A DNA stretch of 64,000 nucleotides. Source: Lentisphaeria bacterium. GTDB taxonomy: Bacteria; Verrucomicrobiota; Lentisphaeria; Victivallales; UBA1829. The notes beneath the pieces are model-generated. The model made no database searches and was not told where the DNA came from. It saw only the letters and a list, made by a program, of their open reading frames with translations. Made by a program: the position numbers and the translations under genes. The stretch is taken from contig JAGBXB010000073.1 in NCBI GenBank assembly GCA_017629515.1, forward strand, positions 2,939-66,938. Reading direction: 5' to 3'. Of this stretch, positions 1 through 64,000 are shown piece by piece (position 1 is the stretch's first letter; every line of letters begins with the position of its first letter).

Positions 1-1
1 C

Positions 2-460
2 AATTCAAGACAGGGCCCTCCGGGACGAAGTTACTATAATGTGGAATTCAGAAGTGACGGGATCTACGGGCTCAGTTATCCCGCCTACGGATACAATTAT
101 ATGGGAGTGGGTTCCAGCTGGGCGCATGATCAGAAATTTCTGTCCGATTCCAATGCCCGGCTGCGGGAGATCAAATATCCTGCCCGCCTTTATATGGCTA
201 TGGATACCAAGGATGCCGCAAACCAGTACGGGCACGCTCTTCTGCGGTGCAAAGCTTCCACTGACAGCAATAACGGTGTAGCGGATGCTTTCCGTCATAA
301 GGGGACGGTCAATATCCTTTACGGGGATAATCATGTGGGGAAAATAAAATGTTCCCCTTACCACGCTTATGCCCCCAATGCCCTCCACAGTTATGACCGC
401 GCTCCCTACAAGCCGGTAGCCTGGACGGGCGGCAGGTTCGGGAATGAAGATTTACAGTAA
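2..460 (+). CDS. Prepilin-type (DUF1559, H-X9-DG-like) pseudopilin-family protein, C-terminal fragment. The 5' end lies outside the window.
   Basis: The frame is open from position 2 with no stop upstream. The C-terminus 'RHKGTVNILYGDNHV' resembles the H-X9-DG signature of the four full-length paralogs in this window. It sits immediately upstream of a DUF4838-like gene, as does the 41803 paralog. Confidence 0.55.
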   Translation, partial: NSRQGPPGRSYYNVEFRSDGIYGLSYPAYGYNYMGVGSSWAHDQKFLSDSNARLREIKYPARLYMAMDTKDAANQYGHALLRCKASTDSNNGVADAFRHKGTVNILYGDNHVGKIKCSPYHAYAPNALHSYDRAPYKPVAWTGGRFGNEDLQ

Positions 461-542
461 TTTTGCAGATATTATCAGAATTTATCTTGTATTTGAGGCA
501 TTTGAGGGCTATAATACATTGATATAATCAAGGAGTTTCCCC

Positions 543-3323
543 ATGAAAAAGATGAATGTTACTTTATTGTTTTGCTGTTGTTTTCTTTTTACCTTTTCTG
601 CTTTTTCCCTGCCGGCAACTGCGGGAGCTGTTCTTGCGGAAAAAGGAAAGATCTGTGCAAAAGTTGTTCTTCTCCCCGATGCCGGAAAGGAGGAAACATT
701 TGCCGGAAAATTTCTGGAAAAATATCTTGAAAAGATCACCGGCGGCAAAATGCCTTCCGGTACGCAGAATAGTCTTTCCATTACTCTTGCAACTGTGAAA
801 AACGCTGCGGCAGTTCTGCCGGAAGATATGGTTTCCCAATTGAAAGAAAATGGTCACGGAGAAGCGTTTTACATCCGGATAAGTCCCGCCGGGATCTATA
901 TTGGAGGGAATACTCCCCAGGGAGTGCTCTACGGAGTTTTTACCTTTGTGGAAAAATATCTGGGTGTCAGATGGTTCCATGCCGGAAAGGATGGGGAACA
1001 TTGCCCGAAAACAGCTTCCATCACCCTTGCTTCCTGCAATGATTTCCAGTTCCCCGCCTTTACCCGCCGCAGTGCCGGAGGATGGCATGGTTCTGTAGCA
1101 CCCTGGGATATCGGAGATTATCATATCTGGCAGATCCGGAACAAAATGCAGGTACGGACTCCGCAGATGAATCAGAAAAATGTGGAAAAAACAGATGAGC
1201 GTCTTTTCGGAAACATGAAACGGGAATACGGTAATCACATGACATTTTTACAGGCGGTTCCGGATCGGCTTTTTAAAACCCATCCGGAATATTTCCCCTT
1301 GCAGAAGGGGAAAAGGACTCTTGTTCAACGCTCCCAGAGATGTCTTTCCAATCCGGAAGTACAGAAAAAAGTTATTGATTACGGTGTCCGCAAAGGTAGA
1401 GAAGGCGATCTTTTCGGCGTCGGGTTCCACGATTCCATCCATACCTGGTGCGAATGTGAAAACTGTATCAGAATGGGTACTTACAACGGGAAATACTCTT
1501 TAAGCAATATCGCCCATAAATTTGCTGCCGATATGACAAAAAAGATCCTGCAAGCCTGCCCGGATGCCGGCGGGCAGCGGGCTTTGATCTATGCCACTTT
1601 CCGCGAGCTGCCGGATGATCCCTCCATCCGGTACGATGAAAGAGTCATGGTTCTTTACTGTTCTCATGGCAGATGTTATGTGCATCCATTGAATTCTCCG
1701 GGAACTTCCTGCAATACCAAGTTCCTGCGGGATATAAAAGAGTGGAAAAAACGCTGTCCTTATATGGGGATCTACGATTATTATGCCTACTCCAATTCCC
1801 CTTACTGCCCGTTGGAATATATCCTTGCTGAAGACCTTAAATATTACTATCATACTCTGAATTTACGGGCTTTTTACGATGACAACACCAATAAAAAACT
1901 GCCCATAACGGAAAGTAACTGGCAGTTCCATTATGTTCTTGCCAAACTTCTCTGGAATCCGGATCTGGATATGGATAAACTGATGGATGAAACCTATACC
2001 CTTTATTATGGTAAAGCAGCTCCGATCATGAAAAAATATCATGCTGTCAGACGGCAATTGTGGGAAAATCTCCCCGGACATGTGGGGTATTGTATAAGCA
2101 ATGGCAGATACCGTTACTGTATTCCCGATGATAAAACGGCTTCCGCTCTTCTTGCCCAACTGCGCAGTGCAATAGAAATGGTCAAGGGGGAGGCTCTTTA
2201 TGTTTCCCGTATCCGGAGAGATGAAAAATTTTTGCGGGAATTCTGGATAAAAGATGGCAAAACTGCAAGAGACGGCCGTTCTGCATATAAACAGAGCCTT
2301 CGGGGAGTCTATGCCGGAGAAGGGAAAGTGAAAATCGACGGGAGTCTGGATGAGGAAGTCTGGAAAAAAGCCCCGCCGGTAAAGGGATTCCTGACCGGGG
2401 AAAGAACTCCCCCTCCGGAGGAAAGTGCCATCAGGATCGCTTATGACAGTACCTCCATTTATATCGGATGTGAACTTATGACCCGGAACACCTGGGGGGG
2501 AAAACTCAAAGCGGATGCTGTGAAAAAAGATTCCCATGTTTATCTGGATGACTCCATCGAGTTTTTCATCAATCAGGGGAACAACGATTATTACCATTTT
2601 GTTGTCAATTCTATTGGGACACTGTATGATGCCAGGATAAGAGACAGTTCCTGGGAATCCCGTGTGGAGGTCAAAACAAAAGTTCTGAAAGACCGCTATA
2701 TCGTGGAAGTGAAAATCCCTCTTGCGGATGTCCGGATCGATCTTACCGCAACTGCTCCGGTTAAAATGCACTTCTTCCGCAACTGTTTCTCTTTGCAGCC
2801 GCCTGCCAATGAGGTGAAGTTCGGATTGAACGGGAACCGCCCCCATGAACCGGTGGTTTTCCAGCAGGTGTATTTAAGTAATGCCATGGCTCTTCTGAAT
2901 GGGGATTTCACTCTTTTTGAGAAAAAAGGCAAATCTCTTTTCCCTGTCATGTGGAGCGGCAGATGGGCACTTTACGATGAAAAAGGCAAATTTTTCCATT
3001 TGAAAAGCGGCTCCATGTGGAGCAAACTCAATATTGCCAATTATTCCACTTCGGAATATCTGATCACCGGTACTGTGCAGGCTTCCGGCAAAGGCGTCCT
3101 TCAATTTGTCAAGAGTTCCTGTATAAGGGAAAAAGGGGATAAAAGACCATTCCGGCATGAATTGAAAGAGACGGTTTTCCGGACGGAACTTCAGGAACAA
3201 TGGCAGACTTACCCTGTCTCATTCAGAGTAAAAAAGAATGAAACAGGTTTTCTCACAGTCAATGGTACTGATGCAAAGATCCGTTCCATCCTTCTGCACA
3301 GGATCGTGGAAAAAAAGAAATGA
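543..3323 (+). CDS. Secreted DUF4838-like (glycoside-hydrolase-associated N-terminal domain) protein with a CBM9/DOMON-like carbohydrate-binding domain.
   Basis: N-terminal signal peptide (MKKMNVTLLFCCCFLFTFSAFSLPATA). The CBM9-like segment reads 'DGSLDEEVWKKAPPV...YLDDSIEFFINQ'. It is a paralogue of 42577..45501 with the same architecture. Confidence 0.55.
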   Translation: MKKMNVTLLFCCCFLFTFSAFSLPATAGAVLAEKGKICAKVVLLPDAGKEETFAGKFLEKYLEKITGGKMPSGTQNSLSITLATVKNAAAVLPEDMVSQLKENGHGEAFYIRISPAGIYIGGNTPQGVLYGVFTFVEKYLGVRWFHAGKDGEHCPKTASITLASCNDFQFPAFTRRSAGGWHGSVAPWDIGDYHIWQIRNKMQVRTPQMNQKNVEKTDERLFGNMKREYGNHMTFLQAVPDRLFKTHPEYFPLQKGKRTLVQRSQRCLSNPEVQKKVIDYGVRKGREGDLFGVGFHDSIHTWCECENCIRMGTYNGKYSLSNIAHKFAADMTKKILQACPDAGGQRALIYATFRELPDDPSIRYDERVMVLYCSHGRCYVHPLNSPGTSCNTKFLRDIKEWKKRCPYMGIYDYYAYSNSPYCPLEYILAEDLKYYYHTLNLRAFYDDNTNKKLPITESNWQFHYVLAKLLWNPDLDMDKLMDETYTLYYGKAAPIMKKYHAVRRQLWENLPGHVGYCISNGRYRYCIPDDKTASALLAQLRSAIEMVKGEALYVSRIRRDEKFLREFWIKDGKTARDGRSAYKQSLRGVYAGEGKVKIDGSLDEEVWKKAPPVKGFLTGERTPPPEESAIRIAYDSTSIYIGCELMTRNTWGGKLKADAVKKDSHVYLDDSIEFFINQGNNDYYHFVVNSIGTLYDARIRDSSWESRVEVKTKVLKDRYIVEVKIPLADVRIDLTATAPVKMHFFRNCFSLQPPANEVKFGLNGNRPHEPVVFQQVYLSNAMALLNGDFTLFEKKGKSLFPVMWSGRWALYDEKGKFFHLKSGSMWSKLNIANYSTSEYLITGTVQASGKGVLQFVKSSCIREKGDKRPFRHELKETVFRTELQEQWQTYPVSFRVKKNETGFLTVNGTDAKIRSILLHRIVEKKK

Positions 3324-3591
3324 TTTTTCCGGAATAAAACTTGCCGGGAAAGAAAAACTTATTGCCTGGTCCCTCCCGGCAGACAGTTCTGCCGATCATA
3401 AAATCCCTCTGTTTCCGGGGCGGAGGGATGTTCTGTTTTAAAAAAACGGGGGAGTTCTGCTTTAAAACCGGTAAAAAAGAAGATTTTTTCGTAAAAAAAT
3501 GACTTATCAAGTTGATTTTACCGCAAGATGAGTTAAATTTCTCAAAGTATAATTTTTACATTGCATCATGTTTTAAAGGAAGGAGAAAACG

Positions 3592-4740
3592 ATGCTTGAT
3601 TTTACCAGTTTCTATTCGGTGCCGGAAACATTCCCGGCTGACGGAATCACCCCCTGCACAGAAGGAGTAAAACCCATATTCCTGGCGGGGCCGGAGTACA
3701 AGGGGAAGAAAACCCGTATTTTTGCCTGGTACAGTTTGCCGGAAGGGGCATCCAAAGAAAATAAAGTACCCGGGATCGTTCTGCTCCACGGCGGAGGCGG
3801 TACAAGTTTTTCCTACTGGGCAAAAATGTGGAATGACCGTGGTTTTGCCGCTGTCGTGCCCGATATTTTCGGCGGCTTCCCCGGCAAAAAGAAGGCCGAT
3901 GGTAAACTGGAAGAAGCGGTGGAAAGCCATGAATTTTCCGGCCCTCTGCATAAAGACTGGTACAAACAGGCGGAAGATCCTGTGGAAGATCAGTGGGGTT
4001 ATCATGCCATTGCCGCAGTGGTCATTGCCCACAGTTTCCTGCGTTCCATGGAGGAAGTGGACAGCGACCGTACCGGGGTAAGTGGTATCTCCTGGGGCGG
4101 ATTCACCACTGCTCTTGCCATTCCCTTTGACTCCCGTTTCAAATTCGCCATGCCGGTCTACGGCAGCGGAGGGATCGCTGACGGATTGAAAGTCGTTCCC
4201 GGTACGGCTTCTGCCAAACAGATCAGAAAATGGGCTTCTCTCTGGGATCCCCAGAACTATCTTGCCAGAGCCAAAATGCCCATCCTTTGGCTGAACGGCT
4301 CCCATGATACCGCTTTCGATGTGATGAACTGGAACAAAACGGCATCTCTCCCCATGAAGTCCTACCGCTCTTTGCGTATCGACTTCCCCCACGGTCAGTA
4401 TCCGGGTTCTGAAGCACCGGAACTTCTCCCCTTTGCAAAAAGTGTTCTGGAAGAACGCCAGTATCCTGTTTTCTCCAAAGTATTTGTGGATGAAGAAGGG
4501 GAAAGACTTGGCGCAAAACTCAATGCTCCGGTAAAGATCACCAAAGCAAAACTTATTGCCACAAGAGCAAATCCCTGCTGGAATGACTGTCTCTTCCGGG
4601 AATATGCGGCGAGAGTCAATACGGAAAAAGGTTCCATTGTGGGCGATCTGCCCGAAGACTGGACAGCAGCCTACCTTATGATCGAAGATGAAACCGGAAG
4701 TGTCTATTCTTCCGAAGTTATCTTCTCCGAAGGGGAATGA
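3592..4740 (+). CDS. Alpha/beta-hydrolase fold esterase (acetyl esterase / dienelactone-hydrolase-like).
   Basis: Has 'LLHGGGG' and a nucleophile elbow 'GISWGG' (GxSxG). About 380 aa; RBS 'aaggaaggagaa' upstream. Confidence 0.5.
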   Translation: MLDFTSFYSVPETFPADGITPCTEGVKPIFLAGPEYKGKKTRIFAWYSLPEGASKENKVPGIVLLHGGGGTSFSYWAKMWNDRGFAAVVPDIFGGFPGKKKADGKLEEAVESHEFSGPLHKDWYKQAEDPVEDQWGYHAIAAVVIAHSFLRSMEEVDSDRTGVSGISWGGFTTALAIPFDSRFKFAMPVYGSGGIADGLKVVPGTASAKQIRKWASLWDPQNYLARAKMPILWLNGSHDTAFDVMNWNKTASLPMKSYRSLRIDFPHGQYPGSEAPELLPFAKSVLEERQYPVFSKVFVDEEGERLGAKLNAPVKITKAKLIATRANPCWNDCLFREYAARVNTEKGSIVGDLPEDWTAAYLMIEDETGSVYSSEVIFSEGE

Positions 4741-4821
4741 TTTTTTCCGCGATCCGAAACTTTTCACCCTGCCGGAAAATTCCGGCAGGGTGTTTTCTCA
4801 ATCATACAAAAGCCGTGTATT

Positions 4822-5625
4822 ATGTCCATTCTTATTACCAGTGCTAAAAATCCCCGCGTCAAACATGCCTGCTCCTTACGGGAACGGAAAGAAAGGGACA
4901 AAGAAAAAGTCACTATTCTGGAAGGGTACAGGGAACTTTCCCGTGCTCTTGCTCTGGGGATCAAATTCAGAGAGTGTTACTTTGCCCCGGAATTGTATCT
5001 GGGGGAAAATGAACCCGCCCTTATTGACGCAATAGAAAAAAGCGGTGCGGAATGTTTTGAAACCACTTCCACCATTTTACAGAAACTTGCCTACCGGGAA
5101 CGCCCGGAAGGATTGATCGCCATTGTGGAAATGGAGAAAAAAGGTCTGGAATGTATGCCCGTACTTTCCAACGGACTTTATCTTGTTGCTGAAACCATTG
5201 AAAAACCCGGTAATCTGGGAAGTATTTTACGCAGTGCCGATGCAGTCAATGCCACAGGTGTCATCATCTGCAACCGGCAGACGGATATATTCAATCCCAA
5301 TGTGATCCGGGCAAGTACCGGGGCTATTTTCTCCGTTCCTGTTGCGGAATGTACTTCCGAAGAAGCTGTGGCGTGGCTGCGGAAAAATAATATCCGTTCC
5401 CTTGCTGCCACCCCCCATACGGATCTGATCTATACAGAAAACGATATGACCGTGGCGACTGCCATTGTTGTCGGCGCAGAACAGTACGGACTTTCCGATT
5501 ACTGGATGAATAATGCCGATACCCAGGTGGTGATCCCCATGCTGGGCAAAATGGATTCCCTCAATGTCGCTACCGCTGCAACACTTCTTCTCTACGAAGC
5601 AGCAAGGCAGAGAAACTGGAAATAA
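4822..5625 (+). CDS. TrmH/SpoU-family RNA 2'-O-methyltransferase (RlmB-like).
   Basis: SpoU motifs 'ETIEKPGNLGSILRSADAVNATGVIIC' and 'SLNVATAATLLLYE', with an N-terminal substrate-binding domain. Confidence 0.8.
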   Translation: MSILITSAKNPRVKHACSLRERKERDKEKVTILEGYRELSRALALGIKFRECYFAPELYLGENEPALIDAIEKSGAECFETTSTILQKLAYRERPEGLIAIVEMEKKGLECMPVLSNGLYLVAETIEKPGNLGSILRSADAVNATGVIICNRQTDIFNPNVIRASTGAIFSVPVAECTSEEAVAWLRKNNIRSLAATPHTDLIYTENDMTVATAIVVGAEQYGLSDYWMNNADTQVVIPMLGKMDSLNVATAATLLLYEAARQRNWK

Positions 5626-5651
5626 CCCTTTCCAAAGGAGAAATATTTTTA

Positions 5652-7375
5652 TGAAAAACCTCACTCACAAAGTAGAATTCTGCGTTGTCGGCGGCGGGAT
5701 CGCCGGTATGTGTGCGGCAATTTCTGCCGCAAGACACGGTATAAAGACCATGCTTATCCATGACCGCCCTGTTTACGGCGGCAATGCCTCCAGTGAGATC
5801 CGTATGTGGATCTGCGGAAGTCCTCACTTTCTGGAAACCGGACTTGTGGAAGAGTTCCGGCTGGAAAATCTTTACCGCAACCATTATCCCAACTATTCCG
5901 TATGGGATACCATCCTTTATGAGAAGATCCGTTATCAGGAAAATCTTACCGCCCTTATGAATACCACCTGTGTTGAAGCGGCAAAAGAAGGCAACAGGAT
6001 CAAAAGCGTGAAATGCTGGCAGTTGACTACTGAAACATGGCATACTGTGGAAGCGGATATGTTCGCAGACTGTTCCGGTGACGGGATCCTCGCTCCCCTT
6101 GCCGGGGCGGATTTCCGTATCGGACGGGAAGCAAAAGCAGAATTCGGCGAAAGTCTTGGGCAGGATGTTGCCGACAGTAAAACAATGGGGATGAGTTGTC
6201 TTATCCAGGCACGGGAAACCGATCGCCCCCAGAAATTCACTCCCCCCAAATGGGCATACTCCTATCCCACTGAAGAATCCCTGCCGCCTCTCCGGGGGCA
6301 TGATATGAGCCGTTTGCAGAACTACTGGTATCTGGAACTCGGCGGAAATAGAGATTCCATCGGCGATGCGGAGGAAGTAAAGGATGAACTTCTGAAAGTA
6401 GCAATGGGAATGTGGGATCACATTAAAAATCACGGGGATCACGGTGCGGAAAATTATGTTCTGGACTGGATCGGATTCCTGCCGGGAAAACGGGAAAGCC
6501 GCCGTTTGATGGGCGATTATATCCTTTCCCAGAAAGATGTTCTGGAAGGAACGGAATTTGAAGATATGGTGGCATACGGCGGCTGGCCGGTGGACGATCA
6601 TCACCCCGACGGATTTGAATACAGAGGCGGGGAAGCCAATATCCATATCCAGCCGGATAATCCTTACGGGATCCCCCTGCGCTGTCTCTATTCCAGAAAT
6701 ATCGACAACCTTTTCTTTGCCGGAAGAAATATCTCCTGCACTCATGTCGGCATAAGTTCTACAAGAGTGATGGCGACCTGTGCCTGTGTGGGACAGGCTG
6801 CCGGTACTGCTGCCGCATACGCAGTCAAAAACAATATGACTCCCAGGGAAGTATGCAAAAATTTCATCACCGGTATTCAGAATACCCTTATGGATGACGA
6901 TTGTTTTCTCCCCGGAAAAGTCAGACCTGTATCTGCTCTCTGTCAGAAAGCCTCCCTGAAAGTTTCCTGCGGCGATGGGGAAGAACTGCGCAGCGGTATC
7001 GACCGTGCCATCGGGGAAAAGGCAAATGCCTGGGTATGCAATGAGGGTGACTGGGCGGAATATGATTTCGGGGCGCCTGTGGATCTGAAAAGAGTGCGTC
7101 TTATCTTTGACAGCCGTCTTTCCAGAAACAAAGGCAACTGGCATCTCAATATGATCTTCAACCGGTCATTGGATACTGCCGATTACAAGGTGGATGACTG
7201 CCTGGTGGAAGCCTATCACATTGAAGCGGATGGTAAAGAGATCTTCCGGGAAACAAACAACTATCAGAGACTTGTAAAGATCCCGGTGGATGTGAAAGCA
7301 GGCAAACTGCGTCTTGTTATTGACAAACTGCGGGGTAATGGCCCCCGGAATGTCTTTGCTTTTGAAGCAGAATAA
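5652..7375 (+). CDS. FAD-dependent oxidoreductase (FAD_oxidored family).
   Basis: Rossmann motif 'VVGGGIAGMCAAISAARHG'. I trimmed the start to the ATG at 5652, which is preceded by 'aaaggag'. The longer ORF from 5564 overlaps the trmH-like gene. Confidence 0.7.
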
Positions 7376-7397
7376 AGTACGGAGAAGTACGGAGAAA

Positions 7398-7447
7398 ACG
7401 GATAGGCGCGGAGGGGAAAGCCTCTGTGCTTATCCGTTACTTTTTTT
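7398..7447. terminator. Bidirectional rho-independent terminator between the FAD oxidoreductase gene (+) and dxs (-).
   Basis: Stem aacggata...tatccgtt (7398-7405 / 7431-7438) followed by a T7 run on the plus strand. It overlaps the dxs stop codon. Confidence 0.55.
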
Positions 7448-9292
7448 AAATTCTTTCAGGATCTCTTCTGCGATTTTTCCGGCAGTAAAATGGAATTTCT
7501 CCCTGATCCCCTCCATAGTTCCGTGGGGGATGATTTTATCCTCCGGCCAGGAAAAATGACGGACAAAGAAGGGGTTTTTTCTATAAACAAGCAGGGAATC
7601 GGTGATGGTATCCACGCCTGTTCCCGCAAGGGCATCCTCTATGGTGACAACAGGCATTTTTTCCGCATAAGAAAGGAAAAGATCTTTATCAAAAGGCTTG
7701 TAAAAGCGTCCGTTTACCACAGTACAGGAAATATGATTTTTTTCCAGGATTTCTACTGTTTGCAATGCTGTTTTACACTCTTTTCCCATCGCCCAGATCA
7801 GAAGATCTTTTCCCTCTTTCAATACTTCTGCTTTTCCCCATTGCAGAGGAGTTGTTTCCAGAGAATATTCTGAAAGAATACAACCGCCTCTGGGATAACG
7901 CAGAAGAACCGGGTGATCATATTGCAATGCGGCAGAAAGCATGGAAGAAAGTTCCTCCGGATCTTTCGGGGCAAGAATGGAAAGAAAGGGCATGGAAAGA
8001 AGAAAGGGCAGATCACTGAAACCGTGATGCGTAGGCCCATCCTCCACAAGACCTGCCCTGTCTGCACAGATCACTGCCGGAAGATCCTGTAAACAGATGT
8101 CATGGAAAAGATTATCCAGTGCCCGTTGTAAAAATGTGGCGTACATGGGGATGACTGCTTTCATCCCGGAAGCGGCAAGTCCCGCCGCAAAAGTCATGGC
8201 ATGACCTTCTGTTATCCCTGTATCGAAAAAGCGTTCAGGATACTTGCGGGCGAAAGCGGATAAGCCTGTCCCGGAGGGCATGGCGGCAGTAACAGCAACG
8301 ATTCTTTTATCTTTTTGGGCTTCCTTGCAGAGTGTTTCCCCGAAAACTGCGGAAAATGTCTTTTGGGAGGAGGGTTCGGATAATCCCGTATCCGGATCAA
8401 ATGCGGAGACTCCGTGATACCGTTCCGGGGCTTTTACGGCATAATCGCATCCATGACCTTTTTCTGTGATCACATGCACAAGGACAGGACGGTTGAATTT
8501 TTTCACCGAGGAAAAAGTCTTGACCATTTCAGGTATATCATGCCCGTTTACCGGGCCCACATACCGTATGCCCAGTTCCTCAAAGAAAAAGCCCGGAACG
8601 ATAAGACTTTTCACAGCCGCTTCCATTTTCTGGATATTGCCGATAAGTCCTTTGCCGCTGGGCAGGCGTTTGACTGCCATTTTGACGGCTGCTTTGAAAC
8701 GGTTGTAGGCTGTTCCGGTAATGATCCTGTTGAGATAGTGGCGCAGCGCCCCCACAGAAGAGGAGATGGACATTTTATTATCGTTGAGAACAATAATGAG
8801 ATTTTTACAGCTGGAACGCACATTATTCAATGCTTCCATGGAAACACCGTTGATCAGAGAGCCATCCCCCACAACGGCAATAATATGTTCACTGCCTTTC
8901 CGCAAATCCCGTTCTGCGGCAAATCCCATGGCGGCGGAAAGGGCACTTCCGGCATGACCGGCAATGAATGGATCGTAGGGGGATTCTTTTCTGGATGGAA
9001 AGGGGGAAAGTCCGTCATCCAGACGCAGGGAGGAAAAATTTTCCTCTCTTCCGGTAAGGATCTTATGGGTATAGCTCTGATGACCCACATCGAAAAAGAT
9101 CTTGTCTTCCGGGCAGTGGAAAACTCTGTGCAGAGCCACAGTAAGTTCCACTGTTCCCAGATTGGGGGCAAGGTGTCCGCCGTTACGGGAGACTGTTTCA
9201 ATGATCTTTTCCCTGATCCGGCAGCATAATTCATTCAACTGAGTTTCTCCAAGTTTTTTCAACTTTTCCGGAGAATCTGCTTTGTCCAGCAT
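7430..9292 (-). CDS. dxs: 1-deoxy-D-xylulose-5-phosphate synthase.
   Basis: N-terminus 'LLDKIDSPADLKKL..LCxEIR..', the TPP-binding 'GDGxxxxG' motif, and about 620 aa. Classic DXS signatures throughout. Confidence 0.93.
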   Translation of the reverse strand: MLDKADSPEKLKKLGETQLNELCCRIREKIIETVSRNGGHLAPNLGTVELTVALHRVFHCPEDKIFFDVGHQSYTHKILTGREENFSSLRLDDGLSPFPSRKESPYDPFIAGHAGSALSAAMGFAAERDLRKGSEHIIAVVGDGSLINGVSMEALNNVRSSCKNLIIVLNDNKMSISSSVGALRHYLNRIITGTAYNRFKAAVKMAVKRLPSGKGLIGNIQKMEAAVKSLIVPGFFFEELGIRYVGPVNGHDIPEMVKTFSSVKKFNRPVLVHVITEKGHGCDYAVKAPERYHGVSAFDPDTGLSEPSSQKTFSAVFGETLCKEAQKDKRIVAVTAAMPSGTGLSAFARKYPERFFDTGITEGHAMTFAAGLAASGMKAVIPMYATFLQRALDNLFHDICLQDLPAVICADRAGLVEDGPTHHGFSDLPFLLSMPFLSILAPKDPEELSSMLSAALQYDHPVLLRYPRGGCILSEYSLETTPLQWGKAEVLKEGKDLLIWAMGKECKTALQTVEILEKNHISCTVVNGRFYKPFDKDLFLSYAEKMPVVTIEDALAGTGVDTITDSLLVYRKNPFFVRHFSWPEDKIIPHGTMEGIREKFHFTAGKIAEEILKEFKKSNG

Positions 9293-9498
9293 TCCTTCTG
9301 ATCCTTTTTTTTATTTTTTTGCATGGAATTTACTCCGGAAAAGGGAAAATATCAAGAAAAAGACAGCCGGAATGTGTTTTTTTTTCAAAAAAAATCTTTT
9401 TTTATGTATTTTCAGATTGCCGAAAGGATTTTATATGCTATATTCTATAATGAAATAATGTTTAAATTCTTTATGTTTATTGCCGGAAGGAGAGAAGT

Positions 9499-11040
9499 AT
9501 GAGCGAAAACAACGAAAATACAGGAGCGATCAATGATCCTCTGAACATACGCAATACCGATACGGGTGCTTTGAAGAGGATGCCTGCTGTGACCCCCGGA
9601 GGAAGTACTGCGGATGCAGCGAAAAAAACAATCAAACTCAAACCCCTTTCCCAACGGCCCGCGTCCCCGCCGCCGTCCGGTTCCCCCGCGTCTTCTCCGG
9701 CACCTGCAGGGGATTTCCGCTCTACGGCAACCGCTCCCATGAAGCCTTTCAAAAAGCCGCCTACTGCTCCCGCCACCCAGGTCGGAGCTGCACCCTCTGC
9801 GGATGCGGCAAAATTCATGTCCACGGCAACCGGCCCTCTGCATCAGACACAGAGACCTGTTTCCCCTGCACCTGTGGGAGCAAACCAGATCGGAGCTGCG
9901 CCCTCTGCGGATGCGGCAAAATTCATGTCCACGGCAACCGGCCCTCTGCATCAGACACAGAGACCTGTTTCTCCTGCACCTGTGGGAGCAAACCAGATCG
10001 GAGCTGCGCCCTCTGCGGATGCGGCAAAATTCATGTCCACGGCGACCGGTCCTCTGAATGTTGCTTCTAAAGAAAATGCTTCTGCCGCCCCTGCTGTTGC
10101 CACGATCACACAGGCGATCAAGCGTCCTGTGGCGGCATCTGCTTCTCCTGCGGCAGTCAAATTGCGTCCGGGAACAGCTTCCGCTCCTGCTTCTTCTGCC
10201 GGAGACGCTGCAGGCGCCCAGACGATCAAACTTGCTCCCAAAACACCTTCTGCCGCCCCGTCCGTACCGGCGACTCCTGCTGTGCCGTCGGGAGATACAG
10301 CGGGAGCGCAGACCATAAGACTTTCTCCGAAACCTGCTTCTACCGTAGCTCCTGCCGCCCCGTCCGTACCGGCGACTCCTGCTGCGCCGTCGGGAGATAC
10401 AGCGGGAGCGCAGACCATTAAATTATCTCCCAAAACAACTGCTCCTGTGCCCGTACCTGCCGGAGATGCTGCAGGCGCCCAGACGATCAAACTGGCCCCC
10501 AAACCTGCTGCGGATTCCGGAGCGGCAACTGTGCAGCTTCCCGGTGTGAATGCTGCCGCCGCCGGAAATGGAGATGCGGCAACTGTTCAACTTCCCGGCG
10601 TGAATGCCGCCCCGTCCGCTCCTGCCGGTCTTTCCCTGAAAAAAGATCCTGCTGCACCCGCTGCGCCTGCCGCCCCGGGAGGACCTGCCGGTCTTTCTCT
10701 GAAGAAAGATCCCGCTCCTGCTGCACCCGCCGCACCGGAAGAAGAAAAATCAGCCTTGAACGTGCAGGACCCCAGTAAGAACAGAAAAGGCAAAAAAATC
10801 GAAATTGAAGAAGAAACGATCAATCTTGCCAATGAAAAAGATGATGATCCGGAAAATGCGCTTCCGTTGGATCTGCCCTCCAGAACAGGCGGCGAACCCT
10901 CCATCTTCTTTGCCATTACTGCCATCCTGGCACTGTTGCTTGCCGGTTATATCGTATTTGCTCTTGCCGCTCAATACAGTAATATCTGGGAAGGAAAAAA
11001 TATCCCTGTTATCGGATTCAGCAAACAGGCTGGAAAATAA
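9499..11040 (+). CDS. Pro/Ala-rich, highly repetitive and probably disordered protein with a single C-terminal transmembrane helix (tail-anchored). Function unknown.
   Basis: Good SD 'aggaga' upstream. Low-complexity PAxxP sequence with several internal repeats and a C-terminal hydrophobic stretch 'IFFAITAILALLLAGYIVFALAA'. The overlapping minus-strand ORFs are antisense artefacts of the repeats. Confidence 0.6.
   Translation: MSENNENTGAINDPLNIRNTDTGALKRMPAVTPGGSTADAAKKTIKLKPLSQRPASPPPSGSPASSPAPAGDFRSTATAPMKPFKKPPTAPATQVGAAPSADAAKFMSTATGPLHQTQRPVSPAPVGANQIGAAPSADAAKFMSTATGPLHQTQRPVSPAPVGANQIGAAPSADAAKFMSTATGPLNVASKENASAAPAVATITQAIKRPVAASASPAAVKLRPGTASAPASSAGDAAGAQTIKLAPKTPSAAPSVPATPAVPSGDTAGAQTIRLSPKPASTVAPAAPSVPATPAAPSGDTAGAQTIKLSPKTTAPVPVPAGDAAGAQTIKLAPKPAADSGAATVQLPGVNAAAAGNGDAATVQLPGVNAAPSAPAGLSLKKDPAAPAAPAAPGGPAGLSLKKDPAPAAPAAPEEEKSALNVQDPSKNRKGKKIEIEEETINLANEKDDDPENALPLDLPSRTGGEPSIFFAITAILALLLAGYIVFALAAQYSNIWEGKNIPVIGFSKQAGK
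9777..10055 (+). repeat. 108-nt (36-aa) near-identical tandem repeat, about 2.6 copies, inside the Pro/Ala-rich gene.
   Basis: Units begin at 9777, 9885 and 9993 ('ccag(g/a)tcggagctgc(a/g)ccctctgcggatgcggcaaaattcatgtccacggc...'). They differ by only a few substitutions. A second repeat of about 102 nt x2 lies at roughly 10252-10440. Confidence 0.8.
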
Positions 11041-11123
11041 GGGCATACCTGAATATTTTCATAATGATCAATGCCCTCATTCCGGGGGCATTTTTTTTGT
11101 AACAAATCAAAACAGAGGAAAAA

Positions 11124-11957
11124 ATGAAAAAAACAGTATTGATCGTATTCCTTGCTTTTGCAACTCTTTCCCTTTTTGCAGAAGTTGTCGTTAAAAACGG
11201 GGAAAAAATCGCTTTTCTCGGCGATTCCATCACCCAGCTCGGCAAAAGTACCCGTCCTTATATGGGATATTTGCATCTGGTCATTGACGGTTTGAAACAG
11301 TCAGGAGTAACTGCACAAATGATCCCTGCAGGGATCAGCGGTCACAAAAGCAATCAGATGCTGGCAAGAGTGGATAAAGATGTAATAAGCAAAAAACCCC
11401 AATGGATGCTTCTTTCCTGCGGGGTGAATGATGTCTGGCACGGGAAACGGGGGGTCGCACTTCCGGATTATAAAAAGAATATCACAGCGATCGTGGACAA
11501 AGCACAGAGTGCCGGTATCAAAGTTGTCATTATGACCGCTTCCATGATCCGGGAAGATGCCAAAAATGTTCCCAATACCACCTTGAAAGCCTATAATGAC
11601 TTTCTGCGCACACTTGCCAAAGAAAAAAAATGTCTGCTTGCCGATATCAATGCAAGGATGCAGAAAGAAGTTTACAGCAAAGAACTTTCTGTCATCAAAG
11701 GCAACCGCCTTACCTATGACGGCGTTCACATGAACGGCAGAGGGCACATGATGATGGCTTCCGTCATCCTTGAAACTTTCGGCGTCCCTGCTGAAAAAAT
11801 ACAGCAATTCAGAAAAGGATGGGAGAAAAAATATCCCGAAGCACAGGTGTCTTTGCCGCTGAATCACGAAATGAACCTTCTTCTGCACACTAAAGCAGCT
11901 GAAAAGAAAATGAGTATCGAACAGTACATCAGAAGTGTGCTTTTCTCCGGAAAATGA
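11124..11957 (+). CDS. Secreted SGNH/GDSL-family hydrolase with a C-terminal ribbon-helix-helix-like tail.
   Basis: Signal peptide. SGNH blocks 'GDSIT', 'GVNDV' and 'DGVHMN'. C-terminal segment 'QVSLPLNHEMNLLLHTKAAEKKMSIEQYIRSVL'. Confidence 0.7.
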   Translation: MKKTVLIVFLAFATLSLFAEVVVKNGEKIAFLGDSITQLGKSTRPYMGYLHLVIDGLKQSGVTAQMIPAGISGHKSNQMLARVDKDVISKKPQWMLLSCGVNDVWHGKRGVALPDYKKNITAIVDKAQSAGIKVVIMTASMIREDAKNVPNTTLKAYNDFLRTLAKEKKCLLADINARMQKEVYSKELSVIKGNRLTYDGVHMNGRGHMMMASVILETFGVPAEKIQQFRKGWEKKYPEAQVSLPLNHEMNLLLHTKAAEKKMSIEQYIRSVLFSGK

Positions 11958-12823
11958 TATCCCCAGTGTCCATAGGCAGATTTATGAAAAGTTCATTCAC
12001 TCTTTTTCTTCTGTTTTTTGTACTGTGTCCTCTTTTTGCCGCATTTGAAGTGAAGAATGGGGATAAGATCGCCTTTCTGGGTGATTCCATCACCTATTGG
12101 GGCGGGACACGATCCCCCTATTACGGGTATATCCATCTTGTCCTTGACGGTTTGAAGCGTTCCGGCATTGCCGCAGATGCAGTCTTTGCCGGAGTCCGGG
12201 GGCATGATTCCAATGATATGCTTGCACGGGTGGAAAGAGATGTGATAAGGAAAAAGCCGCAATGGATGCTCCTTTCCTGCGGAGTGAATGATGTATGGGG
12301 AAAATGGAAAGGCAGAGGCGTGGATTTTGCCCGGTACAAAAAGAATATCGTTTCCATTGTGGAAAAAGCGCAGAGTGCCGGTATCCGAGTCGTTATTCTG
12401 ACTGCTTCCATGATCTATGAGGGAGCGGGAAACAAATACAATACGGACTTGAAGAAATATAATGACTTTCTGCGTACTCTTGCCAAAGAAAAAAAGTGTC
12501 TGCTTGCAGACATAAATTGCCGGATGCAGAAAGAAGTTGCCGGAAAGGAACTTTCCAGAGGAAAAAGAGTCAAACTTACCTATGACGGCGTTCACATGAA
12601 CGGCAGGGGGCACATGATGATGGCTTCCGTCATCCTTGAAACTTTTGGTGTTCCTGCTGAAAAAGTACAGCAGTACAGAAAAGAGTGGGAGAAGAGTCAT
12701 CCGGAAGTTTTGCTCCGTATATCACTGAAAAAGGAGGAATATCATCTTCTTTGCGTCAGAGCCTCTGAAAAGAAAATATCTTTGGAACAATATCTGAAAG
12801 AATGGATCACAGAACTCAAATAA
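11954..12823 (+). CDS. Secreted SGNH/GDSL-family hydrolase, tandem paralogue of 11124..11957.
   Basis: Same blocks (GDSIT, GVNDV, DGVHMN) and the same RHH-like tail 'LRISLKKEEYHLLCVRASEKKISLEQYLKEWI'. Its start overlaps the upstream stop by 4 nt. Confidence 0.7.
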   Translation: MISPVSIGRFMKSSFTLFLLFFVLCPLFAAFEVKNGDKIAFLGDSITYWGGTRSPYYGYIHLVLDGLKRSGIAADAVFAGVRGHDSNDMLARVERDVIRKKPQWMLLSCGVNDVWGKWKGRGVDFARYKKNIVSIVEKAQSAGIRVVILTASMIYEGAGNKYNTDLKKYNDFLRTLAKEKKCLLADINCRMQKEVAGKELSRGKRVKLTYDGVHMNGRGHMMMASVILETFGVPAEKVQQYRKEWEKSHPEVLLRISLKKEEYHLLCVRASEKKISLEQYLKEWITELK

Positions 12824-12838
12824 AACAGGAAAGAAAAA

Positions 12839-13825
12839 ATGAGTAAGGAAAAATATATTCTCGGTTATGATGTGGGCGGAACAAAGATCGGTATCGGACT
12901 TGCTTCCGCTTCCGGGCGTTTGATCGGTAAAAGAAGAGTGGAAAATAAAGATACAGATCCGGAAGAGATCCTGCCGCTTCTGGCACAGATGGGAAAAGAA
13001 CTTGCAGAAGAAAATGATCTGAAAGTATCCGACCTTGCCGGTTTCGGTATTTCCGCTCCCGGTCCTGCGGATATCCCCAACGGGATCCTGCTTGATCCCC
13101 CCAACAATAAAAAATGGCACAATGTCCCCATTCAGGGGTATTTGCAGGATGCCTTGCAGATCCCCGGATGCTTTGAAAATGATGCCAATTCCGCCGCTCT
13201 TGCAGAATGGTTCTTCGGAGCGGGAAAAGGGAAGACGGACTTTATCTATCTTACCATGAGTACCGGTATCGGAGCGGGTATTGTTGCCGGAAACACTCTT
13301 ATACGGGGAAAGACTTTCTTCGGCGGGGAGTTCGGACACATCCCCATTGAGATCAACTCTGAAAGAGTTTGCGGCTGCGGGCACAAAGGGTGTTATGAAG
13401 CCTATTGCGGCGGTCGCAGTATCGCCCTTTATCTGCAGGATCTTCTGAAAAACAGAAAAGGTCATCCCATTGTGCAGTTTGCCGGAGGGAAAGTGGAGGA
13501 TATTGATATGCTTGCACTGGAAAAAGCAGTGAGAAGCAATGATCCTCTTGCTTTGCAGGTATGGGAGGAAATGAGTATGCGCAATGCGCAGGCTTTCGGG
13601 ATCCTGCTCAATACATTCAATCCGGAACGGTTGATCCTCGGTACTCTTGCCTGGGCGGTGGGGGATCTTTATACCGATCCCATCAAAAAATATCTGCCCC
13701 GCTTTGCGTGGAAAGAGATGATCGACGCATGTGAGATCGTTTCCAGTGAATTGAGAAGAGATGTGGGATACTATGCGGGGGTCGCCGCCGCCATGTACTT
13801 CCTGCTGGGAAAACGGGCGGAATAA
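12839..13825 (+). CDS. ROK-family sugar kinase (glucokinase / N-acetylglucosamine kinase-like).
   Basis: 'ILGYDVGGTKIGIGL' ATP-binding motif and the ROK zinc motif 'CGCGHKGCYEAYCGG'. Confidence 0.8.
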   Translation: MSKEKYILGYDVGGTKIGIGLASASGRLIGKRRVENKDTDPEEILPLLAQMGKELAEENDLKVSDLAGFGISAPGPADIPNGILLDPPNNKKWHNVPIQGYLQDALQIPGCFENDANSAALAEWFFGAGKGKTDFIYLTMSTGIGAGIVAGNTLIRGKTFFGGEFGHIPIEINSERVCGCGHKGCYEAYCGGRSIALYLQDLLKNRKGHPIVQFAGGKVEDIDMLALEKAVRSNDPLALQVWEEMSMRNAQAFGILLNTFNPERLILGTLAWAVGDLYTDPIKKYLPRFAWKEMIDACEIVSSELRRDVGYYAGVAAAMYFLLGKRAE

Positions 13826-13837
13826 TAGAGAAAAAGA

Positions 13838-15379
13838 ATGCTTACAAGGACATATTCAGCAGCTCTTACAGGTATTGAGGCTCTTCTTCTGGATGTGGAA
13901 ATCAATGCTTCCGGAAGAGGGGAACAATCCATCGTTTCCATTGTGGGATTGCCGGATGCGGCAGTACGGGAAAGCCGGGAACGGATCCGGTCAGCTCTGT
14001 ATGCCTGCGGATATGAACACCCCCAGGGAAGCACTCTTGTCAATCTTGCCCCTGCGGATATCCGTAAAGAGGGGGCTTCTTTCGATCTTCCCATTGCTCT
14101 GGGGCTGGTTGCCGCACTCAACGGGGTCGACCGCAATACTCTTGCGGAAACCCTTGTGGTGGGGGAATTGGCTCTGGACGGGATGGTGAGACCGGTAAAA
14201 GGAGTAGTCTCCATTGCTTTGCTGGCAAGAGAATTGCCGCAGGTGAAAAATTTTATTGTTCCTGCAGGAAATATGCAGGAAGCCATTCTTGCCGCCGCAT
14301 GTAAAAATGTGTATCCTGTTCATTCTCTTCCGGAAGCGGTGGAGGCTCTTCAAGGTAGGAAAACTCCTGTTCCGGCAGAGGCTGCGGACATGCTTTTTGC
14401 AGAACCGGACTGGGCAAACAGCCCGGATTTTGCCGATGTCAAGGGGCAGTTTGCGGCAAAACGGGCTTTGGAAATCGCGGCGGCAGGGGGGCATAATGTG
14501 TTATTTTCCGGCCCTCCGGGTTCCGGAAAGTCGATGCTCGCAAAGCGTCTTGCCGGTATATTGCCGCCTATGACGGAAAAAGAAACACTGGAAACCAGCC
14601 GGATTTACAGTTTACTGGGATTGCTTTCTTCCGACCGTCCCCTTATGCGTATGCGTCCTTTCCGTTCGCCCCATCATACTGTCAGTGATGCCGGACTTAT
14701 CGGCGGCGGCAGTAATCCCGGACCGGGGGAGATCAGTCTGGCGCATAACGGCGTACTTTTTCTGGATGAACTTCCGGAATTCAAAAGAACCACTCTGGAA
14801 GTATTGCGTCAGCCTGTGGAAAGCGGGGTTGTGACCATTTCCCGGGCGGCGGGCAGTTGTGATTTCCCCTCCAGGTTTGTTCTGATCGCTGCCATGAACC
14901 CATGTCCCTGCGGGCATCTGGGGGATAAACTGCATCCCTGCAGATGTAAACCCATGCAGGTCCGTTCCTACCGCTCGAAGATCTCCGGGCCCCTTCTGGA
15001 CAGGATCGATATCCATGTGGAGGTGGCGGCTCTTACGGAAGAGGAGCTTGTGCAGAAAAATGTGGCGGAATCCAGCAGCAGTATCCGTAAAAGAGTCATT
15101 GCCGCAAGGGAGATCCAGCTTGCCCGGTACCGGGGGACAGATACATTCTGCAACGGAATGATGGAATCTGCCCAGATCGCCAGATATTGTATACTGGATA
15201 AACCCACAGAAACCCTTTTGCGTCATGCCATACGGGAATTCGGGTTGAGTGCCAGAGCGTACGACAGGATATTGCGGGTCGCCCGTACCATTGCGGATCT
15301 GGCCGGAAGTGAAAATATAACAAGACAACATATATTTGAAGCCGTTTCCTACCGTTCCCAGGACAGAAGGACGGCATAA
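13838..15379 (+). CDS. comM: YifB/ComM-family Mg-chelatase-like AAA+ ATPase.
   Basis: N-terminal Lon-protease-like 'ALTGIEA..V.VE', Walker A 'GPPGSGKSMLAKRL', and about 510 aa. Confidence 0.88.
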   Translation: MLTRTYSAALTGIEALLLDVEINASGRGEQSIVSIVGLPDAAVRESRERIRSALYACGYEHPQGSTLVNLAPADIRKEGASFDLPIALGLVAALNGVDRNTLAETLVVGELALDGMVRPVKGVVSIALLARELPQVKNFIVPAGNMQEAILAAACKNVYPVHSLPEAVEALQGRKTPVPAEAADMLFAEPDWANSPDFADVKGQFAAKRALEIAAAGGHNVLFSGPPGSGKSMLAKRLAGILPPMTEKETLETSRIYSLLGLLSSDRPLMRMRPFRSPHHTVSDAGLIGGGSNPGPGEISLAHNGVLFLDELPEFKRTTLEVLRQPVESGVVTISRAAGSCDFPSRFVLIAAMNPCPCGHLGDKLHPCRCKPMQVRSYRSKISGPLLDRIDIHVEVAALTEEELVQKNVAESSSSIRKRVIAAREIQLARYRGTDTFCNGMMESAQIARYCILDKPTETLLRHAIREFGLSARAYDRILRVARTIADLAGSENITRQHIFEAVSYRSQDRRTA

Positions 15380-15400
15380 GCAGAAAAAAAGGAGGATAAA

Positions 15401-16717
15401 ATGGCAGGAATTTTCAAAGCTTATGATATCCGGGGGATCTACCCGGAACAACTCAATACGGAGATTGCCGAAAAGATCGGACGGGCTCTTACCGTCTTTC
15501 TCAAAGCAGAAAAAATCGTGGTGGGAAGAGATATGCGTCCTCACTCCCTGCCCCTTTTTGAGGCTCTTGCCAAAGGGATCACGGAACAGGGCGCAGATGT
15601 GATCGATCTGGGACTTTGCTCCACCCCTCAATCCTATCATGCCAACGGAAAACTTGCCGCAGATGGAAGTGTGATGATCACCGCTTCCCACAATCCGGGG
15701 GAATGGAACGGTTTTAAACTTTGCCGGAAAGATGCTGTCCCCATCGGCGGCAATTCCGGGATCGGGGATATTGAAAAAATGGTGGAGGAAAACAATTTCC
15801 CCGCCGCAGAAAAAAAAGGGAAGATCCTTTCTTACGATATTGCCGGAGAATATGCTTCCTTCCTCCAATCCTTTGCCAGAATGGACAGAAAACTCAAAGT
15901 GGTCGTGGACTACGCCAACGCTATGGGTTCTTATGAGATCAAGGGGATCGAACAGTATTTTGATGTGATCCCCCTCTATAAAGAACTGGACGGCACATTC
16001 CCCAATCATGAAGCCAATCCCCTGAAAACCGATACACTGGATGCCATTTGTGCAAAAGTAAAGGAAGTGGGTGCAGATTTCGGTGCGGCTCTTGATGGAG
16101 ATGCCGACAGATGCGGATTTATTGATGATAAAGGGGAGATCATTCCCATGGATCTTTTTACCGCCCTCATCGCCCAGGATATCCTCTCCTCCGGCCCTGC
16201 AACCATTATGTATGACTTGCGCAGCAGCAAAGCGGTAAAAGAGTGCATTGAGGAAAATGGCGGCAAAGCCGTTATGTCCAGAGTGGGACACGCCTTTATC
16301 AAAGCACAGATGCGGGAAACCGGTGCTGTTTTTGCCGGTGAACTTTCCGGGCATTACTATTTCAAAGAAAATTTTGTGGCGGAATCCCAGGGACTTGCCA
16401 TTATCAAACTGGCGAATCTTATCTGTGCAAAAAATATTCCGGTAAGCGAAATGGTCGCACCTCTGCGGAAATATTTTTCCAGTGGTGAGATCAATTCCAA
16501 AGTGGCGGATACCTCCCTTGTCCTTGCCCGTATCCGGGAAAAATATGCCGATGGAAATCTTTTTGAACTGGACGGGATCTCTTCCGAATATCCCTCCTGG
16601 TGGCTGAATGTACGCTCTTCCAATACCGAGCCTTTGATCCGGCTTATCGTAGAAGCGGATACAAAAGAACTTATGGAAGAAAAACGCGATGAGGCTCTTG
16701 CCTTGATCCGCTCCTGA
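15401..16717 (+). CDS. Phosphoglucomutase/phosphomannomutase (alpha-D-phosphohexomutase family).
   Basis: 'IFKAYDIRG', the active-site Ser loop 'TASHNP', and a metal-binding 'DGDADR' loop. Confidence 0.85.
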   Translation: MAGIFKAYDIRGIYPEQLNTEIAEKIGRALTVFLKAEKIVVGRDMRPHSLPLFEALAKGITEQGADVIDLGLCSTPQSYHANGKLAADGSVMITASHNPGEWNGFKLCRKDAVPIGGNSGIGDIEKMVEENNFPAAEKKGKILSYDIAGEYASFLQSFARMDRKLKVVVDYANAMGSYEIKGIEQYFDVIPLYKELDGTFPNHEANPLKTDTLDAICAKVKEVGADFGAALDGDADRCGFIDDKGEIIPMDLFTALIAQDILSSGPATIMYDLRSSKAVKECIEENGGKAVMSRVGHAFIKAQMRETGAVFAGELSGHYYFKENFVAESQGLAIIKLANLICAKNIPVSEMVAPLRKYFSSGEINSKVADTSLVLARIREKYADGNLFELDGISSEYPSWWLNVRSSNTEPLIRLIVEADTKELMEEKRDEALALIRS

Positions 16718-16755
16718 TTTTCAGAGGTACGGATAAGTACGGATGGATACGGATG

Positions 16756-16790
16756 GGTACGGAGGAAGAAGTATCTTCCGTACCTTTTTT
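16756..16790 (+). terminator. Rho-independent terminator after the pgm/pmm gene.
   Basis: Hairpin ggtacggaggaaga...tcttccgtacc followed by T6. It is preceded by four short GTACGGA(T/G) tandem units. Confidence 0.55.
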
Positions 16791-17517
16791 ATGATTTTCT
16801 TACAGAACGCTCCCGGAGCAATGCCAAACCGCAGATGGCGGCGGTTTCCGCCCGCAATATCCAGCATTGCATGTGAAGGGGATAGAAAGAATTTTCTTTC
16901 ATAAGAAGTTCCTCTTCTTCCGTAAAACCGCCCTCCGGTCCGACAAACCAACCGATATTTTTTACGGTATTTTCTTTTCCGGCAAAGGGGTCTTCATCCT
17001 CTTTGGCAATACTTCCATAGAAATTTACTTCACATCTTTCCTTTGCCGCAAGAATGCTGTCGGCAAATTTTATTGGCGGAAAAAGTTGAGGCAGATAGGG
17101 GTTGCCGGATTGTTTGCACGCTTCAAAAAGCAGATCGTTCCATCTTCCATTGACAGAATCCGCATCGGGCAAAGCTACCGATCTTTCGCAGATAACAGGG
17201 GTGATGCCAGTTACTCCCAGTTCCGTACACTGTTTAAGGATGATATCCATTTTCTGCCGTCTGGGGGGCGCAAGAAAAAGATGCAAAGCTCCTCCGGGAA
17301 GCGGGGGGATCTTTTCCATTTCTGTAATGGATAGGCATTTATCCTTTTCCACCCGGGCAAGGGCGGAATTTCCTTTACCATCCAGCAGGCGGCATATATC
17401 GCCGGGTGCGGCACGGAGGATCTTGAATAAGTGGGTGCTTTCCCCTTTATCCAGAGAAATGATATCGCCAATATTTACTTCTGCAAGAAGATCATAACGG
17501 AAAGAGTGCATATTCAT
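16789..17517 (-). CDS. rsmE: 16S rRNA (uracil1498-N3)-methyltransferase RsmE.
   Basis: RsmE-family layout: a PUA-like N-terminus followed by a SPOUT domain. About 240 aa; overlaps the murG stop by 4 nt. Confidence 0.7.
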   Translation of the reverse strand: MNMHSFRYDLLAEVNIGDIISLDKGESTHLFKILRAAPGDICRLLDGKGNSALARVEKDKCLSITEMEKIPPLPGGALHLFLAPPRRQKMDIILKQCTELGVTGITPVICERSVALPDADSVNGRWNDLLFEACKQSGNPYLPQLFPPIKFADSILAAKERCEVNFYGSIAKEDEDPFAGKENTVKNIGWFVGPEGGFTEEEELLMKENSFYPLHMQCWILRAETAAICGLALLRERSVRKS

Positions 17518-18662
17518 TCTTCCTTTTTTCCGGGATTTTGTGCGGAAAACAGGATGTTTTCCATAAGAGAAATAATTTCTTCATCCGCTTCAGGTTTCCC
17601 TTTGGCAAGGTTTTTTCTGCCGTTTTCCATGAAAATTCCGGGAGAGGCAAGGAATGAAGAGACATTTTTCTTTAATTTTTCAACAAGAAAGGCATCGTCA
17701 CGCAGAATGGAAGCCCCGCCGCTTTCCGCAAGAAAGGAAGCATTGTCAAACTGATGATCTTCTGCGGCAAAAGGATAGGGAACAAGGAAAGTATATTTGC
17801 CGAAACAGGCACTTTCCGCCACGGTGGAACCTCCGGCACGGCAGATGATAAGATCTGCTGCGGGATAGAGAAAATGCATGGCATCAGAACTTTCCAGAAG
17901 AAGTTTCTTTCCTTTGAATGAAGCATAGGCTTCTTCCAGTTCCAGTACTTTCCCTTTTCCGGCAAGATGGATGAATTGGAGTTTTTCCGCGCCGGGGAGG
18001 GTCAGGAGTTGGAGAACTGCCTTATTCAGACTTGCTGCACCCAGAGATCCGCCGAAAGCAAGAAGAACAGGTTTTTCCGTCACAAAGGAGGTATTGTATT
18101 TTTCATTGATGAAGTCAATGGCTTTTTCTTTGGATAAGGAGATATTTTCTTTCAGTTCTTTACGCAGAGGCATTCCGGTAAAGATGGCGGGGCAGTGACA
18201 TTTTGCCGCATCCGGAGAGGGAAAGGAAAGGGCAATGGCTTTGGCATAACGGGAAAGGAATTTATTTGCTTTCCCCAGTCTGGCATTGCCGTCATGCAGG
18301 AAAATGGGGATGGAGAGGCTTTTTGCGGCAAAGGCGGGGGGAAGGGAGGCAAAAGAACCCATACATAAAAGAGCCTGTGTTTTATGGGCAGGGAACGCCT
18401 TTTTTACCGCCTTTTTTCCGGCAAGGAAATTACGGAAAAAACGTAAGAACCCCATGGGACGCAACGATGGGGGCGACGCCGGGATCTGTATATTTTCTAT
18501 GCCGTAAGAATCAGCGATCCTGCTTTGGGCGGGAGCGTTTTTCCCTCCGATGAGAAGAAGCACATTTCCGCCGTTTTCTTTGAATTTTCTTGCCACGGCA
18601 AGACCGGGGTAGAAATGTCCCCCTGTACCGCCGCAGCTGATTGCCAGTCTTTCCAGTTTCAT
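17514..18662 (-). CDS. murG: UDP-N-acetylglucosamine:N-acetylmuramyl-(pentapeptide)-PP-undecaprenol GlcNAc transferase MurG.
   Basis: 'ISCGGTGGHFYPGLAVA' G-loop and about 383 aa. I trimmed the start to the ATG overlapping the ftsW stop (18662). The ORF-track N-terminal extension reads through ftsW. Confidence 0.88.
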   Translation of the reverse strand: MKLERLAISCGGTGGHFYPGLAVARKFKENGGNVLLLIGGKNAPAQSRIADSYGIENIQIPASPPSLRPMGFLRFFRNFLAGKKAVKKAFPAHKTQALLCMGSFASLPPAFAAKSLSIPIFLHDGNARLGKANKFLSRYAKAIALSFPSPDAAKCHCPAIFTGMPLRKELKENISLSKEKAIDFINEKYNTSFVTEKPVLLAFGGSLGAASLNKAVLQLLTLPGAEKLQFIHLAGKGKVLELEEAYASFKGKKLLLESSDAMHFLYPAADLIICRAGGSTVAESACFGKYTFLVPYPFAAEDHQFDNASFLAESGGASILRDDAFLVEKLKKNVSSFLASPGIFMENGRKNLAKGKPEADEEIISLMENILFSAQNPGKKEE

Positions 18663-19912
18663 TAGATTTCCTTTTTGCAATTTTCTTTTCTCTTCAGAAA
18701 AGGGAATATTCTTCTTAAAAACACCATGATTTTTTCCCTTAAAGAAATATGGTAATCGGGATAGGCGGCATCCAGTGCCACACTGACAGCCAGAGCCGTT
18801 GCCGCCAGACAACTGACCAGACTGCTGCCCCCGTAACTTATGAAAGGAGCCGGCATCCCTTTAGTGGGGAATGCTGCCGATATGACCCCGATATTGATAA
18901 TGGCTTGTATCGCTATCCATGTGGCAACGGCAAAGGCGAGAAGGGCCCCCTGCCTTGTCCGGGCTTTCATGCTTATACGGATGACAAGGAAGATGTATAC
19001 AAGGTAGACAAGGATCACACAGCATAAAGAAATGAAGCCCAATTCCTCCCCTACGATGGAAAGAATGAAGTCGGTATGCGCTTCCGGCAGATATTTATGT
19101 TTGAAACGGCTTTCCATAAAGCCCCTGCCCGTCCAGTTCCCGGAACCCAGGGCAAGGAGGGAGAACCATAACTGATAACCGGTTTTTTCCGCCACTGCTT
19201 CCGGATTGGTATAGGCAAGAAGCCGCGCCCAGCGGAAAGGACTGAAATATTTGATGCCGAAAAAGAGCATGGGCGGTAGGACAAGTACCCAGGGAATGAG
19301 GCAGATGAGCCGGATCCCCGCTGCATAAAGAACGGCAAAAAATATAACCCCCAGAAGAACACTTGTTCCCATATCTCTTCCTGCGAATACAAGAAAAATG
19401 ATCATTCCGGAAAAAATGGCGGAAAGCAGCAGGAATTTCCAGGGCTTGTTTTCCAGCATTTTAAGTTTGTTTGAACAGAAACTGGCAAGGAAAAGAGATA
19501 AAACGATCTTGGCAAATTCCGATGGCTGGATATTTCCCACTCCCGGTATGGGGATCCATCTCCTTGCCCCTTTGACGGGGGAAAAACATAAGGCGAGACA
19601 GAGAAGAAGGGCAATAATGATCATAAAAAGAGTACTGTATGAACATAACTTCCTGTAACCGGCAACGATCACAAATGAAAATGCCGCCACGCCGACAGAC
19701 GCCCATTGCAGCTGTTTGACAAAAAGGGAGGAACCCGCCAGTCCGTAGGCACTTCTGGCAATACCGAAAGAGGTGGAATAGAGCATGATAAGTCCGAAAA
19801 GAACCAATAAAACGGTGATGATGCAGAGTGCCGCCGCTTCTCCCAGCGGGGCTTCCTGCTGTAAAAGGGGCTCTCCAGTATTGGTGGGTTCTTCAGAGTA
19901 ACGCAGTCTCAT
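18662..19912 (-). CDS. ftsW: SEDS-family peptidoglycan glycosyltransferase FtsW/RodA.
   Basis: Ten predicted TM helices and the conserved SEDS 'FISYGGSS' motif near the C-terminus. Sits immediately upstream of murG. Confidence 0.85.
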   Translation of the reverse strand: MRLRYSEEPTNTGEPLLQQEAPLGEAAALCIITVLLVLFGLIMLYSTSFGIARSAYGLAGSSLFVKQLQWASVGVAAFSFVIVAGYRKLCSYSTLFMIIIALLLCLALCFSPVKGARRWIPIPGVGNIQPSEFAKIVLSLFLASFCSNKLKMLENKPWKFLLLSAIFSGMIIFLVFAGRDMGTSVLLGVIFFAVLYAAGIRLICLIPWVLVLPPMLFFGIKYFSPFRWARLLAYTNPEAVAEKTGYQLWFSLLALGSGNWTGRGFMESRFKHKYLPEAHTDFILSIVGEELGFISLCCVILVYLVYIFLVIRISMKARTRQGALLAFAVATWIAIQAIINIGVISAAFPTKGMPAPFISYGGSSLVSCLAATALAVSVALDAAYPDYHISLREKIMVFLRRIFPFLKRKENCKKEI

Positions 19913-19941
19913 ATTTTTTCCTTACGGTGATTATTATGGTA

Positions 19942-20868
19942 TCATACATTACTGTCTTTTTTTAAAATTTCATCCCCGGAAAGAGATTTTTTTTGAATTT
20001 TTTCTCTGTAAAGGGTGGGAGTCATGCCGGTTCGCTTTTTAAAATCGCTGGCAAAGTAGAGTTGATTGCGGTATCCGCAGTAACTGGCAATCTGTTTTAC
20101 AGGGAGATTGGGGGAGGATGCAAGCAGATCTCTGGCGTATTTATGACGCTCCTCAATAATGTAATCTCCGGGGGAAAAGGAGGTGTATTGGCGGAAAAGA
20201 GCGCATAATCTTGTCCGGGAACAGCCCGCTTCCTTGCAGAGATCCTGTAAGGTGATCTTCTGGAAAAGATTGCGCTGGATGAATTGTTGACTCAAAATTA
20301 CTTCCACAGGAAGATTTTTCTGCGGCACAAACCGCAGTGCATACATAAGAACGGCATATCCCAAAAGAGAAAGTTTCGGGGAAAGCCGGGGATCTTTTTT
20401 CCCCAGAAGATGATAGATCTCATCAAAAAGTGCCTCATATTCCTTTGTGAAAAAGTCTTTGATGATGATACATCTGTTCAGACCGAAATTTTCCAGAATG
20501 ATACGCAGTAAATATCCTTCTATGCCGATGACGCAATGTCCTGCCTCCCCCTCTTCTGCGGTAATGGTACGGGGGCCGGGGGGGATGAGGATGGTTTCTC
20601 CGGCTTTCACATGATAGACCTCTCCATTGCAGATGATTTGCAGTTTCCCTTTTTTCATATTGTAGACGCACCAGCATTCGTAATGGGTGTGGCGTACAAA
20701 ATAATCCTTGGCGTATGTGGCTTCGTTGGCAAAATAGGGCCACAGGACAAGGGGGAAGTTATCAAAGGGTCTCCAATTATTCTGCCGGATCTTCAAGCGG
20801 TGCAGAAGAGCATTGTTGAATGAACTTTTATTGACGATCTCCACAGATAAAAACTCCTTTTTTACCAT
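19942..20868 (-). CDS. AraC-family transcriptional regulator (cupin sensor domain plus HTH).
   Basis: C-terminal AraC HTH signature '...DLCKEAGCSRTRLCALFRQYTSFSPGDYIIEERHKYARDLL...YFASDFKKRTGMTPTLYRE'. Divergent from the pseudopilin cluster. Confidence 0.85.
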   Translation of the reverse strand: MVKKEFLSVEIVNKSSFNNALLHRLKIRQNNWRPFDNFPLVLWPYFANEATYAKDYFVRHTHYECWCVYNMKKGKLQIICNGEVYHVKAGETILIPPGPRTITAEEGEAGHCVIGIEGYLLRIILENFGLNRCIIIKDFFTKEYEALFDEIYHLLGKKDPRLSPKLSLLGYAVLMYALRFVPQKNLPVEVILSQQFIQRNLFQKITLQDLCKEAGCSRTRLCALFRQYTSFSPGDYIIEERHKYARDLLASSPNLPVKQIASYCGYRNQLYFASDFKKRTGMTPTLYREKIQKKSLSGDEILKKDSNV

Positions 20869-20878
20869 TCGGTGGCAA

Positions 20879-20906
20879 TTGACGATATTATTCTGCCGGA
20901 TAATAT
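20879..20906 (+). promoter_or_regulatory. Candidate sigma70-type promoter (TTGACG -16- TAATAT) about 290 nt upstream of the first pseudopilin gene.
   Basis: Read directly from the sequence. An equivalent TTGACA-16-TATAAT element sits at the same distance upstream of the 41803 paralogue. Confidence 0.3.
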
Positions 20907-21076
20907 AACATGACCGGAAAACTTATGCAAGATGATTTTGTATATTTATTGTACTTTTTTATATAATAAAATTAAAACTCTGTCTTGTTTTAACGGGCAA
21001 TCTATATTATAATTAAATACAGAAAAGATATTGCCGTGTCCGTGCCGGGGAAAAGCATGGATTTATGTCTGTTTGT

Positions 21077-21209
21077 GTCGCATAATATACATTATGTGAA
21101 ACAAAAAAGACATTTTTCCCGTACGAAACGGGGATTTTGAGAAGGTCGGGAAGGTTGAAAAATAACAAAAATGAACTCAAAGGAGGTAACATAATGTATA
21201 TTATGCGAC
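21077..21209 (+). promoter_or_regulatory. Conserved 5' leader in which a 20-nt inverted repeat pairs an upstream site with the start-codon region of the pseudopilin gene.
   Basis: 21077-21096 'gtcgcataatatacattatg' is the exact reverse complement of 21190-21209 'cataatgtatattatgcgac'. The second arm covers ATG 21194 and ATG 21203. The 93-nt spacer contains the SD 'aaggagg'. The same arrangement recurs at 41686-41820. Confidence 0.6.
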
Positions 21210-21934
21210 GCCACAATTTTACGCTGATCGAACTTCTTGTTGTTATTGCGATCATCGCTATTCTTGCAAGTATGCTCCTTCCTGCGTTGAATCGGGCAAG
21301 GGATGTGGCAAAGGCCGTGAACTGTAAAAGCAACCTCAAACAGATCGGTTATACTTTGCGTCTGTATGCGGATACCTACAAGGGCTGGGTTCCCAACTAC
21401 TCTTCCGCACATCATTTTCTTATTGTCGCAGTGGAACATGTGCATGGAATCAACCTGTTGGCGGAATGGAACTCCAGACCGAAGAAAAGTCTTGCCTACG
21501 GCTGTCCCGGCATCGACCGCCCCCGCTTGACAAGTTCCGCATACTGGGGCCGAAACCATTATGGAACATTGCTTGTCACCACTCTTTCCGACTGGCTTTC
21601 CAAAGCATATTACCTTTCTACGGATACCAGTGGGCAGAGACCCTATTTCTGGAACTTTGACAGAGTACCCGATCCCCAGAAGAGGATTTATTACGGTGAC
21701 AGTCAGGCGTATGCGAATACTGAACAGACTGAATTTGCTCAGTCTGCCTACTTCCTTACCAAATTTACCACCAGCACCACAGGGACAGGTAAACCTCTGT
21801 TAAGTTTGCGCCATCAGGATGCCACCAATGTTGGATTTGTGGATGCCCATGTGGAAACCTTGAAAAAGGTGGATCTGAAAACAAAATTCAATTACAGTGC
21901 TGCATGGGTAAGAAATATCCCCATGGAATTCTGA
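21194..21934 (+). CDS. Prepilin-type N-terminal cleavage/methylation-domain (DUF1559, H-X9-DG) pseudopilin-like protein.
   Basis: '[37 protein letters not shown]' and the C-terminal '[16 protein letters not shown]'. Start set at the ATG after SD 'aaggagg'. Confidence 0.8.
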
Positions 21935-21975
21935 AAAATATATCTGAATCATACTGAAACGAAAGGAAAACACTG

Positions 21976-22722
21976 ATGAAACAAAAAAACTTTACTCTTA
22001 TCGAATTGCTGGTGGTTATTGCGATCATAGCCATTCTTGCCAGTATGCTTCTTCCCGCCTTGAACCGGGCAAGGGATACGGCAAAGGCGATCGGCTGCAA
22101 GAGCAATCTCAAACAACTTGGTTATGTAGCAAGATTATATGCCGATACCTATACAGGCTGGGTCCCTAATTATTCTTCAGCCCACCATTTTATTGATACA
22201 ATGGTATATTTTGTAACTGGCAAAGTCATTCGTACCGGAGCCCCCACCAATCCCAAAGACAGTGCTGCTTACGGTTGTCCCGGAATGGAAAGACCTCCCG
22301 TTTTCACCAATGAATGGGGGCTGAATCATTACGGATGTTGGCTTATCACCCCCGCCGCTGACGCAGATGCAAAATACAGATGGCTTGTCAATGGTATAAA
22401 ATTTAATTCATCACATACCTCAACGAGTTATTTCTGGAATCTTGACCGCTATCCCAAACCTGCGGAAAGAATTTTTTCCGGCGATACATTGAAGACTTAT
22501 GCTATTTCTGACAGAAATAACAGACCCAAAGCGCAGGCACCATTTTTCCAGAACCGTTTCAATGCCTCATACCTTGACCGCCCGCTGTTGGATCTGCGTC
22601 ATGCGGACAGTGCCAATGTTGTGTTCATGGATGGTCATGTGGCAAATCCCAAAAAACTGGATCTGAAAGTAACCTATCTTTTCAGAGCTGCCTGGGTCAG
22701 AGGGACTGCTGTGGAATTCTGA
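21976..22722 (+). CDS. Prepilin-type (DUF1559) pseudopilin-like protein, member of the tandem triplet.
   Basis: '[34 protein letters not shown]' and '[16 protein letters not shown]' (H-X9-DG). Confidence 0.8.
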
Positions 22723-22761
22723 AAAAATATATCTGAACCATACTGAAGCAAAAGGAAAACA

Positions 22762-23511
22762 TTGATGAAACAAAAAAACTTTACTCTTATTGAGTTGCTG
22801 GTAGTCATTGCAATTATCGCTATTCTTGCAAGTATGCTTCTTCCTGCGTTGAACCGGGCAAGGGATATGGCAAAGGCAATCAGCTGCAAAAGCAATCTCA
22901 AACAGTTGGGCTATACCGTAAGATTGTATGCTGACAGCAACAAAGGCTGGACACCCAATTACCTTGTATCTTATCACTGGCTTGATTTTCTTTCCCAGCA
23001 GGTTCACGGCAAAATCATCCGTACCGGAGCCCCCACCAATCCCAAGGACAGTGCCGCTTACGGTTGTCCCGGAATGGAAAGACCTCCTGTTTACACAAAT
23101 GAATGGGGGATGAATCATTACGGAAGCTGGCTTGTTACTCCCGGTTCTGACGGGTTCAAACAATACAGATGGCTTTCCCAGACGAAACAGTTTTCCACAG
23201 ACTCAAGTGCTTCTTATTTCTGGAACCTTGACCGCTATCCCAAACCTGCGGAAAGAATTTATTACGGCGATACCCAGCAGACTTATGAGATTACTGCCAG
23301 AAATAACAGAACCAAAGCACAGGTGGGATTTTTTAAAGACAGTATCAATGCTTCTTCCTACCCCAACAATCCGCTGCTGCATCTGCGTCATCTGGACGCC
23401 GCCAATGTGGGATTTATGGATGGTCATGTGGCAAGTCCCAAAAAACTGGATCTGAAAGTAACCTATCTTTTCAGAGCTGCCTGGGTGAGAGAAGTTCCTG
23501 TATCATTCTGA
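22762..23511 (+). CDS. Prepilin-type (DUF1559) pseudopilin-like protein, member of the tandem triplet.
   Basis: '[34 protein letters not shown]' and '[16 protein letters not shown]'. The intergenic spacer is nearly identical to the one before the 21976 gene. Confidence 0.8.
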
Positions 23512-23564
23512 AAAAAGTATAAATAAATCAAAATATAAAGCAATACAAAAAAGAAAGGAAAAAG

Positions 23565-26500
23565 ATGAAGAAGATTTTTGCTTCATTGTTTCTTGTTTTC
23601 GCTGTGCTTTTTACAGTGCAGGGAGCAAAAGATGATGGACTTGTAGTCCATTACAAATTCGATGAGGGCGAAGGAAATATCGCCAGAGATTCCTCCGGCA
23701 ACGGGCTGGATGCCACTCTCGTTGAAACCACATGGGAAAAATTCGGCGTGCAGGGAAAAGCCGTCAGACTTGACCACACCAAAAAGAAAGCCCATATCCA
23801 GCTTCCCAAGAGTGATAAACTCATACTGGAAAAAGAGATGACGCTTTCTCTTTACTTCAAAGTGGAAAATTTTTACAAAGGACTTACACTTTTTTCCAGC
23901 AGTAACTATTATCTGGGCTGGACAAGTGTTGTTTACAGAAGTTTCATTACTTTCTCCTCCATTGACAGAAACAACCGTAATGATAAACGCAACGGCGGCC
24001 TCTGCCGGGTCTCTCTCGCTGCCGGAACAGGGCCTCTTGCCCCCTTCCACAATGTAGTCTTTACCGTCGGCCCCGATCCGGACAATAAAGACCAGAATAT
24101 TTTGAATATCTATCTGGACGGGAAAAAACTTTCTCACAAAGGAGTAAGCAATTTCCCCATGCGCGCCCCCATCCGTGTGAATAAACGCGTTCCCCTCACC
24201 ATCGGGCATTTCACCTCTGCGGAAGGTCAGTGGTTCAGCGGGATCATTGATGAAGTAAAGATCTACAACAGAGTCCTTTCTGCCGATGAGATCGCAAAAA
24301 ATCACAGAAGAACCACGACCCAGAGTACAGAAGGTCCCGGCGAAAAAGTCCAACTTAAAAAAGTGGATTTCAAACCTCTGAAAAATAAAAAGGTCGCCCT
24401 TTACTCTCCTCTGAAAGTTACCAAAGCACAACTTGCCGGAAGTCGGGATGAAGGGAAAGACTCCCCCCGCCATGTTGCCGCATGGGGTACTCCCATCCGC
24501 AGTGTGGAATGGTTCAAAGAACAGGCGGAAAAACTCGGCTGTAAAGTAACCATCCTTGATGATGCCCGCCTTTCCGATAAAAAATATCTTGTCAAAAAGA
24601 ACTTTGATACCCTGATCCTTCCTGCCGGTGTCATCCCCTTTGAAGCGGAAGAATCCATTTTTGAATACCTCGTTACCGGAGGAAATCTTTTCACCCCCAC
24701 CGTTCTGCCCAGCGTCTATAAAAGATATGCAGATGGTTCTTTCGGTAAATTCAGAGGTAACTACCTGAAAAACCATACAAGAGGCTGGTACAGTCCCTTC
24801 CTTTTGCGTACTACTCCCGGTGCAAACGGTTTGCGCTGGTGGGTGGCTCCTCTGGGACTGAATCCCGGTGTGGTGGATATTACAGGCGACCTCATGGCTG
24901 CCGTTGTAAAGAACCCCAATCCCAAAAGAAGAGTGGCTTACCGCCCTCTGGACAGATGGGGCAAGATCCCCGGTCTTGACGGTGCATACGGCGACGGCAA
25001 CAACTATGCTCTGGGTGCTGATGTTCAGGTGGAACTCTACCGGGAACGTACAGGGATAGGTTCCGGCTTTGCCGTCTACCGTTATTACAACAACCTTATC
25101 TTCGGTTCCACACTTGCCCAGCTGGGATCCATCGGGGAAAGTCTGATCAAAGGCAAAGACGGGGATAAATATTTCAAAGCAGTCATGTATCTTCTGGAAA
25201 GCAAACTGCCCGGAGAACAGAATACAACTTATTACAGAAATGCTGTGGATCTGCACAAAGAATGGAGTGAACTGGGTTTCACCTATACTTCCGCCGTTGC
25301 CGCATTGCGCGATGCTTCTTTCTATGCTTATCTTTCCGGCAGGGAATGGAAAAGCTTTGCAGAAAAACTTACAGAAATGGAAAAAGAATTCAATGCTTTG
25401 AACGGGGAACGCAAAACCCAGAAACAGCTTCTTTTCTCCGGAAAATATGCCGAATGCAGCAAATGCACCGCAGAGTTGCTTGCCAAAGTAAGAGTTTCTG
25501 CCGGAAAATATGCTTCCTGTATCGAAGAAGGCAGAAAAGCTGTTGCTGATGCCAAAGTGCCTGCCAAAGTGCCTGTCAAACACAAATACGGTACGATCCC
25601 CTCCATCGCTTCCACTGTCATCCCCACCAACCTTTCCATGTTCCGGGGAAGATTGTTTGATTCCATCCGCAGGATCGGTTCCAATATTTACAGCGGTATG
25701 ATAGATGACTGGTATGCAGAAGATCCCCAGGTACAGAAAAAACTTAAAGGACTTCTCCGTGACCACAAGTTTGTTTATGCCGCCGGTCCCCGCGTCCTTG
25801 TCCGCGGCGGGCATTTCAACCCTGCCAACGGTACTGTAAAAGACGCTCCGGAAGTGATCTATCCGGAAAAAAACCTTTCCAAATATCTGGAAAATGTTTT
25901 CAAAGTCTGGAAATGGAAAGGCAAAGAACAGTTCCGTATCGGAACGGCCGATGAAACCGGTATCGGATTGAACTACTGGGGTTCCCAGGCAAAACGGGAT
26001 CTGCAGAACCATCTGAAAAAATACTACAATAACGATGTGGCGGCAATGAACGCGCATTGCGGCACTTCCTATAAATCTTTCGATGAAGTTGCTGTCCCCG
26101 TCCGTAAACCGGAAACCTCTGCACAGCATGCCATCTGGGAACACTTCAACAAATGTCGTGAAGCCTATCTGGAACGCATTTACAGCAATTTCCGCAAACT
26201 TGTGAGAAAATACAATACCGATATCGATGTATTCGCTCTTCCCTCCACAGGCGGATCTCAGCTCCCCCTGTACGGACTGAACTACTACAATGCCACCAAA
26301 TATCAGGATGTGAGCGGTATCGACGGTACCTGCTGTTCCATTGATAAAGAGTGGCTCTTCCTTGACCTCACCACCAAACGTTATCTGACAAGTGAATGGG
26401 GAAAACTCTATCAGGAAGCCACCATGCAGGCTGTCAACGGTCAGATGTGGCAGGAACTTGCCGGCGGAGCCTGGGGCGCAGAACAGCATGTCTGGTGCTT

Positions 26501-29069
26501 CGGGGATGATTCCGTAAACTTTGTTGACCCTGTAAACTGCGCAACCATCTATGGAGCAGTTCTCCATATGGCTCTCAAAGATATGCGCAAACTGGATCAT
26601 CTCATCCTTGACGGGAAACGCTCTGTGCCGGAAGTGGGGATCCTTTTCTCCCAGGCAAGCCGTATCCACGATCAGGGCTGGGGCTGGGCCGGGGGAAGCA
26701 CCACTTCCAACCACATCCTTGCTGTCAGTTACTATTACAAACATTTCCTTTCCTGGGGCAGATCTGCAAGAGTTTTTGCAGAAGAAGCACTTGTGGAAGG
26801 AAATATGCCTCCTGTAAAAGTCCTTATCGTTCCCCAGGCGGAATTCCTTTCTGAAAAAGTGCAGAAAGCCCTTCTGGATTATGTGAAGAAAGGCGGAAAA
26901 CTCATTATCGAAGGCAGAGCGGGCAAGTTTGATGAATTCGGCAGAAAATCCGATCTCATCTTCCGTACAGCCGGTGTGATCCCTGCTTTCTCCGATGCAA
27001 AAAATGCCACGATGGAAAAGAGTGTTCTGGGCATCCAGAAAGATGATTCCATCTACTCTCCCGCAGGCAAAGGCAAAGTTCTTGCCTCCTATGATAAGGA
27101 AAATGCCGCCATTCTGACCAATACATTCGGCAAAGGCTCCATTACCTTTATGGGGATCGGCCTGGGCTGCTACAAATACAGCAGTTTTGCCCCCGTACTG
27201 GAAAGAGTACTGCGTTCCCTTGATGTGGATGCAAGATTCAAAGTTTCCGATGATTCCCTCGTTCTGCGTGAATGGGAATACAATGGGGATACCTATCTTC
27301 TTGTCACCGGCAACAGTGATAAGTGGGACATGAAAGAGGTTGCCGTAGGCATCCGCGGAAAAGTAACGGTGGAAGATTATCTTTTCGGCAAAAATGCCAA
27401 AACCTCTTATAAAGACGGTTACACCACATTCAAATCACTCTTTGCCAACGGCGGAAGAGTTTTCCGTATCAAAGGGAAAATCGCTCCTGCCGGACGCCTT
27501 GCCGGAAAAGCAGACTTTAAACTTGTCAGCAGTTCCGGTGCCAAAGACGATGTAAAGAAATTCGTTCTCCCCTACAAAGGCAATATTTACAGTGACACCC
27601 CGCTGAAAAACGGCGATTATACTTTCAGTGCCGCCATTCTTGGTTCCGGGGCAAACAACCGTATCGGAAACGCCTTCCTCACTGTTTCCGGCAACGGCGA
27701 ATCCCAGAGAAAACGCCTTGTGGAAGGGGAAACCATCTTCTTCCGTATGCGGAAAAAGATTTTCTCTGTGAAATGCACACAGAACTTCTTTATGTATCCT
27801 TTCTATACGGTCGTGGAAGTCAAAGAGGTGAAAGAAGTCCCCGCTTCCAAAGGGGCGAAAGTACAGCGTAGAGGAAAGAATATCACTCTTTCCAATGATC
27901 TGCTTTCCCTTACTTTCAGCAGTTTGGGCGCAGAAATGATCTCCTTTCTGCCCCTTGCGGAAAGAGAGGATATCGTAAAGGTAAGAAAAGCCGGAGTGAT
28001 CTCCGGCGCAGCCCCCGGGCCTTTCTATAATGTGAACTTCAATGTCAAAACCGCAAAGAGCAAAGAGGGCGTTGTTGCAGATTTCTCCCTGCCTTCCCCT
28101 GTTGCCAATAAACTCATCACCCAGAAAGCTACCCTCCTTTCCGATGCGGCAGTATGCAAACTGGATTTCGTCTGTACGAACAAAGCGATCAATCCTGCCA
28201 ATTTCGATGTGCGTTACCGTCCCGGTCTGCAAGTGGGCGGCGCGGCGGATAACGGAGATGCTTTCTTCGTCCAGAAAAAGGATGGTTCTGTGCAGCATGT
28301 CATGTTCCGCGGTCAGAATACCGGAAAAAGATATACGGACAGCGGCGATTGGGCGGCTGTGGTGGATACCCAGCAGAAAGTGGCATGGATCAATGTGATC
28401 ACCAACGGGAACAAGGGGGAATATTTCTACTTGTGGGAAGCCTCCGACTTTTACAATATGGAACTTTTCGGCCCTGTGAAGAAAGTTCTTTCCGGGGAAT
28501 CCATCACATTGAACATGGCGATCATGTATATACACGGTCTTACCGGAGTGAGTGCGGTCAATAATCTGAATGCAGCTTTTCTTGTGATCCCGGATGTGGT
28601 CAATCAGAAAAAAGCATTTGCTCCTGTACTGGAAATTGCCACTGCAAGCAGCAAACTTACCTCCGTCAGCGTGAATTCCGCTCTTTACAAGGACGGCAGA
28701 AAGGTCATGGATTTTTCCGATGCAAAGGATAAGATCGCCTTTGATCTGCCTGCCGCATTCTCTTTGAAAACGGCAAAAAGTGTCAAAGACCTTGCAGACG
28801 GAGAATATACGATAAAAGTAAATATTCTTTCCGCAAACGGGAATATTTCCTGTGAAAGAAAAGTAAAGTTTGCCGGAAGGATCATTGAAAAACTTTCTGC
28901 GGACTGTAATAGCCTTGCGAAAAAACTTGATGAACTGGAAAAGAAAATTTCCACAGATGCCAGATTTGCGCTTCTTGTGAAACTGGGCGAATTGAAAAAA
29001 GCCATTTCCAGCAACAATCTGGATGCGGCTTCTAAAATCGCGGCAGAATTGAAAACAGAAATGAAATAA
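23565..29069 (+). CDS. Giant (1834 aa) secreted protein: signal peptide, N-terminal LamG/concanavalin-like domain, glycoside-hydrolase-like core with a GH42-type trimerisation-like module, and a C-terminal coiled coil.
   Basis: Signal 'MKKIFASLFLVFAVLFTVQGA'. LamG-like 'LVVHYKFDEGEGNIARDSSGNGLDATLVE...AVRLD'. A segment 'KVLIVPQAEFLSEKVQKALLDYVKKGGKLIIEG' resembles the GH42 trimerisation domain. The 1053-aa minus-strand ORF is antisense. Confidence 0.5.
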   Translation: MKKIFASLFLVFAVLFTVQGAKDDGLVVHYKFDEGEGNIARDSSGNGLDATLVETTWEKFGVQGKAVRLDHTKKKAHIQLPKSDKLILEKEMTLSLYFKVENFYKGLTLFSSSNYYLGWTSVVYRSFITFSSIDRNNRNDKRNGGLCRVSLAAGTGPLAPFHNVVFTVGPDPDNKDQNILNIYLDGKKLSHKGVSNFPMRAPIRVNKRVPLTIGHFTSAEGQWFSGIIDEVKIYNRVLSADEIAKNHRRTTTQSTEGPGEKVQLKKVDFKPLKNKKVALYSPLKVTKAQLAGSRDEGKDSPRHVAAWGTPIRSVEWFKEQAEKLGCKVTILDDARLSDKKYLVKKNFDTLILPAGVIPFEAEESIFEYLVTGGNLFTPTVLPSVYKRYADGSFGKFRGNYLKNHTRGWYSPFLLRTTPGANGLRWWVAPLGLNPGVVDITGDLMAAVVKNPNPKRRVAYRPLDRWGKIPGLDGAYGDGNNYALGADVQVELYRERTGIGSGFAVYRYYNNLIFGSTLAQLGSIGESLIKGKDGDKYFKAVMYLLESKLPGEQNTTYYRNAVDLHKEWSELGFTYTSAVAALRDASFYAYLSGREWKSFAEKLTEMEKEFNALNGERKTQKQLLFSGKYAECSKCTAELLAKVRVSAGKYASCIEEGRKAVADAKVPAKVPVKHKYGTIPSIASTVIPTNLSMFRGRLFDSIRRIGSNIYSGMIDDWYAEDPQVQKKLKGLLRDHKFVYAAGPRVLVRGGHFNPANGTVKDAPEVIYPEKNLSKYLENVFKVWKWKGKEQFRIGTADETGIGLNYWGSQAKRDLQNHLKKYYNNDVAAMNAHCGTSYKSFDEVAVPVRKPETSAQHAIWEHFNKCREAYLERIYSNFRKLVRKYNTDIDVFALPSTGGSQLPLYGLNYYNATKYQDVSGIDGTCCSIDKEWLFLDLTTKRYLTSEWGKLYQEATMQAVNGQMWQELAGGAWGAEQHVWCFGDDSVNFVDPVNCATIYGAVLHMALKDMRKLDHLILDGKRSVPEVGILFSQASRIHDQGWGWAGGSTTSNHILAVSYYYKHFLSWGRSARVFAEEALVEGNMPPVKVLIVPQAEFLSEKVQKALLDYVKKGGKLIIEGRAGKFDEFGRKSDLIFRTAGVIPAFSDAKNATMEKSVLGIQKDDSIYSPAGKGKVLASYDKENAAILTNTFGKGSITFMGIGLGCYKYSSFAPVLERVLRSLDVDARFKVSDDSLVLREWEYNGDTYLLVTGNSDKWDMKEVAVGIRGKVTVEDYLFGKNAKTSYKDGYTTFKSLFANGGRVFRIKGKIAPAGRLAGKADFKLVSSSGAKDDVKKFVLPYKGNIYSDTPLKNGDYTFSAAILGSGANNRIGNAFLTVSGNGESQRKRLVEGETIFFRMRKKIFSVKCTQNFFMYPFYTVVEVKEVKEVPASKGAKVQRRGKNITLSNDLLSLTFSSLGAEMISFLPLAEREDIVKVRKAGVISGAAPGPFYNVNFNVKTAKSKEGVVADFSLPSPVANKLITQKATLLSDAAVCKLDFVCTNKAINPANFDVRYRPGLQVGGAADNGDAFFVQKKDGSVQHVMFRGQNTGKRYTDSGDWAAVVDTQQKVAWINVITNGNKGEYFYLWEASDFYNMELFGPVKKVLSGESITLNMAIMYIHGLTGVSAVNNLNAAFLVIPDVVNQKKAFAPVLEIATASSKLTSVSVNSALYKDGRKVMDFSDAKDKIAFDLPAAFSLKTAKSVKDLADGEYTIKVNILSANGNISCERKVKFAGRIIEKLSADCNSLAKKLDELEKKISTDARFALLVKLGELKKAISSNNLDAASKIAAELKTEMK

Positions 29070-29099
29070 AAGTTCTGGTCATCGAATAATAAAATAAAA

Positions 29100-29131
29100 G
29101 ATCCGGGAAATATTTTCCGGGTCTTTTTTTT
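29100..29131 (+). terminator. Rho-independent terminator after the giant gene.
   Basis: Hairpin gatccgggaaatattttccgggtc followed by T8. Confidence 0.55.
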
Positions 29132-29182
29132 GCTTGCAACAAAGTAAAATAATGATATATTACAGAAAAAGGAGAATTTTTT

Positions 29183-29908
29183 ATGAGTGAAAAAAAGAAA
29201 ATCAAAGTCGTCCAGTGCTGGGATGACGGAGTAATCAATGATATACGCATTATTGAACTCTGCCGTAAATACGGCGCAAAAGCCACATTCAATCTGAATC
29301 CGGGGCTGATGGGGGATGAACGGGGAAAGAACCGCTGGATCAATGAGGAAAAAGGGATTTGGTCTTATAACGGCTTTGCCTGCGGAAAACTGGCGAAAAA
29401 GGATATCAGAGAAGTGTATGAGGGCTTTGAAGTAGCCTCCCATTGCTGGAAACATGAAATTGCAGATTGTTACCCTGTGGAAGAGTGGATCAGAAGTGCG
29501 GTGGACACCAGAAAATTTCTGGAAGATATCGTTCAGAAACCCTGTCCCGGTTTTGCATGGCCCTGTGGAAGAACGACTCCGGAAACAGTACAGGCATTGC
29601 GTGAGGCGGGGTTTGCTTACGGAAGAACGACAGAAAATGTGGAAGATATCACCAGAAGTGAAGATGCCATGGCTCTTCCCTCCAACTGTCATTTTTCCAA
29701 TAATAAATTCTTTGAACTTTATGAAAAGGCAAAGGCAGATAATGTGGAAGTATTCTATTTCTGGGGACACTCTTACGAAATGTATGAGTATGATAAACTC
29801 TGGGAAAGATATGAATATAAATTGAAATATATCAGCAATGACCCGGATGCGGAATGGGCAGATGTGGCAGATATCGCCCCGTTGTGCGACGGGAAAAAAA
29901 GAGTGTGA
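29183..29908 (+). CDS. Polysaccharide deacetylase-family (CE4/NodB-like) protein, probably cytoplasmic.
   Basis: 'VVQCWDDGVINDIRI' resembles the NodB 'TFDDG' motif block, with a His-containing 'HCWKHE'. No signal peptide. Confidence 0.45.
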   Translation: MSEKKKIKVVQCWDDGVINDIRIIELCRKYGAKATFNLNPGLMGDERGKNRWINEEKGIWSYNGFACGKLAKKDIREVYEGFEVASHCWKHEIADCYPVEEWIRSAVDTRKFLEDIVQKPCPGFAWPCGRTTPETVQALREAGFAYGRTTENVEDITRSEDAMALPSNCHFSNNKFFELYEKAKADNVEVFYFWGHSYEMYEYDKLWERYEYKLKYISNDPDAEWADVADIAPLCDGKKRV

Positions 29909-29953
29909 CAGGATTTTCCGGAAAAATTCCGGCAGTGAAGGAAAAAAAGAACA

Positions 29954-31990
29954 ATGGAAAAAATATTCCGACAGGCTCAATGGATCACTTCTGCGGATTT
30001 CCGGGATGCCCCGGTCAATATGCTCTTTCACCGGCAGCTGGAAAAGACCGACAGAACAAAGTGGGATCTTTCCAGACAGAATGAGCATATTCTGTTCCGG
30101 AAAAAATTTACTGTTGACGCAAATACTCTCCGGGAGAGAGTAAAACTTTTTATTACTGCGGATGATTACTATAAACTGTATATCAACGGACAATTTGCCG
30201 GTATGGGGCCTGCTCCGGGGTATCATTTCCATTATTTCTGCAATGAGATCGATGTGACCGCTTTTCTGCGGGTGGGGGAAAATCTCCTTGCCGTTCACAC
30301 ATATTATCAGGGATTGATCAACCGTGTCTGGGTGAGCGGGGATAACCGGCATGGCATGATCTGTGAAATGGAAAGCAGCAGTAATAAAGTTCTTCTGGCA
30401 TCAGACGATACTTTTTCCCTTTGCAAACATTCCGCCTACTCTTCCGCCGGGAAGGCGGGATATGATACACAATATCTGGAAAGATATGATGCTTCCGCTC
30501 CGGAATGCGGTTTTGAACAGCCTTTTTTTGATGATTCCGCCTGGGGAAAGGCAGTGATCAAAGATGAAACAGATTATCAGTTCTTTCTGCAAACTTCCTC
30601 CATGGTCGTGCGGGAGGAGATCTTTCCGGCAGTAAAGAGCCGCAAGGGGAATTGTCTGTTTATGGATTTCGGCGGTATTTATGTGGGGTCTCTTGCTGTG
30701 ACTGCTTCCGGGAAAAAGGGGGATTGCATCACGATCCGCTGCGGACAGGAACTTAATCAGGACGGCACCGTCCGCTGGCAGATGCGCTGTAACTGCAAGT
30801 ATCAGGAGTATTTTATTCTTTCCGGAAAAGAACAGGACACCCTCGACCAGTTTGATTTCAAATCCTTCCGTTATGCAGAATTGGAACTGCCGGAAAATGT
30901 TGAAATTTCCTCTGTGTCTCTCCTTGCCAGACATTACCCGTTTGAACTGAAAGCAGAGTTGAACCGCTTTGATGAACGCTCACGGAAGATCTGGAAACTT
31001 TGTACGGAAAGTCTCCGCTGGGGGGTGCAGGAGGTTATTCAGGACTGTATGGAACGGGAAAAAGGGTACTATCTGGGGGATGGGTGTTACAGTCTTTTCA
31101 CCTTCTGTCTGCTGACACAGGACTATACTCTTATGGAGAAGTTCTTTGATGATTTTTTACGGACAAACTTCATCAACCGCGGTTTGATGACCTGTGCCAA
31201 CTGCAGTTTCATGCAGGAGATCGCGGAATACCCTCTGATTATGATCACCTTTGCCATGGTTTATCTGGAAATGACGGGAAAGAGAGAGTTTATCCGGGAA
31301 CGGTTTGAGCGTTTTGCTGATATCCTGGATTTTTACCGGGAGGAGTATGCACAGGAAAACGGTCTTCTCTGCAATCTGGATAAATGGTGCGTTGTGGAGT
31401 GGCCCGAACCACTGCGGGACGGGTATGATGCGGATATCAGGGAAGGCAGGGTATGTACGGTCATGCACAATGTGATCAATGCTTACTATATCGGAGCAGT
31501 CAAATGTATGAATAAAATGGCATCCGTTCTGGGATTGCCGCCGTACGGGGATGCGGAAAAACTCACTTCCGCATTTTATGAAGTATTTTATGTTCCGGAG
31601 AAAAAACTTTTCCGGGACAGTGCACAATCCAGCCATATCAGTATGCCGGGAAATGTATTTGCATGGTTTTACGGATTGACAGACAGGGCAGAGGGGTTCA
31701 GAGAAGAAATGCTGCCCCTTATCCGTAATGCCCGTATGAGTAAAAGTGTGCTGTTTGAAGGTTTTCCGCTTCTGGCCTCCCTGATGCGGGATGGGGAGGA
31801 AACTCTTGCATTTGAACTTCTTACAGATGATGGCGCATGGATGAACATGCTTGAAGAGGGGGCAAGCCGTACATTTGAAAGCTGGGGAGCGGATTGGAAA
31901 TGGAATACAAGTCTTTTTCATCTTACATTGACATACGGAGCATTGTTCCTCACGGATTGGCCGCTGAAAAAGATTTTTACATATAAGTAA
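29954..31990 (+). CDS. Six-hairpin (alpha/alpha)6 glycoside hydrolase-like protein (GH78 alpha-L-rhamnosidase-like / GH63-like) with an N-terminal beta-sandwich.
   Basis: The domain order and a C-terminal helical-repeat region resemble the bacterial rhamnosidase six-hairpin domain. No decisive catalytic motif could be confirmed by eye. Confidence 0.35.
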   Translation: MEKIFRQAQWITSADFRDAPVNMLFHRQLEKTDRTKWDLSRQNEHILFRKKFTVDANTLRERVKLFITADDYYKLYINGQFAGMGPAPGYHFHYFCNEIDVTAFLRVGENLLAVHTYYQGLINRVWVSGDNRHGMICEMESSSNKVLLASDDTFSLCKHSAYSSAGKAGYDTQYLERYDASAPECGFEQPFFDDSAWGKAVIKDETDYQFFLQTSSMVVREEIFPAVKSRKGNCLFMDFGGIYVGSLAVTASGKKGDCITIRCGQELNQDGTVRWQMRCNCKYQEYFILSGKEQDTLDQFDFKSFRYAELELPENVEISSVSLLARHYPFELKAELNRFDERSRKIWKLCTESLRWGVQEVIQDCMEREKGYYLGDGCYSLFTFCLLTQDYTLMEKFFDDFLRTNFINRGLMTCANCSFMQEIAEYPLIMITFAMVYLEMTGKREFIRERFERFADILDFYREEYAQENGLLCNLDKWCVVEWPEPLRDGYDADIREGRVCTVMHNVINAYYIGAVKCMNKMASVLGLPPYGDAEKLTSAFYEVFYVPEKKLFRDSAQSSHISMPGNVFAWFYGLTDRAEGFREEMLPLIRNARMSKSVLFEGFPLLASLMRDGEETLAFELLTDDGAWMNMLEEGASRTFESWGADWKWNTSLFHLTLTYGALFLTDWPLKKIFTYK

Positions 31991-32236
31991 AAACGGAGAT
32001 TTTTCAGGGGAATTTTCTGTAAGTACCTTTAAAATAAGGCAAAATCTTTAAAACGGGACTTGAAAGACTCATAAAGTAATGTATATTAATAGGATCCGGT
32101 CTCATTGGCAGCAAACCCGATCGCTGCAAGCGGACTCAAAGGGTACGGCCTGGCAGCCTGCCCCCGGAAATGTTGGAAGAAAGTAATCAATTTGATCGTA
32201 AAAGATCAGGAAGCTTAAAAAAGCGGAGAAACTACA

Positions 32237-32665
32237 ATGAAGACGTATTTGGCAAAAGCCAACGAAATCGAACGCAAGCACGTTCTTTTCGATGCTGCCG
32301 GTGTTCCCCTTGGACGCCTTGCAGTCAAGATCGCGAACTCTCTTCGCGGTAAAGACCGTCCCACCTATACCCCGCATGTGGATACCGGTGACTTCGTCAT
32401 CGTCATCAATGCGGCAAAAGTTGCCCTCACAGGCTCCAAAAATGTGAACAAGACCTATGAATCCTATACCGGTCACCGCAGCGGTCACAAGATCGTTACC
32501 GCAAACATCGTCCGGGAAAAGAATCCCGAACGCATGATCCGCGAAGCCGTATGGGGTATGCTCCCCAAAGGCCGTCTCGGTCGTGCCCAGTATGCAAAAC
32601 TCAAAGTCTATGCCGGTGCGGATCATCCCCACGCTGCACAGAAACCTGAAACTGTCAAACTTTAA
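32237..32665 (+). CDS. rplM: 50S ribosomal protein L13.
   Basis: 'MKTYLAKANEIERKHVLFDAAGVPLGRLAVKIANSLRGKDRPTYTPHVDTGDFVIVINA' is a canonical L13 sequence. Confidence 0.95.
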   Translation: MKTYLAKANEIERKHVLFDAAGVPLGRLAVKIANSLRGKDRPTYTPHVDTGDFVIVINAAKVALTGSKNVNKTYESYTGHRSGHKIVTANIVREKNPERMIREAVWGMLPKGRLGRAQYAKLKVYAGADHPHAAQKPETVKL

Positions 32666-32679
32666 TCCGGAGAATAGAA

Positions 32680-33081
32680 ATGGCTATAGCTAATGATGCG
32701 CTGGCAGCGACCGGCCGCAGAAAACAGGCAAGTGCAAGAGTCACCATCGTGCCGGGTTCCGGCAAGATCAAAGTCAATGGTGAAACCTTTGAAAAATATT
32801 TTGATACCGAAGCCGTACGCGGTTTTATCCTTCAGCCCCTCGCCCTCACCGGCAAAGTTCAGGCTCTGGACATCACTGCTTCCGTAAAAGGCGGCGGTAA
32901 AAAAGGTCAGGCCGGTGCCGTTCGTCACGGTATCGCCCGCGCTCTGGTGAAAATGTTTGAAGATGAGTGCAAAGGGATCCTCAAAGCCAACGGTATGTTG
33001 ACCCGTGATCCCCGTGAGAAAGAACGTAAAAAGCCCGGTCAGCCCGGTGCCAGAAAGCGTTATCAGTTCTCCAAACGCTGA
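32680..33081 (+). CDS. rpsI: 30S ribosomal protein S9.
   Basis: 'GGGKKGQAGAVRHGIARAL' and the C-terminus 'KPGQPGARKRYQFSKR'. Confidence 0.95.
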   Translation: MAIANDALAATGRRKQASARVTIVPGSGKIKVNGETFEKYFDTEAVRGFILQPLALTGKVQALDITASVKGGGKKGQAGAVRHGIARALVKMFEDECKGILKANGMLTRDPREKERKKPGQPGARKRYQFSKR

Positions 33082-33104
33082 TCTCCTTACAGAGATTTTT
33101 ACAA

Positions 33105-33141
33105 GGCTGTTTCCTTACAACAGGGCGACAGCCTTTTTTTT
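33105..33141 (+). terminator. Rho-independent terminator of the rplM-rpsI operon.
   Basis: Stem ggctgt (33105-10) / acagcc (33127-32) followed by a T9 run. Confidence 0.65.
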
Positions 33142-33288
33142 GTGCATAAAGATACGGCAGAAGATGTCCGGCAAACTGCATACCGAATGTATCGGCTTAC
33201 GGGGTAGTGCTGCTTTCTGCGGGAGCTGATTGCGGTTTTGAAAAATGGAGGAAAGTAATGGAAAAACAGAAGTATATATGGTGTGCAG

Positions 33289-33837
33289 TCAGAAAAGACG
33301 CCACAAATTTTTTACTTCTTCCACATCTTCTTTATTTTTTTCCCAATCCCCTTCATTCCATGCGGCAAAAGACCTGCTGCAAATAAATTTCCATTCCAGA
33401 AATTCCGCCATTTCTCTGAACTGGGCTTCAATGATACCATATTGACCGTCAGTAAGTTCTGCCGCTCCCACAGAAAGAACGGCGATTTTTTTATCCAGGG
33501 AATGTATGACAGGATCTTTACAATAGAATTTATCAATGAGAAGTTTCAGTTGAGCGGTTACTCCCATCCAGTAAACAGGTGAACCGAAAATGATCACATC
33601 TGCGGCAAGGACTTTTTCCATAAGAAGATTCGTATCGTCATTGTGGACACATTTCCCGCCGTTTTTCCGGCAGGAATCACAGTTGACACAGCCTTTGAGA
33701 ACATATTGGCATACATCAATAAATTCCATATTGCATTGCATATTTTCCAGAAAGGATTTTTCCAGAGTTTTCAGGATGCTTCTGGTATTTCCCTGCATAC
33801 GGGGACTGCCGTTAAGGATAAGGATGTTTTTTGTCAT
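33289..33837 (-). CDS. NAD(P)H-dependent FMN reductase / iron-sulfur flavoprotein-like (flavodoxin fold).
   Basis: 'ILILNGSPRMQGNT' flavodoxin-like P-loop and a Cys cluster 'CVNCDSCRKNGGKC'. Confidence 0.65.
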   Translation of the reverse strand: MTKNILILNGSPRMQGNTRSILKTLEKSFLENMQCNMEFIDVCQYVLKGCVNCDSCRKNGGKCVHNDDTNLLMEKVLAADVIIFGSPVYWMGVTAQLKLLIDKFYCKDPVIHSLDKKIAVLSVGAAELTDGQYGIIEAQFREMAEFLEWKFICSRSFAAWNEGDWEKNKEDVEEVKNLWRLF

Positions 33838-34433
33838 TTTTCGGTCTCCTCCACTTTATAACGGCGGGCTCCGGCAAAGGCAAGGATCTTTACAGAAGAT
33901 CCGGAGGGAATATTTTTATCGGCAACAGCTTTCAATTCATAAGTAGCACCTCCTGCGCTGACGGTAACTTTCCCTTCCTGCTCCCCGCCGGGGATGCTGA
34001 TATATACCGTTCCCTCTTTTCCGATAAAGTCTTTGCTTTTCACATTTGCATCCCCTTGCAGTTTCATTACAAGGTACACAAGATATGCTGTCATGAACAT
34101 AGTAAAAAGTCCGCAGAAAAAGGCAATAAGAAAGCCTTTCACTCCCAGATGTCCCCATAATACACCCCCCCAGCCGAATACGGTCATAAAGGCAAGAACG
34201 GAACGCACCGAAAGGATTTTAAAATCCAGCATCCCTGTATCCGGGTGTTCCACGGGGGCGGCGGTATCTGCATCGAAGTCGGCATCATCCAAACCGCCTG
34301 CTCCTGCAAGGGAGAGGAGGAGGGTCAGTCCGAAAAGCACGCTTCCGGCAAGGGCAAGAGCCCAATATACTTTTGTTACGTATGCGGCGGAAAAAAATCC
34401 TTCTCCTGCGGCAAATATCCAATGCGTCAACAT
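33834..34433 (-). CDS. NfeD/YqiJ-like membrane protein with a C-terminal OB-fold.
   Basis: Three or four TM helices with an acidic loop 'DADFDADTAAPVEHPD', and a C-terminal beta-rich 'KEGTVYISIPGGEQEGKVTVSAGGATYELKAVAD'. YqiJ normally partners a flotillin (YqiK). A flotillin gene is present at 39678. Confidence 0.5.
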   Translation of the reverse strand: MLTHWIFAAGEGFFSAAYVTKVYWALALAGSVLFGLTLLLSLAGAGGLDDADFDADTAAPVEHPDTGMLDFKILSVRSVLAFMTVFGWGGVLWGHLGVKGFLIAFFCGLFTMFMTAYLVYLVMKLQGDANVKSKDFIGKEGTVYISIPGGEQEGKVTVSAGGATYELKAVADKNIPSGSSVKILAFAGARRYKVEETEK

Positions 34434-34523
34434 CCTGTTTTCCTCCTGTATTCCTGTATTTCAGTAAAGTTGTCTCCGGCAATACAATAATGCTTTCTTT
34501 ATATTTTTCAAGAAGAAAAGCGA

Positions 34524-35512
34524 TTATCTTCTGAAAAAAGTTTTTCTTTCCGGTTCAGGCAGTCCCAATGCCCGGTATGCGGTGCGGAAGTGCATTTTTG
34601 CCACACTGCGCAAAAGAGTTTCCCCGCCGCTTACTGCAAGTTGTTTTGCTATTTTATCCACAATATTGCTTGCCCCTTTGGGGAGAGTTGTTCCCACCTG
34701 TTCTTCCAGAAGTTTGACTCTGCGGACAAATTCCGCTCTGGCAAGGATGGAGGCGGCGGCAACGGCAACATCACTTTCGGCTCTTACCATCTGTTGAAGT
34801 TCAAATTCTTCATGGTGCATTTTTGCAAAGGCGTTGCGTACAAGTTTTTCATCGGCAAATTTATCTCCGATGGCCTTTTTACATTCCGGATGTTTTTCCA
34901 GCATGGTACACAGGGCTTTGGCATGCCCCCAGGCAAGGAGATGATTCAAATTGCCGATCCTTTCATAAAGGTTGTTATATGCTTCCGGTCCTATGGCGAC
35001 AATGGAACAGGCGTCTTTCAGAGTGTTGCGGATGACAGAGGCTATTTCAGTATGGAAGCATCGGATTTGATTTCTTTGGAGTCTTTCACCCCTGCATCCA
35101 GTAGTTTCTGTGCGGTTTCCCCGTCCGGGATAAAGGCGCAGGCAATAACGAGAGGCCCGAAAAAGTCACCTTTTCCGCTTTCATCTATTCCGGCGTGGGG
35201 GATAAAGGAGGCGGGATCAAAATTCGTTTCTTTTTTTGCTTCTTTTGTCATCTCTCCGCGCTGTTCCGGATCGAACGCGCGTTCCTGAAGGATCTCCGGT
35301 TCAAGGATGAATTCCACAAATTCGGATGCTCCTGCGCCCTGGATGACAAGTTTACCGCTTTGATAGGCTGTGACATTGACTTTTTCCTTTGCTGCTTTAT
35401 ACCATGCATAGGGAAGTGCGGTAATGAGAAAAGAGCGGTCAAGCAGTATTCTGCGAAGTTTTGCGGCATCCCCTTCTGTGATCATAAAAACGAAATTTTT
35501 TTTATCTTCCAT
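34524..35512 (-). pseudogene. rnhC: Ribonuclease HIII gene interrupted by a -1 frameshift near 35043.
   Basis: The N-terminal ORF (to 35042) holds the TBP-like domain plus the catalytic 'GIDESGKGDFFGPLVIA' and 'DSKEIKSDASILK*'. The downstream frame continues '...IASVIRNTLKDACSIVAIGPEAY...LLAWGHAKAL...', matching the rest of RNase HIII. The junction is ctg-aaa-tag; a -1 slip after AAA restores the protein. Confidence 0.7.
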
Positions 35513-35693
35513 CCTTGTAAACTCCGTATTTTTTCCGTTTTTGGATTTTTTTTCAATAAAAAACAAAATTTTCCCATACAGGGAATTGACAAAAAGCCCT
35601 ATACAATATAGATTAAATTTACAGTTTTTCAAAATGGAATCAGAGAAAAATAATAAAAGAGATAATTTAAAAGGATAAAATAAGGAGTAGGTG

Positions 35694-36887
35694 ATGAAAA
35701 AGAACTTGCTGTTGACCGCTGTGACTGTATTTGTGTTGCAGTTTGCCCTTGCTGCCCAGGAACCTCCCGCCCCCCGTCCGGAAGAGAATGTGGCCCCTGC
35801 TGAAGAGGTGAACAATAACGGACAGGATAATGAAAAACCAAAAACGGCGGATGAGTTGTTCCCTTATGTTGCCAATTTGCGTACCCATATTGATAAAAAT
35901 GATTATCCCCTTTCCCTGAAACGCACAGAGGAGATCTATAAAAGGGTGCAGAAGGTATTTCTCCCGGATGCCGCTGCAAGAGAACAGTATGTGAAATTGC
36001 CTGCCAATGCCCAGGTGGGGGCTTCTGTGCAGGAATTTGATGAGAAAAAACTTCTGGAAGATCTGGAAAGCGATATTTCCAAAGAGGTTCTGGGGGGGAA
36101 ATCTGTGAATCCGGCGGGTCAGCCCCTTGCTGCAACCCGTTTGAAAGCCAGGGATGCGGTTCAGGATAAAGTGAAAATAAAATTCCCTTTCAGTGATAAA
36201 GAAATGATTGCCCAATTTACAAAAGAAGCGGAGAAAAAATATCCCCTTGCGAAAAAAGGCGATAAAGTAACGGTGCATTATACAGCAGGCAGAACTACCT
36301 ACCGTATCAGCGGTACATTTTATGGTTACGGGATCAGAAACAGATCCATTTTGGTCAATTCCCGTACCATTACTGTCCGGGATTTGAGTAAACAGGATAT
36401 TCCCAGATTCAGTTTGCCGGATAACAACAGAGCCAAGCAGAATTATGTGCAGAGTGCCATAAAAAAATACCGGGACAGCAAATTTAAGTACGAAAAAGAA
36501 CTTTCCGAATCTCTTTTGCGTAAAGAGATCGCCGGAAATGATAAAAACGGTTTTATTTACTACGGTATTTTCAAACCCTCCAGAATGCCTGCCAAATTAC
36601 AGGAAAAATATAAAGAGGGGCTTCTTGCTCCGGAAGAACGCCTGAAATACTGCGTCAATGAGTGGATGGCTGCGGATAAGGTCATTACTGATATGGCACA
36701 GGATATGATCTCTGTTACCAAAAAGCGTATTGCTTATGAACGCAAACTGGAAGAACAGAGACTTGCAGAACTCAAAAAGAGAATGCAGGAAGAAGAGGAA
36801 AGAAAACGGCGGGAACAAGAGAACAATCAGGGAAATGAAAACAATCCCGGGAACGGTGAAATGCCTGACGGCGGCGCACCCATGTAA
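35694..36887 (+). CDS. Secreted hypothetical protein with a Lys/Glu-rich coiled-coil C-terminus.
   Basis: Signal peptide 'MKKNLLLTAVTVFVLQFALAAQ' and SD 'aaggag'. No recognisable catalytic motifs. Confidence 0.55.
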   Translation: MKKNLLLTAVTVFVLQFALAAQEPPAPRPEENVAPAEEVNNNGQDNEKPKTADELFPYVANLRTHIDKNDYPLSLKRTEEIYKRVQKVFLPDAAAREQYVKLPANAQVGASVQEFDEKKLLEDLESDISKEVLGGKSVNPAGQPLAATRLKARDAVQDKVKIKFPFSDKEMIAQFTKEAEKKYPLAKKGDKVTVHYTAGRTTYRISGTFYGYGIRNRSILVNSRTITVRDLSKQDIPRFSLPDNNRAKQNYVQSAIKKYRDSKFKYEKELSESLLRKEIAGNDKNGFIYYGIFKPSRMPAKLQEKYKEGLLAPEERLKYCVNEWMAADKVITDMAQDMISVTKKRIAYERKLEEQRLAELKKRMQEEEERKRREQENNQGNENNPGNGEMPDGGAPM

Positions 36888-36937
36888 TAAAATCTGTCCC
36901 GGGGATGGAAAAAACTTTCCGGAGGAGGAAAATATTT

Positions 36938-37525
36938 ATGTATGGAGGAGAAACTTCTTTTTCCCGGAAAAAAACGACAGGGAAAAAGGCCGTACTTTCT
37001 CCTTTGGAGTATCTTGCCTTCCTCCTTTCCCGGAAAGCGTACAGTATTTGTGAAGTACGCAAAAAAATGCGTATGAAAGAATATGCTTCCTGTGAGATCG
37101 AAGAGGCCGTTTCCTCTTTTATCCGGCATGGTTTCCTCAATGATCGGCTGTTTGCTTCCTCCCTTGTCCGCACTCTCTCCTCCTCCGGCTACGGAAAAAG
37201 GCGGATCCTTGCCAAATTACGGGAAAAGGGAGTCGCCCCGGAGATCATCAAAGAAACTCTTGAAGAGCATGAAAACAGGGAGGAACTTTTTTTTCCAGGG
37301 GAGAGTTGTAATGAGGAGGGATTTTCCGATCCCGAAAGTGCCGCAGCAGAAAAAGCCCTGAAAGGGAAGTGGCGGACTTTGCAAAATGAGCCGGATGTAC
37401 GGAAAAGAAAGGAAAAAGCTTTGCGTTTCCTTGCCGGAAGAGGATTTGAAGCGGGAGTATGTTATAAAGTTGTGAAGCAGTTTTTGCAAAATAATCAGGA
37501 AGAAAATATACAGGAGGAGTTCTGA
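36938..37525 (+). CDS. recX: Recombination regulator RecX.
   Basis: Three-helical-repeat signature '...SPLEYLAFLLSRKAYSICEVRKKMRMKEYASCEIEEAVSSFIRHGFLNDRLFASSLVRTLSSSGYGKRRILAKLREKGVAPEII'. Start trimmed to the ATG after 'ggaggagga'. Confidence 0.75.
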   Translation: MYGGETSFSRKKTTGKKAVLSPLEYLAFLLSRKAYSICEVRKKMRMKEYASCEIEEAVSSFIRHGFLNDRLFASSLVRTLSSSGYGKRRILAKLREKGVAPEIIKETLEEHENREELFFPGESCNEEGFSDPESAAAEKALKGKWRTLQNEPDVRKRKEKALRFLAGRGFEAGVCYKVVKQFLQNNQEENIQEEF

Positions 37526-37529
37526 TAAA

Positions 37530-38837
37530 ATGAAAAAAATGTTTCCGGCAGCAGTATTGCTTTTTGCCGTACAAATTCTTATGGCGGCAACCATTGAGAT
37601 CGTTCCATCGTCCCTGCGTTCTTACAAAGCAGGCGAGGAAGTAACATTCAAAGCAACCGCTTTATCTCAAAAGAAAAAATTGCTTGCGGATGGCACTTAC
37701 GCTATCATCATCAAAGATTCTGCAGGAAAGATCATTGGCAAAGAGTTGAAAGTGGATACAGCGGAAAATAATCCCTTTACTTTCAAAGCAAAACTTGACC
37801 GCCCCGGATTCATCCTTGCCGCCCCCACTTTTCTTACTCTGGGGGATGGTAAAAAAGTAAAGTGGGCAAATTCCAGAGCTTTTCCCGCTTACGGGGGAGC
37901 TGCGGTAGAGCCGGAAAAAATCTTTCAGGCAGGTAAAGAACCTGCCGATTTCGATAAATTCTGGCAGGAAAGACTGAAAGAATATGAAAAAAGCGTTGTT
38001 ACTGTTACTCCCGCTCCGCAGATCAAACGCGAAGGTTATAAAGTCTCCCTTGTGAGAGTAACTTTCCCTGATAAAAAAGGATTTATTGAGGGTTATCTTT
38101 CCATTCCGGAAAAACCCGGTAAATATCCTGCCATTGCGGGAGTTCCGGGGGCAGGCCCCGGTGCGGCGATGACAAATCCCGCTCCCTACATCCGCGGCAG
38201 TGTCCCTGCCATTGAACTGTATATGAACGTACACCTTTTCCCTGTTCAGAAAACCGTTGCGGAACAGAGAAAAAAGTATGCTTCCTATAATAAAACTTTT
38301 GCCGCCGGAGTCTATTACAGGGAGAGTGACGGAGTAAAGGAAAATTATATTTATGCCAGGGTGTGGCCCGCAGTAAGCAAGGCGATGGACTATGTGGCAA
38401 AACTTCCGGAATTTGACGGGAAACATTTTGCCGCTTCCGGCAACAGTCAGGGCGGCGGAACGGCATTGGCTCTGGCATATCTCAATAAAAATGTCACCTG
38501 TGTGGCATCCAGTGTTCCGGCATTGTGTGACCTGCAGGGCGATCTTCTTTCCCGTCAGGCGGGTTGGCCCCAATTGAACAAAGTATTCAAAGACGGGAAA
38601 CGGAAAGGGATCATTGCCTATTTTGACTGTGCAAGTTTTGCAAAAAGGATCAAAGTACCTGCCATTGTAAGTGTGGGGTATGTGGATCTTACATGTTATC
38701 CCACCTCCGTTCTTGCCGCCTACAATAATCTCAAAGGGGAAAAGAAACTTCTTCCCATGTACCGCAGCGGACACCGGATCACACCGGAAGCCAAAAAAGA
38801 GATGAGCAGATTTCTGGATAAACATTTGACAAAATAA
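37530..38837 (+). CDS. Secreted carbohydrate esterase family 7 (acetyl xylan esterase / cephalosporin-C deacetylase-like) with an N-terminal Ig-like extension.
   Basis: Signal peptide, 'FDKFWQERLKEYEK', and the CE7 nucleophile block 'GNSQGGGTALALAYL'. Confidence 0.7.
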   Translation: MKKMFPAAVLLFAVQILMAATIEIVPSSLRSYKAGEEVTFKATALSQKKKLLADGTYAIIIKDSAGKIIGKELKVDTAENNPFTFKAKLDRPGFILAAPTFLTLGDGKKVKWANSRAFPAYGGAAVEPEKIFQAGKEPADFDKFWQERLKEYEKSVVTVTPAPQIKREGYKVSLVRVTFPDKKGFIEGYLSIPEKPGKYPAIAGVPGAGPGAAMTNPAPYIRGSVPAIELYMNVHLFPVQKTVAEQRKKYASYNKTFAAGVYYRESDGVKENYIYARVWPAVSKAMDYVAKLPEFDGKHFAASGNSQGGGTALALAYLNKNVTCVASSVPALCDLQGDLLSRQAGWPQLNKVFKDGKRKGIIAYFDCASFAKRIKVPAIVSVGYVDLTCYPTSVLAAYNNLKGEKKLLPMYRSGHRITPEAKKEMSRFLDKHLTK

Positions 38838-38846
38838 GGAAGAAAT

Positions 38847-39611
38847 ATGAACTGGCAGATGCTTTTACTTGCCGCATGCGGATTGGGACTTTCCACTGTC
38901 GCAGGAACGGTGGGCGGACTTCTTGTAAAAAAAGTACCACACAAATATAATGATGTGATTTTAGGGGCGGCATCCGGCATCATGTTGGGCGCGGCGATAC
39001 TGGGGTTGATCTCCCCTGCGGCGGAGATCGGTGGAAAATATACCCTTTTACTTGTAGCTGCGGGGGTTCTTGCCGGGGCATCTCTTGTAAGTATCCTTGA
39101 CAGGATAACCCCTCATCTGCACCGCCTTGCGGGACTTGACGGGGAGGAACATAAACATAACGGCAGTATCAGCAAGATATTGTTGTTTGTTTCCGCCATT
39201 GCCATACACAAATTCCCGGAGGGACTGGCGGCAGGGGTGAGTTTCGGTACAGGGATGACAGGGGATATCCTTACGGTAGTGGGGGGAATCGCTTTGCAGA
39301 ACATCCCGGAAGCCATGGTCATCGTTTCCCCGCTTCTTACGGCGGGGGTAAGCATAAAAAGAACGCTTTGCATCTCTCTTGCCATTGCCTTTATCAGTAT
39401 GGCGGGAACGGTTCTGGGGGGATTGCTTGTGAATATTACCAATGCCATTCTTCCCTTTATTCTCTCCTTTGCCGGAGGAACGATGCTGTATGTGGTGAGT
39501 GACGAAATGATTCCGGAAACTCATTCCCACGGATTTGAAAAGGCGGCGACTTTTTCCATGATCGCCGGATTCCTTTTCATCCTTGTTATGCAGAAAGTAC
39601 TGGGAGCATGA
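38847..39611 (+). CDS. zupT: ZIP-family divalent metal transporter (ZupT-like).
   Basis: 'HKFPEGLAAGVSFG' ZIP signature and eight predicted TM helices. Confidence 0.85.
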   Translation: MNWQMLLLAACGLGLSTVAGTVGGLLVKKVPHKYNDVILGAASGIMLGAAILGLISPAAEIGGKYTLLLVAAGVLAGASLVSILDRITPHLHRLAGLDGEEHKHNGSISKILLFVSAIAIHKFPEGLAAGVSFGTGMTGDILTVVGGIALQNIPEAMVIVSPLLTAGVSIKRTLCISLAIAFISMAGTVLGGLLVNITNAILPFILSFAGGTMLYVVSDEMIPETHSHGFEKAATFSMIAGFLFILVMQKVLGA

Positions 39612-39677
39612 AAAAAGACTTGAAAAGCGGAAAAATGATACTATATTACACAATAATACAAACCAACGGAGGTAAAC

Positions 39678-41312
39678 ATGTCTGATTTTTCCCAAGCTGT
39701 ATTTGCCGCGTCCGCAGTAGGCGGCGGTGAAGTCCTTATGATCCTTATCATTACTTTTATTCTTCTGGCGATCCTTATCGGGTTGTTTTCCAGATACAAA
39801 AAGTGTCCCTCTGACCGGATCATGGTCATTTACGGGAAATGTCTTTCCGGCGGGGCAAAAGGTCAGCATGCTTCCCGGTGTATCCACGGGGGAGCGGCTT
39901 TCATCATTCCCATCATTCAGGATTATGCGTTTCTTTCCCTGCGTCCCATCCAGTTGGAAGTACCGTTGAAAAACGCTTTGTGCAAACAGAATATCCGTAT
40001 CAGTGTCCCTTCCGTTTTTACTGTGGGGATCAGTACCGATGAGGAACTTATGGGCAATGCGGCAAACCGTCTTCTGGGATTGCATCCGGATGCCATAGGC
40101 GACCTTGCCAAAGATATTATTTTCGGTCAGCTGCGTCTGGTCATCGCCTCCATGACTATTGAACAGATCAACTCCGACCGGGAAACTTTCCTGCGTTCCA
40201 TTGAGCAGAATGTTGCCGAAGAACTCAATAAGATAGGACTTTTGCTCCTTAACGTGAATATTACAGATATAACCGATGAAAGCGGATATATCGATGCCAT
40301 CGGTCAGAGAGCCGCCTCCGAAGCCATCAACAAAGCCCGTGTGGAAGTGGCGGAAGAAGAGCGTAAAGGGGGAATCGGGGAAGCCGAAGCCAGAAAAGCC
40401 CAGAGGATCGCTGTCTCCCAGGCGGAAGCCGCCGCCCAGTCCGGGGAAGCGGATGCGGATAAACAGCGGAGGATCGCTGTGACCCAGGCGGAAGCCGCCG
40501 CCCAGTCCGGGGAAGCGGAAGCGGATAAACAGCGGAGGATCGCCATCAAACAGGCGGAAGCCGAAGCCATGATCGGTGAAGCGGAAGCGGACAAACAACG
40601 CCGTATTGCCACCAAACAGGCGGAAGCATACGCTATCGAAGGGGAAAACGTTTCTGCCATTGAAATTGCCAAATCCAATGCTTTGCGTATAGAAAATGAA
40701 GCGGAAGCCTACCGTCAGGCGGAAGCCGCCAAGAAAGTAGCGGAAGCAAGGATCAAACAGGCGGATTACGAAGCGGAAATGGTCGCCCAGATGGCAAGAG
40801 CAAAAATGGAAAAGGAAAAACAGCACGCTGATACAGTAGTACATGCTGAAATCGAAAAAGAACAGATCGTCATTCAGGCAGAAGCCGAAGCAGAAAAACG
40901 CCGCAGGGAAGCCCAGGGGGAAGCGGATGCCATCTATGCAAAACTTGCTGCTGAGGCCAAAGGGAATTTTGAAATATTGAAGGCAAAAGGGGAAGGGTAC
41001 AATCAGTTGATCGCCTCCTGTGCCGGAAGCCCTGATGCCGCCGCAAAGATGCTTCTCATTGAAAAACTGGAAGACATCGTCCGCTTGCAGACTGAAGCTA
41101 TCCGTAATATAAAGATCGACAAAGTTACTGTCTGGGACAGCGGCAGAAATGCAGATGGAAAAAGTTCTACTGCAAACTTTTTAAGCGGTATGATGCAGAG
41201 CCTGCCTCCTTTGCATGATGTGGCAGGCATGGCGGGGATCGATCTTCCCGCCTATCTGGGGAAGGTACAGGAAAACACCTCTTCCGCCCCTGCCGGGGAA
41301 GACGTGAAGTAA
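39678..41312 (+). CDS. Flotillin-family (SPFH/band-7) membrane protein, YqiK-like.
   Basis: N-terminal TM 'LMILIITFILLAILIGLF', an SPFH domain, and a long Glu/Ala-rich coiled coil with 20-aa repeats 'QRIAVSQAEAAAQSGEADADK'. The 598-aa minus-strand ORF is antisense. Confidence 0.85.
   Translation: MSDFSQAVFAASAVGGGEVLMILIITFILLAILIGLFSRYKKCPSDRIMVIYGKCLSGGAKGQHASRCIHGGAAFIIPIIQDYAFLSLRPIQLEVPLKNALCKQNIRISVPSVFTVGISTDEELMGNAANRLLGLHPDAIGDLAKDIIFGQLRLVIASMTIEQINSDRETFLRSIEQNVAEELNKIGLLLLNVNITDITDESGYIDAIGQRAASEAINKARVEVAEEERKGGIGEAEARKAQRIAVSQAEAAAQSGEADADKQRRIAVTQAEAAAQSGEAEADKQRRIAIKQAEAEAMIGEAEADKQRRIATKQAEAYAIEGENVSAIEIAKSNALRIENEAEAYRQAEAAKKVAEARIKQADYEAEMVAQMARAKMEKEKQHADTVVHAEIEKEQIVIQAEAEAEKRRREAQGEADAIYAKLAAEAKGNFEILKAKGEGYNQLIASCAGSPDAAAKMLLIEKLEDIVRLQTEAIRNIKIDKVTVWDSGRNADGKSSTANFLSGMMQSLPPLHDVAGMAGIDLPAYLGKVQENTSSAPAGEDVK
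40390..40640 (+). repeat. 60-nt (20-aa) tandem repeat x about 4 inside the flotillin coiled-coil region.
   Basis: 'cagcggaggatcgc..gcccaggcggaagccgccgcccagtccggggaagcgga' units recur with period 60. Confidence 0.7.
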
Positions 41313-41334
41313 AAAGTTTCCACAGGAAATTATC

Positions 41335-41376
41335 CGGCTGCTGTTGACTTTCCGGTCACGGCAGCCGTTTTTTTTG
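41335..41376 (+). terminator. Rho-independent terminator after the flotillin gene.
   Basis: Stem cggctgc / gcagccg with a 19-nt loop, followed by T9. Confidence 0.6.
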
Positions 41377-41471
41377 TATGGATACAATGGAATGATATGG
41401 AAAAGTGCCTGTAAATTGGCAGATAAGGCAAAATTTTTTTGTTTTATTCAAGTTGTAAAGGGTATGGACTC

Positions 41472-41499
41472 TTGACATTTGCAAATACATGGATATAAT
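41472..41499 (+). promoter_or_regulatory. Candidate sigma70-type promoter (TTGACA -16- TATAAT) about 300 nt upstream of the 41803 pseudopilin gene.
   Basis: Near-consensus -35/-10 hexamers read directly from the sequence. Confidence 0.35.
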
Positions 41500-41685
41500 T
41501 ATAATATAAAAGGAGAGCTTTGCCGGAAAATGAAAAAAAGGCTGTAATAATGTTGTATTTACTCCGGAGGCGTCGCGAAGTAAAAAATATAGAAAGAAAT
41601 GATATAAATAAAGTCCCGGAGGGACTGGATTCAGCCAAAGACCGGAGATGGAGTTCGGGACTGGAATGGTTTATCCGGTTTTTTA

Positions 41686-41820
41686 CGTCGCATAATATAC
41701 ATTATGTGAAGTAAAAAAGAAAAATTTTGAGCTTGAAACAGAAAAATTAAAAAATAAAAGAGTGTAAAAAATAAAAAAAATAAACTCAAAGGAGGCAACA
41801 TAATGTATATTATGCGACGT
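41686..41820 (+). promoter_or_regulatory. Conserved 5' leader in which a 22-nt perfect inverted repeat pairs an upstream site with the start-codon region of the pseudopilin gene. Second copy of the element at 21077-21209.
   Basis: 41685-41706 'acgtcgcataatatacattatg' is the exact reverse complement of 41799-41820 'cataatgtatattatgcgacgt'. Spacer 92 nt with SD 'aaggagg'. Confidence 0.6.
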
Positions 41821-42552
41821 AACAACTTTACTTTGATCGAATTATTGGTGGTTATTGCTATCATCGCCATTCTTGCCGGGATGCTCCTCCCCGCCCTTGC
41901 CAGAGCAAGAAAAACAGCCCAGGGGATCACCTGTACAAGCAATTTGAAACAGGTTTATTATTTCCATCTTGTTTATGCAGATATGTCCAAAGACTGGGCG
42001 TATGCCGGGTATTATAATGCCCACAGAAAATATACTACCTATATCAGTGCTTACAGTAAAACAAATCTGGGGATCGCCCCCTGGACAAATGTACTGGGAA
42101 ATGATACAAAGTTATTATCCTGCCCGTTGGCAAGATCCTATTTTCCTACTGCCGCCAATGTAAACAGCAACTATTTTCCCTGCGGAAATCTGGCAAGAGG
42201 ATTGAACAATGCTGCCGATAAAGTCCGTAACTGGATCGGTTCCGATCCTGACGGAAAGTATGTTGGCGGTTACTTTGCCAACGGCTCCTATTTCAAAGTT
42301 TCTTCTGCAAAAAGACCCTCCATTCTCCATTTCAGCAACTGTACCAAAGACAGTAATACCAGTGGTTATATGTGGGGTTTTCACGGAAACAAGGGCAAAG
42401 CGGTCAATATGCTCTGGGTTTCCGGTCATGTAAGTCAGTTTGACTTCAAAGATAAATACCACAGCACCTACGCCTGGGAGAAAGGCATCATGCGTTCAAA
42501 CTTTTACAGCTGTGAAGCCTATCCTTGCCGTGGTGACAGTACCAGAAAATAA
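41803..42552 (+). CDS. Prepilin-type (DUF1559-like) pseudopilin-like protein.
   Basis: '[37 protein letters not shown]' and a C-terminal '[11 protein letters not shown]' variant of H-X9-DG. Confidence 0.75.
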
Positions 42553-42576
42553 AACATAAAATATATCCAGGAAAAA

Positions 42577-45501
42577 ATGAAAAAAATGAAAAAAACAATT
42601 TTATTGTTTGCTGTATTTGCCATATTTGCCGGAATCCTGCTTCCCTGCACAGGAGCGGAATTTGCTCTTATAAAAGATGGCAAAAGTGCCTGTGTTATCG
42701 TTAAACCTGCAAAGGATGACAGGGTAACAGATTTTGCAGCAACGGAACTTGCTGAATTTCTCGGCAGGATCTCCAAAGGGGAAAAACCCGCTATCATCAA
42801 AGGGAAAAACAGTACCAAACTTTACCCCGTTATATTCAATGTGGATGCCAAAGCCGAAACCTCCGGTGAGGGATACATTATTTCCGTAAATAAAAACGCT
42901 GTCACCATTACCTCCAAACACCCCAGAGGGATCATGTATGGCGTATATGCCCTTTTGAAAGATTCCACCGGGATCCGCTGGGTATATCCCGGGGCTGACG
43001 GGGAATATTTTAAAGTACAGAAGACCATCAAAGTCAAAGAAGGGGTGAAGAAAGCAGAACCCTCTTTCCCCTACCGCGGCATTTCTTTCCATGCCATGGG
43101 CGTGACAAGTCCTGTAAAAGATACCCGCAACTGGATGGTACGCAACAATCTTCAACTCCATGCCTATGATTTCCAGCTTTCCGGAAAATATAAAGATCTG
43201 GCAAAGATCCTTGCGGACAGGGGTGCCTATCTGGAAATCAATCCCGGATTTTCCAATATTTTTTCCGGCACCAGTTACGCCAAGGCGGAAAAAGTCATGG
43301 CGGAATGGTTCAAAAAAGAGAGCGATAAAGAACTCTTCCCCCTTATCAACGGTAAACGCACCTTCCTGAAAGGTCAGGCATATCAGCCCTGTACCAGTCA
43401 TCCGGAAACCATCCGCCGTTCCACAGAAGGTTTGATCAATTACTGTGTCAAACCCACGATAGGCAGAGACGGCGTCGTTCAGATCTACAACAACGACGGT
43501 ACCGGCTGGTGCCAGTGCGACAACTGTAAAAAGCTGGACAGTGCATACGATAAAAAAATGGGTTATGTTTCCGACCGTTTCTGGCATTATGTCCAGACTA
43601 TCGGCAAAAAAGCATTGGAAAAATATCCGGATGCAAAGATCAACGGTGTGGGCTATCAGAACTTTGAAGCTCCCCCCTCCTTCCAGATCGACAAACGATT
43701 CGGTGCTACTTTAAGTTTCAACCGCCTCTGTTACCGTCATAAAGTGGATGATCCCGACTGTCTCCTCAACCCCAAATTCCTGAACTTTTACAAAGGCTGG
43801 AAGAAACAGGGTATCTACATTATCGGCAGAGAAGAAATTTCCGGAGCAGGTACCAATTTCCAGCCTGTCAGCCCCAATTATGTTTATCTTCTCAAATTCT
43901 ATAAGAAAATGGGATTTGCCGGAAACTTTATTGCCATTGCTCCTCCGGATGGTAATTACAATCCCCGCCGCAAGAGTGACGGTCTGGTTCAGTGGAGAAG
44001 CATGTGGCAGACCATGTATTTTCATGCCATCTACACATGGAATATCAATGCAGACTACAATAAAGAATGGGAAGAAATGAACTCCCTCTACTATGGAAAA
44101 GCATGGAACGGGGGAATGAGAGATTTCTATAAACTTCTCTGGGAAGCCTCCTCCACAACTCCCGGCTGTTTCGGTCACGGATACAGTGCCCCTCTGGGAA
44201 GATGTCTTGACAAACCCATGGTACAGGAAAAACTCAATAAATATCTTGCAGCAGCTTTGAAGGCAGCGGAAAAAGATCCGGACAAAAGAGCATTGGCTCA
44301 TGTGAAATTTGACGCAAAGCGTTTCAAAGACACCTGGGAATACCAGAGAAAACACTATCTGGCAAACTATCGTGAACTGCGTGCTTACGAAAAGACCTCT
44401 CCCATTAAAATCGATGGCGTTCTGGATGATAAAGACTGGAAAAATGCCGACATCATCACCAATTTCAAAAATAATTCAAATGTAGGCGTACTTGCAGAAC
44501 AGCAGACTTTTGCAAGAGTGGTATATGAACCCGAATACTTCTATTTTGCCGCAGAAATGGTGGAGCCTGCCATGGATAAGGTATATAATACCATTACCAA
44601 AAGGGATGGGCCGGTATGGGAGGATAATACTCTGGAACTCTTCCTCACCCACCCCGATCTCGGCGGAACATTCTTCCACTTTATCTTCAATACTGATGGC
44701 GTTTTCTATGACAGAAAAGTCTATCCCGGAGAAAAAGGGGACTCTTCTTTCAACTCCTCCTTACAGGTAAAGACCCGCCGTCTTGCCGACCGCTGGGTAC
44801 TGGAAGCAAAGATCCCCACAGCGGAACTGGGGGAAAAATGCTTTACAGGACAGAGCTGGAAGATGAATGTCATGCGGGCAAGGAAACTAATTGATACCAA
44901 TGGGGAAGGCTCCACCCTTACCGGCGGTAAACCCTTTGATACCGCAACTTTCCTTTCCATTGCCTTTTCCGGCAAACGCTTTGTCAATACTGCCAAATAT
45001 GAAGGGGATTCCCGGCAATGGAAGAATGGTTCCTTAAATGAACCTGCCAAAAAGATCGCCAATTATATGAAAGGTTTGAACATTGAAAATAATGTTCTGC
45101 CTTCCTCCTGGGATTTCAAACATCTGACGAAAAAGAATAATGCCCTTGTTTCATGGCGGCAATTCCCGGAAAGCAGCAATTGGTATATACATCTGAAAAA
45201 CAGTGCCATGATGAATGGACTTTATGCCAGGGGGGAAAAGTACCGGGTCAATCTTAAATACCGGGGCAAGGGAAGTGCCACATTCTATGTATTGCGGTAT
45301 CCGGCAAAAAAAGGGATCAAACTGAAAAATCCCGGAAGTAAGATCGTACACAAAATCCAGGCAGATACCAAAGACTGGACTTATGCAAAATTTGACTTTG
45401 CCCAGCCGGGAGAAGCTGAAAAGGAAAGACAGGTCTTCGGTATCTGGGTAAATGGGGAAGTGGATTTTGATGAAGTCTATCTTGCTCCGGTAAAGAAGTA
45501 A
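42577..45501 (+). CDS. Secreted DUF4838-like protein with a C-terminal CBM9/DOMON-like domain, paralogue of 543..3323.
   Basis: Signal peptide. 'AEFALIKDGKSACVIVKPAKDDRVTDFAATELAEFLGRISKGEKP' is a typical DUF4838 N-terminus. The CBM9-like segment reads 'IDGVLDDKDWKNADII..'. Confidence 0.55.
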   Translation: MKKMKKTILLFAVFAIFAGILLPCTGAEFALIKDGKSACVIVKPAKDDRVTDFAATELAEFLGRISKGEKPAIIKGKNSTKLYPVIFNVDAKAETSGEGYIISVNKNAVTITSKHPRGIMYGVYALLKDSTGIRWVYPGADGEYFKVQKTIKVKEGVKKAEPSFPYRGISFHAMGVTSPVKDTRNWMVRNNLQLHAYDFQLSGKYKDLAKILADRGAYLEINPGFSNIFSGTSYAKAEKVMAEWFKKESDKELFPLINGKRTFLKGQAYQPCTSHPETIRRSTEGLINYCVKPTIGRDGVVQIYNNDGTGWCQCDNCKKLDSAYDKKMGYVSDRFWHYVQTIGKKALEKYPDAKINGVGYQNFEAPPSFQIDKRFGATLSFNRLCYRHKVDDPDCLLNPKFLNFYKGWKKQGIYIIGREEISGAGTNFQPVSPNYVYLLKFYKKMGFAGNFIAIAPPDGNYNPRRKSDGLVQWRSMWQTMYFHAIYTWNINADYNKEWEEMNSLYYGKAWNGGMRDFYKLLWEASSTTPGCFGHGYSAPLGRCLDKPMVQEKLNKYLAAALKAAEKDPDKRALAHVKFDAKRFKDTWEYQRKHYLANYRELRAYEKTSPIKIDGVLDDKDWKNADIITNFKNNSNVGVLAEQQTFARVVYEPEYFYFAAEMVEPAMDKVYNTITKRDGPVWEDNTLELFLTHPDLGGTFFHFIFNTDGVFYDRKVYPGEKGDSSFNSSLQVKTRRLADRWVLEAKIPTAELGEKCFTGQSWKMNVMRARKLIDTNGEGSTLTGGKPFDTATFLSIAFSGKRFVNTAKYEGDSRQWKNGSLNEPAKKIANYMKGLNIENNVLPSSWDFKHLTKKNNALVSWRQFPESSNWYIHLKNSAMMNGLYARGEKYRVNLKYRGKGSATFYVLRYPAKKGIKLKNPGSKIVHKIQADTKDWTYAKFDFAQPGEAEKERQVFGIWVNGEVDFDEVYLAPVKK

Positions 45502-45590
45502 GTAATCAGCAATCTTCTGGGTCTTCTGAAAATTCTGAACTTTTTCCCCTGCTGCAAAAGAGTCCGGGGAAAAAGTTTTTTTTATTGCAA

Positions 45591-46499
45591 TTATGCCATT
45601 GCCAGTTTTTTCAAAACTTCTTCATTGCAGGGTACTTTAATGGAGTATTTTTCCCCAAGTTTGCATAAAGTACCCGCAAAAAGGTCTACTTCCGTAGGAC
45701 GGCAGGAAAGAATATCCTGCAACATGGAAGTTTTGGCTTCTTCCGGCATGGAAAGAATGACATCCATGGCACTTTGCAGCATTCCTTCCGTACCATTGAC
45801 CCCCATGGCTTCCGCCACTCTCACCGCTTCTTCCATAAGGCGGGCAGCAAAGTCCAGCATACAGGGATTCTTCTGCAATGTGCCGTAATCCGCTCTGAAT
45901 ACCGCAGAAGCCTGATTGACCCCCACATTCAATACATATTTTTTCCATAACGCGCTTTTCATATCTGCGGGGATCTCATAAGAGATATTTGCCCGTGTGA
46001 AAAGTTCTGCTATTTTTTCCACTTCCGAGGAAATGGTATAATTTTCCTCTTTCCCGAAATAGAGTTTGCCTACACCATCATGGCGGACTCGTGTCCCCTC
46101 CCGGATACTGGCATGACCCAGAAAGAAGCCGTACAGGGCTTTGGTATGGGGGAAACGCTTTTGCAGTATTTCCGGAGCGGTGATACCGTTGAGAAGGGGC
46201 AGAATAAGGGTCTCTTTTCCTGCAAAGGGAGCGATCATTTCCAGCGCAGAGGAAAACCCGTTGGATTTGGTGGCAATAAGGATAAGATCGGCTTTTTCCC
46301 CCTGTGCCTGACCGGAGGTGATCCAGGAAAAATCCAATTCTTTTCCATTGAGGAAAACTCCATTTTTCCTGTACCGTGCCATCCTTTTTTCATCCACAAG
46401 GATCGAAAGACGCACTCCCGGACAGGAGCGTAATGCCGCCGCATATAAAGTACCTATGGCTCCAAGTCCGATAAGGAGGACATTTTCTATCTTTTTCAT
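45591..46499 (-). CDS. panE: 2-dehydropantoate 2-reductase (ketopantoate reductase).
   Basis: 'KIENVLLIGLGAIGTLYAAAL' Rossmann motif and ApbA C-terminal domain features. Confidence 0.75.
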   Translation of the reverse strand: MKKIENVLLIGLGAIGTLYAAALRSCPGVRLSILVDEKRMARYRKNGVFLNGKELDFSWITSGQAQGEKADLILIATKSNGFSSALEMIAPFAGKETLILPLLNGITAPEILQKRFPHTKALYGFFLGHASIREGTRVRHDGVGKLYFGKEENYTISSEVEKIAELFTRANISYEIPADMKSALWKKYVLNVGVNQASAVFRADYGTLQKNPCMLDFAARLMEEAVRVAEAMGVNGTEGMLQSAMDVILSMPEEAKTSMLQDILSCRPTEVDLFAGTLCKLGEKYSIKVPCNEEVLKKLAMA

Positions 46500-46537
46500 T
46501 TTTACTTTCCTGCTGCTGCTTTGGTAAAGGCAAATGA

Positions 46538-47176
46538 TTATTTTTTTTCCTGTTTCTGCCGGGGAGCGTTTTGCTTGGAAGTATTCTTCCTGTTTTCCCT
46601 GTTTTTCCCTGCGGAAACTTTATCTATTTTCTTTTCCACCGGAACGGGGACAAGTTTTTCCAAAACTTTTTTCTGCTGATCTCCGCGGAAATAGGAAAAA
46701 GTGAAAATATTTCCGGCAGTAAGGATATTGGAGGCATATTTTCTTGCCAGTGCCGTTCTTTCCTGTTTGAGTTCCAGTGTATCTCCGGAAAAAAGATTCG
46801 GCAGAATGGAAAATGCACAGAAAATCAAAAGGGTGGCAAGGAGCATACCGGAAAAAAAGCCGCAGACAAAATTAAAGGATTTTTCCAGTTTTTCCGGAAG
46901 ATCATCCAAAAAATCCTCCTCCCCTGTGACGGAATAGAAGATTTTGTGGCAGAGGATCATCAAAAGGATGAAAAGCAGAACAGTAACGCCCCCACCTTTC
47001 AAACTTTCCGGGATCTCTTTGAAATCTTTGAGAAAAGAAGCGATTTCCGGCGTGCAAAGTATGGAAATATAAGAAGAAAAAAGGATGCTTGCAAGAAAGA
47101 CCCAGTTTCCGAGAACTGTATTTTTTACGGCTGTTACACCCCCCAGAAAACCTGCGGCGATTATTCCCCAGAACAT
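46538..47176 (-). CDS. CvpA-like four-TM membrane protein with a Lys-rich C-terminal tail.
   Basis: Four hydrophobic helices at CvpA-like spacing and a basic tail 'KNRENRKNTSKQNAPRQKQEKK'. The start lies 20 nt after the GspE-like stop. Confidence 0.4.
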   Translation of the reverse strand: MFWGIIAAGFLGGVTAVKNTVLGNWVFLASILFSSYISILCTPEIASFLKDFKEIPESLKGGGVTVLLFILLMILCHKIFYSVTGEEDFLDDLPEKLEKSFNFVCGFFSGMLLATLLIFCAFSILPNLFSGDTLELKQERTALARKYASNILTAGNIFTFSYFRGDQQKKVLEKLVPVPVEKKIDKVSAGKNRENRKNTSKQNAPRQKQEKK

Positions 47177-47196
47177 TGTATTATTTCCTTTCTGTA

Positions 47197-48687
47197 TTAA
47201 AAATTGACCGTTGCCCGTTCATATTCTTCCCAGGAGGTTTCTCCGTGGATGACGTAACTCATGATCCGGGAACCCAATGCCCCTGCGCCTATGGTGGAAT
47301 CCACATACTCTTTTACATCGGAAATGGTACTTCCCTGCTGTTCCAGAACACGGCGCAACCCCTCATCCATGACCAATACCTCAAATACCGCGATCCTGCC
47401 TTTATAACCGGTCTGACCGCATTTTGCACAGCCGCAGGGCTGTTTGATGGCATCGAAAGGAATATTGTATTGCCGGCAGTAAGCCTGTTGTACACTGTTG
47501 AGTTCCGCCGGCTTTTTGCAATGGGGGCAGAGGCGGCGTATCAATCTCTGGGATATACTCATTTGAAGAGCGGCGGCAATATTGCGCAACGGTATGCCCA
47601 GATCGGTGAGACGCACGATGGTACCGATATTATCGTTACTGTGCAAAGTGGCTATGATCAGGTGTCCTGTCTGTGCCGCCTGCGCCGCAACTCCGGCAGT
47701 TTCCTCATCCCGGATCTCCCCAAGACAGATGATATCCGGATTCTGACGCAAAGAGTTGCGCAGTACCGACGCAAAAGTGATACCGGCTTTGGAATTTACT
47801 TCGATTTGACTGATGTTGGGGATCACCCTTTCCACAGGGTCTTCAATGGAAAGAACATTTTTCAATCCGTAGTCAATACTGCCCAACATGGAGTATAATG
47901 TGGAGGTTTTTCCGCTTCCGGTAGGTCCGCAGACAAGAATCATGCCCGAGGGCAGTTTGATGGCTGCATCCAGTTTGGCAAACTGACTTTTGGAAAGTCC
48001 CAGATCGGTAAGTTTTCTGTTGCCGCTTTCCGAAGCGATCACCCTTATTGTGACCTTTTCCCCGCCGTAAACCCCTACTGTGGCAACACGGAATGCCACT
48101 GGATTGTGTTTATATGTGGCGTTGAACGCTCCGTCCTGGGGGCGGCGTCTTTCTGTAATATCCATACTGGCAAAGACTTTAAACATACTGATAACAGGCA
48201 GCGCCTCCTGTTCTGTAAGAGTGCTGTGCCCCCTTATGGAACCATCCACACGGAACCGGACAAAGTAGGAACCGTTTTTAGGGTCGATGAAAATATCACT
48301 TGTTTTGGTTTCCAGAGCATCCTGAATGATCTTTTTAACAGATTGTGCGCCCTCTTCATTACCGTTCTTTTCCAGCATATCTCTTCCGGCTTCATCCACA
48401 ATGGTCAGAGAATTAACAGCCTGTTTCTTTTTGTTCATCCCCCCTCCGGCAACAGCTTCCGGCATGAAAACAGACTTGAAAAAATCTCTCTTTTCCCATA
48501 CAAGAAATGTTGCCGCTGCGATAAATCCCAGAGGCAGGGAAAAAAGAATGATATAAGGTTTTGCTTCTGCAGGCAGTTGCAATTTTTTCCTTTTGGAAAA
48601 AGATTTCATTGCCCAGAGTCCGGCAAGGAGCCAGCAGAAGAAGATGACTACTCCAATAAAATTTACCGGTATGGTATCAAGTGACAT
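47197..48687 (-). CDS. GspE/PilB-family secretion ATPase with an N-terminal two-helix membrane anchor.
   Basis: Walker A 'VCGPTGSGKTSTL', Asp box 'SIEDPVE', Walker B / His box 'NPDIICLGEIRDEETAGVAAQAAQTGHLIIATLHSND', and a tetracysteine motif 'CPHCKK...CAKCGQTG'. The N-terminal 65 aa hold two hydrophobic helices. Confidence 0.75.
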   Translation of the reverse strand: MSLDTIPVNFIGVVIFFCWLLAGLWAMKSFSKRKKLQLPAEAKPYIILFSLPLGFIAAATFLVWEKRDFFKSVFMPEAVAGGGMNKKKQAVNSLTIVDEAGRDMLEKNGNEEGAQSVKKIIQDALETKTSDIFIDPKNGSYFVRFRVDGSIRGHSTLTEQEALPVISMFKVFASMDITERRRPQDGAFNATYKHNPVAFRVATVGVYGGEKVTIRVIASESGNRKLTDLGLSKSQFAKLDAAIKLPSGMILVCGPTGSGKTSTLYSMLGSIDYGLKNVLSIEDPVERVIPNISQIEVNSKAGITFASVLRNSLRQNPDIICLGEIRDEETAGVAAQAAQTGHLIIATLHSNDNIGTIVRLTDLGIPLRNIAAALQMSISQRLIRRLCPHCKKPAELNSVQQAYCRQYNIPFDAIKQPCGCAKCGQTGYKGRIAVFEVLVMDEGLRRVLEQQGSTISDVKEYVDSTIGAGALGSRIMSYVIHGETSWEEYERATVNF

Positions 48688-48848
48688 GAAAAAATCCTTT
48701 TTTTAAACAGCTGTCTTCAAAGATACTTTACTGCATTCCCCATTAATATACTTAATAAAAAGGGAATTTTCAATAGTTTATTATGGATTTTTTACAATAT
48801 CATGTTTTTCAATACCTCTTCCGCCGGGATTTTACAGCAAAATCCTCT

Positions 48849-49601
48849 TTACAACTGCAAACCTCCTGCAATGGGGATCTCCGCTCCTGTGATGTAGGAA
48901 GCATTTTCCGAAGCAAGGAAAGAAATGAGAAAAGCACACTCTTCTGCATTACCGAAACGGCGCATGGGTATCTTTTCTTTCAGATTTTCCGCAAAGGCGG
49001 CATCGCTTAGTACTGCCGCGTTGCGGTCGGTGGTGATGACTCCCGGAAGAACCGTATTTACCGTGATTTGGAAAGGGGCGTTTTCCATTGCGGCAGTTTT
49101 CGCCACATTCATAAGAGCCGCCTTTGTAGAGCCGTAAAGAGCCAGTCTGGAAGCGGGTTTTGCTCCATTGATACTGCCCACAAAAATAATGCGTCCATAG
49201 TTCTTTTTCCGCATATACGGTACAAGAGACTGTATGAGAAGGAAAGAAGATTCCACATTGGTACGGTACATTTTTGAAAACTCTTCTTCTGAAAAATTTT
49301 CCAGCCCTGTATAACTCTGTACGGAAGCATTGAGTACAAGTATATCCGGAACGAGATCTCTTTCCTCCAATTCCCGGATAAATCTTTTCACCTCTTCCAT
49401 ATTGCCGAAGTCGGCAGTGATTTTTTCCGCCTTTTCTCCGGCTTCTGCCACAGCAGAAAGCAGTTGGGCTGTTTCTTTCGTTCCGTGAAAGATGACACGC
49501 GCTCCCAGAGAAGCAAGAAGCAGACCGGTAGCACGCCCTATTCCTCTGCTGGAACCTGTAACAAGGGCGGTTTTTCCCTTTAAGTCAATAGAAAAATTCA
49601 T
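48849..49601 (-). CDS. SDR-family oxidoreductase (FabG/KduD-like).
   Basis: 'LKGKTALVTGSSRGIGRATG' and the catalytic 'YGSTKAAL'. Confidence 0.85.
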   Translation of the reverse strand: MNFSIDLKGKTALVTGSSRGIGRATGLLLASLGARVIFHGTKETAQLLSAVAEAGEKAEKITADFGNMEEVKRFIRELEERDLVPDILVLNASVQSYTGLENFSEEEFSKMYRTNVESSFLLIQSLVPYMRKKNYGRIIFVGSINGAKPASRLALYGSTKAALMNVAKTAAMENAPFQITVNTVLPGVITTDRNAAVLSDAAFAENLKEKIPMRRFGNAEECAFLISFLASENASYITGAEIPIAGGLQL

Positions 49602-49617
49602 TGTAAAAATAAAAACC

Positions 49618-49860
49618 TTATTTCAAATAAAATGTTTCCAAATGTTCACAGTTTTCCTTATCCTGCCAGGAAAGGAGATATTTACCGGGAAAGTTGATGA
49701 TTTTGACACAATTGGATTCTTCCGCAGTAACAAAAAGATCATATTCCCTTTTTCTTATTCCGTCCCCTTTCCCGTCCGGGGAGATATTTTCCATGTGTTT
49801 GATATGGAAAACTGTTCCGGGCTCTATGGAAGAATCCCGGAATACTGCTTGTGTTTTTTC
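49618..49860 (-). CDS. Small hypothetical protein. The ORF-track version extends into the upstream gene in another frame.
   Basis: Internal Met 'MEKTQAVFRDSS...' just after the RraA-like stop. No homology recognised. Confidence 0.25.
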   Translation of the reverse strand, partial: EKTQAVFRDSSIEPGTVFHIKHMENISPDGKGDGIRKREYDLFVTAEESNCVKIINFPGKYLLSWQDKENCEHLETFYLK

Positions 49861-49864
49861 CATA

Positions 49865-50653
49865 TCAGAAATATCCGCCTTTATCAATGATCTCGGAAAT
49901 GGTATCCCCCTGACGCACCCAGGAGAAAATATCCACTTCATTGCGTTCGATACCTTCGGCACGCAGCAGTACTTCATAAGCGATCTCGCGGGGGATGCAG
50001 AGGACGCCGTCAATGTCACCGAAAATAATATCCCCGGGACGGACAGTCACTTTCCCGATCTTTACAGGAACCTGATAATGGGTGATCATACATCTTCCCA
50101 GAGAACCGTTGGAGGTGCGGTACTTATAGAATACGGGGAACTTCTGTTCCAGGATCTGTTTGGTATCCCGGATCCCGCCGGCGATCACCGCTCCCCGGAT
50201 GCCTTTGGAAATGGCAGTGGCGGTCATGACCCCGCCCCAGAGGGAGGCTTCCACATCGTTGGAGGTATCCCAGACCACCACGCCTTCCGGTTTGAAATCA
50301 TCCAGCATCTGCGCCCGGAAAGTCATTTCTCCTTCGATCATCACATTGGGCGCACTTTTTACGGTGAATGCTTCTCCGCAGACGGTCATTTCATCCCGCA
50401 GAGGCATGATGTCGGAGGGGAGATTCTGGTCGAGAAGAGTAAATTCCCGCATTACATCATTGATACAGCCTGTATAAAGTTTTTCATAGCGTTCGCAAAG
50501 TTCTTTGATGGGAATGGGCAGTTCGCAGTTGGGGATCCTCTGGCGGGTCGCAATAAGTTTGTCCAGTTTCATAAGTCCGGCTTCTTTGGCTTTTTCCCGC
50601 ATGTCTTTGAGTGAAGGCATAATGTTCTCCTTTTGTTTTTTATTTGTTGTCAA
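49865..50653 (-). CDS. RraA-family protein (4-hydroxy-4-methyl-2-oxoglutarate / 2-keto-3-deoxy-acid aldolase-like).
   Basis: 'ASLWGGVMTATAISKGIRGAVIAGGIRD' and 'GDIIFGDIDGVLCIP' RraA-fold signatures. Confidence 0.65.
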   Translation of the reverse strand: MTTNKKQKENIMPSLKDMREKAKEAGLMKLDKLIATRQRIPNCELPIPIKELCERYEKLYTGCINDVMREFTLLDQNLPSDIMPLRDEMTVCGEAFTVKSAPNVMIEGEMTFRAQMLDDFKPEGVVVWDTSNDVEASLWGGVMTATAISKGIRGAVIAGGIRDTKQILEQKFPVFYKYRTSNGSLGRCMITHYQVPVKIGKVTVRPGDIIFGDIDGVLCIPREIAYEVLLRAEGIERNEVDIFSWVRQGDTISEIIDKGGYF

Positions 50654-51971
50654 ATTTGATATTGAAATGATTGTCTTTTTCTTTACTCAAATGGATGTTT
50701 CTCTTTTCTTTTCTGCCTTTTGCGGTGATTTCCAGTTCATAGTTTCCATAGAAACCTTTGAAGGAGAATGTTCCTTCCGGAGCAGTTGTTACAAGAGAAG
50801 TCCTGTACTCTTTTTCAAACATATCCTTAATGGCATAAAATGCTTTTTTGGGGGTGAAATCGTATTGGATCAATCCTCCGTAATAATAATTTTCCCCGCT
50901 TCGCATATCGCCAGGCTCACAATAGGCGGCGAAACCATCCACCAGATTCCAGTAGATGACTGCCTCCATGGCAGGATGACTGAAAAAGATCTGATAGAGA
51001 TTTTTCAGGATCGCAGCCTGTATTTCCTGATCTTCCTCATTGTCAGAGTAGGCGGGAATGGTCATTTCCGTGATCTGCATGGGTTTGCCCAGCATGGCGT
51101 AAGTATCCATGATATTGTAAAGACGCTCCGGATCATAGAAAGGACGGGTCATTTCCAGTTCCTGTTCCTTACGGTAGAACATGTGGAACTGCATACCGAC
51201 AGAATCGATCCTTGCCCCTTTGAGCATGGCACGCTCGATCTGCATATAGTAGGGACTGCGGTTCCAGATATATTTATCCGGAAGCCACAAAGGATGAGCT
51301 TCATTGATGATAAGTTTATTGGCAGGGAAATAATTTTCCGCAAGAGCAAAACTCCATTCCACAAAGTCGGGAGCCATATAAAAACTGCTGTCTTTATAAT
51401 GCATCCAGTATGTCTCATTGGTTACTTCCCACATGGGGATCTTGTCTTTATATCTTTCCGCAAGAAGGGCAAAACGCTTTTCCAGACACTTTTTTTCCCA
51501 CTGGACAGATCCTCTTGCCCACTCCGGGGAAAAGGGGGCATAATTGAGACAATGTGCTTTGGGTTCGATCCCCTTTTCAGCACAATATTCCAGACAGAGA
51601 TCCGGAGGGGGTCTGCGGTAGATCCGGGGACTTGTTTTTTCAAAACGCACCTTCCCCTCTTCAGGTTCCAAGGCATCCCAGTAGAAAGGAAGTGTGGCAA
51701 TATTGGCGATCTGCGGGAAAAGTTTTTTATACTCTTCATTCTGCTCTTTATGGGGAAATTCTTCCAGCATGAAAAGATTCGCCCCGTATCTGAAATCATG
51801 GTCTTTCTGAATGATTTTTATTTCATCCACAGGAATATTTTTCCCGTCCGCACCGGTAATGGAAAGGAAAGCATATCCCTTCCGGTTTGCTTCAATGCCG
51901 GAAGAGATCCTGTCATTCATAAAAAGTTTCTGTTCTTCAAACTTTTTCAAAAGTTCTTTGCCCCTGCCCAT
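50640..51971 (-). CDS. Clan GH-A glycoside hydrolase, GH10 (xylanase)-like, with no signal peptide.
   Basis: Acid/base block 'IPMWEVTNE' (cf. WDVVNE) and nucleophile block 'MQITEMTI' (cf. ITELD). Confidence 0.5.
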   Translation of the reverse strand: MGRGKELLKKFEEQKLFMNDRISSGIEANRKGYAFLSITGADGKNIPVDEIKIIQKDHDFRYGANLFMLEEFPHKEQNEEYKKLFPQIANIATLPFYWDALEPEEGKVRFEKTSPRIYRRPPPDLCLEYCAEKGIEPKAHCLNYAPFSPEWARGSVQWEKKCLEKRFALLAERYKDKIPMWEVTNETYWMHYKDSSFYMAPDFVEWSFALAENYFPANKLIINEAHPLWLPDKYIWNRSPYYMQIERAMLKGARIDSVGMQFHMFYRKEQELEMTRPFYDPERLYNIMDTYAMLGKPMQITEMTIPAYSDNEEDQEIQAAILKNLYQIFFSHPAMEAVIYWNLVDGFAAYCEPGDMRSGENYYYGGLIQYDFTPKKAFYAIKDMFEKEYRTSLVTTAPEGTFSFKGFYGNYELEITAKGRKEKRNIHLSKEKDNHFNIKFDNK

Positions 51972-53317
51972 TATTGAGCCTCCTTCTTTATGACAAGAAA
52001 ACCATTTTCTTTTATGTCAAGAGTTTTTCCATTAAGGTGAGTCCCTCTTTCCAGCAGGACTTTTCCGGAAGAAAATTCCGGAAGAAAATCACAACAGGCA
52101 GTAACTTTTTCATTGTCCAAATTGATGGCACAGAATATCTTCTCCCCGTTGGGAGAACACCGCATATAAGTACAGATACTCTCTTTTCTACTGTTTTCCA
52201 CCCAGATCATTTTTCCATTACGGATGGCATCCTCCTCCCGGTGTATCTTTGCCAAACGGGCAAGGAAAGAAGTCCTTTTTTCCGGATCTTTACTGCGGTC
52301 GATGGTAAATTCCCCTTTTTTACCGAAAATACTGTGTCTGGAAGTATCGGAATATTCGCATCCATTATAGAGGAAAGGCACTCCCGGAACGGTATAACAC
52401 AATACATAGCAGGCTTCACACTTTTCTGAAGAGATCTTTTCCAATCTTGCTTCATACATATCATTGGCTGTATCGTGATGTTCAAGGGCACGGATGAGAA
52501 CCGCCCCGGGTCTTGCATTATCCGCCTCTTCATAGGCTATCTGCAAAGAAACTGCCGGCATACCGCTCTGGAATATGGCAGGGAAACAGTGCTGTGTCCA
52601 CCATTGACAGTAATTGATATCGAAAGCCTCATCCTGATCCTCTTTCCGGCTCTGGATCTCACACTCATCCAGCATGATGAAAGGCTTTTTGATCTTTTCC
52701 ACTCTTCTTCTGCCCTCCACCCAGAAATCCAGCGGGACAGAAGCCCCCACATCGCAGCGGTAGCCGTCAATATCAAATTCCTTTACAAAATATTCCATAT
52801 TGCTCCAGAGATATTCCCGCAGTTCAGGAGAGGAAAAATCCAGAGAACAGAAATTGTAATTATTGATCTTTATATTGCCGTTTTCATCTCTCTTTACATA
52901 GGAAGGATGATCTTTACCGAAGGAAGGTCCGCTGTGACCGTAAACAAGATCCAGCATGACTTTCAAATCAAGAGAATGGGCTTTCTTCACAAAAGACCGG
53001 AATTCCTCTTCTGTCCCGTATTCAGGATCAATGACAAAATAATTGCTGATCCGGTAGGGATTGCGGGGATTATTGGTCATGGAGCGTTTTTGACGCATAC
53101 TCCAGGAAGAGGGATCCTTATCCTCATCCGATTCTGCAATGGTACATAAATATACGATATCCGCTCCCGTTGCCGCCACATTTGGCAGGAACTTTTCCGC
53201 TGCGGCAAAAGTCCCTTCCTTTGTAAATACCCGCAGATTGATCTGATAGATCACCGCGTCTTTTATTTCATCAAGTCCCTTTTTCATAGAAATTTCCCCT
53301 GCTCGTATCAGGACCAC
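51971..53317 (-). CDS. GH13 (alpha-amylase family) glycoside hydrolase, cytoplasmic.
   Basis: Regions I-IV: 'DLVYGHSG', 'GYRCDVGASVP', 'FIMLDECE', 'RALEHHD'. Confidence 0.65.
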   Translation of the reverse strand: MVLIRAGEISMKKGLDEIKDAVIYQINLRVFTKEGTFAAAEKFLPNVAATGADIVYLCTIAESDEDKDPSSWSMRQKRSMTNNPRNPYRISNYFVIDPEYGTEEEFRSFVKKAHSLDLKVMLDLVYGHSGPSFGKDHPSYVKRDENGNIKINNYNFCSLDFSSPELREYLWSNMEYFVKEFDIDGYRCDVGASVPLDFWVEGRRRVEKIKKPFIMLDECEIQSRKEDQDEAFDINYCQWWTQHCFPAIFQSGMPAVSLQIAYEEADNARPGAVLIRALEHHDTANDMYEARLEKISSEKCEACYVLCYTVPGVPFLYNGCEYSDTSRHSIFGKKGEFTIDRSKDPEKRTSFLARLAKIHREEDAIRNGKMIWVENSRKESICTYMRCSPNGEKIFCAINLDNEKVTACCDFLPEFSSGKVLLERGTHLNGKTLDIKENGFLVIKKEAQ

Positions 53318-54621
53318 TGACGGTCATTGGACCACTCTTTATCCCATTCTTCCGTACTTGCCCAGGCTTCCGGAAATTCCGGATGGAGTTTTTCTTTGAT
53401 GAGTTCTTCATTCAGTGCTTCGATCCCCAGACCGGGGGCATTGGGTACATCAATGAAACCTCCGTCATATTTGAGAGCGGGGATCACCAGATCGCCCCAC
53501 CAGGGCACATCCACGCTGTGCAGTTCCAGACTCATAAAGTTTCTTGTGGCGGCAGCAACATGGACAGCGGCAAGACAGGCAATGGGACTTTCCGCCATGT
53601 GAATATTCATCTGTACTCCGTAATCTTCCGCCATGTCCCCGATCTTTTTCGTTTCCATGATGCCGCCGGCAGTAAGGACGTCAGGATGGACGACTGCAAG
53701 TGCGCCGCTTTCAAAGAGGGGTTTGAAGTTTTCTTTAAGATAAATATCCTCCCCTGTTCCCAGAGGAACGGTGGTTGCTTCATGCAGACGCACCCACTGA
53801 TCTGTCATCTGCCAGGGAACAGCATCTTCCATCCATGCAAGATTGTATTTTTCCAGCCTTTTTGCAAGTTTGATACAGTCTTCCAGGGGAATATGCCCCA
53901 GATGGTCAATAGCGATAGGTACTTCATAGCCTACTTCTTTCCGGCAGTCTGCAAAATAATTTTCCAGAAAATCCAGTCCGGTTTCCGTAAGATGGATGCC
54001 GGTAAAGGGGTGGGCGGTATTAAAAAGATCGTAGGCTGCTCCCCGCATGGCGGAAGGATTGATGGAACCGTGAGGGGTTTTGAATACCTGTTTATATTCT
54101 TTCATGGTCTGCAAAAATCCCAGAGGAGCGGAAAGGGCTCCGGGAACATTCATCAATAATTCGATCCCCAGATCCATTTTCAGGAAAGTGAAACCTCTTT
54201 TCATACGTTCTTTCAGGGCGTTGCCCATATCGTGACCGTTGCCTTCGCTGTCTGTATCGCAGTAACAACGGATCTTATCCCGGAATTTTCCCCCCAGAAG
54301 CTGCCACACAGGTACTCCCCATACTTTTCCTGCAATATCCCAGCAGGCTACTTCAATGGCACACACCCCTCCCGCCTGACGGGAGTGACCGCCAAACTGT
54401 TTGATGCGGCGGAAGATCTTTTCCACATTGCAGGGATTTTCACCTATGATCCGGCTTTTCAGCATGGCGGCATAGGTACGGGAAGAAGCGTCACGCACTT
54501 CCCCGTAGCCAACGATCCCCTGATTGGTGTAAAGTTTAAGCAGAGTACATCTTTTGGGGGCTCCGTCGATATCCGCAAAACGCATGTCGGTAATTTTCAG
54601 TGTGGATGGATCGATCTTCAT
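53308..54621 (-). CDS. Enolase-superfamily enzyme (mandelate racemase / D-mannonate dehydratase ManD-like).
   Basis: N-terminal capping domain 'ITDMRFADIDGAPKRCTLLKLYTNQGIVGYGE' and barrel metal ligands. About 437 aa. Confidence 0.7.
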   Translation of the reverse strand: MKIDPSTLKITDMRFADIDGAPKRCTLLKLYTNQGIVGYGEVRDASSRTYAAMLKSRIIGENPCNVEKIFRRIKQFGGHSRQAGGVCAIEVACWDIAGKVWGVPVWQLLGGKFRDKIRCYCDTDSEGNGHDMGNALKERMKRGFTFLKMDLGIELLMNVPGALSAPLGFLQTMKEYKQVFKTPHGSINPSAMRGAAYDLFNTAHPFTGIHLTETGLDFLENYFADCRKEVGYEVPIAIDHLGHIPLEDCIKLAKRLEKYNLAWMEDAVPWQMTDQWVRLHEATTVPLGTGEDIYLKENFKPLFESGALAVVHPDVLTAGGIMETKKIGDMAEDYGVQMNIHMAESPIACLAAVHVAAATRNFMSLELHSVDVPWWGDLVIPALKYDGGFIDVPNAPGLGIEALNEELIKEKLHPEFPEAWASTEEWDKEWSNDRQWS

Positions 54622-54622
54622 T

Positions 54623-55378
54623 TTATTCTCCTTTTTTTATTATATCTTCACATTTTTTACATGTTTCTTTCAAAAGTATGATGTACTTTTTCTGCATTCC
54701 TGCATCCAGTCCCATACGGGGAAGGATAAAGGTGAGCGCTGCCGCCGTTCTTCCGGAAGACTCCTTTACGGGAGCGGAAAAGGCGCAGATGTGCCAGCGG
54801 TTGTTTTCATTATGGCAGTAGCCGTATTTATGCAGAAAATCCATACGGTCGAAAATAAGACGGGGAACAGTTTTTTCCTGAATGTCCGTTTTACAGTTTT
54901 CCGCAAGAAGAAGGATATTTTCCGGCGTTTCCTCTGCAAGAAGAGTTGCCCCGACACTCCCTTCGATAACCGGAAAACGGGAAGTTTTCTTTCCTGTGAA
55001 AGCCGGAGTCATCTCACTTCCGGAGGGTTCGGAACGGTAAATGGTCACCTGATCGCTCCCCTGCCGGATGGAAAGTTTGCATCCGATCTCATACTTTCCG
55101 GAAGTCTGTTCCAGAATGGAGAGCAAACTTTCCGGAAAAAGAAAAGAACTGCGGAATCCGAGAAAAAGAGGATACAAAGCCCTGCCGGCGTGATAGAGAC
55201 CTTTTTCATCTTTCAGCACCCACTCTTTGGCGAGAAGGGTCTGCAATATCCGGTAACAGGTACTCATGGAAATATGCAGTCTTTCTTTCAGTTGCGCCTG
55301 GGTAAGTCCTTTATCTGACGAAGAAAGTTCTTCCAGTAAAGAGAGGGTTTTTTCTACGGCGGGAATATTGTTGTTCAT
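54623..55378 (-). CDS. IclR-family transcriptional regulator (KdgR-like), first gene of the sugar-acid operon.
   Basis: 'VEKTLSLLEELSSSDKGLTQAQLKERLHISMSTCYRILQTL' wHTH. Confidence 0.85.
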   Translation of the reverse strand: MNNNIPAVEKTLSLLEELSSSDKGLTQAQLKERLHISMSTCYRILQTLLAKEWVLKDEKGLYHAGRALYPLFLGFRSSFLFPESLLSILEQTSGKYEIGCKLSIRQGSDQVTIYRSEPSGSEMTPAFTGKKTSRFPVIEGSVGATLLAEETPENILLLAENCKTDIQEKTVPRLIFDRMDFLHKYGYCHNENNRWHICAFSAPVKESSGRTAAALTFILPRMGLDAGMQKKYIILLKETCKKCEDIIKKGE

Positions 55379-55593
55379 ATTTGAACATCCTGTTTTATTT
55401 TCTGAACACTATAAAGTAGCATAGAAAAATCTTTTGTCAAGTGCCGGAAGAAGAATATTGATTTTTTCCCGATACCATCCATTATTTTCAGCCTGTTCTT
55501 GAAATTCGACAAAAAAGTGATAAATTTATACGGCAAAAAACTGTGGGAAGAGCATATTTCTGCCGTCCCGGAAAAAAGAATAATGGAGAAAAA

Positions 55594-56898
55594 ATGAAAA
55601 AAGAAGATGAAAATAAAAATATGGCATCCCTTACAGAATTTGCCGCTGTGGCTCTGCCTGCCGGTTTTCAGGAGGAAACATTTTTTCTCCGTTCTTCCTC
55701 CGGGGATGGAATTGTAAAAATCGGGGAGAAAGTCACTTTTACTCTTTCCGGAACTATCCCGCCCTCCATCCGGTATTTCCTTTTGTGCAAATATGTCAAC
55801 GGAATGAAAAAATCGGAAAAAATCGTTCCTGTGGAGGATTTCCCCCCGGTGGTCATGCGTGGAAAAGGGCCCGGCTCTCTTGTTGTTACCATAAGCAAAC
55901 TGGATGAAAATAAAAAGCCTTTCACCGGAGGATTGCCGGTAGGTGACGGAGTGCTGGTGGAACCTTCCAAACTTGTTCCCGCAAGGCCGCTTCCTGCCGA
56001 TTTCCGGGAATTCTGGCAGAAAAATCTTTCTCTTCTTGCCCATGTGCCAATGGATGCGGAAAGAAAAAAAGTTCCCTTGTCTCCGGAGGAGGGCAGGGGA
56101 TTGCTCTGTGAGGATGTAAAGATCAAAAGTCTGGGGGAGCTTCCTGTTACAGGCTATCTTGTGATGCCGGAAAATGCGGCTGAAAAATCTCTTCCTGCCA
56201 TTGTCTGCTATCATGGCGCAGGGTATAAAAGCAGTATGAAACAGTTCTCTTTCGGGCGTAATGCCATTGTGCTGGATGCCAATGCCCATGGCTTGGAAAA
56301 CGGAAGAGAAAAAGAATATTATCTGGAATTGAATAAACTGCCCAACTGCGTGATGCAGAACCGTACTTCATTGAAAAATTCTTATGTGAAATATATGTTC
56401 CTGCGTACCGTAAGGGCTTTGGATTTTGTAAAAAGTCTCCCCCAGTGGGACGGGAAAAATCTGATCGTATTCGGGCGCAGTCAGGGGGGAAGTCAATCTC
56501 TTGCGGCGGCGGCACTTTGCAAAGAGGTTTCTTTATGTGTTTCCAATGTTCCGGCTCTGGGGGATCATGCCGGGAAAACGGTGAAAAGACGCCCCGGTTG
56601 GCCCATCCTCAACGGCAGGGCGGGGGAAAGGATCAGGAAAGTATCGGACTATGTGGATGTGGTCAATCTTGCTTCCCTTGTGAATGCCCCCACTTTTCTT
56701 TCTGCGGGGCTTATGGATCTGATCTGTCCGGCAAGCAGTATAGCATTGATGAAAAATCAGATGAAAAAAGGTGTTTGTAAAGAGTTGCGTCTTTTCCCCT
56801 GTATGGGACATCATGCCCCCGGAAATATGGATAAAAGCGATATGATCCAACGCCTTTGTGCGGATTCTGTAAAGAAAAAGTTGTCCCGCAGAAAGTAA
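55594..56898 (+). CDS. Carbohydrate esterase family 7 (acetyl xylan esterase-like) paralogue.
   Basis: 'FREFWQKNLSLL' and the nucleophile block 'GRSQGGSQSLAAAAL'. Start set at the ATG after 'ggag'. The ORF track begins at 55543. Confidence 0.65.
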   Translation: MKKEDENKNMASLTEFAAVALPAGFQEETFFLRSSSGDGIVKIGEKVTFTLSGTIPPSIRYFLLCKYVNGMKKSEKIVPVEDFPPVVMRGKGPGSLVVTISKLDENKKPFTGGLPVGDGVLVEPSKLVPARPLPADFREFWQKNLSLLAHVPMDAERKKVPLSPEEGRGLLCEDVKIKSLGELPVTGYLVMPENAAEKSLPAIVCYHGAGYKSSMKQFSFGRNAIVLDANAHGLENGREKEYYLELNKLPNCVMQNRTSLKNSYVKYMFLRTVRALDFVKSLPQWDGKNLIVFGRSQGGSQSLAAAALCKEVSLCVSNVPALGDHAGKTVKRRPGWPILNGRAGERIRKVSDYVDVVNLASLVNAPTFLSAGLMDLICPASSIALMKNQMKKGVCKELRLFPCMGHHAPGNMDKSDMIQRLCADSVKKKLSRRK

Positions 56899-56927
56899 CC
56901 ATAAACCGGGGGAAAAGATGGAAAATT

Positions 56928-58040
56928 TTATTTTCCGGAAAGTTTCCCCGCAGGGTTGCAATACTTTTTGAATACTTCAAAGTAGCCTTTTTCCACCATG
57001 ACATGGCCGTTGCAGATCATTAAAGTACGCCCGCCGGAAGCAAGAATGGTTTGCAATTCTTTTTCCAGTTCTGCGGGAGTTTTATACCCCAGACTGGAAG
57101 TGGTGGAACTGCTGATCCCCAGGAACGGGATGCCCTCAACAAAGGAATAATTTTCTCTGGCGCGTTCCACTACAAAACGGGTATAACGGGCGATTTTCTC
57201 CTGTTTCCATTTGAAATACCACGCCACTGTCTGTCCGCAATAATCCACTTTCAGGCGGTTGCCGAAAAGAGGATCGGACTGAAAATCCGGGTACAAATGG
57301 GCTACGATCTTGAAATCAGGACGCTTGCTTTTTACATAATCCACGGCTTTATTGTAATATTTCACAAGTTCATTGCCGTAAAAAATATCTCTGTTTGCCT
57401 GTGTATCTTTCAAATTGTTCTTTTTCAGAAAGGCGTGCAATTTTTCCAGACAATTTTTACAGTAACACCCTTTGTGATTGATGTAGCCTATATAGTCAAA
57501 ATAGATCCCTTTCACTCCGGGAACAGCCTGTTTGAGAATTTTATCCAGTCTTTTCCGGGAATAAGAAAAATCCGTATCCGAGATAAAACAATGGATCCCC
57601 TCATTGAGTACATCCATTTCCACTTCTTTTTCTCCGCCGTAACGGTATTTTTTTTCCAATCTGCGGCGGTGGATGATTTTATCCCGTTCCTTTCTGGGAA
57701 GTTTTTTATCCAGATCTCTGCCGCCGATATATCTGCGGAATGCCTCCTCTTCCGGAGTTACTTTCTGTATATAAGGGCCGCCAGGTGTAAAACAGGCAGC
57801 ATAAGGAGTCATGCCGTACTTGACGGCAAGATCATACTGTTTTTGATTGCTTACCGGTATATCGGTCACTCCGGACAGGGCATACCTTCTGGCAGTTTCT
57901 TCATCTGTGGGCCGTCCCCAGCAGAAAACCCGGTGGAAACGGGGGGTAAGTTCTTCTTTTGCGGAAATCGTCTTTTTTTCCTGTACAGTACAGGAGGAAA
58001 GAAGAAGAGCACAAAAAACAAGGCAGAGTATTTTAAGCAT
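56928..58040 (-). CDS. Hypothetical lipoprotein, possibly glycoside-hydrolase-like.
   Basis: Lipobox 'LLLSSC'. No motif identified. Confidence 0.5.
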   Translation of the reverse strand: MLKILCLVFCALLLSSCTVQEKKTISAKEELTPRFHRVFCWGRPTDEETARRYALSGVTDIPVSNQKQYDLAVKYGMTPYAACFTPGGPYIQKVTPEEEAFRRYIGGRDLDKKLPRKERDKIIHRRRLEKKYRYGGEKEVEMDVLNEGIHCFISDTDFSYSRKRLDKILKQAVPGVKGIYFDYIGYINHKGCYCKNCLEKLHAFLKKNNLKDTQANRDIFYGNELVKYYNKAVDYVKSKRPDFKIVAHLYPDFQSDPLFGNRLKVDYCGQTVAWYFKWKQEKIARYTRFVVERARENYSFVEGIPFLGISSSTTSSLGYKTPAELEKELQTILASGGRTLMICNGHVMVEKGYFEVFKKYCNPAGKLSGK

Positions 58041-58127
58041 AGATTGTTTCTTTCTGTATTTTATTGATCATTATAAAGAAAAAAGGAGGAGCAAGGCACG
58101 CTCCCCCTCTTTTTCTACGGCAATTTC

Positions 58128-61100
58128 TTACGCAAATTTGAAGAAAAGTGCGGTATCCTTTGCCGTTTTGGTAAGAAGCACAAGGCGGTCTTTACTGCGG
58201 GAAAGAATACTTACTTCTTCCGCATCGCTTGTGATCTCCTTATCCCCGATCCCGGCAACATTGATGGTTACTTTCACCTTGGCAGGATAGACTGCATCAT
58301 CGTGATAAATGGGGGAATCATCACTCAAAACCACGATCAGTTCCCCTTTCTCATTGTAAGAGGAAAGCAGACAGCCCCTGCTGGCTTTGAAAGCAGGTTC
58401 CGGTGCAAGATAGGCAAAAACTTCTTTCATTTTTGCCCGCATATTGGTACTCAAAGCATCCTGACCGTGATTGTAATTACTGCGGAAGGTGGCTCTGCGT
58501 ACAACCGTAGGCGGTACATTTATAAAGACGCATCTTGTGCCATTGGCATTTTCTTTTGCAAAAATAACTTCCCTATCCATGGCTTTTCCGTCGGATTCCG
58601 CACCATAGAGAATACAGACAGCATCTTTTGCTTTATATTTTGTGCCGCAAAGTTTATGGGAAAAGTCTTCCCCCTCCAGATGTCCGAGTTTCCGGAATCC
58701 GGCAGGATCTTTTTCCACACCGAAAAGATCTTCCAGGCCGCAAACTTCTTCAAAGCAGAGAAGATTGATCCCTCTTTCTGCTGCTCTGCGGATGGAGTCA
58801 ATAATATTTTGGGGTGTTCCCTCCACAATGGGCGGCAGAATAAGGTATTCCGCCATATCTTTTGTAATGGAATCCAGCTGGGTGAAGTCGGTGATGACAG
58901 GGGTGATCCTTCCATCATTGCTGTTGCGTTCAAAGGTATAGGCAAGAGCTTCTTCCGCCGTATTGCAAACGTCGGCAGAATCAAAGGAGAATCCGATCCC
59001 CTCCACATGGAAACTGCACTCTTCCTCGTAGTAATCTTTTCTGCGCCGGATCTGTTCCAGATCCAGGAGCATAAAGGGGGAACGGGGAGCTTTTTTGGGT
59101 TCATTGCGGATCATTTTGCCCCAGGCATAAATAAACTCTTCCAGAGAGCGTTTTTCCGCATTGCGGCTATGGAATCCATAGTCCGTCCAGTATTTATAGG
59201 AACCGTTTTTATACTGGGGAGTACCGTATGTAAACTCATACACGATCCTTCTCTGGTGCTCGGGTGCCAATTCTGTTGTGGGAATGGGATGAGCCTGATA
59301 GACTGCACCGTCATGGCAGCGGCCCCAGCCGGTATAGTAGATCTCCGGATACATATAACGGCTGTAAGAGTAGTAATAATCGTAGGAAGATACATAGAGA
59401 GCTGGTCTGCAAAGGGGATAATCACAACTGAAGTGATAATCTTCCATAAACCAGAAAGAACCGTTTTTCCGGATCCGGGGATCTTTTTCAAGGGGAGCGG
59501 AAACGTGCCGGAGCATATATGCCGTCTTGTATTTCTGGGCATAGATGGGACACGGACCGTAGGAAGCACGTGCCGCAGCAGGATTGAGACTGTAAAGATA
59601 ATCCACAAAATCCTGGGTACTTTTTTCTATGAAGGGCTGGGCGTAATCGATCAATTCATCCCAGCAACTTTCCACAAGATCCTTGATCTCCTCATTAGCC
59701 AGAGCTTTATCTTCTGCAAGATATTTGTCAATAAGTTCCAGAGTAACGATTTTCAGAGCGGGCTTCTTTTCCGCCACAAAATCCCTTATGATCTGCAAAA
59801 GATTTTTTTTGCAGAACCCGTTGGAACCGAAGTCATAACGGGTACCATAGGAAACGGTATGGGGGGTGCCGCCGAAGAAGTCTGCTTTCCGGATAAGATT
59901 CTGATTGAAACTGCTTTGCATATCCGGATCGTTACAGTTTCTTGCCCAGCTCCACACAAACCATTTTCTCTGATAGAGCTTCACCAGATCCTGTATCTCA
60001 TAAGCTGTTCCCACAGCAGGAAGCCATGTTCCGCCGTAATAATAGTGAGCGCATCCGCCATATTCTGAACAGGGGTCAAAGGCAGATGTTTCAATATATT
60101 TTGTTTCATTGGGCATGGAAAAGATTTTGGGAAGCCGGGAGGCTTCAATAGGCCCAAGACCGTTGGGATCGGTATTGAGAACATCAAAGATGGTCTTTTC
60201 TTTACACAAAAGCATACTTCCCGCCATAAGAGAAGTGTGCATGTGCCATACGCCCACAGAGGGAGTCCTGTTCAAAGTGACTTTGAAAACAACTTTGCCG
60301 ATATCGCCGGCAAGGTCTTTACTTTCCACTTTTTCAATAGTGAAACTGCCGTCATCCAATGCTTCATCATAGCAGGAAGTAAAGGAACACTGAATAGAAA
60401 GTTCATCAGAGGAAAGTTCTTTTTTGCGGAAATATTCCTCAATATAGAATACCACCTTTTCATCATCATAGAAATAGTGCTGTTCCTTTGCAAACTTCAA
60501 GGCCTTATCTCTTCTGGGAACGTCAGAGGGGATCATGGAAACGATCTTTTTATCTTCCGGACTTCTGACGACAATAGAAGCCGGATCTTTGTAAAGGGAA
60601 TTTCCTTCATAAATCAGATTGCCTGCCATATCCCGGATCTGTTCATAGGGACCGTTTTCCACAAAACGGAAAGGCGTATTGATGGCATATTCATAACCTG
60701 CCGCAAGAATATACTTTTCCGGAAAATCGGCAAAGACAATATCAAATGTAAAGGGCCAGGGGATCTCTTTTCCGGAGTACAGGACATTCATTTTGCGGTC
60801 ATAAAGCAATTTTGTCCCGTTATAGAAAAAGATATTTTCATACAATTTCCCGTTTTCTTCAATACGGATATAGGGGGAAGTAAGTTTTTCCGAGATCCTG
60901 CCCCATTCCGTGCCGCCGGTTTCAATTCGTTCACCGCGGTCCATGACCGTACCGGAAAGAATCCCCTGACAATGCACCTCACCTGTACTGTAACGGGAAA
61001 GCACCACTTCATAATCAATGGGAGTATCAAATCCCTGCACACAGCCGATACGGAATTTATGACGGGCAAATTCTTTCTTTTCTGCTTCATCCGGAGAATT

Positions 61101-61661
61101 CAGTTCAATATGTTTAAGGATCAGGATCTCACTGGGGGCAAAGGTCATATTGAACCCGATCCTGCCCTTTTCCGGCATGGCGGCATCTTCCGGAATGTCA
61201 AAGGAAACATCTTCATTGAAGATCTTTGCATTTCCCTTATTGCCCTCTACTTTCAGGACAAGGGTGCAGTTTTCTTTTTTGGAGAAATCGGGCAGAGCTT
61301 CATCCTGTCTTGTAAAAATATCTTTTCCGTCAAGGATAAAATGAAGAATATTTTTCTGATCCCAGACAAATTGCAGTTCATGACCTTTTTTAGAGGGAAC
61401 ATCCCTGCGGAATACCACAACAAACCCCACGCCGAATTCGGCTTTTATGTAGGTGAGTTCAAAATCCAGTTTCAGTTCAAAATCCCGGAGGAGTGGGGTG
61501 GCAAGATCGTGATAATTGCCATCCATGAGAATATGATAAAAACCGTCTTCCAGGATCCCGCCGTGATTGTGGGAATAGATGGAAACTTTTTCCACATTGA
61601 TCTTGTAAGGATGGTTTTTTTCGTTGTACTGTGAGAAGTCTTCCAGAAAGTGAAACGCCAT
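58128..61661 (-). CDS. Large (1177 aa) cytoplasmic hypothetical protein, possibly carbohydrate-active.
   Basis: Long uninterrupted ORF with no signal peptide. The overlapping 588-aa plus-strand ORF is antisense. Confidence 0.55.
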   Translation of the reverse strand: MAFHFLEDFSQYNEKNHPYKINVEKVSIYSHNHGGILEDGFYHILMDGNYHDLATPLLRDFELKLDFELTYIKAEFGVGFVVVFRRDVPSKKGHELQFVWDQKNILHFILDGKDIFTRQDEALPDFSKKENCTLVLKVEGNKGNAKIFNEDVSFDIPEDAAMPEKGRIGFNMTFAPSEILILKHIELNSPDEAEKKEFARHKFRIGCVQGFDTPIDYEVVLSRYSTGEVHCQGILSGTVMDRGERIETGGTEWGRISEKLTSPYIRIEENGKLYENIFFYNGTKLLYDRKMNVLYSGKEIPWPFTFDIVFADFPEKYILAAGYEYAINTPFRFVENGPYEQIRDMAGNLIYEGNSLYKDPASIVVRSPEDKKIVSMIPSDVPRRDKALKFAKEQHYFYDDEKVVFYIEEYFRKKELSSDELSIQCSFTSCYDEALDDGSFTIEKVESKDLAGDIGKVVFKVTLNRTPSVGVWHMHTSLMAGSMLLCKEKTIFDVLNTDPNGLGPIEASRLPKIFSMPNETKYIETSAFDPCSEYGGCAHYYYGGTWLPAVGTAYEIQDLVKLYQRKWFVWSWARNCNDPDMQSSFNQNLIRKADFFGGTPHTVSYGTRYDFGSNGFCKKNLLQIIRDFVAEKKPALKIVTLELIDKYLAEDKALANEEIKDLVESCWDELIDYAQPFIEKSTQDFVDYLYSLNPAAARASYGPCPIYAQKYKTAYMLRHVSAPLEKDPRIRKNGSFWFMEDYHFSCDYPLCRPALYVSSYDYYYSYSRYMYPEIYYTGWGRCHDGAVYQAHPIPTTELAPEHQRRIVYEFTYGTPQYKNGSYKYWTDYGFHSRNAEKRSLEEFIYAWGKMIRNEPKKAPRSPFMLLDLEQIRRRKDYYEEECSFHVEGIGFSFDSADVCNTAEEALAYTFERNSNDGRITPVITDFTQLDSITKDMAEYLILPPIVEGTPQNIIDSIRRAAERGINLLCFEEVCGLEDLFGVEKDPAGFRKLGHLEGEDFSHKLCGTKYKAKDAVCILYGAESDGKAMDREVIFAKENANGTRCVFINVPPTVVRRATFRSNYNHGQDALSTNMRAKMKEVFAYLAPEPAFKASRGCLLSSYNEKGELIVVLSDDSPIYHDDAVYPAKVKVTINVAGIGDKEITSDAEEVSILSRSKDRLVLLTKTAKDTALFFKFA

Positions 61662-61818
61662 TTTTGATTCCTTTTGTTGAGAAGTGATTTCAAAAGACCA
61701 TGAATGTTGGAAAATGTATTTCCCCTGTAAAGAAAATCATACAGAAAAATCCAAACGATTATAAAAGAATATAGTTGCTTCTACTGTTTTTTCAAGTAAA
61801 GAACTTGCAAAATTCAAC

Positions 61819-61868
61819 CAAAAAAATGCACCATCGGGCAGAAGCGACTGTCTGCGCAGATGGTGCAT
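61819..61868 (-). terminator. Rho-independent terminator (minus strand) after the GT9-DUF1353 operon.
   Basis: 10-bp stem atgcaccatc/gatggtgcat with a structured loop, followed on the minus strand by a T7 run (plus-strand A7 at 61819-25). Confidence 0.55.
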
Positions 61869-61894
61869 TTTCAATGGTTTCCGGTTTATAAGAA

Positions 61895-62080
61895 TCAGAG
61901 ATCGAGTTTTTCCTTGATCTCCTTTATTTCCTGCGCACAGAAACATTTTTCCCTTATTTTGGCACAATCGGAAAATTTGACCCTTTTTTCAATAGCACTG
62001 TGGTGACCCCATAGTGCACCGAAAATAAAGCCGGAAAGTGCGAGAAATACGGTTATGATAATATCCTGGGAAAGAATCAT
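61895..62080 (-). CDS. Small single-TM membrane protein, hypothetical.
   Basis: 'MILSQDIIITVFLALSGFIFGALWGHH...' starts at the DUF1353 stop (ATGA-type overlap). The longer ORF-track version overlaps DUF1353. Confidence 0.3.
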   Translation of the reverse strand: MILSQDIIITVFLALSGFIFGALWGHHSAIEKRVKFSDCAKIREKCFCAQEIKEIKEKLDL

Positions 62081-62457
62081 ATTCCATTTCCTCCTTTCCA
62101 TGCCTTTCTGCCGAAAAGCCGTACTCCCCAATAGGCTTTCCAACTGCGGAAACAGCCTAAATTATGGGCAAGGATGTAATCGTAAAAAAGGCTGTCCGCC
62201 TCTTTCCTTGTAAAAGGATGACTGCCGGAGCGGTAAAGAAAATCATGTGCCAGTGCGCCATCGAGAGTGCGGGGGTCAATGGCTGGGGAAATACTTGCCC
62301 AGAGAAACTCCGGAATACTTGCTCCGTCACTTATAAATCCTGCCGGAACGGTAAAACTTTTACCGTTATATGTATATAACAGATCTTCCAGTAATTGGAT
62401 GCAGTCACCGTTACTGCCATTGAAAACGCTTATATTTATTCTGTTATGCAGATGCAT
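62077..62457 (-). CDS. DUF1353-family protein.
   Basis: 'FTVPAGFISDGASIPEFLW' matches the DUF1353 'GF.TDGASIP' core as I recall it. Confidence 0.5.
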   Translation of the reverse strand: MHLHNRINISVFNGSNGDCIQLLEDLLYTYNGKSFTVPAGFISDGASIPEFLWASISPAIDPRTLDGALAHDFLYRSGSHPFTRKEADSLFYDYILAHNLGCFRSWKAYWGVRLFGRKAWKGGNGI

Positions 62458-63811
62458 TTTTTTCCTTTCTCATGATCTTGTATAATATATCGCAGACGAC
62501 TTCCGGTGTGATTTTTTCCATACAAAGTCCCATCTGATCGCCGCTTTCATCCGTAAAGATATTTTTGCATTTTCTTTCCCCCTCCTCAAATCCTTTACAG
62601 CGGCATCCGGCGTTTTCACAGCAGGGAAGAGTTCCCACAGTGGAAAGAGTCACTCCGCAGGGATAATGGGCAAGGCTTTCCGGCTCCCGCCCGCCTGCAA
62701 GAGAGATGAACGGTACATGGAAGGCTGCGGCAATATGGGTCACTCCCGACGGCGGGGAAATCACGCAGGAAGCATCCCTGACAAGATGAATAAGATCTTT
62801 TCTTGTGGTTTTATCAATAAGATCCATACATCCTTTCAATGCTTCCGCATGATTGGCTTTCTGTCCGATCTGGATAAATTTCACATCCGGGCAGAACTGG
62901 ACAAGTCTTTCCCAGTTTTTTTTCAGCCATTTTTTTGCCGGAGCGGAGTTCTGCCATCCGGTATTGATGACCACATAGGGGAAAGGGAATCTTCTTTTTT
63001 CAGATAACTCTGCATAGATGACCGGATCGCGGTACCGGATGGGGACAGATATATTGATCTCATTGGCAATATGTTTTGTGGTCCCCTCGATGATATGGGG
63101 GGTATTTTTGTTCCAGGGGGATTCATTGCAGGAGTCCACGATATAATCGGCAGTTTCTTCTGTAATGCTTTTATCCAGGAAATGACAGTTTTCCCATAGA
63201 TCCGTGCAGTGGGAAAGGATATTGACTTTTACTTTTCCTGTTGCAGCAAGGTTTTCCATTACGGCACTGGTATAAATATTATCTCCCAGCCAGGGAAGAG
63301 TACGGACAAGGACTTTCAGCAGTCCCTTCCTGTTGGCGGTATCCGCAGTATAGATATGTTCAAACTTTGCCAGTTCTTCCGCCTCGAATTTCCAGTTGTG
63401 CCAGGGGCAGCGGTAGGTGGATTTTTTTACATCGTAGCCGAAGTTGACAAGAACGATCCTTTCCTGCGGGAAAAGTTCCGCTATATACTTTGTAACCATA
63501 TATCCTGTTGTGGCACAGCGGCTTCTTCCCTCTTCAATGGGATAATCCCAATCATAATCCTTTTTCAGTTTCTGAATAAAGGCGGGCGGGATGCGGTCGG
63601 CGTTTTTATCGCCGAAGACCACCATATTGCGTATCCCGGGAATGAAAGAGCCGTAAGAAACTTCATTCATACGGTGGATCACCATTTTTTTTGCGTGGTC
63701 TTTGTAATAGGAAATACTTGCCGCCTTGTTGAGAAATACAAGAAGATCCCCTTTTTCGGGGGTGATTTTTCTTTCTTCAGGGTATTCCACATTAGAGAAA
63801 ATATAGATCAT
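62444..63811 (-). CDS. Glycosyltransferase family 9 (heptosyltransferase-like) with a Cys-rich C-terminal tail.
   Basis: 'DASCVISPPSGVTHIAAAFHVPFISLAGGREP' is the GT9 C-terminal signature. The tail reads 'CCENAGCRCKG...CKN...C'. Confidence 0.65.
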   Translation of the reverse strand: MIYIFSNVEYPEERKITPEKGDLLVFLNKAASISYYKDHAKKMVIHRMNEVSYGSFIPGIRNMVVFGDKNADRIPPAFIQKLKKDYDWDYPIEEGRSRCATTGYMVTKYIAELFPQERIVLVNFGYDVKKSTYRCPWHNWKFEAEELAKFEHIYTADTANRKGLLKVLVRTLPWLGDNIYTSAVMENLAATGKVKVNILSHCTDLWENCHFLDKSITEETADYIVDSCNESPWNKNTPHIIEGTTKHIANEINISVPIRYRDPVIYAELSEKRRFPFPYVVINTGWQNSAPAKKWLKKNWERLVQFCPDVKFIQIGQKANHAEALKGCMDLIDKTTRKDLIHLVRDASCVISPPSGVTHIAAAFHVPFISLAGGREPESLAHYPCGVTLSTVGTLPCCENAGCRCKGFEEGERKCKNIFTDESGDQMGLCMEKITPEVVCDILYKIMRKEKNASA

Positions 63812-63829
63812 TTTTTATTCCTTTTCATT

Positions 63830-64000
63830 TTATTTTCTTTTACGGATCACGGCACCCAGCCGCAGATCCGGGGTTACATATCTGGCGATTTGACGGACAT
63901 ATACTTTCCCGTCTTTAATCGTGATTTTTGCCAGAGGGAAATATACGCAGCTGTCTTCCTCCACGATTTCTTCATTTCCGGAGGCACTTGCGGAACTTTC
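63830..64000 (-). CDS. 3' end of a gene that begins beyond the window; hypothetical.
   Basis: Open frame from 64000 down to stop taa at 63830-63832 ('...FPLAKITIKDGKVYVRQIARYVTPDLRLGAVIRKRK*'). It sits 19 nt upstream of the GT9 start. Confidence 0.4.
   Translation of the reverse strand, partial: ESSASASGNEEIVEEDSCVYFPLAKITIKDGKVYVRQIARYVTPDLRLGAVIRKRK

Follow-up and report, generated by a model that had tools for sequence, protein, structure and literature searches.

Pairing of prepilin-like genes with genes of large signal-peptide proteins in a gut Victivallales genome and its relatives

Three times in a 64-kb window (the whole stretch of DNA analysed) from a gut Victivallales (Lentisphaerota) genome, prepilin-like genes lie directly upstream of a gene encoding a very large protein with a signal peptide. 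The question raised by this locus is whether such an adjacency exceeds chance and, if so, what the small protein may do for the large one. PVC bacteria rank among the main degraders of complex glycans in the gut and the ocean, and are not known to have the SusC/D machinery by which the glycan foraging of Bacteroidota is explained.

All the three units are encoded on the + strand, and in each a single large gene starts 24-82 nt after a group of one to three prepilin-type genes (Table 1). The gap is 82 nt in the first unit, 53 nt after the tandem triple of the second and 24 nt in the third; recomputation gave the same coordinates and gaps for the three pairs as the first-pass annotation. The large genes encode proteins of 926-1834 aa with signal peptides, which were called without a dedicated predictor, from N-terminal sequences judged by eye and by our own heuristic. 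Among the ~48 called genes of the window, 3 of the 3 signal-peptide proteins of at least 700 aa are directly downstream of a pilin cluster. A + strand scan between pilin and enzyme found no terminator-like site in the window units. Terminator-like sites have been identified after the 926-aa gene (3403-3429) and directly after the 1834-aa gene (29096-29127, a hairpin with a 14-bp stem and a T-run); a hairpin with T8 after the stop of the 974-aa gene (~45540-45585) was seen by eye only, the scanner having made no call. The product of the first gene of the triple is identical to P0030 of a Lentisphaeria MAG locus (NCBI).

Table 1. Features of the three units and of associated genes in the 64-kb window
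Position	Strand	Feature	Basis
2..460	+	C-terminal 152 codons of a prepilin-type DUF1559/H-X9-DG gene; N-terminus beyond the window	HMM of family C-terminal domain, homologs, motif RHKGTVNILYGDNHVG
543..3323	+	Predicted exported glycosidase-like protein, 926 aa: GH20b/GH67N-like N-terminal domain, DUF4838, CBM9	Pfam; signal-peptide-like N-terminus MKKMNVTLLFCCCFLFTFSAFSLPATAGA
19942..20868	-	AraC-family regulator, divergent from the triple-pilin unit	Pfam HTH_18, HTH_AraC, AraC_binding
21079..21207	+	5' leader inverted repeat; arm 21079-21100 pairs with arm 21186-21207 over the start codon of pilin 1	Predicted stem ~23 bp, z -7.0
21194..21934	+	Pilin-like gene 1 of tandem triple, 246 aa, start MYIMRRHN/FTLIEL	PF07963 1.4e-07, weak PF07596
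21976..22722	+	Pilin-like gene 2, 248 aa	PF07963; TIGR04294 (H-X9-DG) 17.8 bits, below cut-off
22762..23511	+	Pilin-like gene 3, 249 aa	PF07963; TIGR04294 16.0 bits, below cut-off
23565..29069	+	Predicted exported multidomain protein, 1834 aa: LamG/ConA-like and GH42M/GLMA-like domains	Pfam; N-terminus MKKIFASLFLVFAVLFTVQGA
41472..41499	+	Promoter-like site upstream of the third unit	TTGACA-16-TATAAT, 12/12, consensus match only
41689..41816	+	5' leader inverted repeat; arm 41689-41710 pairs with arm 41795-41816 over the pilin start codon	z -11.1
41803..42552	+	Pilin-like gene, 249 aa, start MYIMRRNN/FTLIEL	PF07963
42577..45501	+	Predicted exported DUF4838 and CBM9 glycosidase-like protein, 974 aa	Pfam
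47197..48687	-	GspE/PilB-family assembly ATPase	Pfam T2SSE 1.3e-106

The 926-aa protein has been assigned the Pfam domains DUF4838 (E 6.8e-40) and CBM9_1 (1.2e-08) besides its GH20b/GH67N-like N-terminal domain, and the 974-aa protein DUF4838 and CBM9_1. DUF4838 (PF16126) scores 137.6 and 48.1 bits respectively in these two proteins, the cut-off being 26.6. This domain is the catalytic domain of GH163/GH185 (PMC10570127), and both the partners are predicted from it to be GH163/GH185-type glycosidase-like proteins. Regions corresponding to Laminin_G_3, GH42M and GLMA_2nd are recognised in the 1834-aa protein. Since the two DUF4838 paralogs are 25% identical and the pilins of their units 22%, the pilin-enzyme pairs are ancient and not the result of recent duplications; an ortholog pair persists with 58% identity in the pilin and 36% in the enzyme. 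The partner families vary, and comprise DUF4838 with CBM9, DUF4838 with GH2_N, LamG/GH42M, a CBM4_9-like protein and a 1312-aa GH2_N-like protein. BLAST comparisons of the partner enzymes revealed no docking module common to them.

The pilin-like proteins have a predicted architecture of a basic leader, a hydrophobic N-terminal trans-membrane helix and a folded periplasmic head, a topology that is established for prepilins (PMC4471445). PF07963 (N_methyl) matches all four complete pilin genes of the window and 47 of the 47 aligned members of the family, with TIGR02532 also above its cut-off. The N-terminal helix of 24 residues is invariant, alpha1N being the same through (G/S)MLLPAL with Phe+1 and Glu+5 strictly conserved, and this invariance is at the level of protein, the coding DNA varying at synonymous sites. 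Phe+1, Glu+5 and a conserved alpha1N are the hallmark of processed subunits that assemble into filaments. Under the one shared helix the heads are highly variable, the hundreds of paralogs being otherwise 25-35% identical. The proteins adopt the lollipop fold, with a long N-terminal helix on an antiparallel β-sheet head, and the head matches pilins and not binding proteins.

The prepilin peptidase rule in bacteria calls for Gly at position -1 of a short hydrophilic leader (PMC4471445). The canonical Gly is not present in the window, where 4 of the 4 complete pilin genes have Asn. In the Victivallales-like relatives this position is occupied by N, S, H, R, G, A, E, K, F, Q and others, mostly not Gly or Ala, and in other PVC loci G or A is found in 62 of 78. 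The non-Gly position makes processing by prepilin peptidase, and hence filament assembly, uncertain; it also challenges the textbook rule for bacterial prepilins.

The small proteins had been labelled DUF1559 in the first-pass annotation. Among the complete window pilins PF07596 is matched by the ORF at 21137-21934 only, with 20.1 bits and below the gathering cut-off of 23.3, the other three being unmatched, and both the TIGR04294 scores are under the cut-off of 19. The label is thus sub-threshold for the four complete genes and is valid at the level of the family, because 15 of 47 relatives match PF07596 at E<=0.01. By their profile scores the window pilins belong to the superfamily as divergent members, and are not clean members of PF07596. 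The truncated gene at the left edge has no Pfam or NCBIfam match of its own; it matches the HMM of the C-terminal domain of the family (E 2.8e-6), and its full-length homologs (P0121-P0126; 72-46% identity, 252-264 aa) contain PF07596, PF07963 and the invariant helix. Judged from these sequence comparisons it is a genuine family member. In the family alignment H194 is invariant and N202 and G208 are near-invariant; the fragment has H-x9-D-N rather than H-x9-D-G (HKGTVNILYGDN), and some of the homologs were named H-X9-DG proteins by JGI.

In the non-redundant Victivallales-like loci, a signal-peptide protein of at least 700 aa follows directly on 10 of the 16 pilin clusters and on 2 of 140 other genes (p 2.8e-10), the exact counts being approximate as the loci were retrieved by pilin similarity and the genes come from our own simple caller. 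Such an adjacency enrichment, put forward as a check in the first-pass annotation, is strong in this lineage and recurs in loci other than the window and its orthologs (5/10 pilin clusters versus 1/81 other genes, p 3.1e-5). The pairing exceeds chance in this gut Victivallales genome and its relatives, lineage-wide. Relatives also show alternating orders, namely pilin, 800-aa protein, pilin, DUF4838 (L004) and DUF4838, pilin, pilin, DUF4838 (L003), and two separate units each made up of a regulator, a pilin and a large enzyme in that order (L096). Genes of GH3, GFO_IDH, esterase and rhamnosidase in the same loci have no preferential pilin upstream. Exceptions are 5-6 of the 16 clusters, which precede cytoplasmic-looking or unrelated genes such as GFO_IDH_MocA (start MIKLALYGCGNR), FAD oxidoreductase, carboxyl transferase, ABC ATPase, GNAT and a divergent AraC. 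A double ABC ATPase is downstream of the pilin in L103, where a permease was not recognised; the pilin gene is solitary in L106 and is followed by housekeeping-type genes in L095.

In the metagenome loci of other PVC bacteria the enrichment for a large partner is at most marginal, and the gene downstream is usually a small one (88-330 aa in most cases); a signal-peptide-like N-terminus is found on the gene after the pilin in 27/35 cases versus 67/126 (p 0.008). The pairing is a trait of the Victivallales-like lineage and not of DUF1559 proteins generally. The functional coupling proposed from three occurrences is strengthened by the common strand, the gaps of 24-82 nt, the absence of an intervening terminator-like site in the units, the terminator-like hairpins after the large genes, the promoter-like site and shared leader ahead of the first pilin gene, and the recurrence with long-diverged partners and in relatives, and the units are probably functionally coupled two-part modules. 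We found no description of the pairing of a pilin with a giant enzyme in the searchable open-access literature, in agreement with the earlier impression that it was undescribed for DUF1559 proteins.

The divergent AraC arrangement at the triple-pilin unit is also seen in three related loci (L100-L102), and pilin units of the relatives have divergent regulators of the AraC, GntR/LacI or IclR type. The structured leader, with its arm coding for MYIMRR, recurs before several otherwise divergent pilin genes and is not present at the second and third tandem pilins and at many paralogs. A single gene of a GspE/PilB-family ATPase has been identified in the window, with no prepilin peptidase or platform gene identified there; its NCBIfam GspE and PilB matches are all below the equivalog cut-offs. 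This ATPase is a candidate component of a shared type IV filament/T2SS machine.

The reading that we prefer, with a probability of about 0.42, is that each pilin-like protein may serve as a cargo-dedicated, membrane-anchored partner by which its enzyme, or the glycan of that enzyme, is brought to a shared type IV filament/T2SS machine. Each unit would then be a self-contained, substrate-inducible transcription unit with promoter, structured leader, one to three pilin-fold genes, one giant enzyme gene and terminator, and the architecture suggests co-transcription of the pilin and enzyme genes. The pilin-like protein would insert in the inner membrane by its N-terminal helix. Because this helix is invariant across hundreds of paralogs of 25-35% identity, we infer it to be the surface by which the proteins dock on, or are assembled by, a single shared machine of the type IV filament/T2SS type. 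The variable head, on the periplasmic side, would contact the co-encoded enzyme specifically and work as an adaptor or chaperone dedicated to that cargo, or else as a filament subunit bearing the enzyme. The giant Sec-exported glycosidase might thus be handed to the machine and be exported or displayed at the cell surface.

The one pilin per enzyme that alternates in L004, L003 and L096 supports such a partnership. The three pilins before one enzyme in the second unit indicate that it is not simply 1:1, and the cytoplasmic-looking neighbours of 5-6/16 clusters and the lack of a docking module common to the enzymes speak against a cargo-dedicated partner. Of the earlier proposal that each exoprotein may have a dedicated pilin-like partner, the functional coupling is well supported, with pilins adjoining diverse and much diverged enzymes; the pairing is not strict. 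Secretion, tethering and delivery of substrate are alternative roles that the pilin-like protein may have. A further extension would regard Victivallales as having a cargo-addressed type IV filament system of interchangeable pilin-like subunits, with a shared helix and one head per giant glycosidase, in which, on induction of a unit, its enzyme would be taken up by a common pseudopilus or pilus, to be exported or displayed on the pilus in a cellulosome-like array; we consider this picture rather unlikely as a whole.

The variable head could alternatively bind polysaccharide and not the enzyme, in which case the pilins would be subunits with substrate specificity in a retractile or surface filament, or in a bindosome-like surface layer. 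They would catch the glycan and deliver it either to the enzyme regulated with them or to the periplasm, and so have in PVC bacteria without SusC/D a role like that of SusD-like proteins in Bacteroidota. The pilins are the first genes after divergent regulators of sugar type (AraC, GntR/LacI, IclR), a position where binding proteins are often encoded, and the scan of the window genes gave no SusC/SusD-type gene. Some pilin genes share an operon with catabolic enzymes that are not exported, and one immediately precedes the double-ABC ATPase, which fits a substrate-side role better than an enzyme escort. There are precedents in the sugar-binding proteins of the archaeal bindosome, which carry class III signal peptides (PMC4471445), in a type IV-like pilus locus for which a role in the attachment of Akkermansiaceae to fucose-rich glycans has been proposed (PMC13174399) and in the minor pilins of Streptococcus sanguinis, which are reported to form a glycan-binding complex (PMC9934059). 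The alternation of one pilin with each large enzyme and the units made up of pilins and one enzyme only are, however, unexpected if one binder per substrate suffices. The pilin-fold head has no recognisable CBM, lectin or periplasmic-binding-protein domain by Pfam, NCBIfam and fold comparison, and binding modules (CBM9, LamG or GH2_N) are already present in the large enzymes. Binding of glycan by the head is a somewhat unlikely alternative.

Abundant pilin genes might also head sugar-inducible operons without any dedicated partnership, a duplicated cassette of promoter, leader and pilin perhaps having been recruited for expression and the protein having a general envelope function. The recurrence of the leader and its MYIMRR-coding arm before divergent pilins is as expected from the spread of an expression cassette, and the weak or absent pairing in other PVC lineages, the exceptions, the solitary pilin and the housekeeping-type neighbours point the same way. 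The 10/16 versus 2/140 for large signal-peptide proteins is nevertheless well beyond what presence in sugar operons in general would produce, and the other sugar-related genes of these loci (GH3, GFO_IDH, esterase, rhamnosidase) are not preferentially preceded by a pilin. The diversification of the head argues for specific ligands, and the leader is missing at the second and third tandem pilins and at many paralogs; this explanation is improbable. More improbable still is an uncleaved bitopic inner-membrane protein that tethers the enzyme in the periplasm or reports substrate to the regulator, with no filament machine. The predicted trans-membrane helix and periplasmic head would suit it, as would a -1 residue which in most Victivallales-like members is not Gly or Ala, contrary to the prepilin peptidase rule; the strict conservation of Phe+1, Glu+5 and the whole of alpha1N is hard to explain for a plain anchor, and AraC-type regulators, which bind their ligands in the cytoplasm, need no membrane sensor.

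The pairing provides the first clear functional context for the DUF1559/H-X9-DG family, of which Planctopirus limnophila has 68 copies, two of them essential (PMC10632474). The reproducible one-to-one genetic link between a pilin and a giant glycosidase yields testable protein pairs, and points to cargo-specific secretion adaptors or to pilus-based capture of glycans. It is also a practical marker for glycan-degrading units and for new large CAZyme-like proteins in the genomes of Lentisphaerota. If a cargo-addressed filament exists, it would imply that a non-Gly -1 residue is tolerated by a prepilin peptidase or by some route independent of such a peptidase, and a general function of DUF1559/H-X9-DG proteins across PVC as adaptors for a co-encoded exported partner might follow.

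Among the known systems, the polysaccharide utilisation loci (PULs) of Bacteroidota are similar in being substrate-inducible clusters of a regulator, glycan-active enzymes and a recurrent non-catalytic envelope protein, and GH163/GH185-type DUF4838 proteins are also present in the N-glycan loci of Bacteroides. In the units described here it is the pilin-like gene that recurs, often with one enzyme only, and there is no SusC/TonB-dependent transporter or SusD; a Bacteroidota-type PUL was rejected, since no SusC/SusD match by Pfam was found among ~45 proteins of the window or across the neighbour loci that were annotated. The archaeal bindosome (the Bas system of Sulfolobus) and MUL2 of Akkermansiaceae likewise employ type IV filament components for carbohydrate acquisition. 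The bindosome subunits are ABC-type binding proteins encoded beside ABC transporters, whereas here a binding-protein fold is not found; a bindosome-type binding protein was rejected, the head matching pilins and no ABC transporter adjoining the window units. MUL2 is a single conserved locus and here many scattered paralogs are each tied to one enzyme gene.

The DUF1559 (PF07596)/H-X9-DG (TIGR04294) proteins of Planctomycetota and other PVC bacteria belong to the same superfamily, with homologs of the window pilins matching PF07596 and being named prepilin-type processing-associated H-X9-DG proteins in the source databases, and form the largest paralog family in many PVC genomes, of unknown function (PMC10632474, PMC4807772). 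Their sampled loci outside Victivallales differ in having mostly Gly or Ala at -1 and a small downstream gene in place of a giant CAZyme-like protein.

Membrane-associated chaperones of the T2SS are encoded beside their effector at gaps of 22-132 bp, and have an N-terminal trans-membrane helix and a periplasmic C-terminal domain (PMC4713064). The pairs LipB-LipA and CpaB-CpaA of Acinetobacter and the lipase-specific foldases resemble the present units in a small protein with a trans-membrane helix beside an exported enzyme, on the same strand, at gaps of tens of bases and with one partner per effector (PMC4713064). As described for such chaperones (Harding et al. 2016), the window pilins are encoded in a gene adjoining that of the enzyme, with co-regulation suggested by the architecture, and have a predicted N-terminal trans-membrane helix and periplasmic C-terminal region. 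They differ in having a pilin fold and a prepilin-type N-terminus instead of a Lif or SRPBCC domain, and in belonging to one enormous paralogous family that lies upstream of glycosidases of 800-1800 aa.

From type IV pilins, the T2SS pseudopilins (GspG-K) and modular or minor pilins the proteins are distinguished by a leader not ending in Gly, by genes scattered through catabolic units and not clustered with the machinery, by a head of ~190 aa that is larger than that of GspG, and by apparently many paralogs per genome, as extrapolated from 5 in the 64-kb window. They share with them the F-T-L-I-E motif, the long alpha1 helix and the β-sheet lollipop head, and many subunits have a conserved alpha1N in common, as expected for co-assembly by one machine.

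The three arrangements described in the first-pass annotation, in which pilin-like genes precede a gene for a large exported protein, have all been recovered where it had placed them. The pilin-like genes are small prepilin-type genes of the DUF1559/H-X9-DG superfamily, and they occur singly in the first and third units and in triplicate in the second. The N-termini of the large proteins are typically signal-peptide-like, as judged by eye and by a heuristic of our own. No terminator-like site has been found on the + strand between pilin and enzyme genes and terminator-like hairpins follow the large genes, so that the units look like self-contained operons made up of the pilin gene or genes and one enzyme gene.

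Features of the pilin-enzyme units and of their surroundings in the window
Feature	Position	Strand	Remarks
First unit, pilin ORF fragment	2-460	+	82 nt gap to next gene
First unit, 926-aa protein	543-3323	+	DUF4838 (E 6.8e-40), CBM9, GH20b/GH67N-like N-domain
Terminator-like hairpin	3403-3429		directly 3' of 926-aa gene
FAD_oxidored (PF12831) gene	5564-7375	+	no pilin gene upstream
ORF, 513 aa	9499-11040	+	no match in Pfam and NCBIfam
AraC-family gene	19942-20868		divergent from second unit
Leader arms, second unit	21079-21100 with 21186-21207
Second unit, three pilins	21194-21934, 21976-22722, 22762-23511	+	53 nt gap to next gene
Asn(-1) codons, second unit	21215-21217, 21988-21990, 22777-22779
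Second unit, 1834-aa protein	23565-29069	+	Laminin_G_3, GH42M, GLMA_2nd
Terminator-like hairpin	29096-29127		directly 3' of 1834-aa gene; 14-bp stem and T-run
Promoter-like site	29134-29161		of CE4/GH78 genes
CE4/GH78 genes	29183-31990	+	directly past terminator of second unit
ORF, 398 aa	35691-36887	+	no match in Pfam and NCBIfam
Promoter-like site	41472-41499		upstream of third unit; perfect TTGACA-16-TATAAT match
Leader arms, third unit	41689-41710 with 41795-41816
Third unit, pilin	41803-42552	+	24 nt gap to next gene
Asn(-1) codon, third unit	41824-41826
Third unit, 974-aa protein	42577-45501	+	DUF4838, CBM9
Hairpin and T8	after 45501		seen by eye; not called by terminator scanner
212-aa hydrophobic protein	46538-47176	-	no family match
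GspE/PilB-family ATPase gene	47197-48687	-
ORF, 370 aa	56928-58040	-	no match in NCBIfam, the only library used
ORF, 1177 aa	58128-61661	-	no match in Pfam and NCBIfam

The window, a chromosomal segment with a GC content of about 46%, carries housekeeping genes (dxs, murG, ftsW, rpsI, recX and a phosphoglucomutase-family gene) interspersed with many glycan-active genes. The nearest public DNA comes from gut Victivallales/Lentisphaeria MAGs, including JAZKZE01 ('Victivallales bacterium') and, from sheep colon, JAFVRL01 ('Lentisphaeria bacterium'). Contig JAZRIC010000094.1 of GCA_045645085.1, which is also among the closest DNA, matches the window over about 20 kb in gene order and in the length of the gene products. 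The 1177-aa protein does not begin with a signal-peptide-like sequence and, alone among the very large proteins of the window, is not preceded by a pilin gene.

The four complete small genes of the window match PF07963 and TIGR02532. The label DUF1559, applied to them in the first-pass annotation, holds at the level of the family, PF07596 being matched in 15 of 47 relatives, but the complete window genes themselves fall below threshold. Some of the pilin homologs are named H-X9-DG proteins by JGI. The 5' end of the first pilin gene lies outside the window and homologs stand in for the missing part, as exact look-ups of the 974-aa and 926-aa proteins in the assembly index gave no record. The fragment has no library match and is recognised by an HMM of the family C-terminal domain (E 2.8e-6); its full-length homologs (72-46% identity) contain PF07596 and PF07963 and an identical N-terminal helix.

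This helix of 24 residues is invariant in the 47 relatives, whose overall identity is 30-35%, and the DNA coding for it differs at synonymous sites. Invariance of the protein while the DNA varies indicates that the helix is under purifying selection; the synonymous differences rule out that gene conversion has kept the N-terminus invariant. Counting from the expected prepilin peptidase cleavage site, the relatives, including the homologs of the first pilin fragment, show no variation at Phe1, Glu5 or the 20 residues that follow. The four complete genes of the window all have Asn at -1. Victivallales-like members show hardly any constraint at this position (N, S, H, R, G, A, E, K, F and Q), and in loci of other PVC bacteria 62 of 78 cases have Gly or Ala. 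Bacterial class III signal peptides are described as ending invariably in Gly (PMC4471445), so that the variable -1 residue of the pilin-like proteins departs from the defining feature of this class. Either the peptidase of this lineage would be unusually tolerant or the proteins may stay uncleaved.

The two DUF4838 partners share 25% identity with each other and their pilins 22%, which points to old pairs; identities of 22-25% rule out that the three pairs arose by recent duplication, whether tandem or segmental. GH163 (BT1035, an endo-GlcNAc-ase with activity on complex N-glycans) and GH185 (6-sulfo-GlcNAc-ase) both have DUF4838 as their catalytic domain (PMC10570127), which makes two of the three partners plausible glycosidases for host glycans. 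The genes for a CE4-type polysaccharide deacetylase and a GH78-type alpha-L-rhamnosidase next to the second unit have a promoter-like site of their own and constitute a transcription unit apart, one that lacks a pilin gene. They are probably part of the catabolic pathway served by the unit of the triple pilin and the 1834-aa protein.

A block of 22 nt, CGCATAATATACATTATGTGAA, is common to the leaders that precede the first pilin gene in each unit. Its reverse complement is located about 107 nt downstream, overlapping the start codon and coding for M-Y-I-M-R. Four matches to the block are present in the window against none expected, and the leader has also been identified in four related loci, L004 (3694-3817), L095 (4161-4283), L094 (about 6440-6564) and L002 (about 10190-10318). 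The predicted stem is 23-26 bp long (z -7 to -11), with the ribosome-binding site in the loop and the start codon sequestered. According to RNAalifold the stem core is invariant and the outermost pairs have only one-sided, pair-preserving changes. No family has been found in Rfam for this leader; it might act as a hairpin for translational control, an RNase III site or a pair of operator sites, or be the relic of a mobile cassette.

Loci of relatives, fetched by pilin similarity, show the same logic as the units of the window. L005 encodes a divergent AraC regulator followed by GFO_IDH, GH3, pilin and DUF4838/CBM9 genes. In L096, a divergent GntR/LacI regulator stands next to a pilin gene and a gene for a 1312-aa protein, and a divergent AraC regulator next to a pilin and a DUF4838 (947 aa) gene. 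Pilin genes alternate with enzyme genes in L004 (pilin, 800 aa, pilin, DUF4838/CBM9) and L003 (DUF4838, pilin, pilin, DUF4838). As exceptions, the gene after the pilin encodes GFO_IDH_MocA (L010), an FAD oxidoreductase (L098, Victivallis), a carboxyl transferase (L095), an ABC ATPase (L103) or a GNAT protein followed by DUF4838 (L001).

In L001 (JAZKZE01, 10001-16365) the orthologs of the third pilin (86% identity) and of its DUF4838 partner (79%) are set apart by an insert of about 2.7 kb with a divergent AraC gene, a second pilin-like gene (302 aa) and the GNAT gene. Nothing separates the pair in L002 or in the 58%-identical L005, and the arrangement in L001 suggests that the pilin partner is subject to turnover or swapping. 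FAD_oxidored proteins of about 570-600 aa are recurrent; the copy of L098 (10753-12456) follows a divergent IclR regulator and a pilin-like gene. In L103 (8537-13775; 66% GC, probably not Victivallales) the pilin-like gene lies between genes for an enolase-superfamily protein and a double-domain ABC ATPase, in the place normally held by a solute-binding protein, and the ATPase gene is followed by one for a 443-aa protein whose only match, to HEAT, is faint.

All three signal-peptide proteins of at least 700 aa among the approximately 48 called genes of the window follow a pilin cluster. Since the window itself generated the hypothesis, the test was moved to other DNA, that is, to loci fetched by pilin similarity only, many of which are short metagenome contigs. 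For all statistics genes were called by a self-trained codon-usage caller and pilins by family HMM. In Victivallales-like loci a signal-peptide protein of at least 700 aa is encoded by the next gene for 10 of 16 pilin clusters and 2 of 140 other genes (Fisher p 2.8e-10), these being counts with heuristic gene and signal-peptide calls from non-redundant fetched loci and not from a whole genome (contig search with a single pilin gave 4 loci). Excluding the window and orthologs of its pairs, the figures are 5/10 and 1/81 (p 3.1e-5), and the sole background case, a DUF4838 gene, has a pilin gene two positions upstream. In 80 metagenome loci of other PVC bacteria the enrichment is marginal at 700 aa or more (5/52 against 8/258, p 0.049) and not significant at 800 aa or more (3/51 against 5/258, p 0.13).

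In these other PVC loci the adjacent same-strand gene after the DUF1559/H-X9-DG gene mostly encodes a small protein of 88-330 aa, a few reaching about 1500 aa. The pairing with giant enzymes is therefore a trait of the Victivallales-like lineage and is not general to DUF1559 proteins. The downstream proteins have no homology among one another; a signal-peptide-like start is seen in 27 of 35 of those after pilins against 67 of 126 (p 0.008). This pattern hints at a general module of a pilin-like protein and an exported partner across PVC.

The explanation that we favour, at a rough probability of 0.4, is that the pilin-like protein would be a cargo-dedicated partner, escorting or loading the co-encoded enzyme for export or surface display. 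The position of a pilin gene directly 5' of one large exported enzyme is typical of physically interacting partners, as are the alternation of one pilin per enzyme (L003, L004 and L096) and the units of pilin and enzyme only. These features, together with the fit to the definition of T2SS membrane-associated chaperones, argue for this explanation. An invariant helix with variable heads would be expected if many subunits or clients fitted one common type IV filament or T2SS-type machine. The window contains an orphan GspE/PilB-family ATPase gene, whose score does not reach any NCBIfam equivalog cut-off. It is the only T2SS or T4P gene recognised there and lies, with the adjoining gene of the 212-aa protein, 1.7 kb from the third unit. 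All-against-all BLAST of the partner enzymes has revealed only DUF4838 and GH2_N similarities, and no recognisable shared docking module or sorting signal.

The main alternative, a role of the pilin-like proteins in glycan capture, is considered somewhat unlikely. In its favour are the position of pilin genes after sugar regulators, the occurrence of some next to genes for non-exported enzymes or an ABC ATPase, and the absence of SusC/D, and it has precedents in the archaeal bindosome (PMC4471445) and the MUL2 pilus locus of Akkermansiaceae (PMC13174399). That the adjacency reflects regulation only, by spread of a cassette of leader and pilin gene, appears improbable. More improbable still is an uncleaved anchor or sensor, to which the variable -1 residue might point. 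The escorting or loading of a dedicated enzyme stays the preferred reading.

DUF1559 appears in the accessible literature solely as a very large family, specific to PVC bacteria and of unknown function (PMC10632474, PMC4807772, PMC5352709). The papers checked on Kiritimatiellota, Planctomycetota and deep-sea PVC glycan degraders say nothing of pilin-like genes in such a setting. Searches of the open-access literature, which do not prove absence, have revealed no description of a pilin-CAZyme pairing, in agreement with the first-pass annotation, which knew of none for DUF1559 proteins. Membrane-associated chaperones of the T2SS are defined by a gene adjoining that of the effector and by an N-terminal TM helix with a periplasmic domain (PMC4713064). 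The pilin-like genes, with the topology predicted for their products, fit this published definition. By analogy, a unit would function like a T2SS chaperone-effector pair or a minimal PUL, yet it belongs to neither family.

Follow-up and report, generated by a model that had tools for sequence, protein, structure and literature searches.

The minus strand of the 64-kb window, by which we mean the whole stretch of DNA analysed, carries an open reading frame for a GspE/PilB-family ATPase, followed by a gene for a CvpA-family membrane protein and then by panE (Table 1). Residues 114 to 491 of the ATPase match the Pfam T2SSE family with an E value of 1.3e-106. A first-pass annotation of the sequence had listed the hallmark motifs of secretion ATPases, and the Walker A and B motifs, the Asp and His boxes and the tetracysteine could all be located in an intact core; the catalytic residues and Cys387, Cys390, Cys420 and Cys423 are invariant in a family alignment (n = 38). 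By its sequence, the product is a catalytically intact, extension-type hexameric motor ATPase composed of an N2 domain, an ATPase domain and a zinc tetracysteine.

Table 1. Features of the ATPase/CvpA-like locus, with positions in the window.
Feature	Position	Strand	Remarks
Promoter-like site	48745..48773	-	TTGAAA, 17 nt spacer, TATATT; 10/12 matches; ~58 nt upstream of ATG1; consensus match only
Membrane-anchored GspE/PilB-family ATPase gene	47197..48687	-	496 aa + stop; ATG start; AAGGA ribosome-binding site 7 nt before ATG
Helix H1, aa 10-32	48592..48660	-	hydrophobic core aa 10-27; W19, G23 nearly invariant; AlphaFold2, alignment
Basic H1-H2 loop, KRKKLQLPAE	48562..48591	-	probably cytoplasmic, from charge counts
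Helix H2, aa 43-65	48493..48561	-	LPLG; G54 nearly invariant; AlphaFold2, alignment; probably non-spanning
Variable basic linker, aa 66-113	48349..48492	-	internal M75, M84; alignment, AlphaFold2
N2 domain, aa ~114-230	47998..48348	-	Pfam match, motifs, AlphaFold2
C-terminal ATPase domain, aa 231-496	47200..47997	-	motif location, alignment
Walker A, GPTGSGKT, aa 254-261	47905-47928	-	
Asp box, SIEDPVE, aa 280-286	47830-47850	-	
Walker B, DIICLGEIRD, aa 318-327	47707-47736	-	
His box, GHLIIATLHSND, aa 341-352	47632-47667	-	
Tetracysteine, CPHC aa 387-390 and CAKC aa 420-423	47518-47529 and 47419-47430	-	
CvpA-family membrane partner gene	46538..47176	-	212 aa; starts 20 nt after ATPase stop; own AAAGGAAA ribosome-binding site
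panE (2-dehydropantoate 2-reductase)	45591..46499	-	38 nt downstream of CvpA-like gene

The NCBIfam GspE and PilB models align to the protein only from about residues 95 to 103 onward. Against the two GspE models (PRK10436 and TIGR02533, in that order) it scores 371.5 bits (cut-off 617) and 356.3 bits (cut-off 630.25), and these enter the alignment from profile positions 73 and 99, leaving the N1E portion unmatched. Scores with the PilB model TIGR02538 (366.4 bits, cut-off 675.65) and the TfpB model NF053534 (316 bits) also lie below the respective cut-offs. A PilT/PilU identity was rejected: the score with TIGR01420 is 154 bits, under the cut-off of 319, and both N2 and the tetracysteine are present, whereas retraction ATPases have about 350 residues and carry neither an N-terminal extension nor a tetracysteine. 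Residues 1 to 95, a hydrophobic segment, matched no domain model among the Pfam and NCBIfam profiles, and there was no match to an MshEN/GSPII_E_N domain at the N-terminus.

Within this segment, AlphaFold2 places the two hydrophobic stretches (residues 10 to 27 and 45 to 64) in helices H1 (residues 10 to 32) and H2 (residues 43 to 65), with a pLDDT of ∼77 to 91 for the block; a low-confidence segment lies further on, at residues 79 to 90 inside the linker. The hydrophobic N-terminus is kept in 148 non-redundant homologues, and the best 120 homologues align over 98 to 100% of the query at identities down to 43%. Trp19, Gly23 and Gly54 are nearly invariant across the anchor (n = 38). A Gly-Pro pair occurs in H2 in 127 of the 148 sequences (the window protein instead reads LPLG), at a relative position of 0.52 within the 21-residue uncharged run of the helix. 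A profile of the anchor, searched among 1.84 billion representative proteins, returned 81 matches, all of them from this family. On the profile and alignment evidence, a built-in membrane anchor has replaced the soluble N1 docking domain.

Charge counts and natural fusions both bear on the topology of this anchor. Across 125 non-redundant short forms the H1-H2 loop holds 1.85 Lys + Arg per 8 residues versus 0.10 in the N-terminal tail. Natural long forms place a signal peptide and a periplasmic domain before H1, and at four loci H1 is preceded by a Zn-ribbon, a Pkinase domain (E value of 2e-45), a transmembrane segment and a P/A/K linker; distant relatives have H1 plus a 40-residue double helix. 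The natural fusions impose a parity and therefore argue for one membrane crossing only within the anchor. We infer that H1 is the single spanning helix, with a periplasmic N-terminus and a cytoplasmic basic loop, and that H2, with its central Gly-Pro, does not span the membrane and may be re-entrant or interfacial. In the AlphaFold2 model, H2 is a straight helix of 23 residues that packs in a transmembrane-like manner, so that the re-entrant reading derives from the parity and charge arguments and not from the model. Of the two-helix membrane anchor in the first-pass annotation, the two conserved hydrophobic helices thus stand, but the fusion parity speaks against a transmembrane hairpin.

Genetic knowledge of the CvpA family dates from the work on colicin V, and we know of no established biochemical function for it, nor of a canonical cvpA gene tied to a secretion ATPase (in E. 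coli it forms the cvpA-purF operon). The window protein matches Colicin_V (PF02674) below threshold (13.4 bits, E value of 0.078, cut-off 29.3); 25 of 40 partner orthologues match at E ≤ 0.01, the best at 2e-11, and one (locus L168) carries a precomputed PF02674 match. There is also a weak match to the MarP N-terminal domain (NF033740). AlphaFold2 predicts long helices at residues 2 to 16, 21 to 49, 57 to 84 and 95 to 124, and the hydrophobic pattern, that of a four-TM inner-membrane protein, is conserved across the 40 sequences. The partner thus resembles CvpA and the MarP N-terminal four-TM domain in its four long helices and appears to be a divergent member, distinguished by its sub-threshold score, by two further conserved helices and by a disordered, K/E/P-rich low-complexity tail. 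Only Pro94, Gly110 and Pro126 are conserved in the family (n = 40), and none of its conserved intramembrane residues in these 40 sequences is charged or polar. No solved structural relative of the model was found.

The proposal that the ATPase shares an operon with a CvpA-like protein was borne out well beyond the window. A CvpA-family four-TM gene follows the ATPase gene in 70 of 70 related loci that have enough downstream DNA, a count made up of 62 of 65 genome loci (the three exceptions being contig ends) and 8 of 8 further planctomycete-type loci; no such gene was present at ∼90 outgroup GspE/PilB loci (0 of 19 in a smaller count). The two genes are separated by a median of 7 nt and by at most 35 nt in 61 of 62 cases, with 10 overlaps, and are probably translationally coupled. 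In a neighbour-joining tree, the 68 paired ATPases form a clade with no unpaired intruder. No other neighbour is conserved across the compared loci; panE is possibly co-transcribed with the pair in the window, but only close relatives share this neighbourhood and panE is therefore not part of the module. These gene-order and tree data show that the ATPase and CvpA-like genes form an obligate two-gene module, monophyletic and distributed over the Lentisphaerota and Planctomycetota, which has apparently not been described before.

Searches of the 64-kb window with GspF and GspD queries (phmmer) detected no GspF/PilC or secretin, in agreement with the earlier remark that platform and secretin genes are missing nearby. 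Neither the window nor any of 61 Lentisphaerota loci has gspF, gspD and pseudopilin genes beside the ATPase as its system; GspF/PilC is absent within 10 kb of the pair in all 61, GspD and prepilin peptidase were likewise not found near the pair in these loci, and no pilC, pilM-Q or pilD lies near the ATPase gene. At about 55 of the 70 loci the pair stands alone amid unrelated housekeeping genes. The label 'orphan' suits the window but not the family, a phylum-wide module that sometimes sits within type IV filament clusters.

Two such settings occur in relatives. At 12 of the 61 Lentisphaerota loci, all from Victivallaceae, a PilT-like retraction ATPase gene (338 bits to PDB ID: 2EWV) begins 3 to 32 nt after the CvpA-like gene, followed in 3 of the 12 by CpaB and FHA-T2SSE genes; the window lacks this PilT-like gene. 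In a Pirellulales lineage, a complete gspE-F-G-H-I-J-K-L-M-C-D operon ends with the pair, placed 19 nt behind gspD; this operon also encodes a canonical MshEN+T2SSE GspE (36% identical to the anchored paralogue), a GspF and a GspL-like protein of 477 residues with one TM segment. A stripped-down machine without a platform, as initially suggested, gains no support from this one T2SS-adjacent lineage. Family loci totalling 1.16 Mb contain 12 copies of the strict PVC-type pilin N-terminal motif, as against none in outgroup loci totalling 1.10 Mb; the window has 4. The idea that the ATPase serves as motor for the pseudopilins gains indirect support from the PilT-like and T2SS neighbours in relatives.

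Textbook GspE/PilB-family ATPases are soluble motors that GspL or PilM recruits to the membrane. The window ATPase shares with GspE/EpsE (PDB ID: 1P9R, 4KSR and 4PHT) the N2 and C-terminal ATPase domains, the Walker motifs, the Asp and His boxes and the zinc tetracysteine, scoring 247 bits with EpsE and 36% identity with a canonical planctomycete GspE. Unlike GspE, it scores under the NCBIfam equivalog cut-offs, has a predicted N-out TM helix and a non-spanning hydrophobic helix in place of the GspL-binding N1E domain, and goes always with a CvpA-like gene, whereas GspE goes with gspF. The best matches among solved structures are PilB/PilF proteins (PDB ID: 5OIU, 5TSG and 3JC8), with 278 bits for Thermus PilF. 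Like pilB, the anchored ATPase gene shares an operon with a PilT-like ATPase gene in the 12 relatives above; however, PilB/PilF carry MshEN/GSPII_E_N and are not membrane-integrated. GspL and PilM-PilN, which are bitopic and tether the ATPase hexamer to the membrane, are functional analogues only: the tether of the window ATPase is its own polypeptide, and its predicted N-out/C-in orientation is opposite to theirs. The closest parallel in logic, not in family membership, is TfpB of Acinetobacter baylyi, a PilB-like paralogue and second extension motor beside the primary one (PMC8213720), as in the Pirellulales operon, where the anchored ATPase coexists with canonical GspE in the single T2SS operon seen. 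TfpB, however, is a soluble protein that lacks a CvpA-like partner.

On balance, we favour a reading in which the protein tethers itself to the membrane and drives a type IV filament system as an extension-type motor, partnered in the membrane by the CvpA-like protein. With its N-terminus in the periplasm, H1 would cross the membrane once to a cytoplasmic basic loop, and H2, with its central Gly-Pro, would dip into the inner leaflet without crossing. With one spanning and one dipping helix per subunit, six anchors would hold the hexamer flat on the membrane with no GspL/PilM tether. The gene neighbourhoods of relatives suggest that the module is part of a type IV filament apparatus, either T2SS or pilus-like, the T2SS-operon link being that of one lineage, Pirellulales. 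The anchored ATPase would be a motor second or alternative to canonical GspE, although the Pirellulales operon has its own canonical GspE and a GspL-like protein, so that the need for a second motor there is not evident. The motor would polymerise prepilin-type proteins, and the CvpA-like partner would couple the ATPase to the filament base. A more speculative extension, to which we give little weight, is that the pair by itself makes up a minimal type IV filament motor, in which a CvpA-family protein replaces GspF/PilC as the platform, dedicated to the expanded PVC-type (DUF1559/H-X9-DG) prepilin-like proteins and with Ser/Thr-kinase and FHA inputs wired into the motor in some lineages. A platform role is hinted at by the Victivallaceae gene order (ATPase, CvpA-like, PilT), since this puts the CvpA-like gene where pilC normally sits and no T2SSF gene is nearby.

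The solitary loci invite a different view, namely that the two proteins form a membrane machine of their own that has nothing to do with pilins, such as an ATP-driven exporter or a device for envelope homeostasis, with the ATPase energising the CvpA-like protein. This would echo the genetic evidence that ties CvpA to colicin V production and to bile resistance, and it fits the Colicin_V/CvpA and weak MarP matches of the partner, the pair as sole conserved unit among housekeeping genes, and the missing GspF, GspD and prepilin peptidase genes. We nevertheless consider it unlikely: to our knowledge, all characterised ATPases of the GspE/PilB branch with N2 and a tetracysteine act on type IV filaments, the relatives provide two independent gene-cluster ties to filament machinery, and a membrane family whose conserved intramembrane residues are neither charged nor polar does not resemble a transporter or an enzyme.

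Classical T2SSs do not have a PilT-like retraction ATPase, and the Victivallaceae pairing with one therefore counts against the anchored ATPase being simply the only T2SS GspE of Lentisphaerota, its N1-bearing form lost, the gsp genes scattered and the anchor replacing docking to GspL. Such a history seems quite improbable to us, even though the core scores as GspE-like (371 bits to PRK10436), the Lentisphaerota genes are evidently dispersed and a T2SS has been reported in the related Kiritimatiella (PMC5148204). The only T2SS-adjacent genome also has a canonical GspE, and coexistence at 36% identity implies that the anchored family is an old paralogue and not a modified orthologue.

Translation from ATG1 is supported by the N-terminus being kept down to 43% identity, by the replacement of both Met75 and Met84 by Val in a 92%-identical homologue (P0001), so that the internal ATGs are not conserved, and by the AAGGA and promoter-like sites upstream, the latter compatible in position with transcription beginning before ATG1 and no more frequent in the region than shuffled expectation. 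Very improbable, finally, is an annotation artefact in which a soluble, N1-less ATPase starts at Met84, preceded by GGAGGGGGG with a strong Shine-Dalgarno-like GGAGG 4 nt before its ATG, and the hydrophobic stretch is an untranslated leader, because the 83 upstream codons are conserved as protein in the 148 sequences, with Trp19, Gly23 and Gly54 behaving as invariant, and the long forms add domains in frame further upstream.

A phylum-wide, membrane-integrated GspE/PilB clade with an invariant CvpA-family partner alters the textbook picture of these ATPases as soluble motors, and the anchored ATPase offers a natural test case for how a hexamer can be joined to the membrane when the tether is not a protein of its own. 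Fusions with kinase, FHA and periplasmic domains suggest that signalling acts directly on the motor, and they double as topology reporters. Lentisphaerota and Planctomycetota encode greatly expanded sets of prepilin-type proteins, from tens to hundreds, and we know of no machinery described as handling them; the module is a concrete candidate. The pairing is also the first strong clue from genomic context to what the CvpA family does and, if the CvpA-like protein does act as a platform, would give that family its first mechanistic role.

The window ORF on the minus strand encodes, as the first-pass annotation had described, a 496-aa protein with an ATG start, and the hallmark motifs of secretion ATPases named there (Walker A, Asp and His boxes, tetracysteine) were all located, together with Walker B. 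Residues 114 to 491 match Pfam T2SSE (E = 1.3e-106), and the catalytic residues and four cysteines are invariant in a family alignment of 38 sequences. The NCBIfam models for GspE, PilB, TfpB, and ComGA align only from about residue 95 to 118 onward, and the protein scores under the equivalog cut-off of each (371.5 bits versus 617 for GspE). The top solved-structure match is Thermus PilF (278 bits), the other best matches being Myxococcus and Geobacter PilB and Vibrio EpsE (247 bits); their alignments all begin at residue ∼101 to 115. Two uncharged stretches (residues 10–27 and 45–64) lie within the first 65 residues. Based on the motifs, the points at which the model alignments begin and these hydrophobic stretches, the protein is an intact N2 + CTD secretion ATPase with a hydrophobic module in place of the N1 domain.

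The 212-aa downstream ORF, previously described as CvpA-like, begins 20 nt past the ATPase stop, the spacing claimed for it, and has its own AAAGGAAA site. Taken alone, the window protein misses Pfam Colicin_V (E = 0.078), and the assignment stands at family level: PF02674 matches 25 of 40 orthologs at E ≤ 0.01 (best 2e-11), one ortholog has a weak match to MarP's 4-TM domain, and by these profile matches the partner is a divergent CvpA. Because only P94, G110, and P126 are conserved, it looks more like a scaffold than an enzyme or channel. Partners at L023:11478-12527 and L024:11449-12546 have, beyond a low-complexity tail, an additional conserved domain (∼150 aa) at the C-terminus. In every related locus fetched, a homologous gene comes next after the ATPase: on the same strand in 62 of 65 family loci on genome contigs (at most 802 nt of contig remain in the three lacking it), and in 8/8 further planctomycete-type loci from metagenomes and assemblies. 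The gap has a median of 7 nt and is at most 35 nt in 61 of the 62 loci; in 10 the genes overlap. Among outgroup GspE/PilB loci of the genome scan, a CvpA-like neighbor was found only at L083, which is placed in the wider membrane-anchored clade. No other neighboring gene family is conserved across the family loci, and panE lies downstream in close relatives only.

The family was found in Victivallales, Victivallaceae, Victivallis vadensis, and further Lentisphaeria, and a sister group in Planctomycetota (Planctomycetaceae, Pirellulales, and a Blastopirellula MAG). A neighbor-joining tree built from 161 ATPase-core sequences groups the pair-bearing ATPases in one clean clade of 68 members, comprising sister clades of 60 Lentisphaerota and 8 planctomycete-type sequences. 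A wider clade of 75 includes more distant ATPases, likewise with a CvpA-like gene next downstream, whose N-termini contain helix 1 and a ∼40-aa hydrophobic stretch equivalent to two helices. The distribution of the module is monophyletic, in two PVC phyla.

The earlier observation that no GspF/PilC platform or secretin is nearby was confirmed for the window and extends to 10 kb around the pair in every Lentisphaerota locus. The pair might be a pilin-independent membrane machine, a reading that we consider unlikely; two lineage-specific neighborhoods connect the module with type IV filament machinery. One is seen in Victivallaceae: at 12 of the 61 Lentisphaerota loci, the CvpA-like gene is followed after 3 to 32 nt by a gene for a 729-aa protein, the C-terminal half of which is a strong PilT homolog (338 bits to PDB 2EWV); its N-terminal half (∼370 aa) contains a second P-loop. 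The order extension-type ATPase, CvpA-like, PilT is similar to pilB-pilC-pilT, but with the CvpA-like gene in the place of the platform gene. At L047, L052, and L053, RcpC/CpaB, an FHA-T2SSE (CpaF-like) ATPase, and a PMT_2 glycosyltransferase follow the PilT-like gene. In one Pirellulales lineage, represented by dozens of contigs, gspD is followed 19 nt later by the pair, giving the order gspE-F-G-H-I-J-K-L-M-C-D-anchored ATPase-CvpA-like. This operon also encodes a GspL-like bitopic protein: the 477-aa ORF at the GspL position has GspL architecture and no Pfam, NCBIfam, or PDB match. We rejected the anchored ATPase as the T2SS motor in Pirellulales, as upstream extension of the locus revealed a canonical MshEN+T2SSE GspE at the head of the operon. 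Since this GspE shares the operon and is only 36% identical to the anchored paralog, the latter is a second, ancient, co-transcribed ATPase and not a replacement. The idea that Lentisphaerota have no GspE besides the anchored ATPase seems to us more doubtful again than a pilin-independent machine. A small FHA-domain protein is encoded directly upstream of the anchored ATPase in two planctomycete-type loci (L091:9212-9718 and L168:9307-9825), and L154:9518-11236 encodes a related soluble ATPase with an N-terminally fused FHA domain and no CvpA-like partner.

The window contains four PVC-type prepilin-like genes, called on their N-termini, PF07963, and a faint DUF1559 match, each adjoining a very large secreted protein; two related loci, L001 and L002, hold comparable 'regulator, pilin-like, giant enzyme' cassettes. 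The strict form of this N-terminus, which all four window genes have, was counted 12 times across 1.16 Mb of family loci and not once across 1.10 Mb of outgroup loci. The SDR and RraA-like aldolase genes are syntenic in the closest relatives (L004:88-1853; L005:5323-7088), as are alpha-amylase, GH10, MR_MLE, and IclR genes farther upstream, a set in keeping with the genome of a polysaccharide-degrading member of the Lentisphaeria from gut or rumen.

AAGGA lies 7 nt upstream of ATG1 and a promoter-like TTGAAA-17-TATATT ∼58 nt upstream. An internal start at M84, a possibility raised in the first-pass annotation, was considered because the Shine-Dalgarno-like GGAGGGGGG precedes this codon, yet conservation rejects it. 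The 120 best homologs, at identities down to 43%, cover 98 to 100% of the query and all possess both hydrophobic helices; W19, G23, and G54 are nearly invariant, whereas M75 and M84 are not kept, each being Val in P0001, a 92% identical homolog. AlphaFold2, given the family alignment, predicts helices at residues 10–32 and 43–65 (block pLDDT ∼77–91) and a disordered linker at 79–90. A profile of the first 112 residues retrieved only 81 of 1.84 billion representative proteins, all N-termini of such ATPases, their fragments, or longer forms, and neither Pfam nor NCBIfam has a model for the anchor. Helix conservation, the near-invariant residues, the non-conserved internal methionines, and profile specificity together show that the anchor is a real, selected, family-specific protein module; an annotation artefact is highly improbable.

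By fusion parity, the two-helix anchor originally proposed cannot be a plain transmembrane hairpin. Four Victivallaceae loci encode, in a single ORF, a zinc ribbon, a Ser/Thr kinase (Pfam Pkinase, E = 2e-45), a TM helix, a P/A/K-rich linker of ∼300 aa, helix 1, a loop, helix 2, and the ATPase; P0206 (993 aa) resembles a further such fusion. Kinase and ATPase both need the cytoplasm, so the chain must cross the membrane an even number of times between them, which requires that one, and only one, of helices 1 and 2 be membrane-spanning. The choice between the two is indicated by charge counts in 125 non-redundant short forms: the N-tail (mean 5.4 aa) carries 0.10 K+R (zero in 93% of sequences), the interhelix loop 1.85 per 8 residues, and the segment past helix 2 3.3 per 15 residues. 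The uncharged run that forms helix 2 is 21 residues long, and 127 of 148 sequences have Gly-Pro at its center. In several long forms that are independent of one another, helix 1 is preceded by a Sec-type signal peptide and a 60 to 250-aa domain, and the three-helix anchors of distant relatives are compatible with the same N-out orientation. In the most economical model, the N-terminus would be outside, helix 1 would span the membrane, the loop and the ATPase would lie inside, and helix 2 would form a re-entrant or interfacial hairpin. We only infer this topology, because AlphaFold2, which models no membrane, predicts a straight helix 2. In six long forms (P0047, P0063, P0066, and P0067, ∼720 aa; P0104 and P0107, ∼686 aa), the extracytoplasmic domain comprises 200 to 250 aa without a Pfam match and is of two unrelated types; periplasmic add-ons were therefore gained more than once. 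The kinase fusion suggests direct phospho-signaling control of the motor.

Features of the anchored ATPase, its window surroundings, and related loci
Feature	Location	Strand	Remarks
Anchored ATPase	47197-48687	-	
CvpA-like partner	46538-47176	-	
Walker A	ATPase aa 254-261		
Asp box	ATPase aa 280-286		
Walker B	ATPase aa 318-327		
His box	ATPase aa 341-352		
Tetracysteine	ATPase aa 387-390, 420-423		CPHC, CAKC
Three tandem prepilin-like genes	21137-23511	+	directly upstream of 1834-aa secreted protein (23565-29069)
One prepilin-like gene	41803-42552	+	directly upstream of 974-aa DUF4838/GH20b/CBM9 protein (42577-45501)
SDR	48849-49601	-	upstream of ATPase
RraA-like aldolase	49865-50653	-	upstream of ATPase
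PilT-like 729-aa gene	L033:2272-4461		directly after CvpA-like gene; equivalents in L036, L040, L042, L043, L047, L048, L049, L052, L053, L056, L060
Complete Xps-order T2SS operon	L170:6947-20420 with L061:1-12136		two GspE-family ATPases; Pirellulales MAG, CAZYQN010000004.1
Kinase-ATPase fusion ORFs	L036:3364-6507, L041:7257-10286, L042:3406-7248, L043:409-3972		Victivallaceae MAGs, 1009-1280 aa
Signal-peptide long forms	P0047/63/66/67, P0104/107, P0116-118		

The family thus combines an intact PilB/GspE-type ATPase, a family-specific hydrophobic N-terminus, and an obligate CvpA-family neighbor. With an N-out single-span anchor and a non-spanning helix, which are well supported as inferences go, the hexamer would be tethered through its own six anchors rather than through GspL or PilM. 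On balance, we favor the module as a self-tethered, extension-type type IV filament motor, in which the CvpA-like protein would be the membrane coupling partner and whose substrates would be the prepilin-type proteins that are expanded in these bacteria. The anchored motor may work beside a canonical GspE in Pirellulales and with the PilT-like retraction ATPase in Victivallaceae. Full-text literature searches turned up neither a membrane-integrated GspE/PilB nor a pairing of CvpA with a secretion ATPase. The motor family is already known; its anchoring, its partner, and the regulatory fusions appear to be new.
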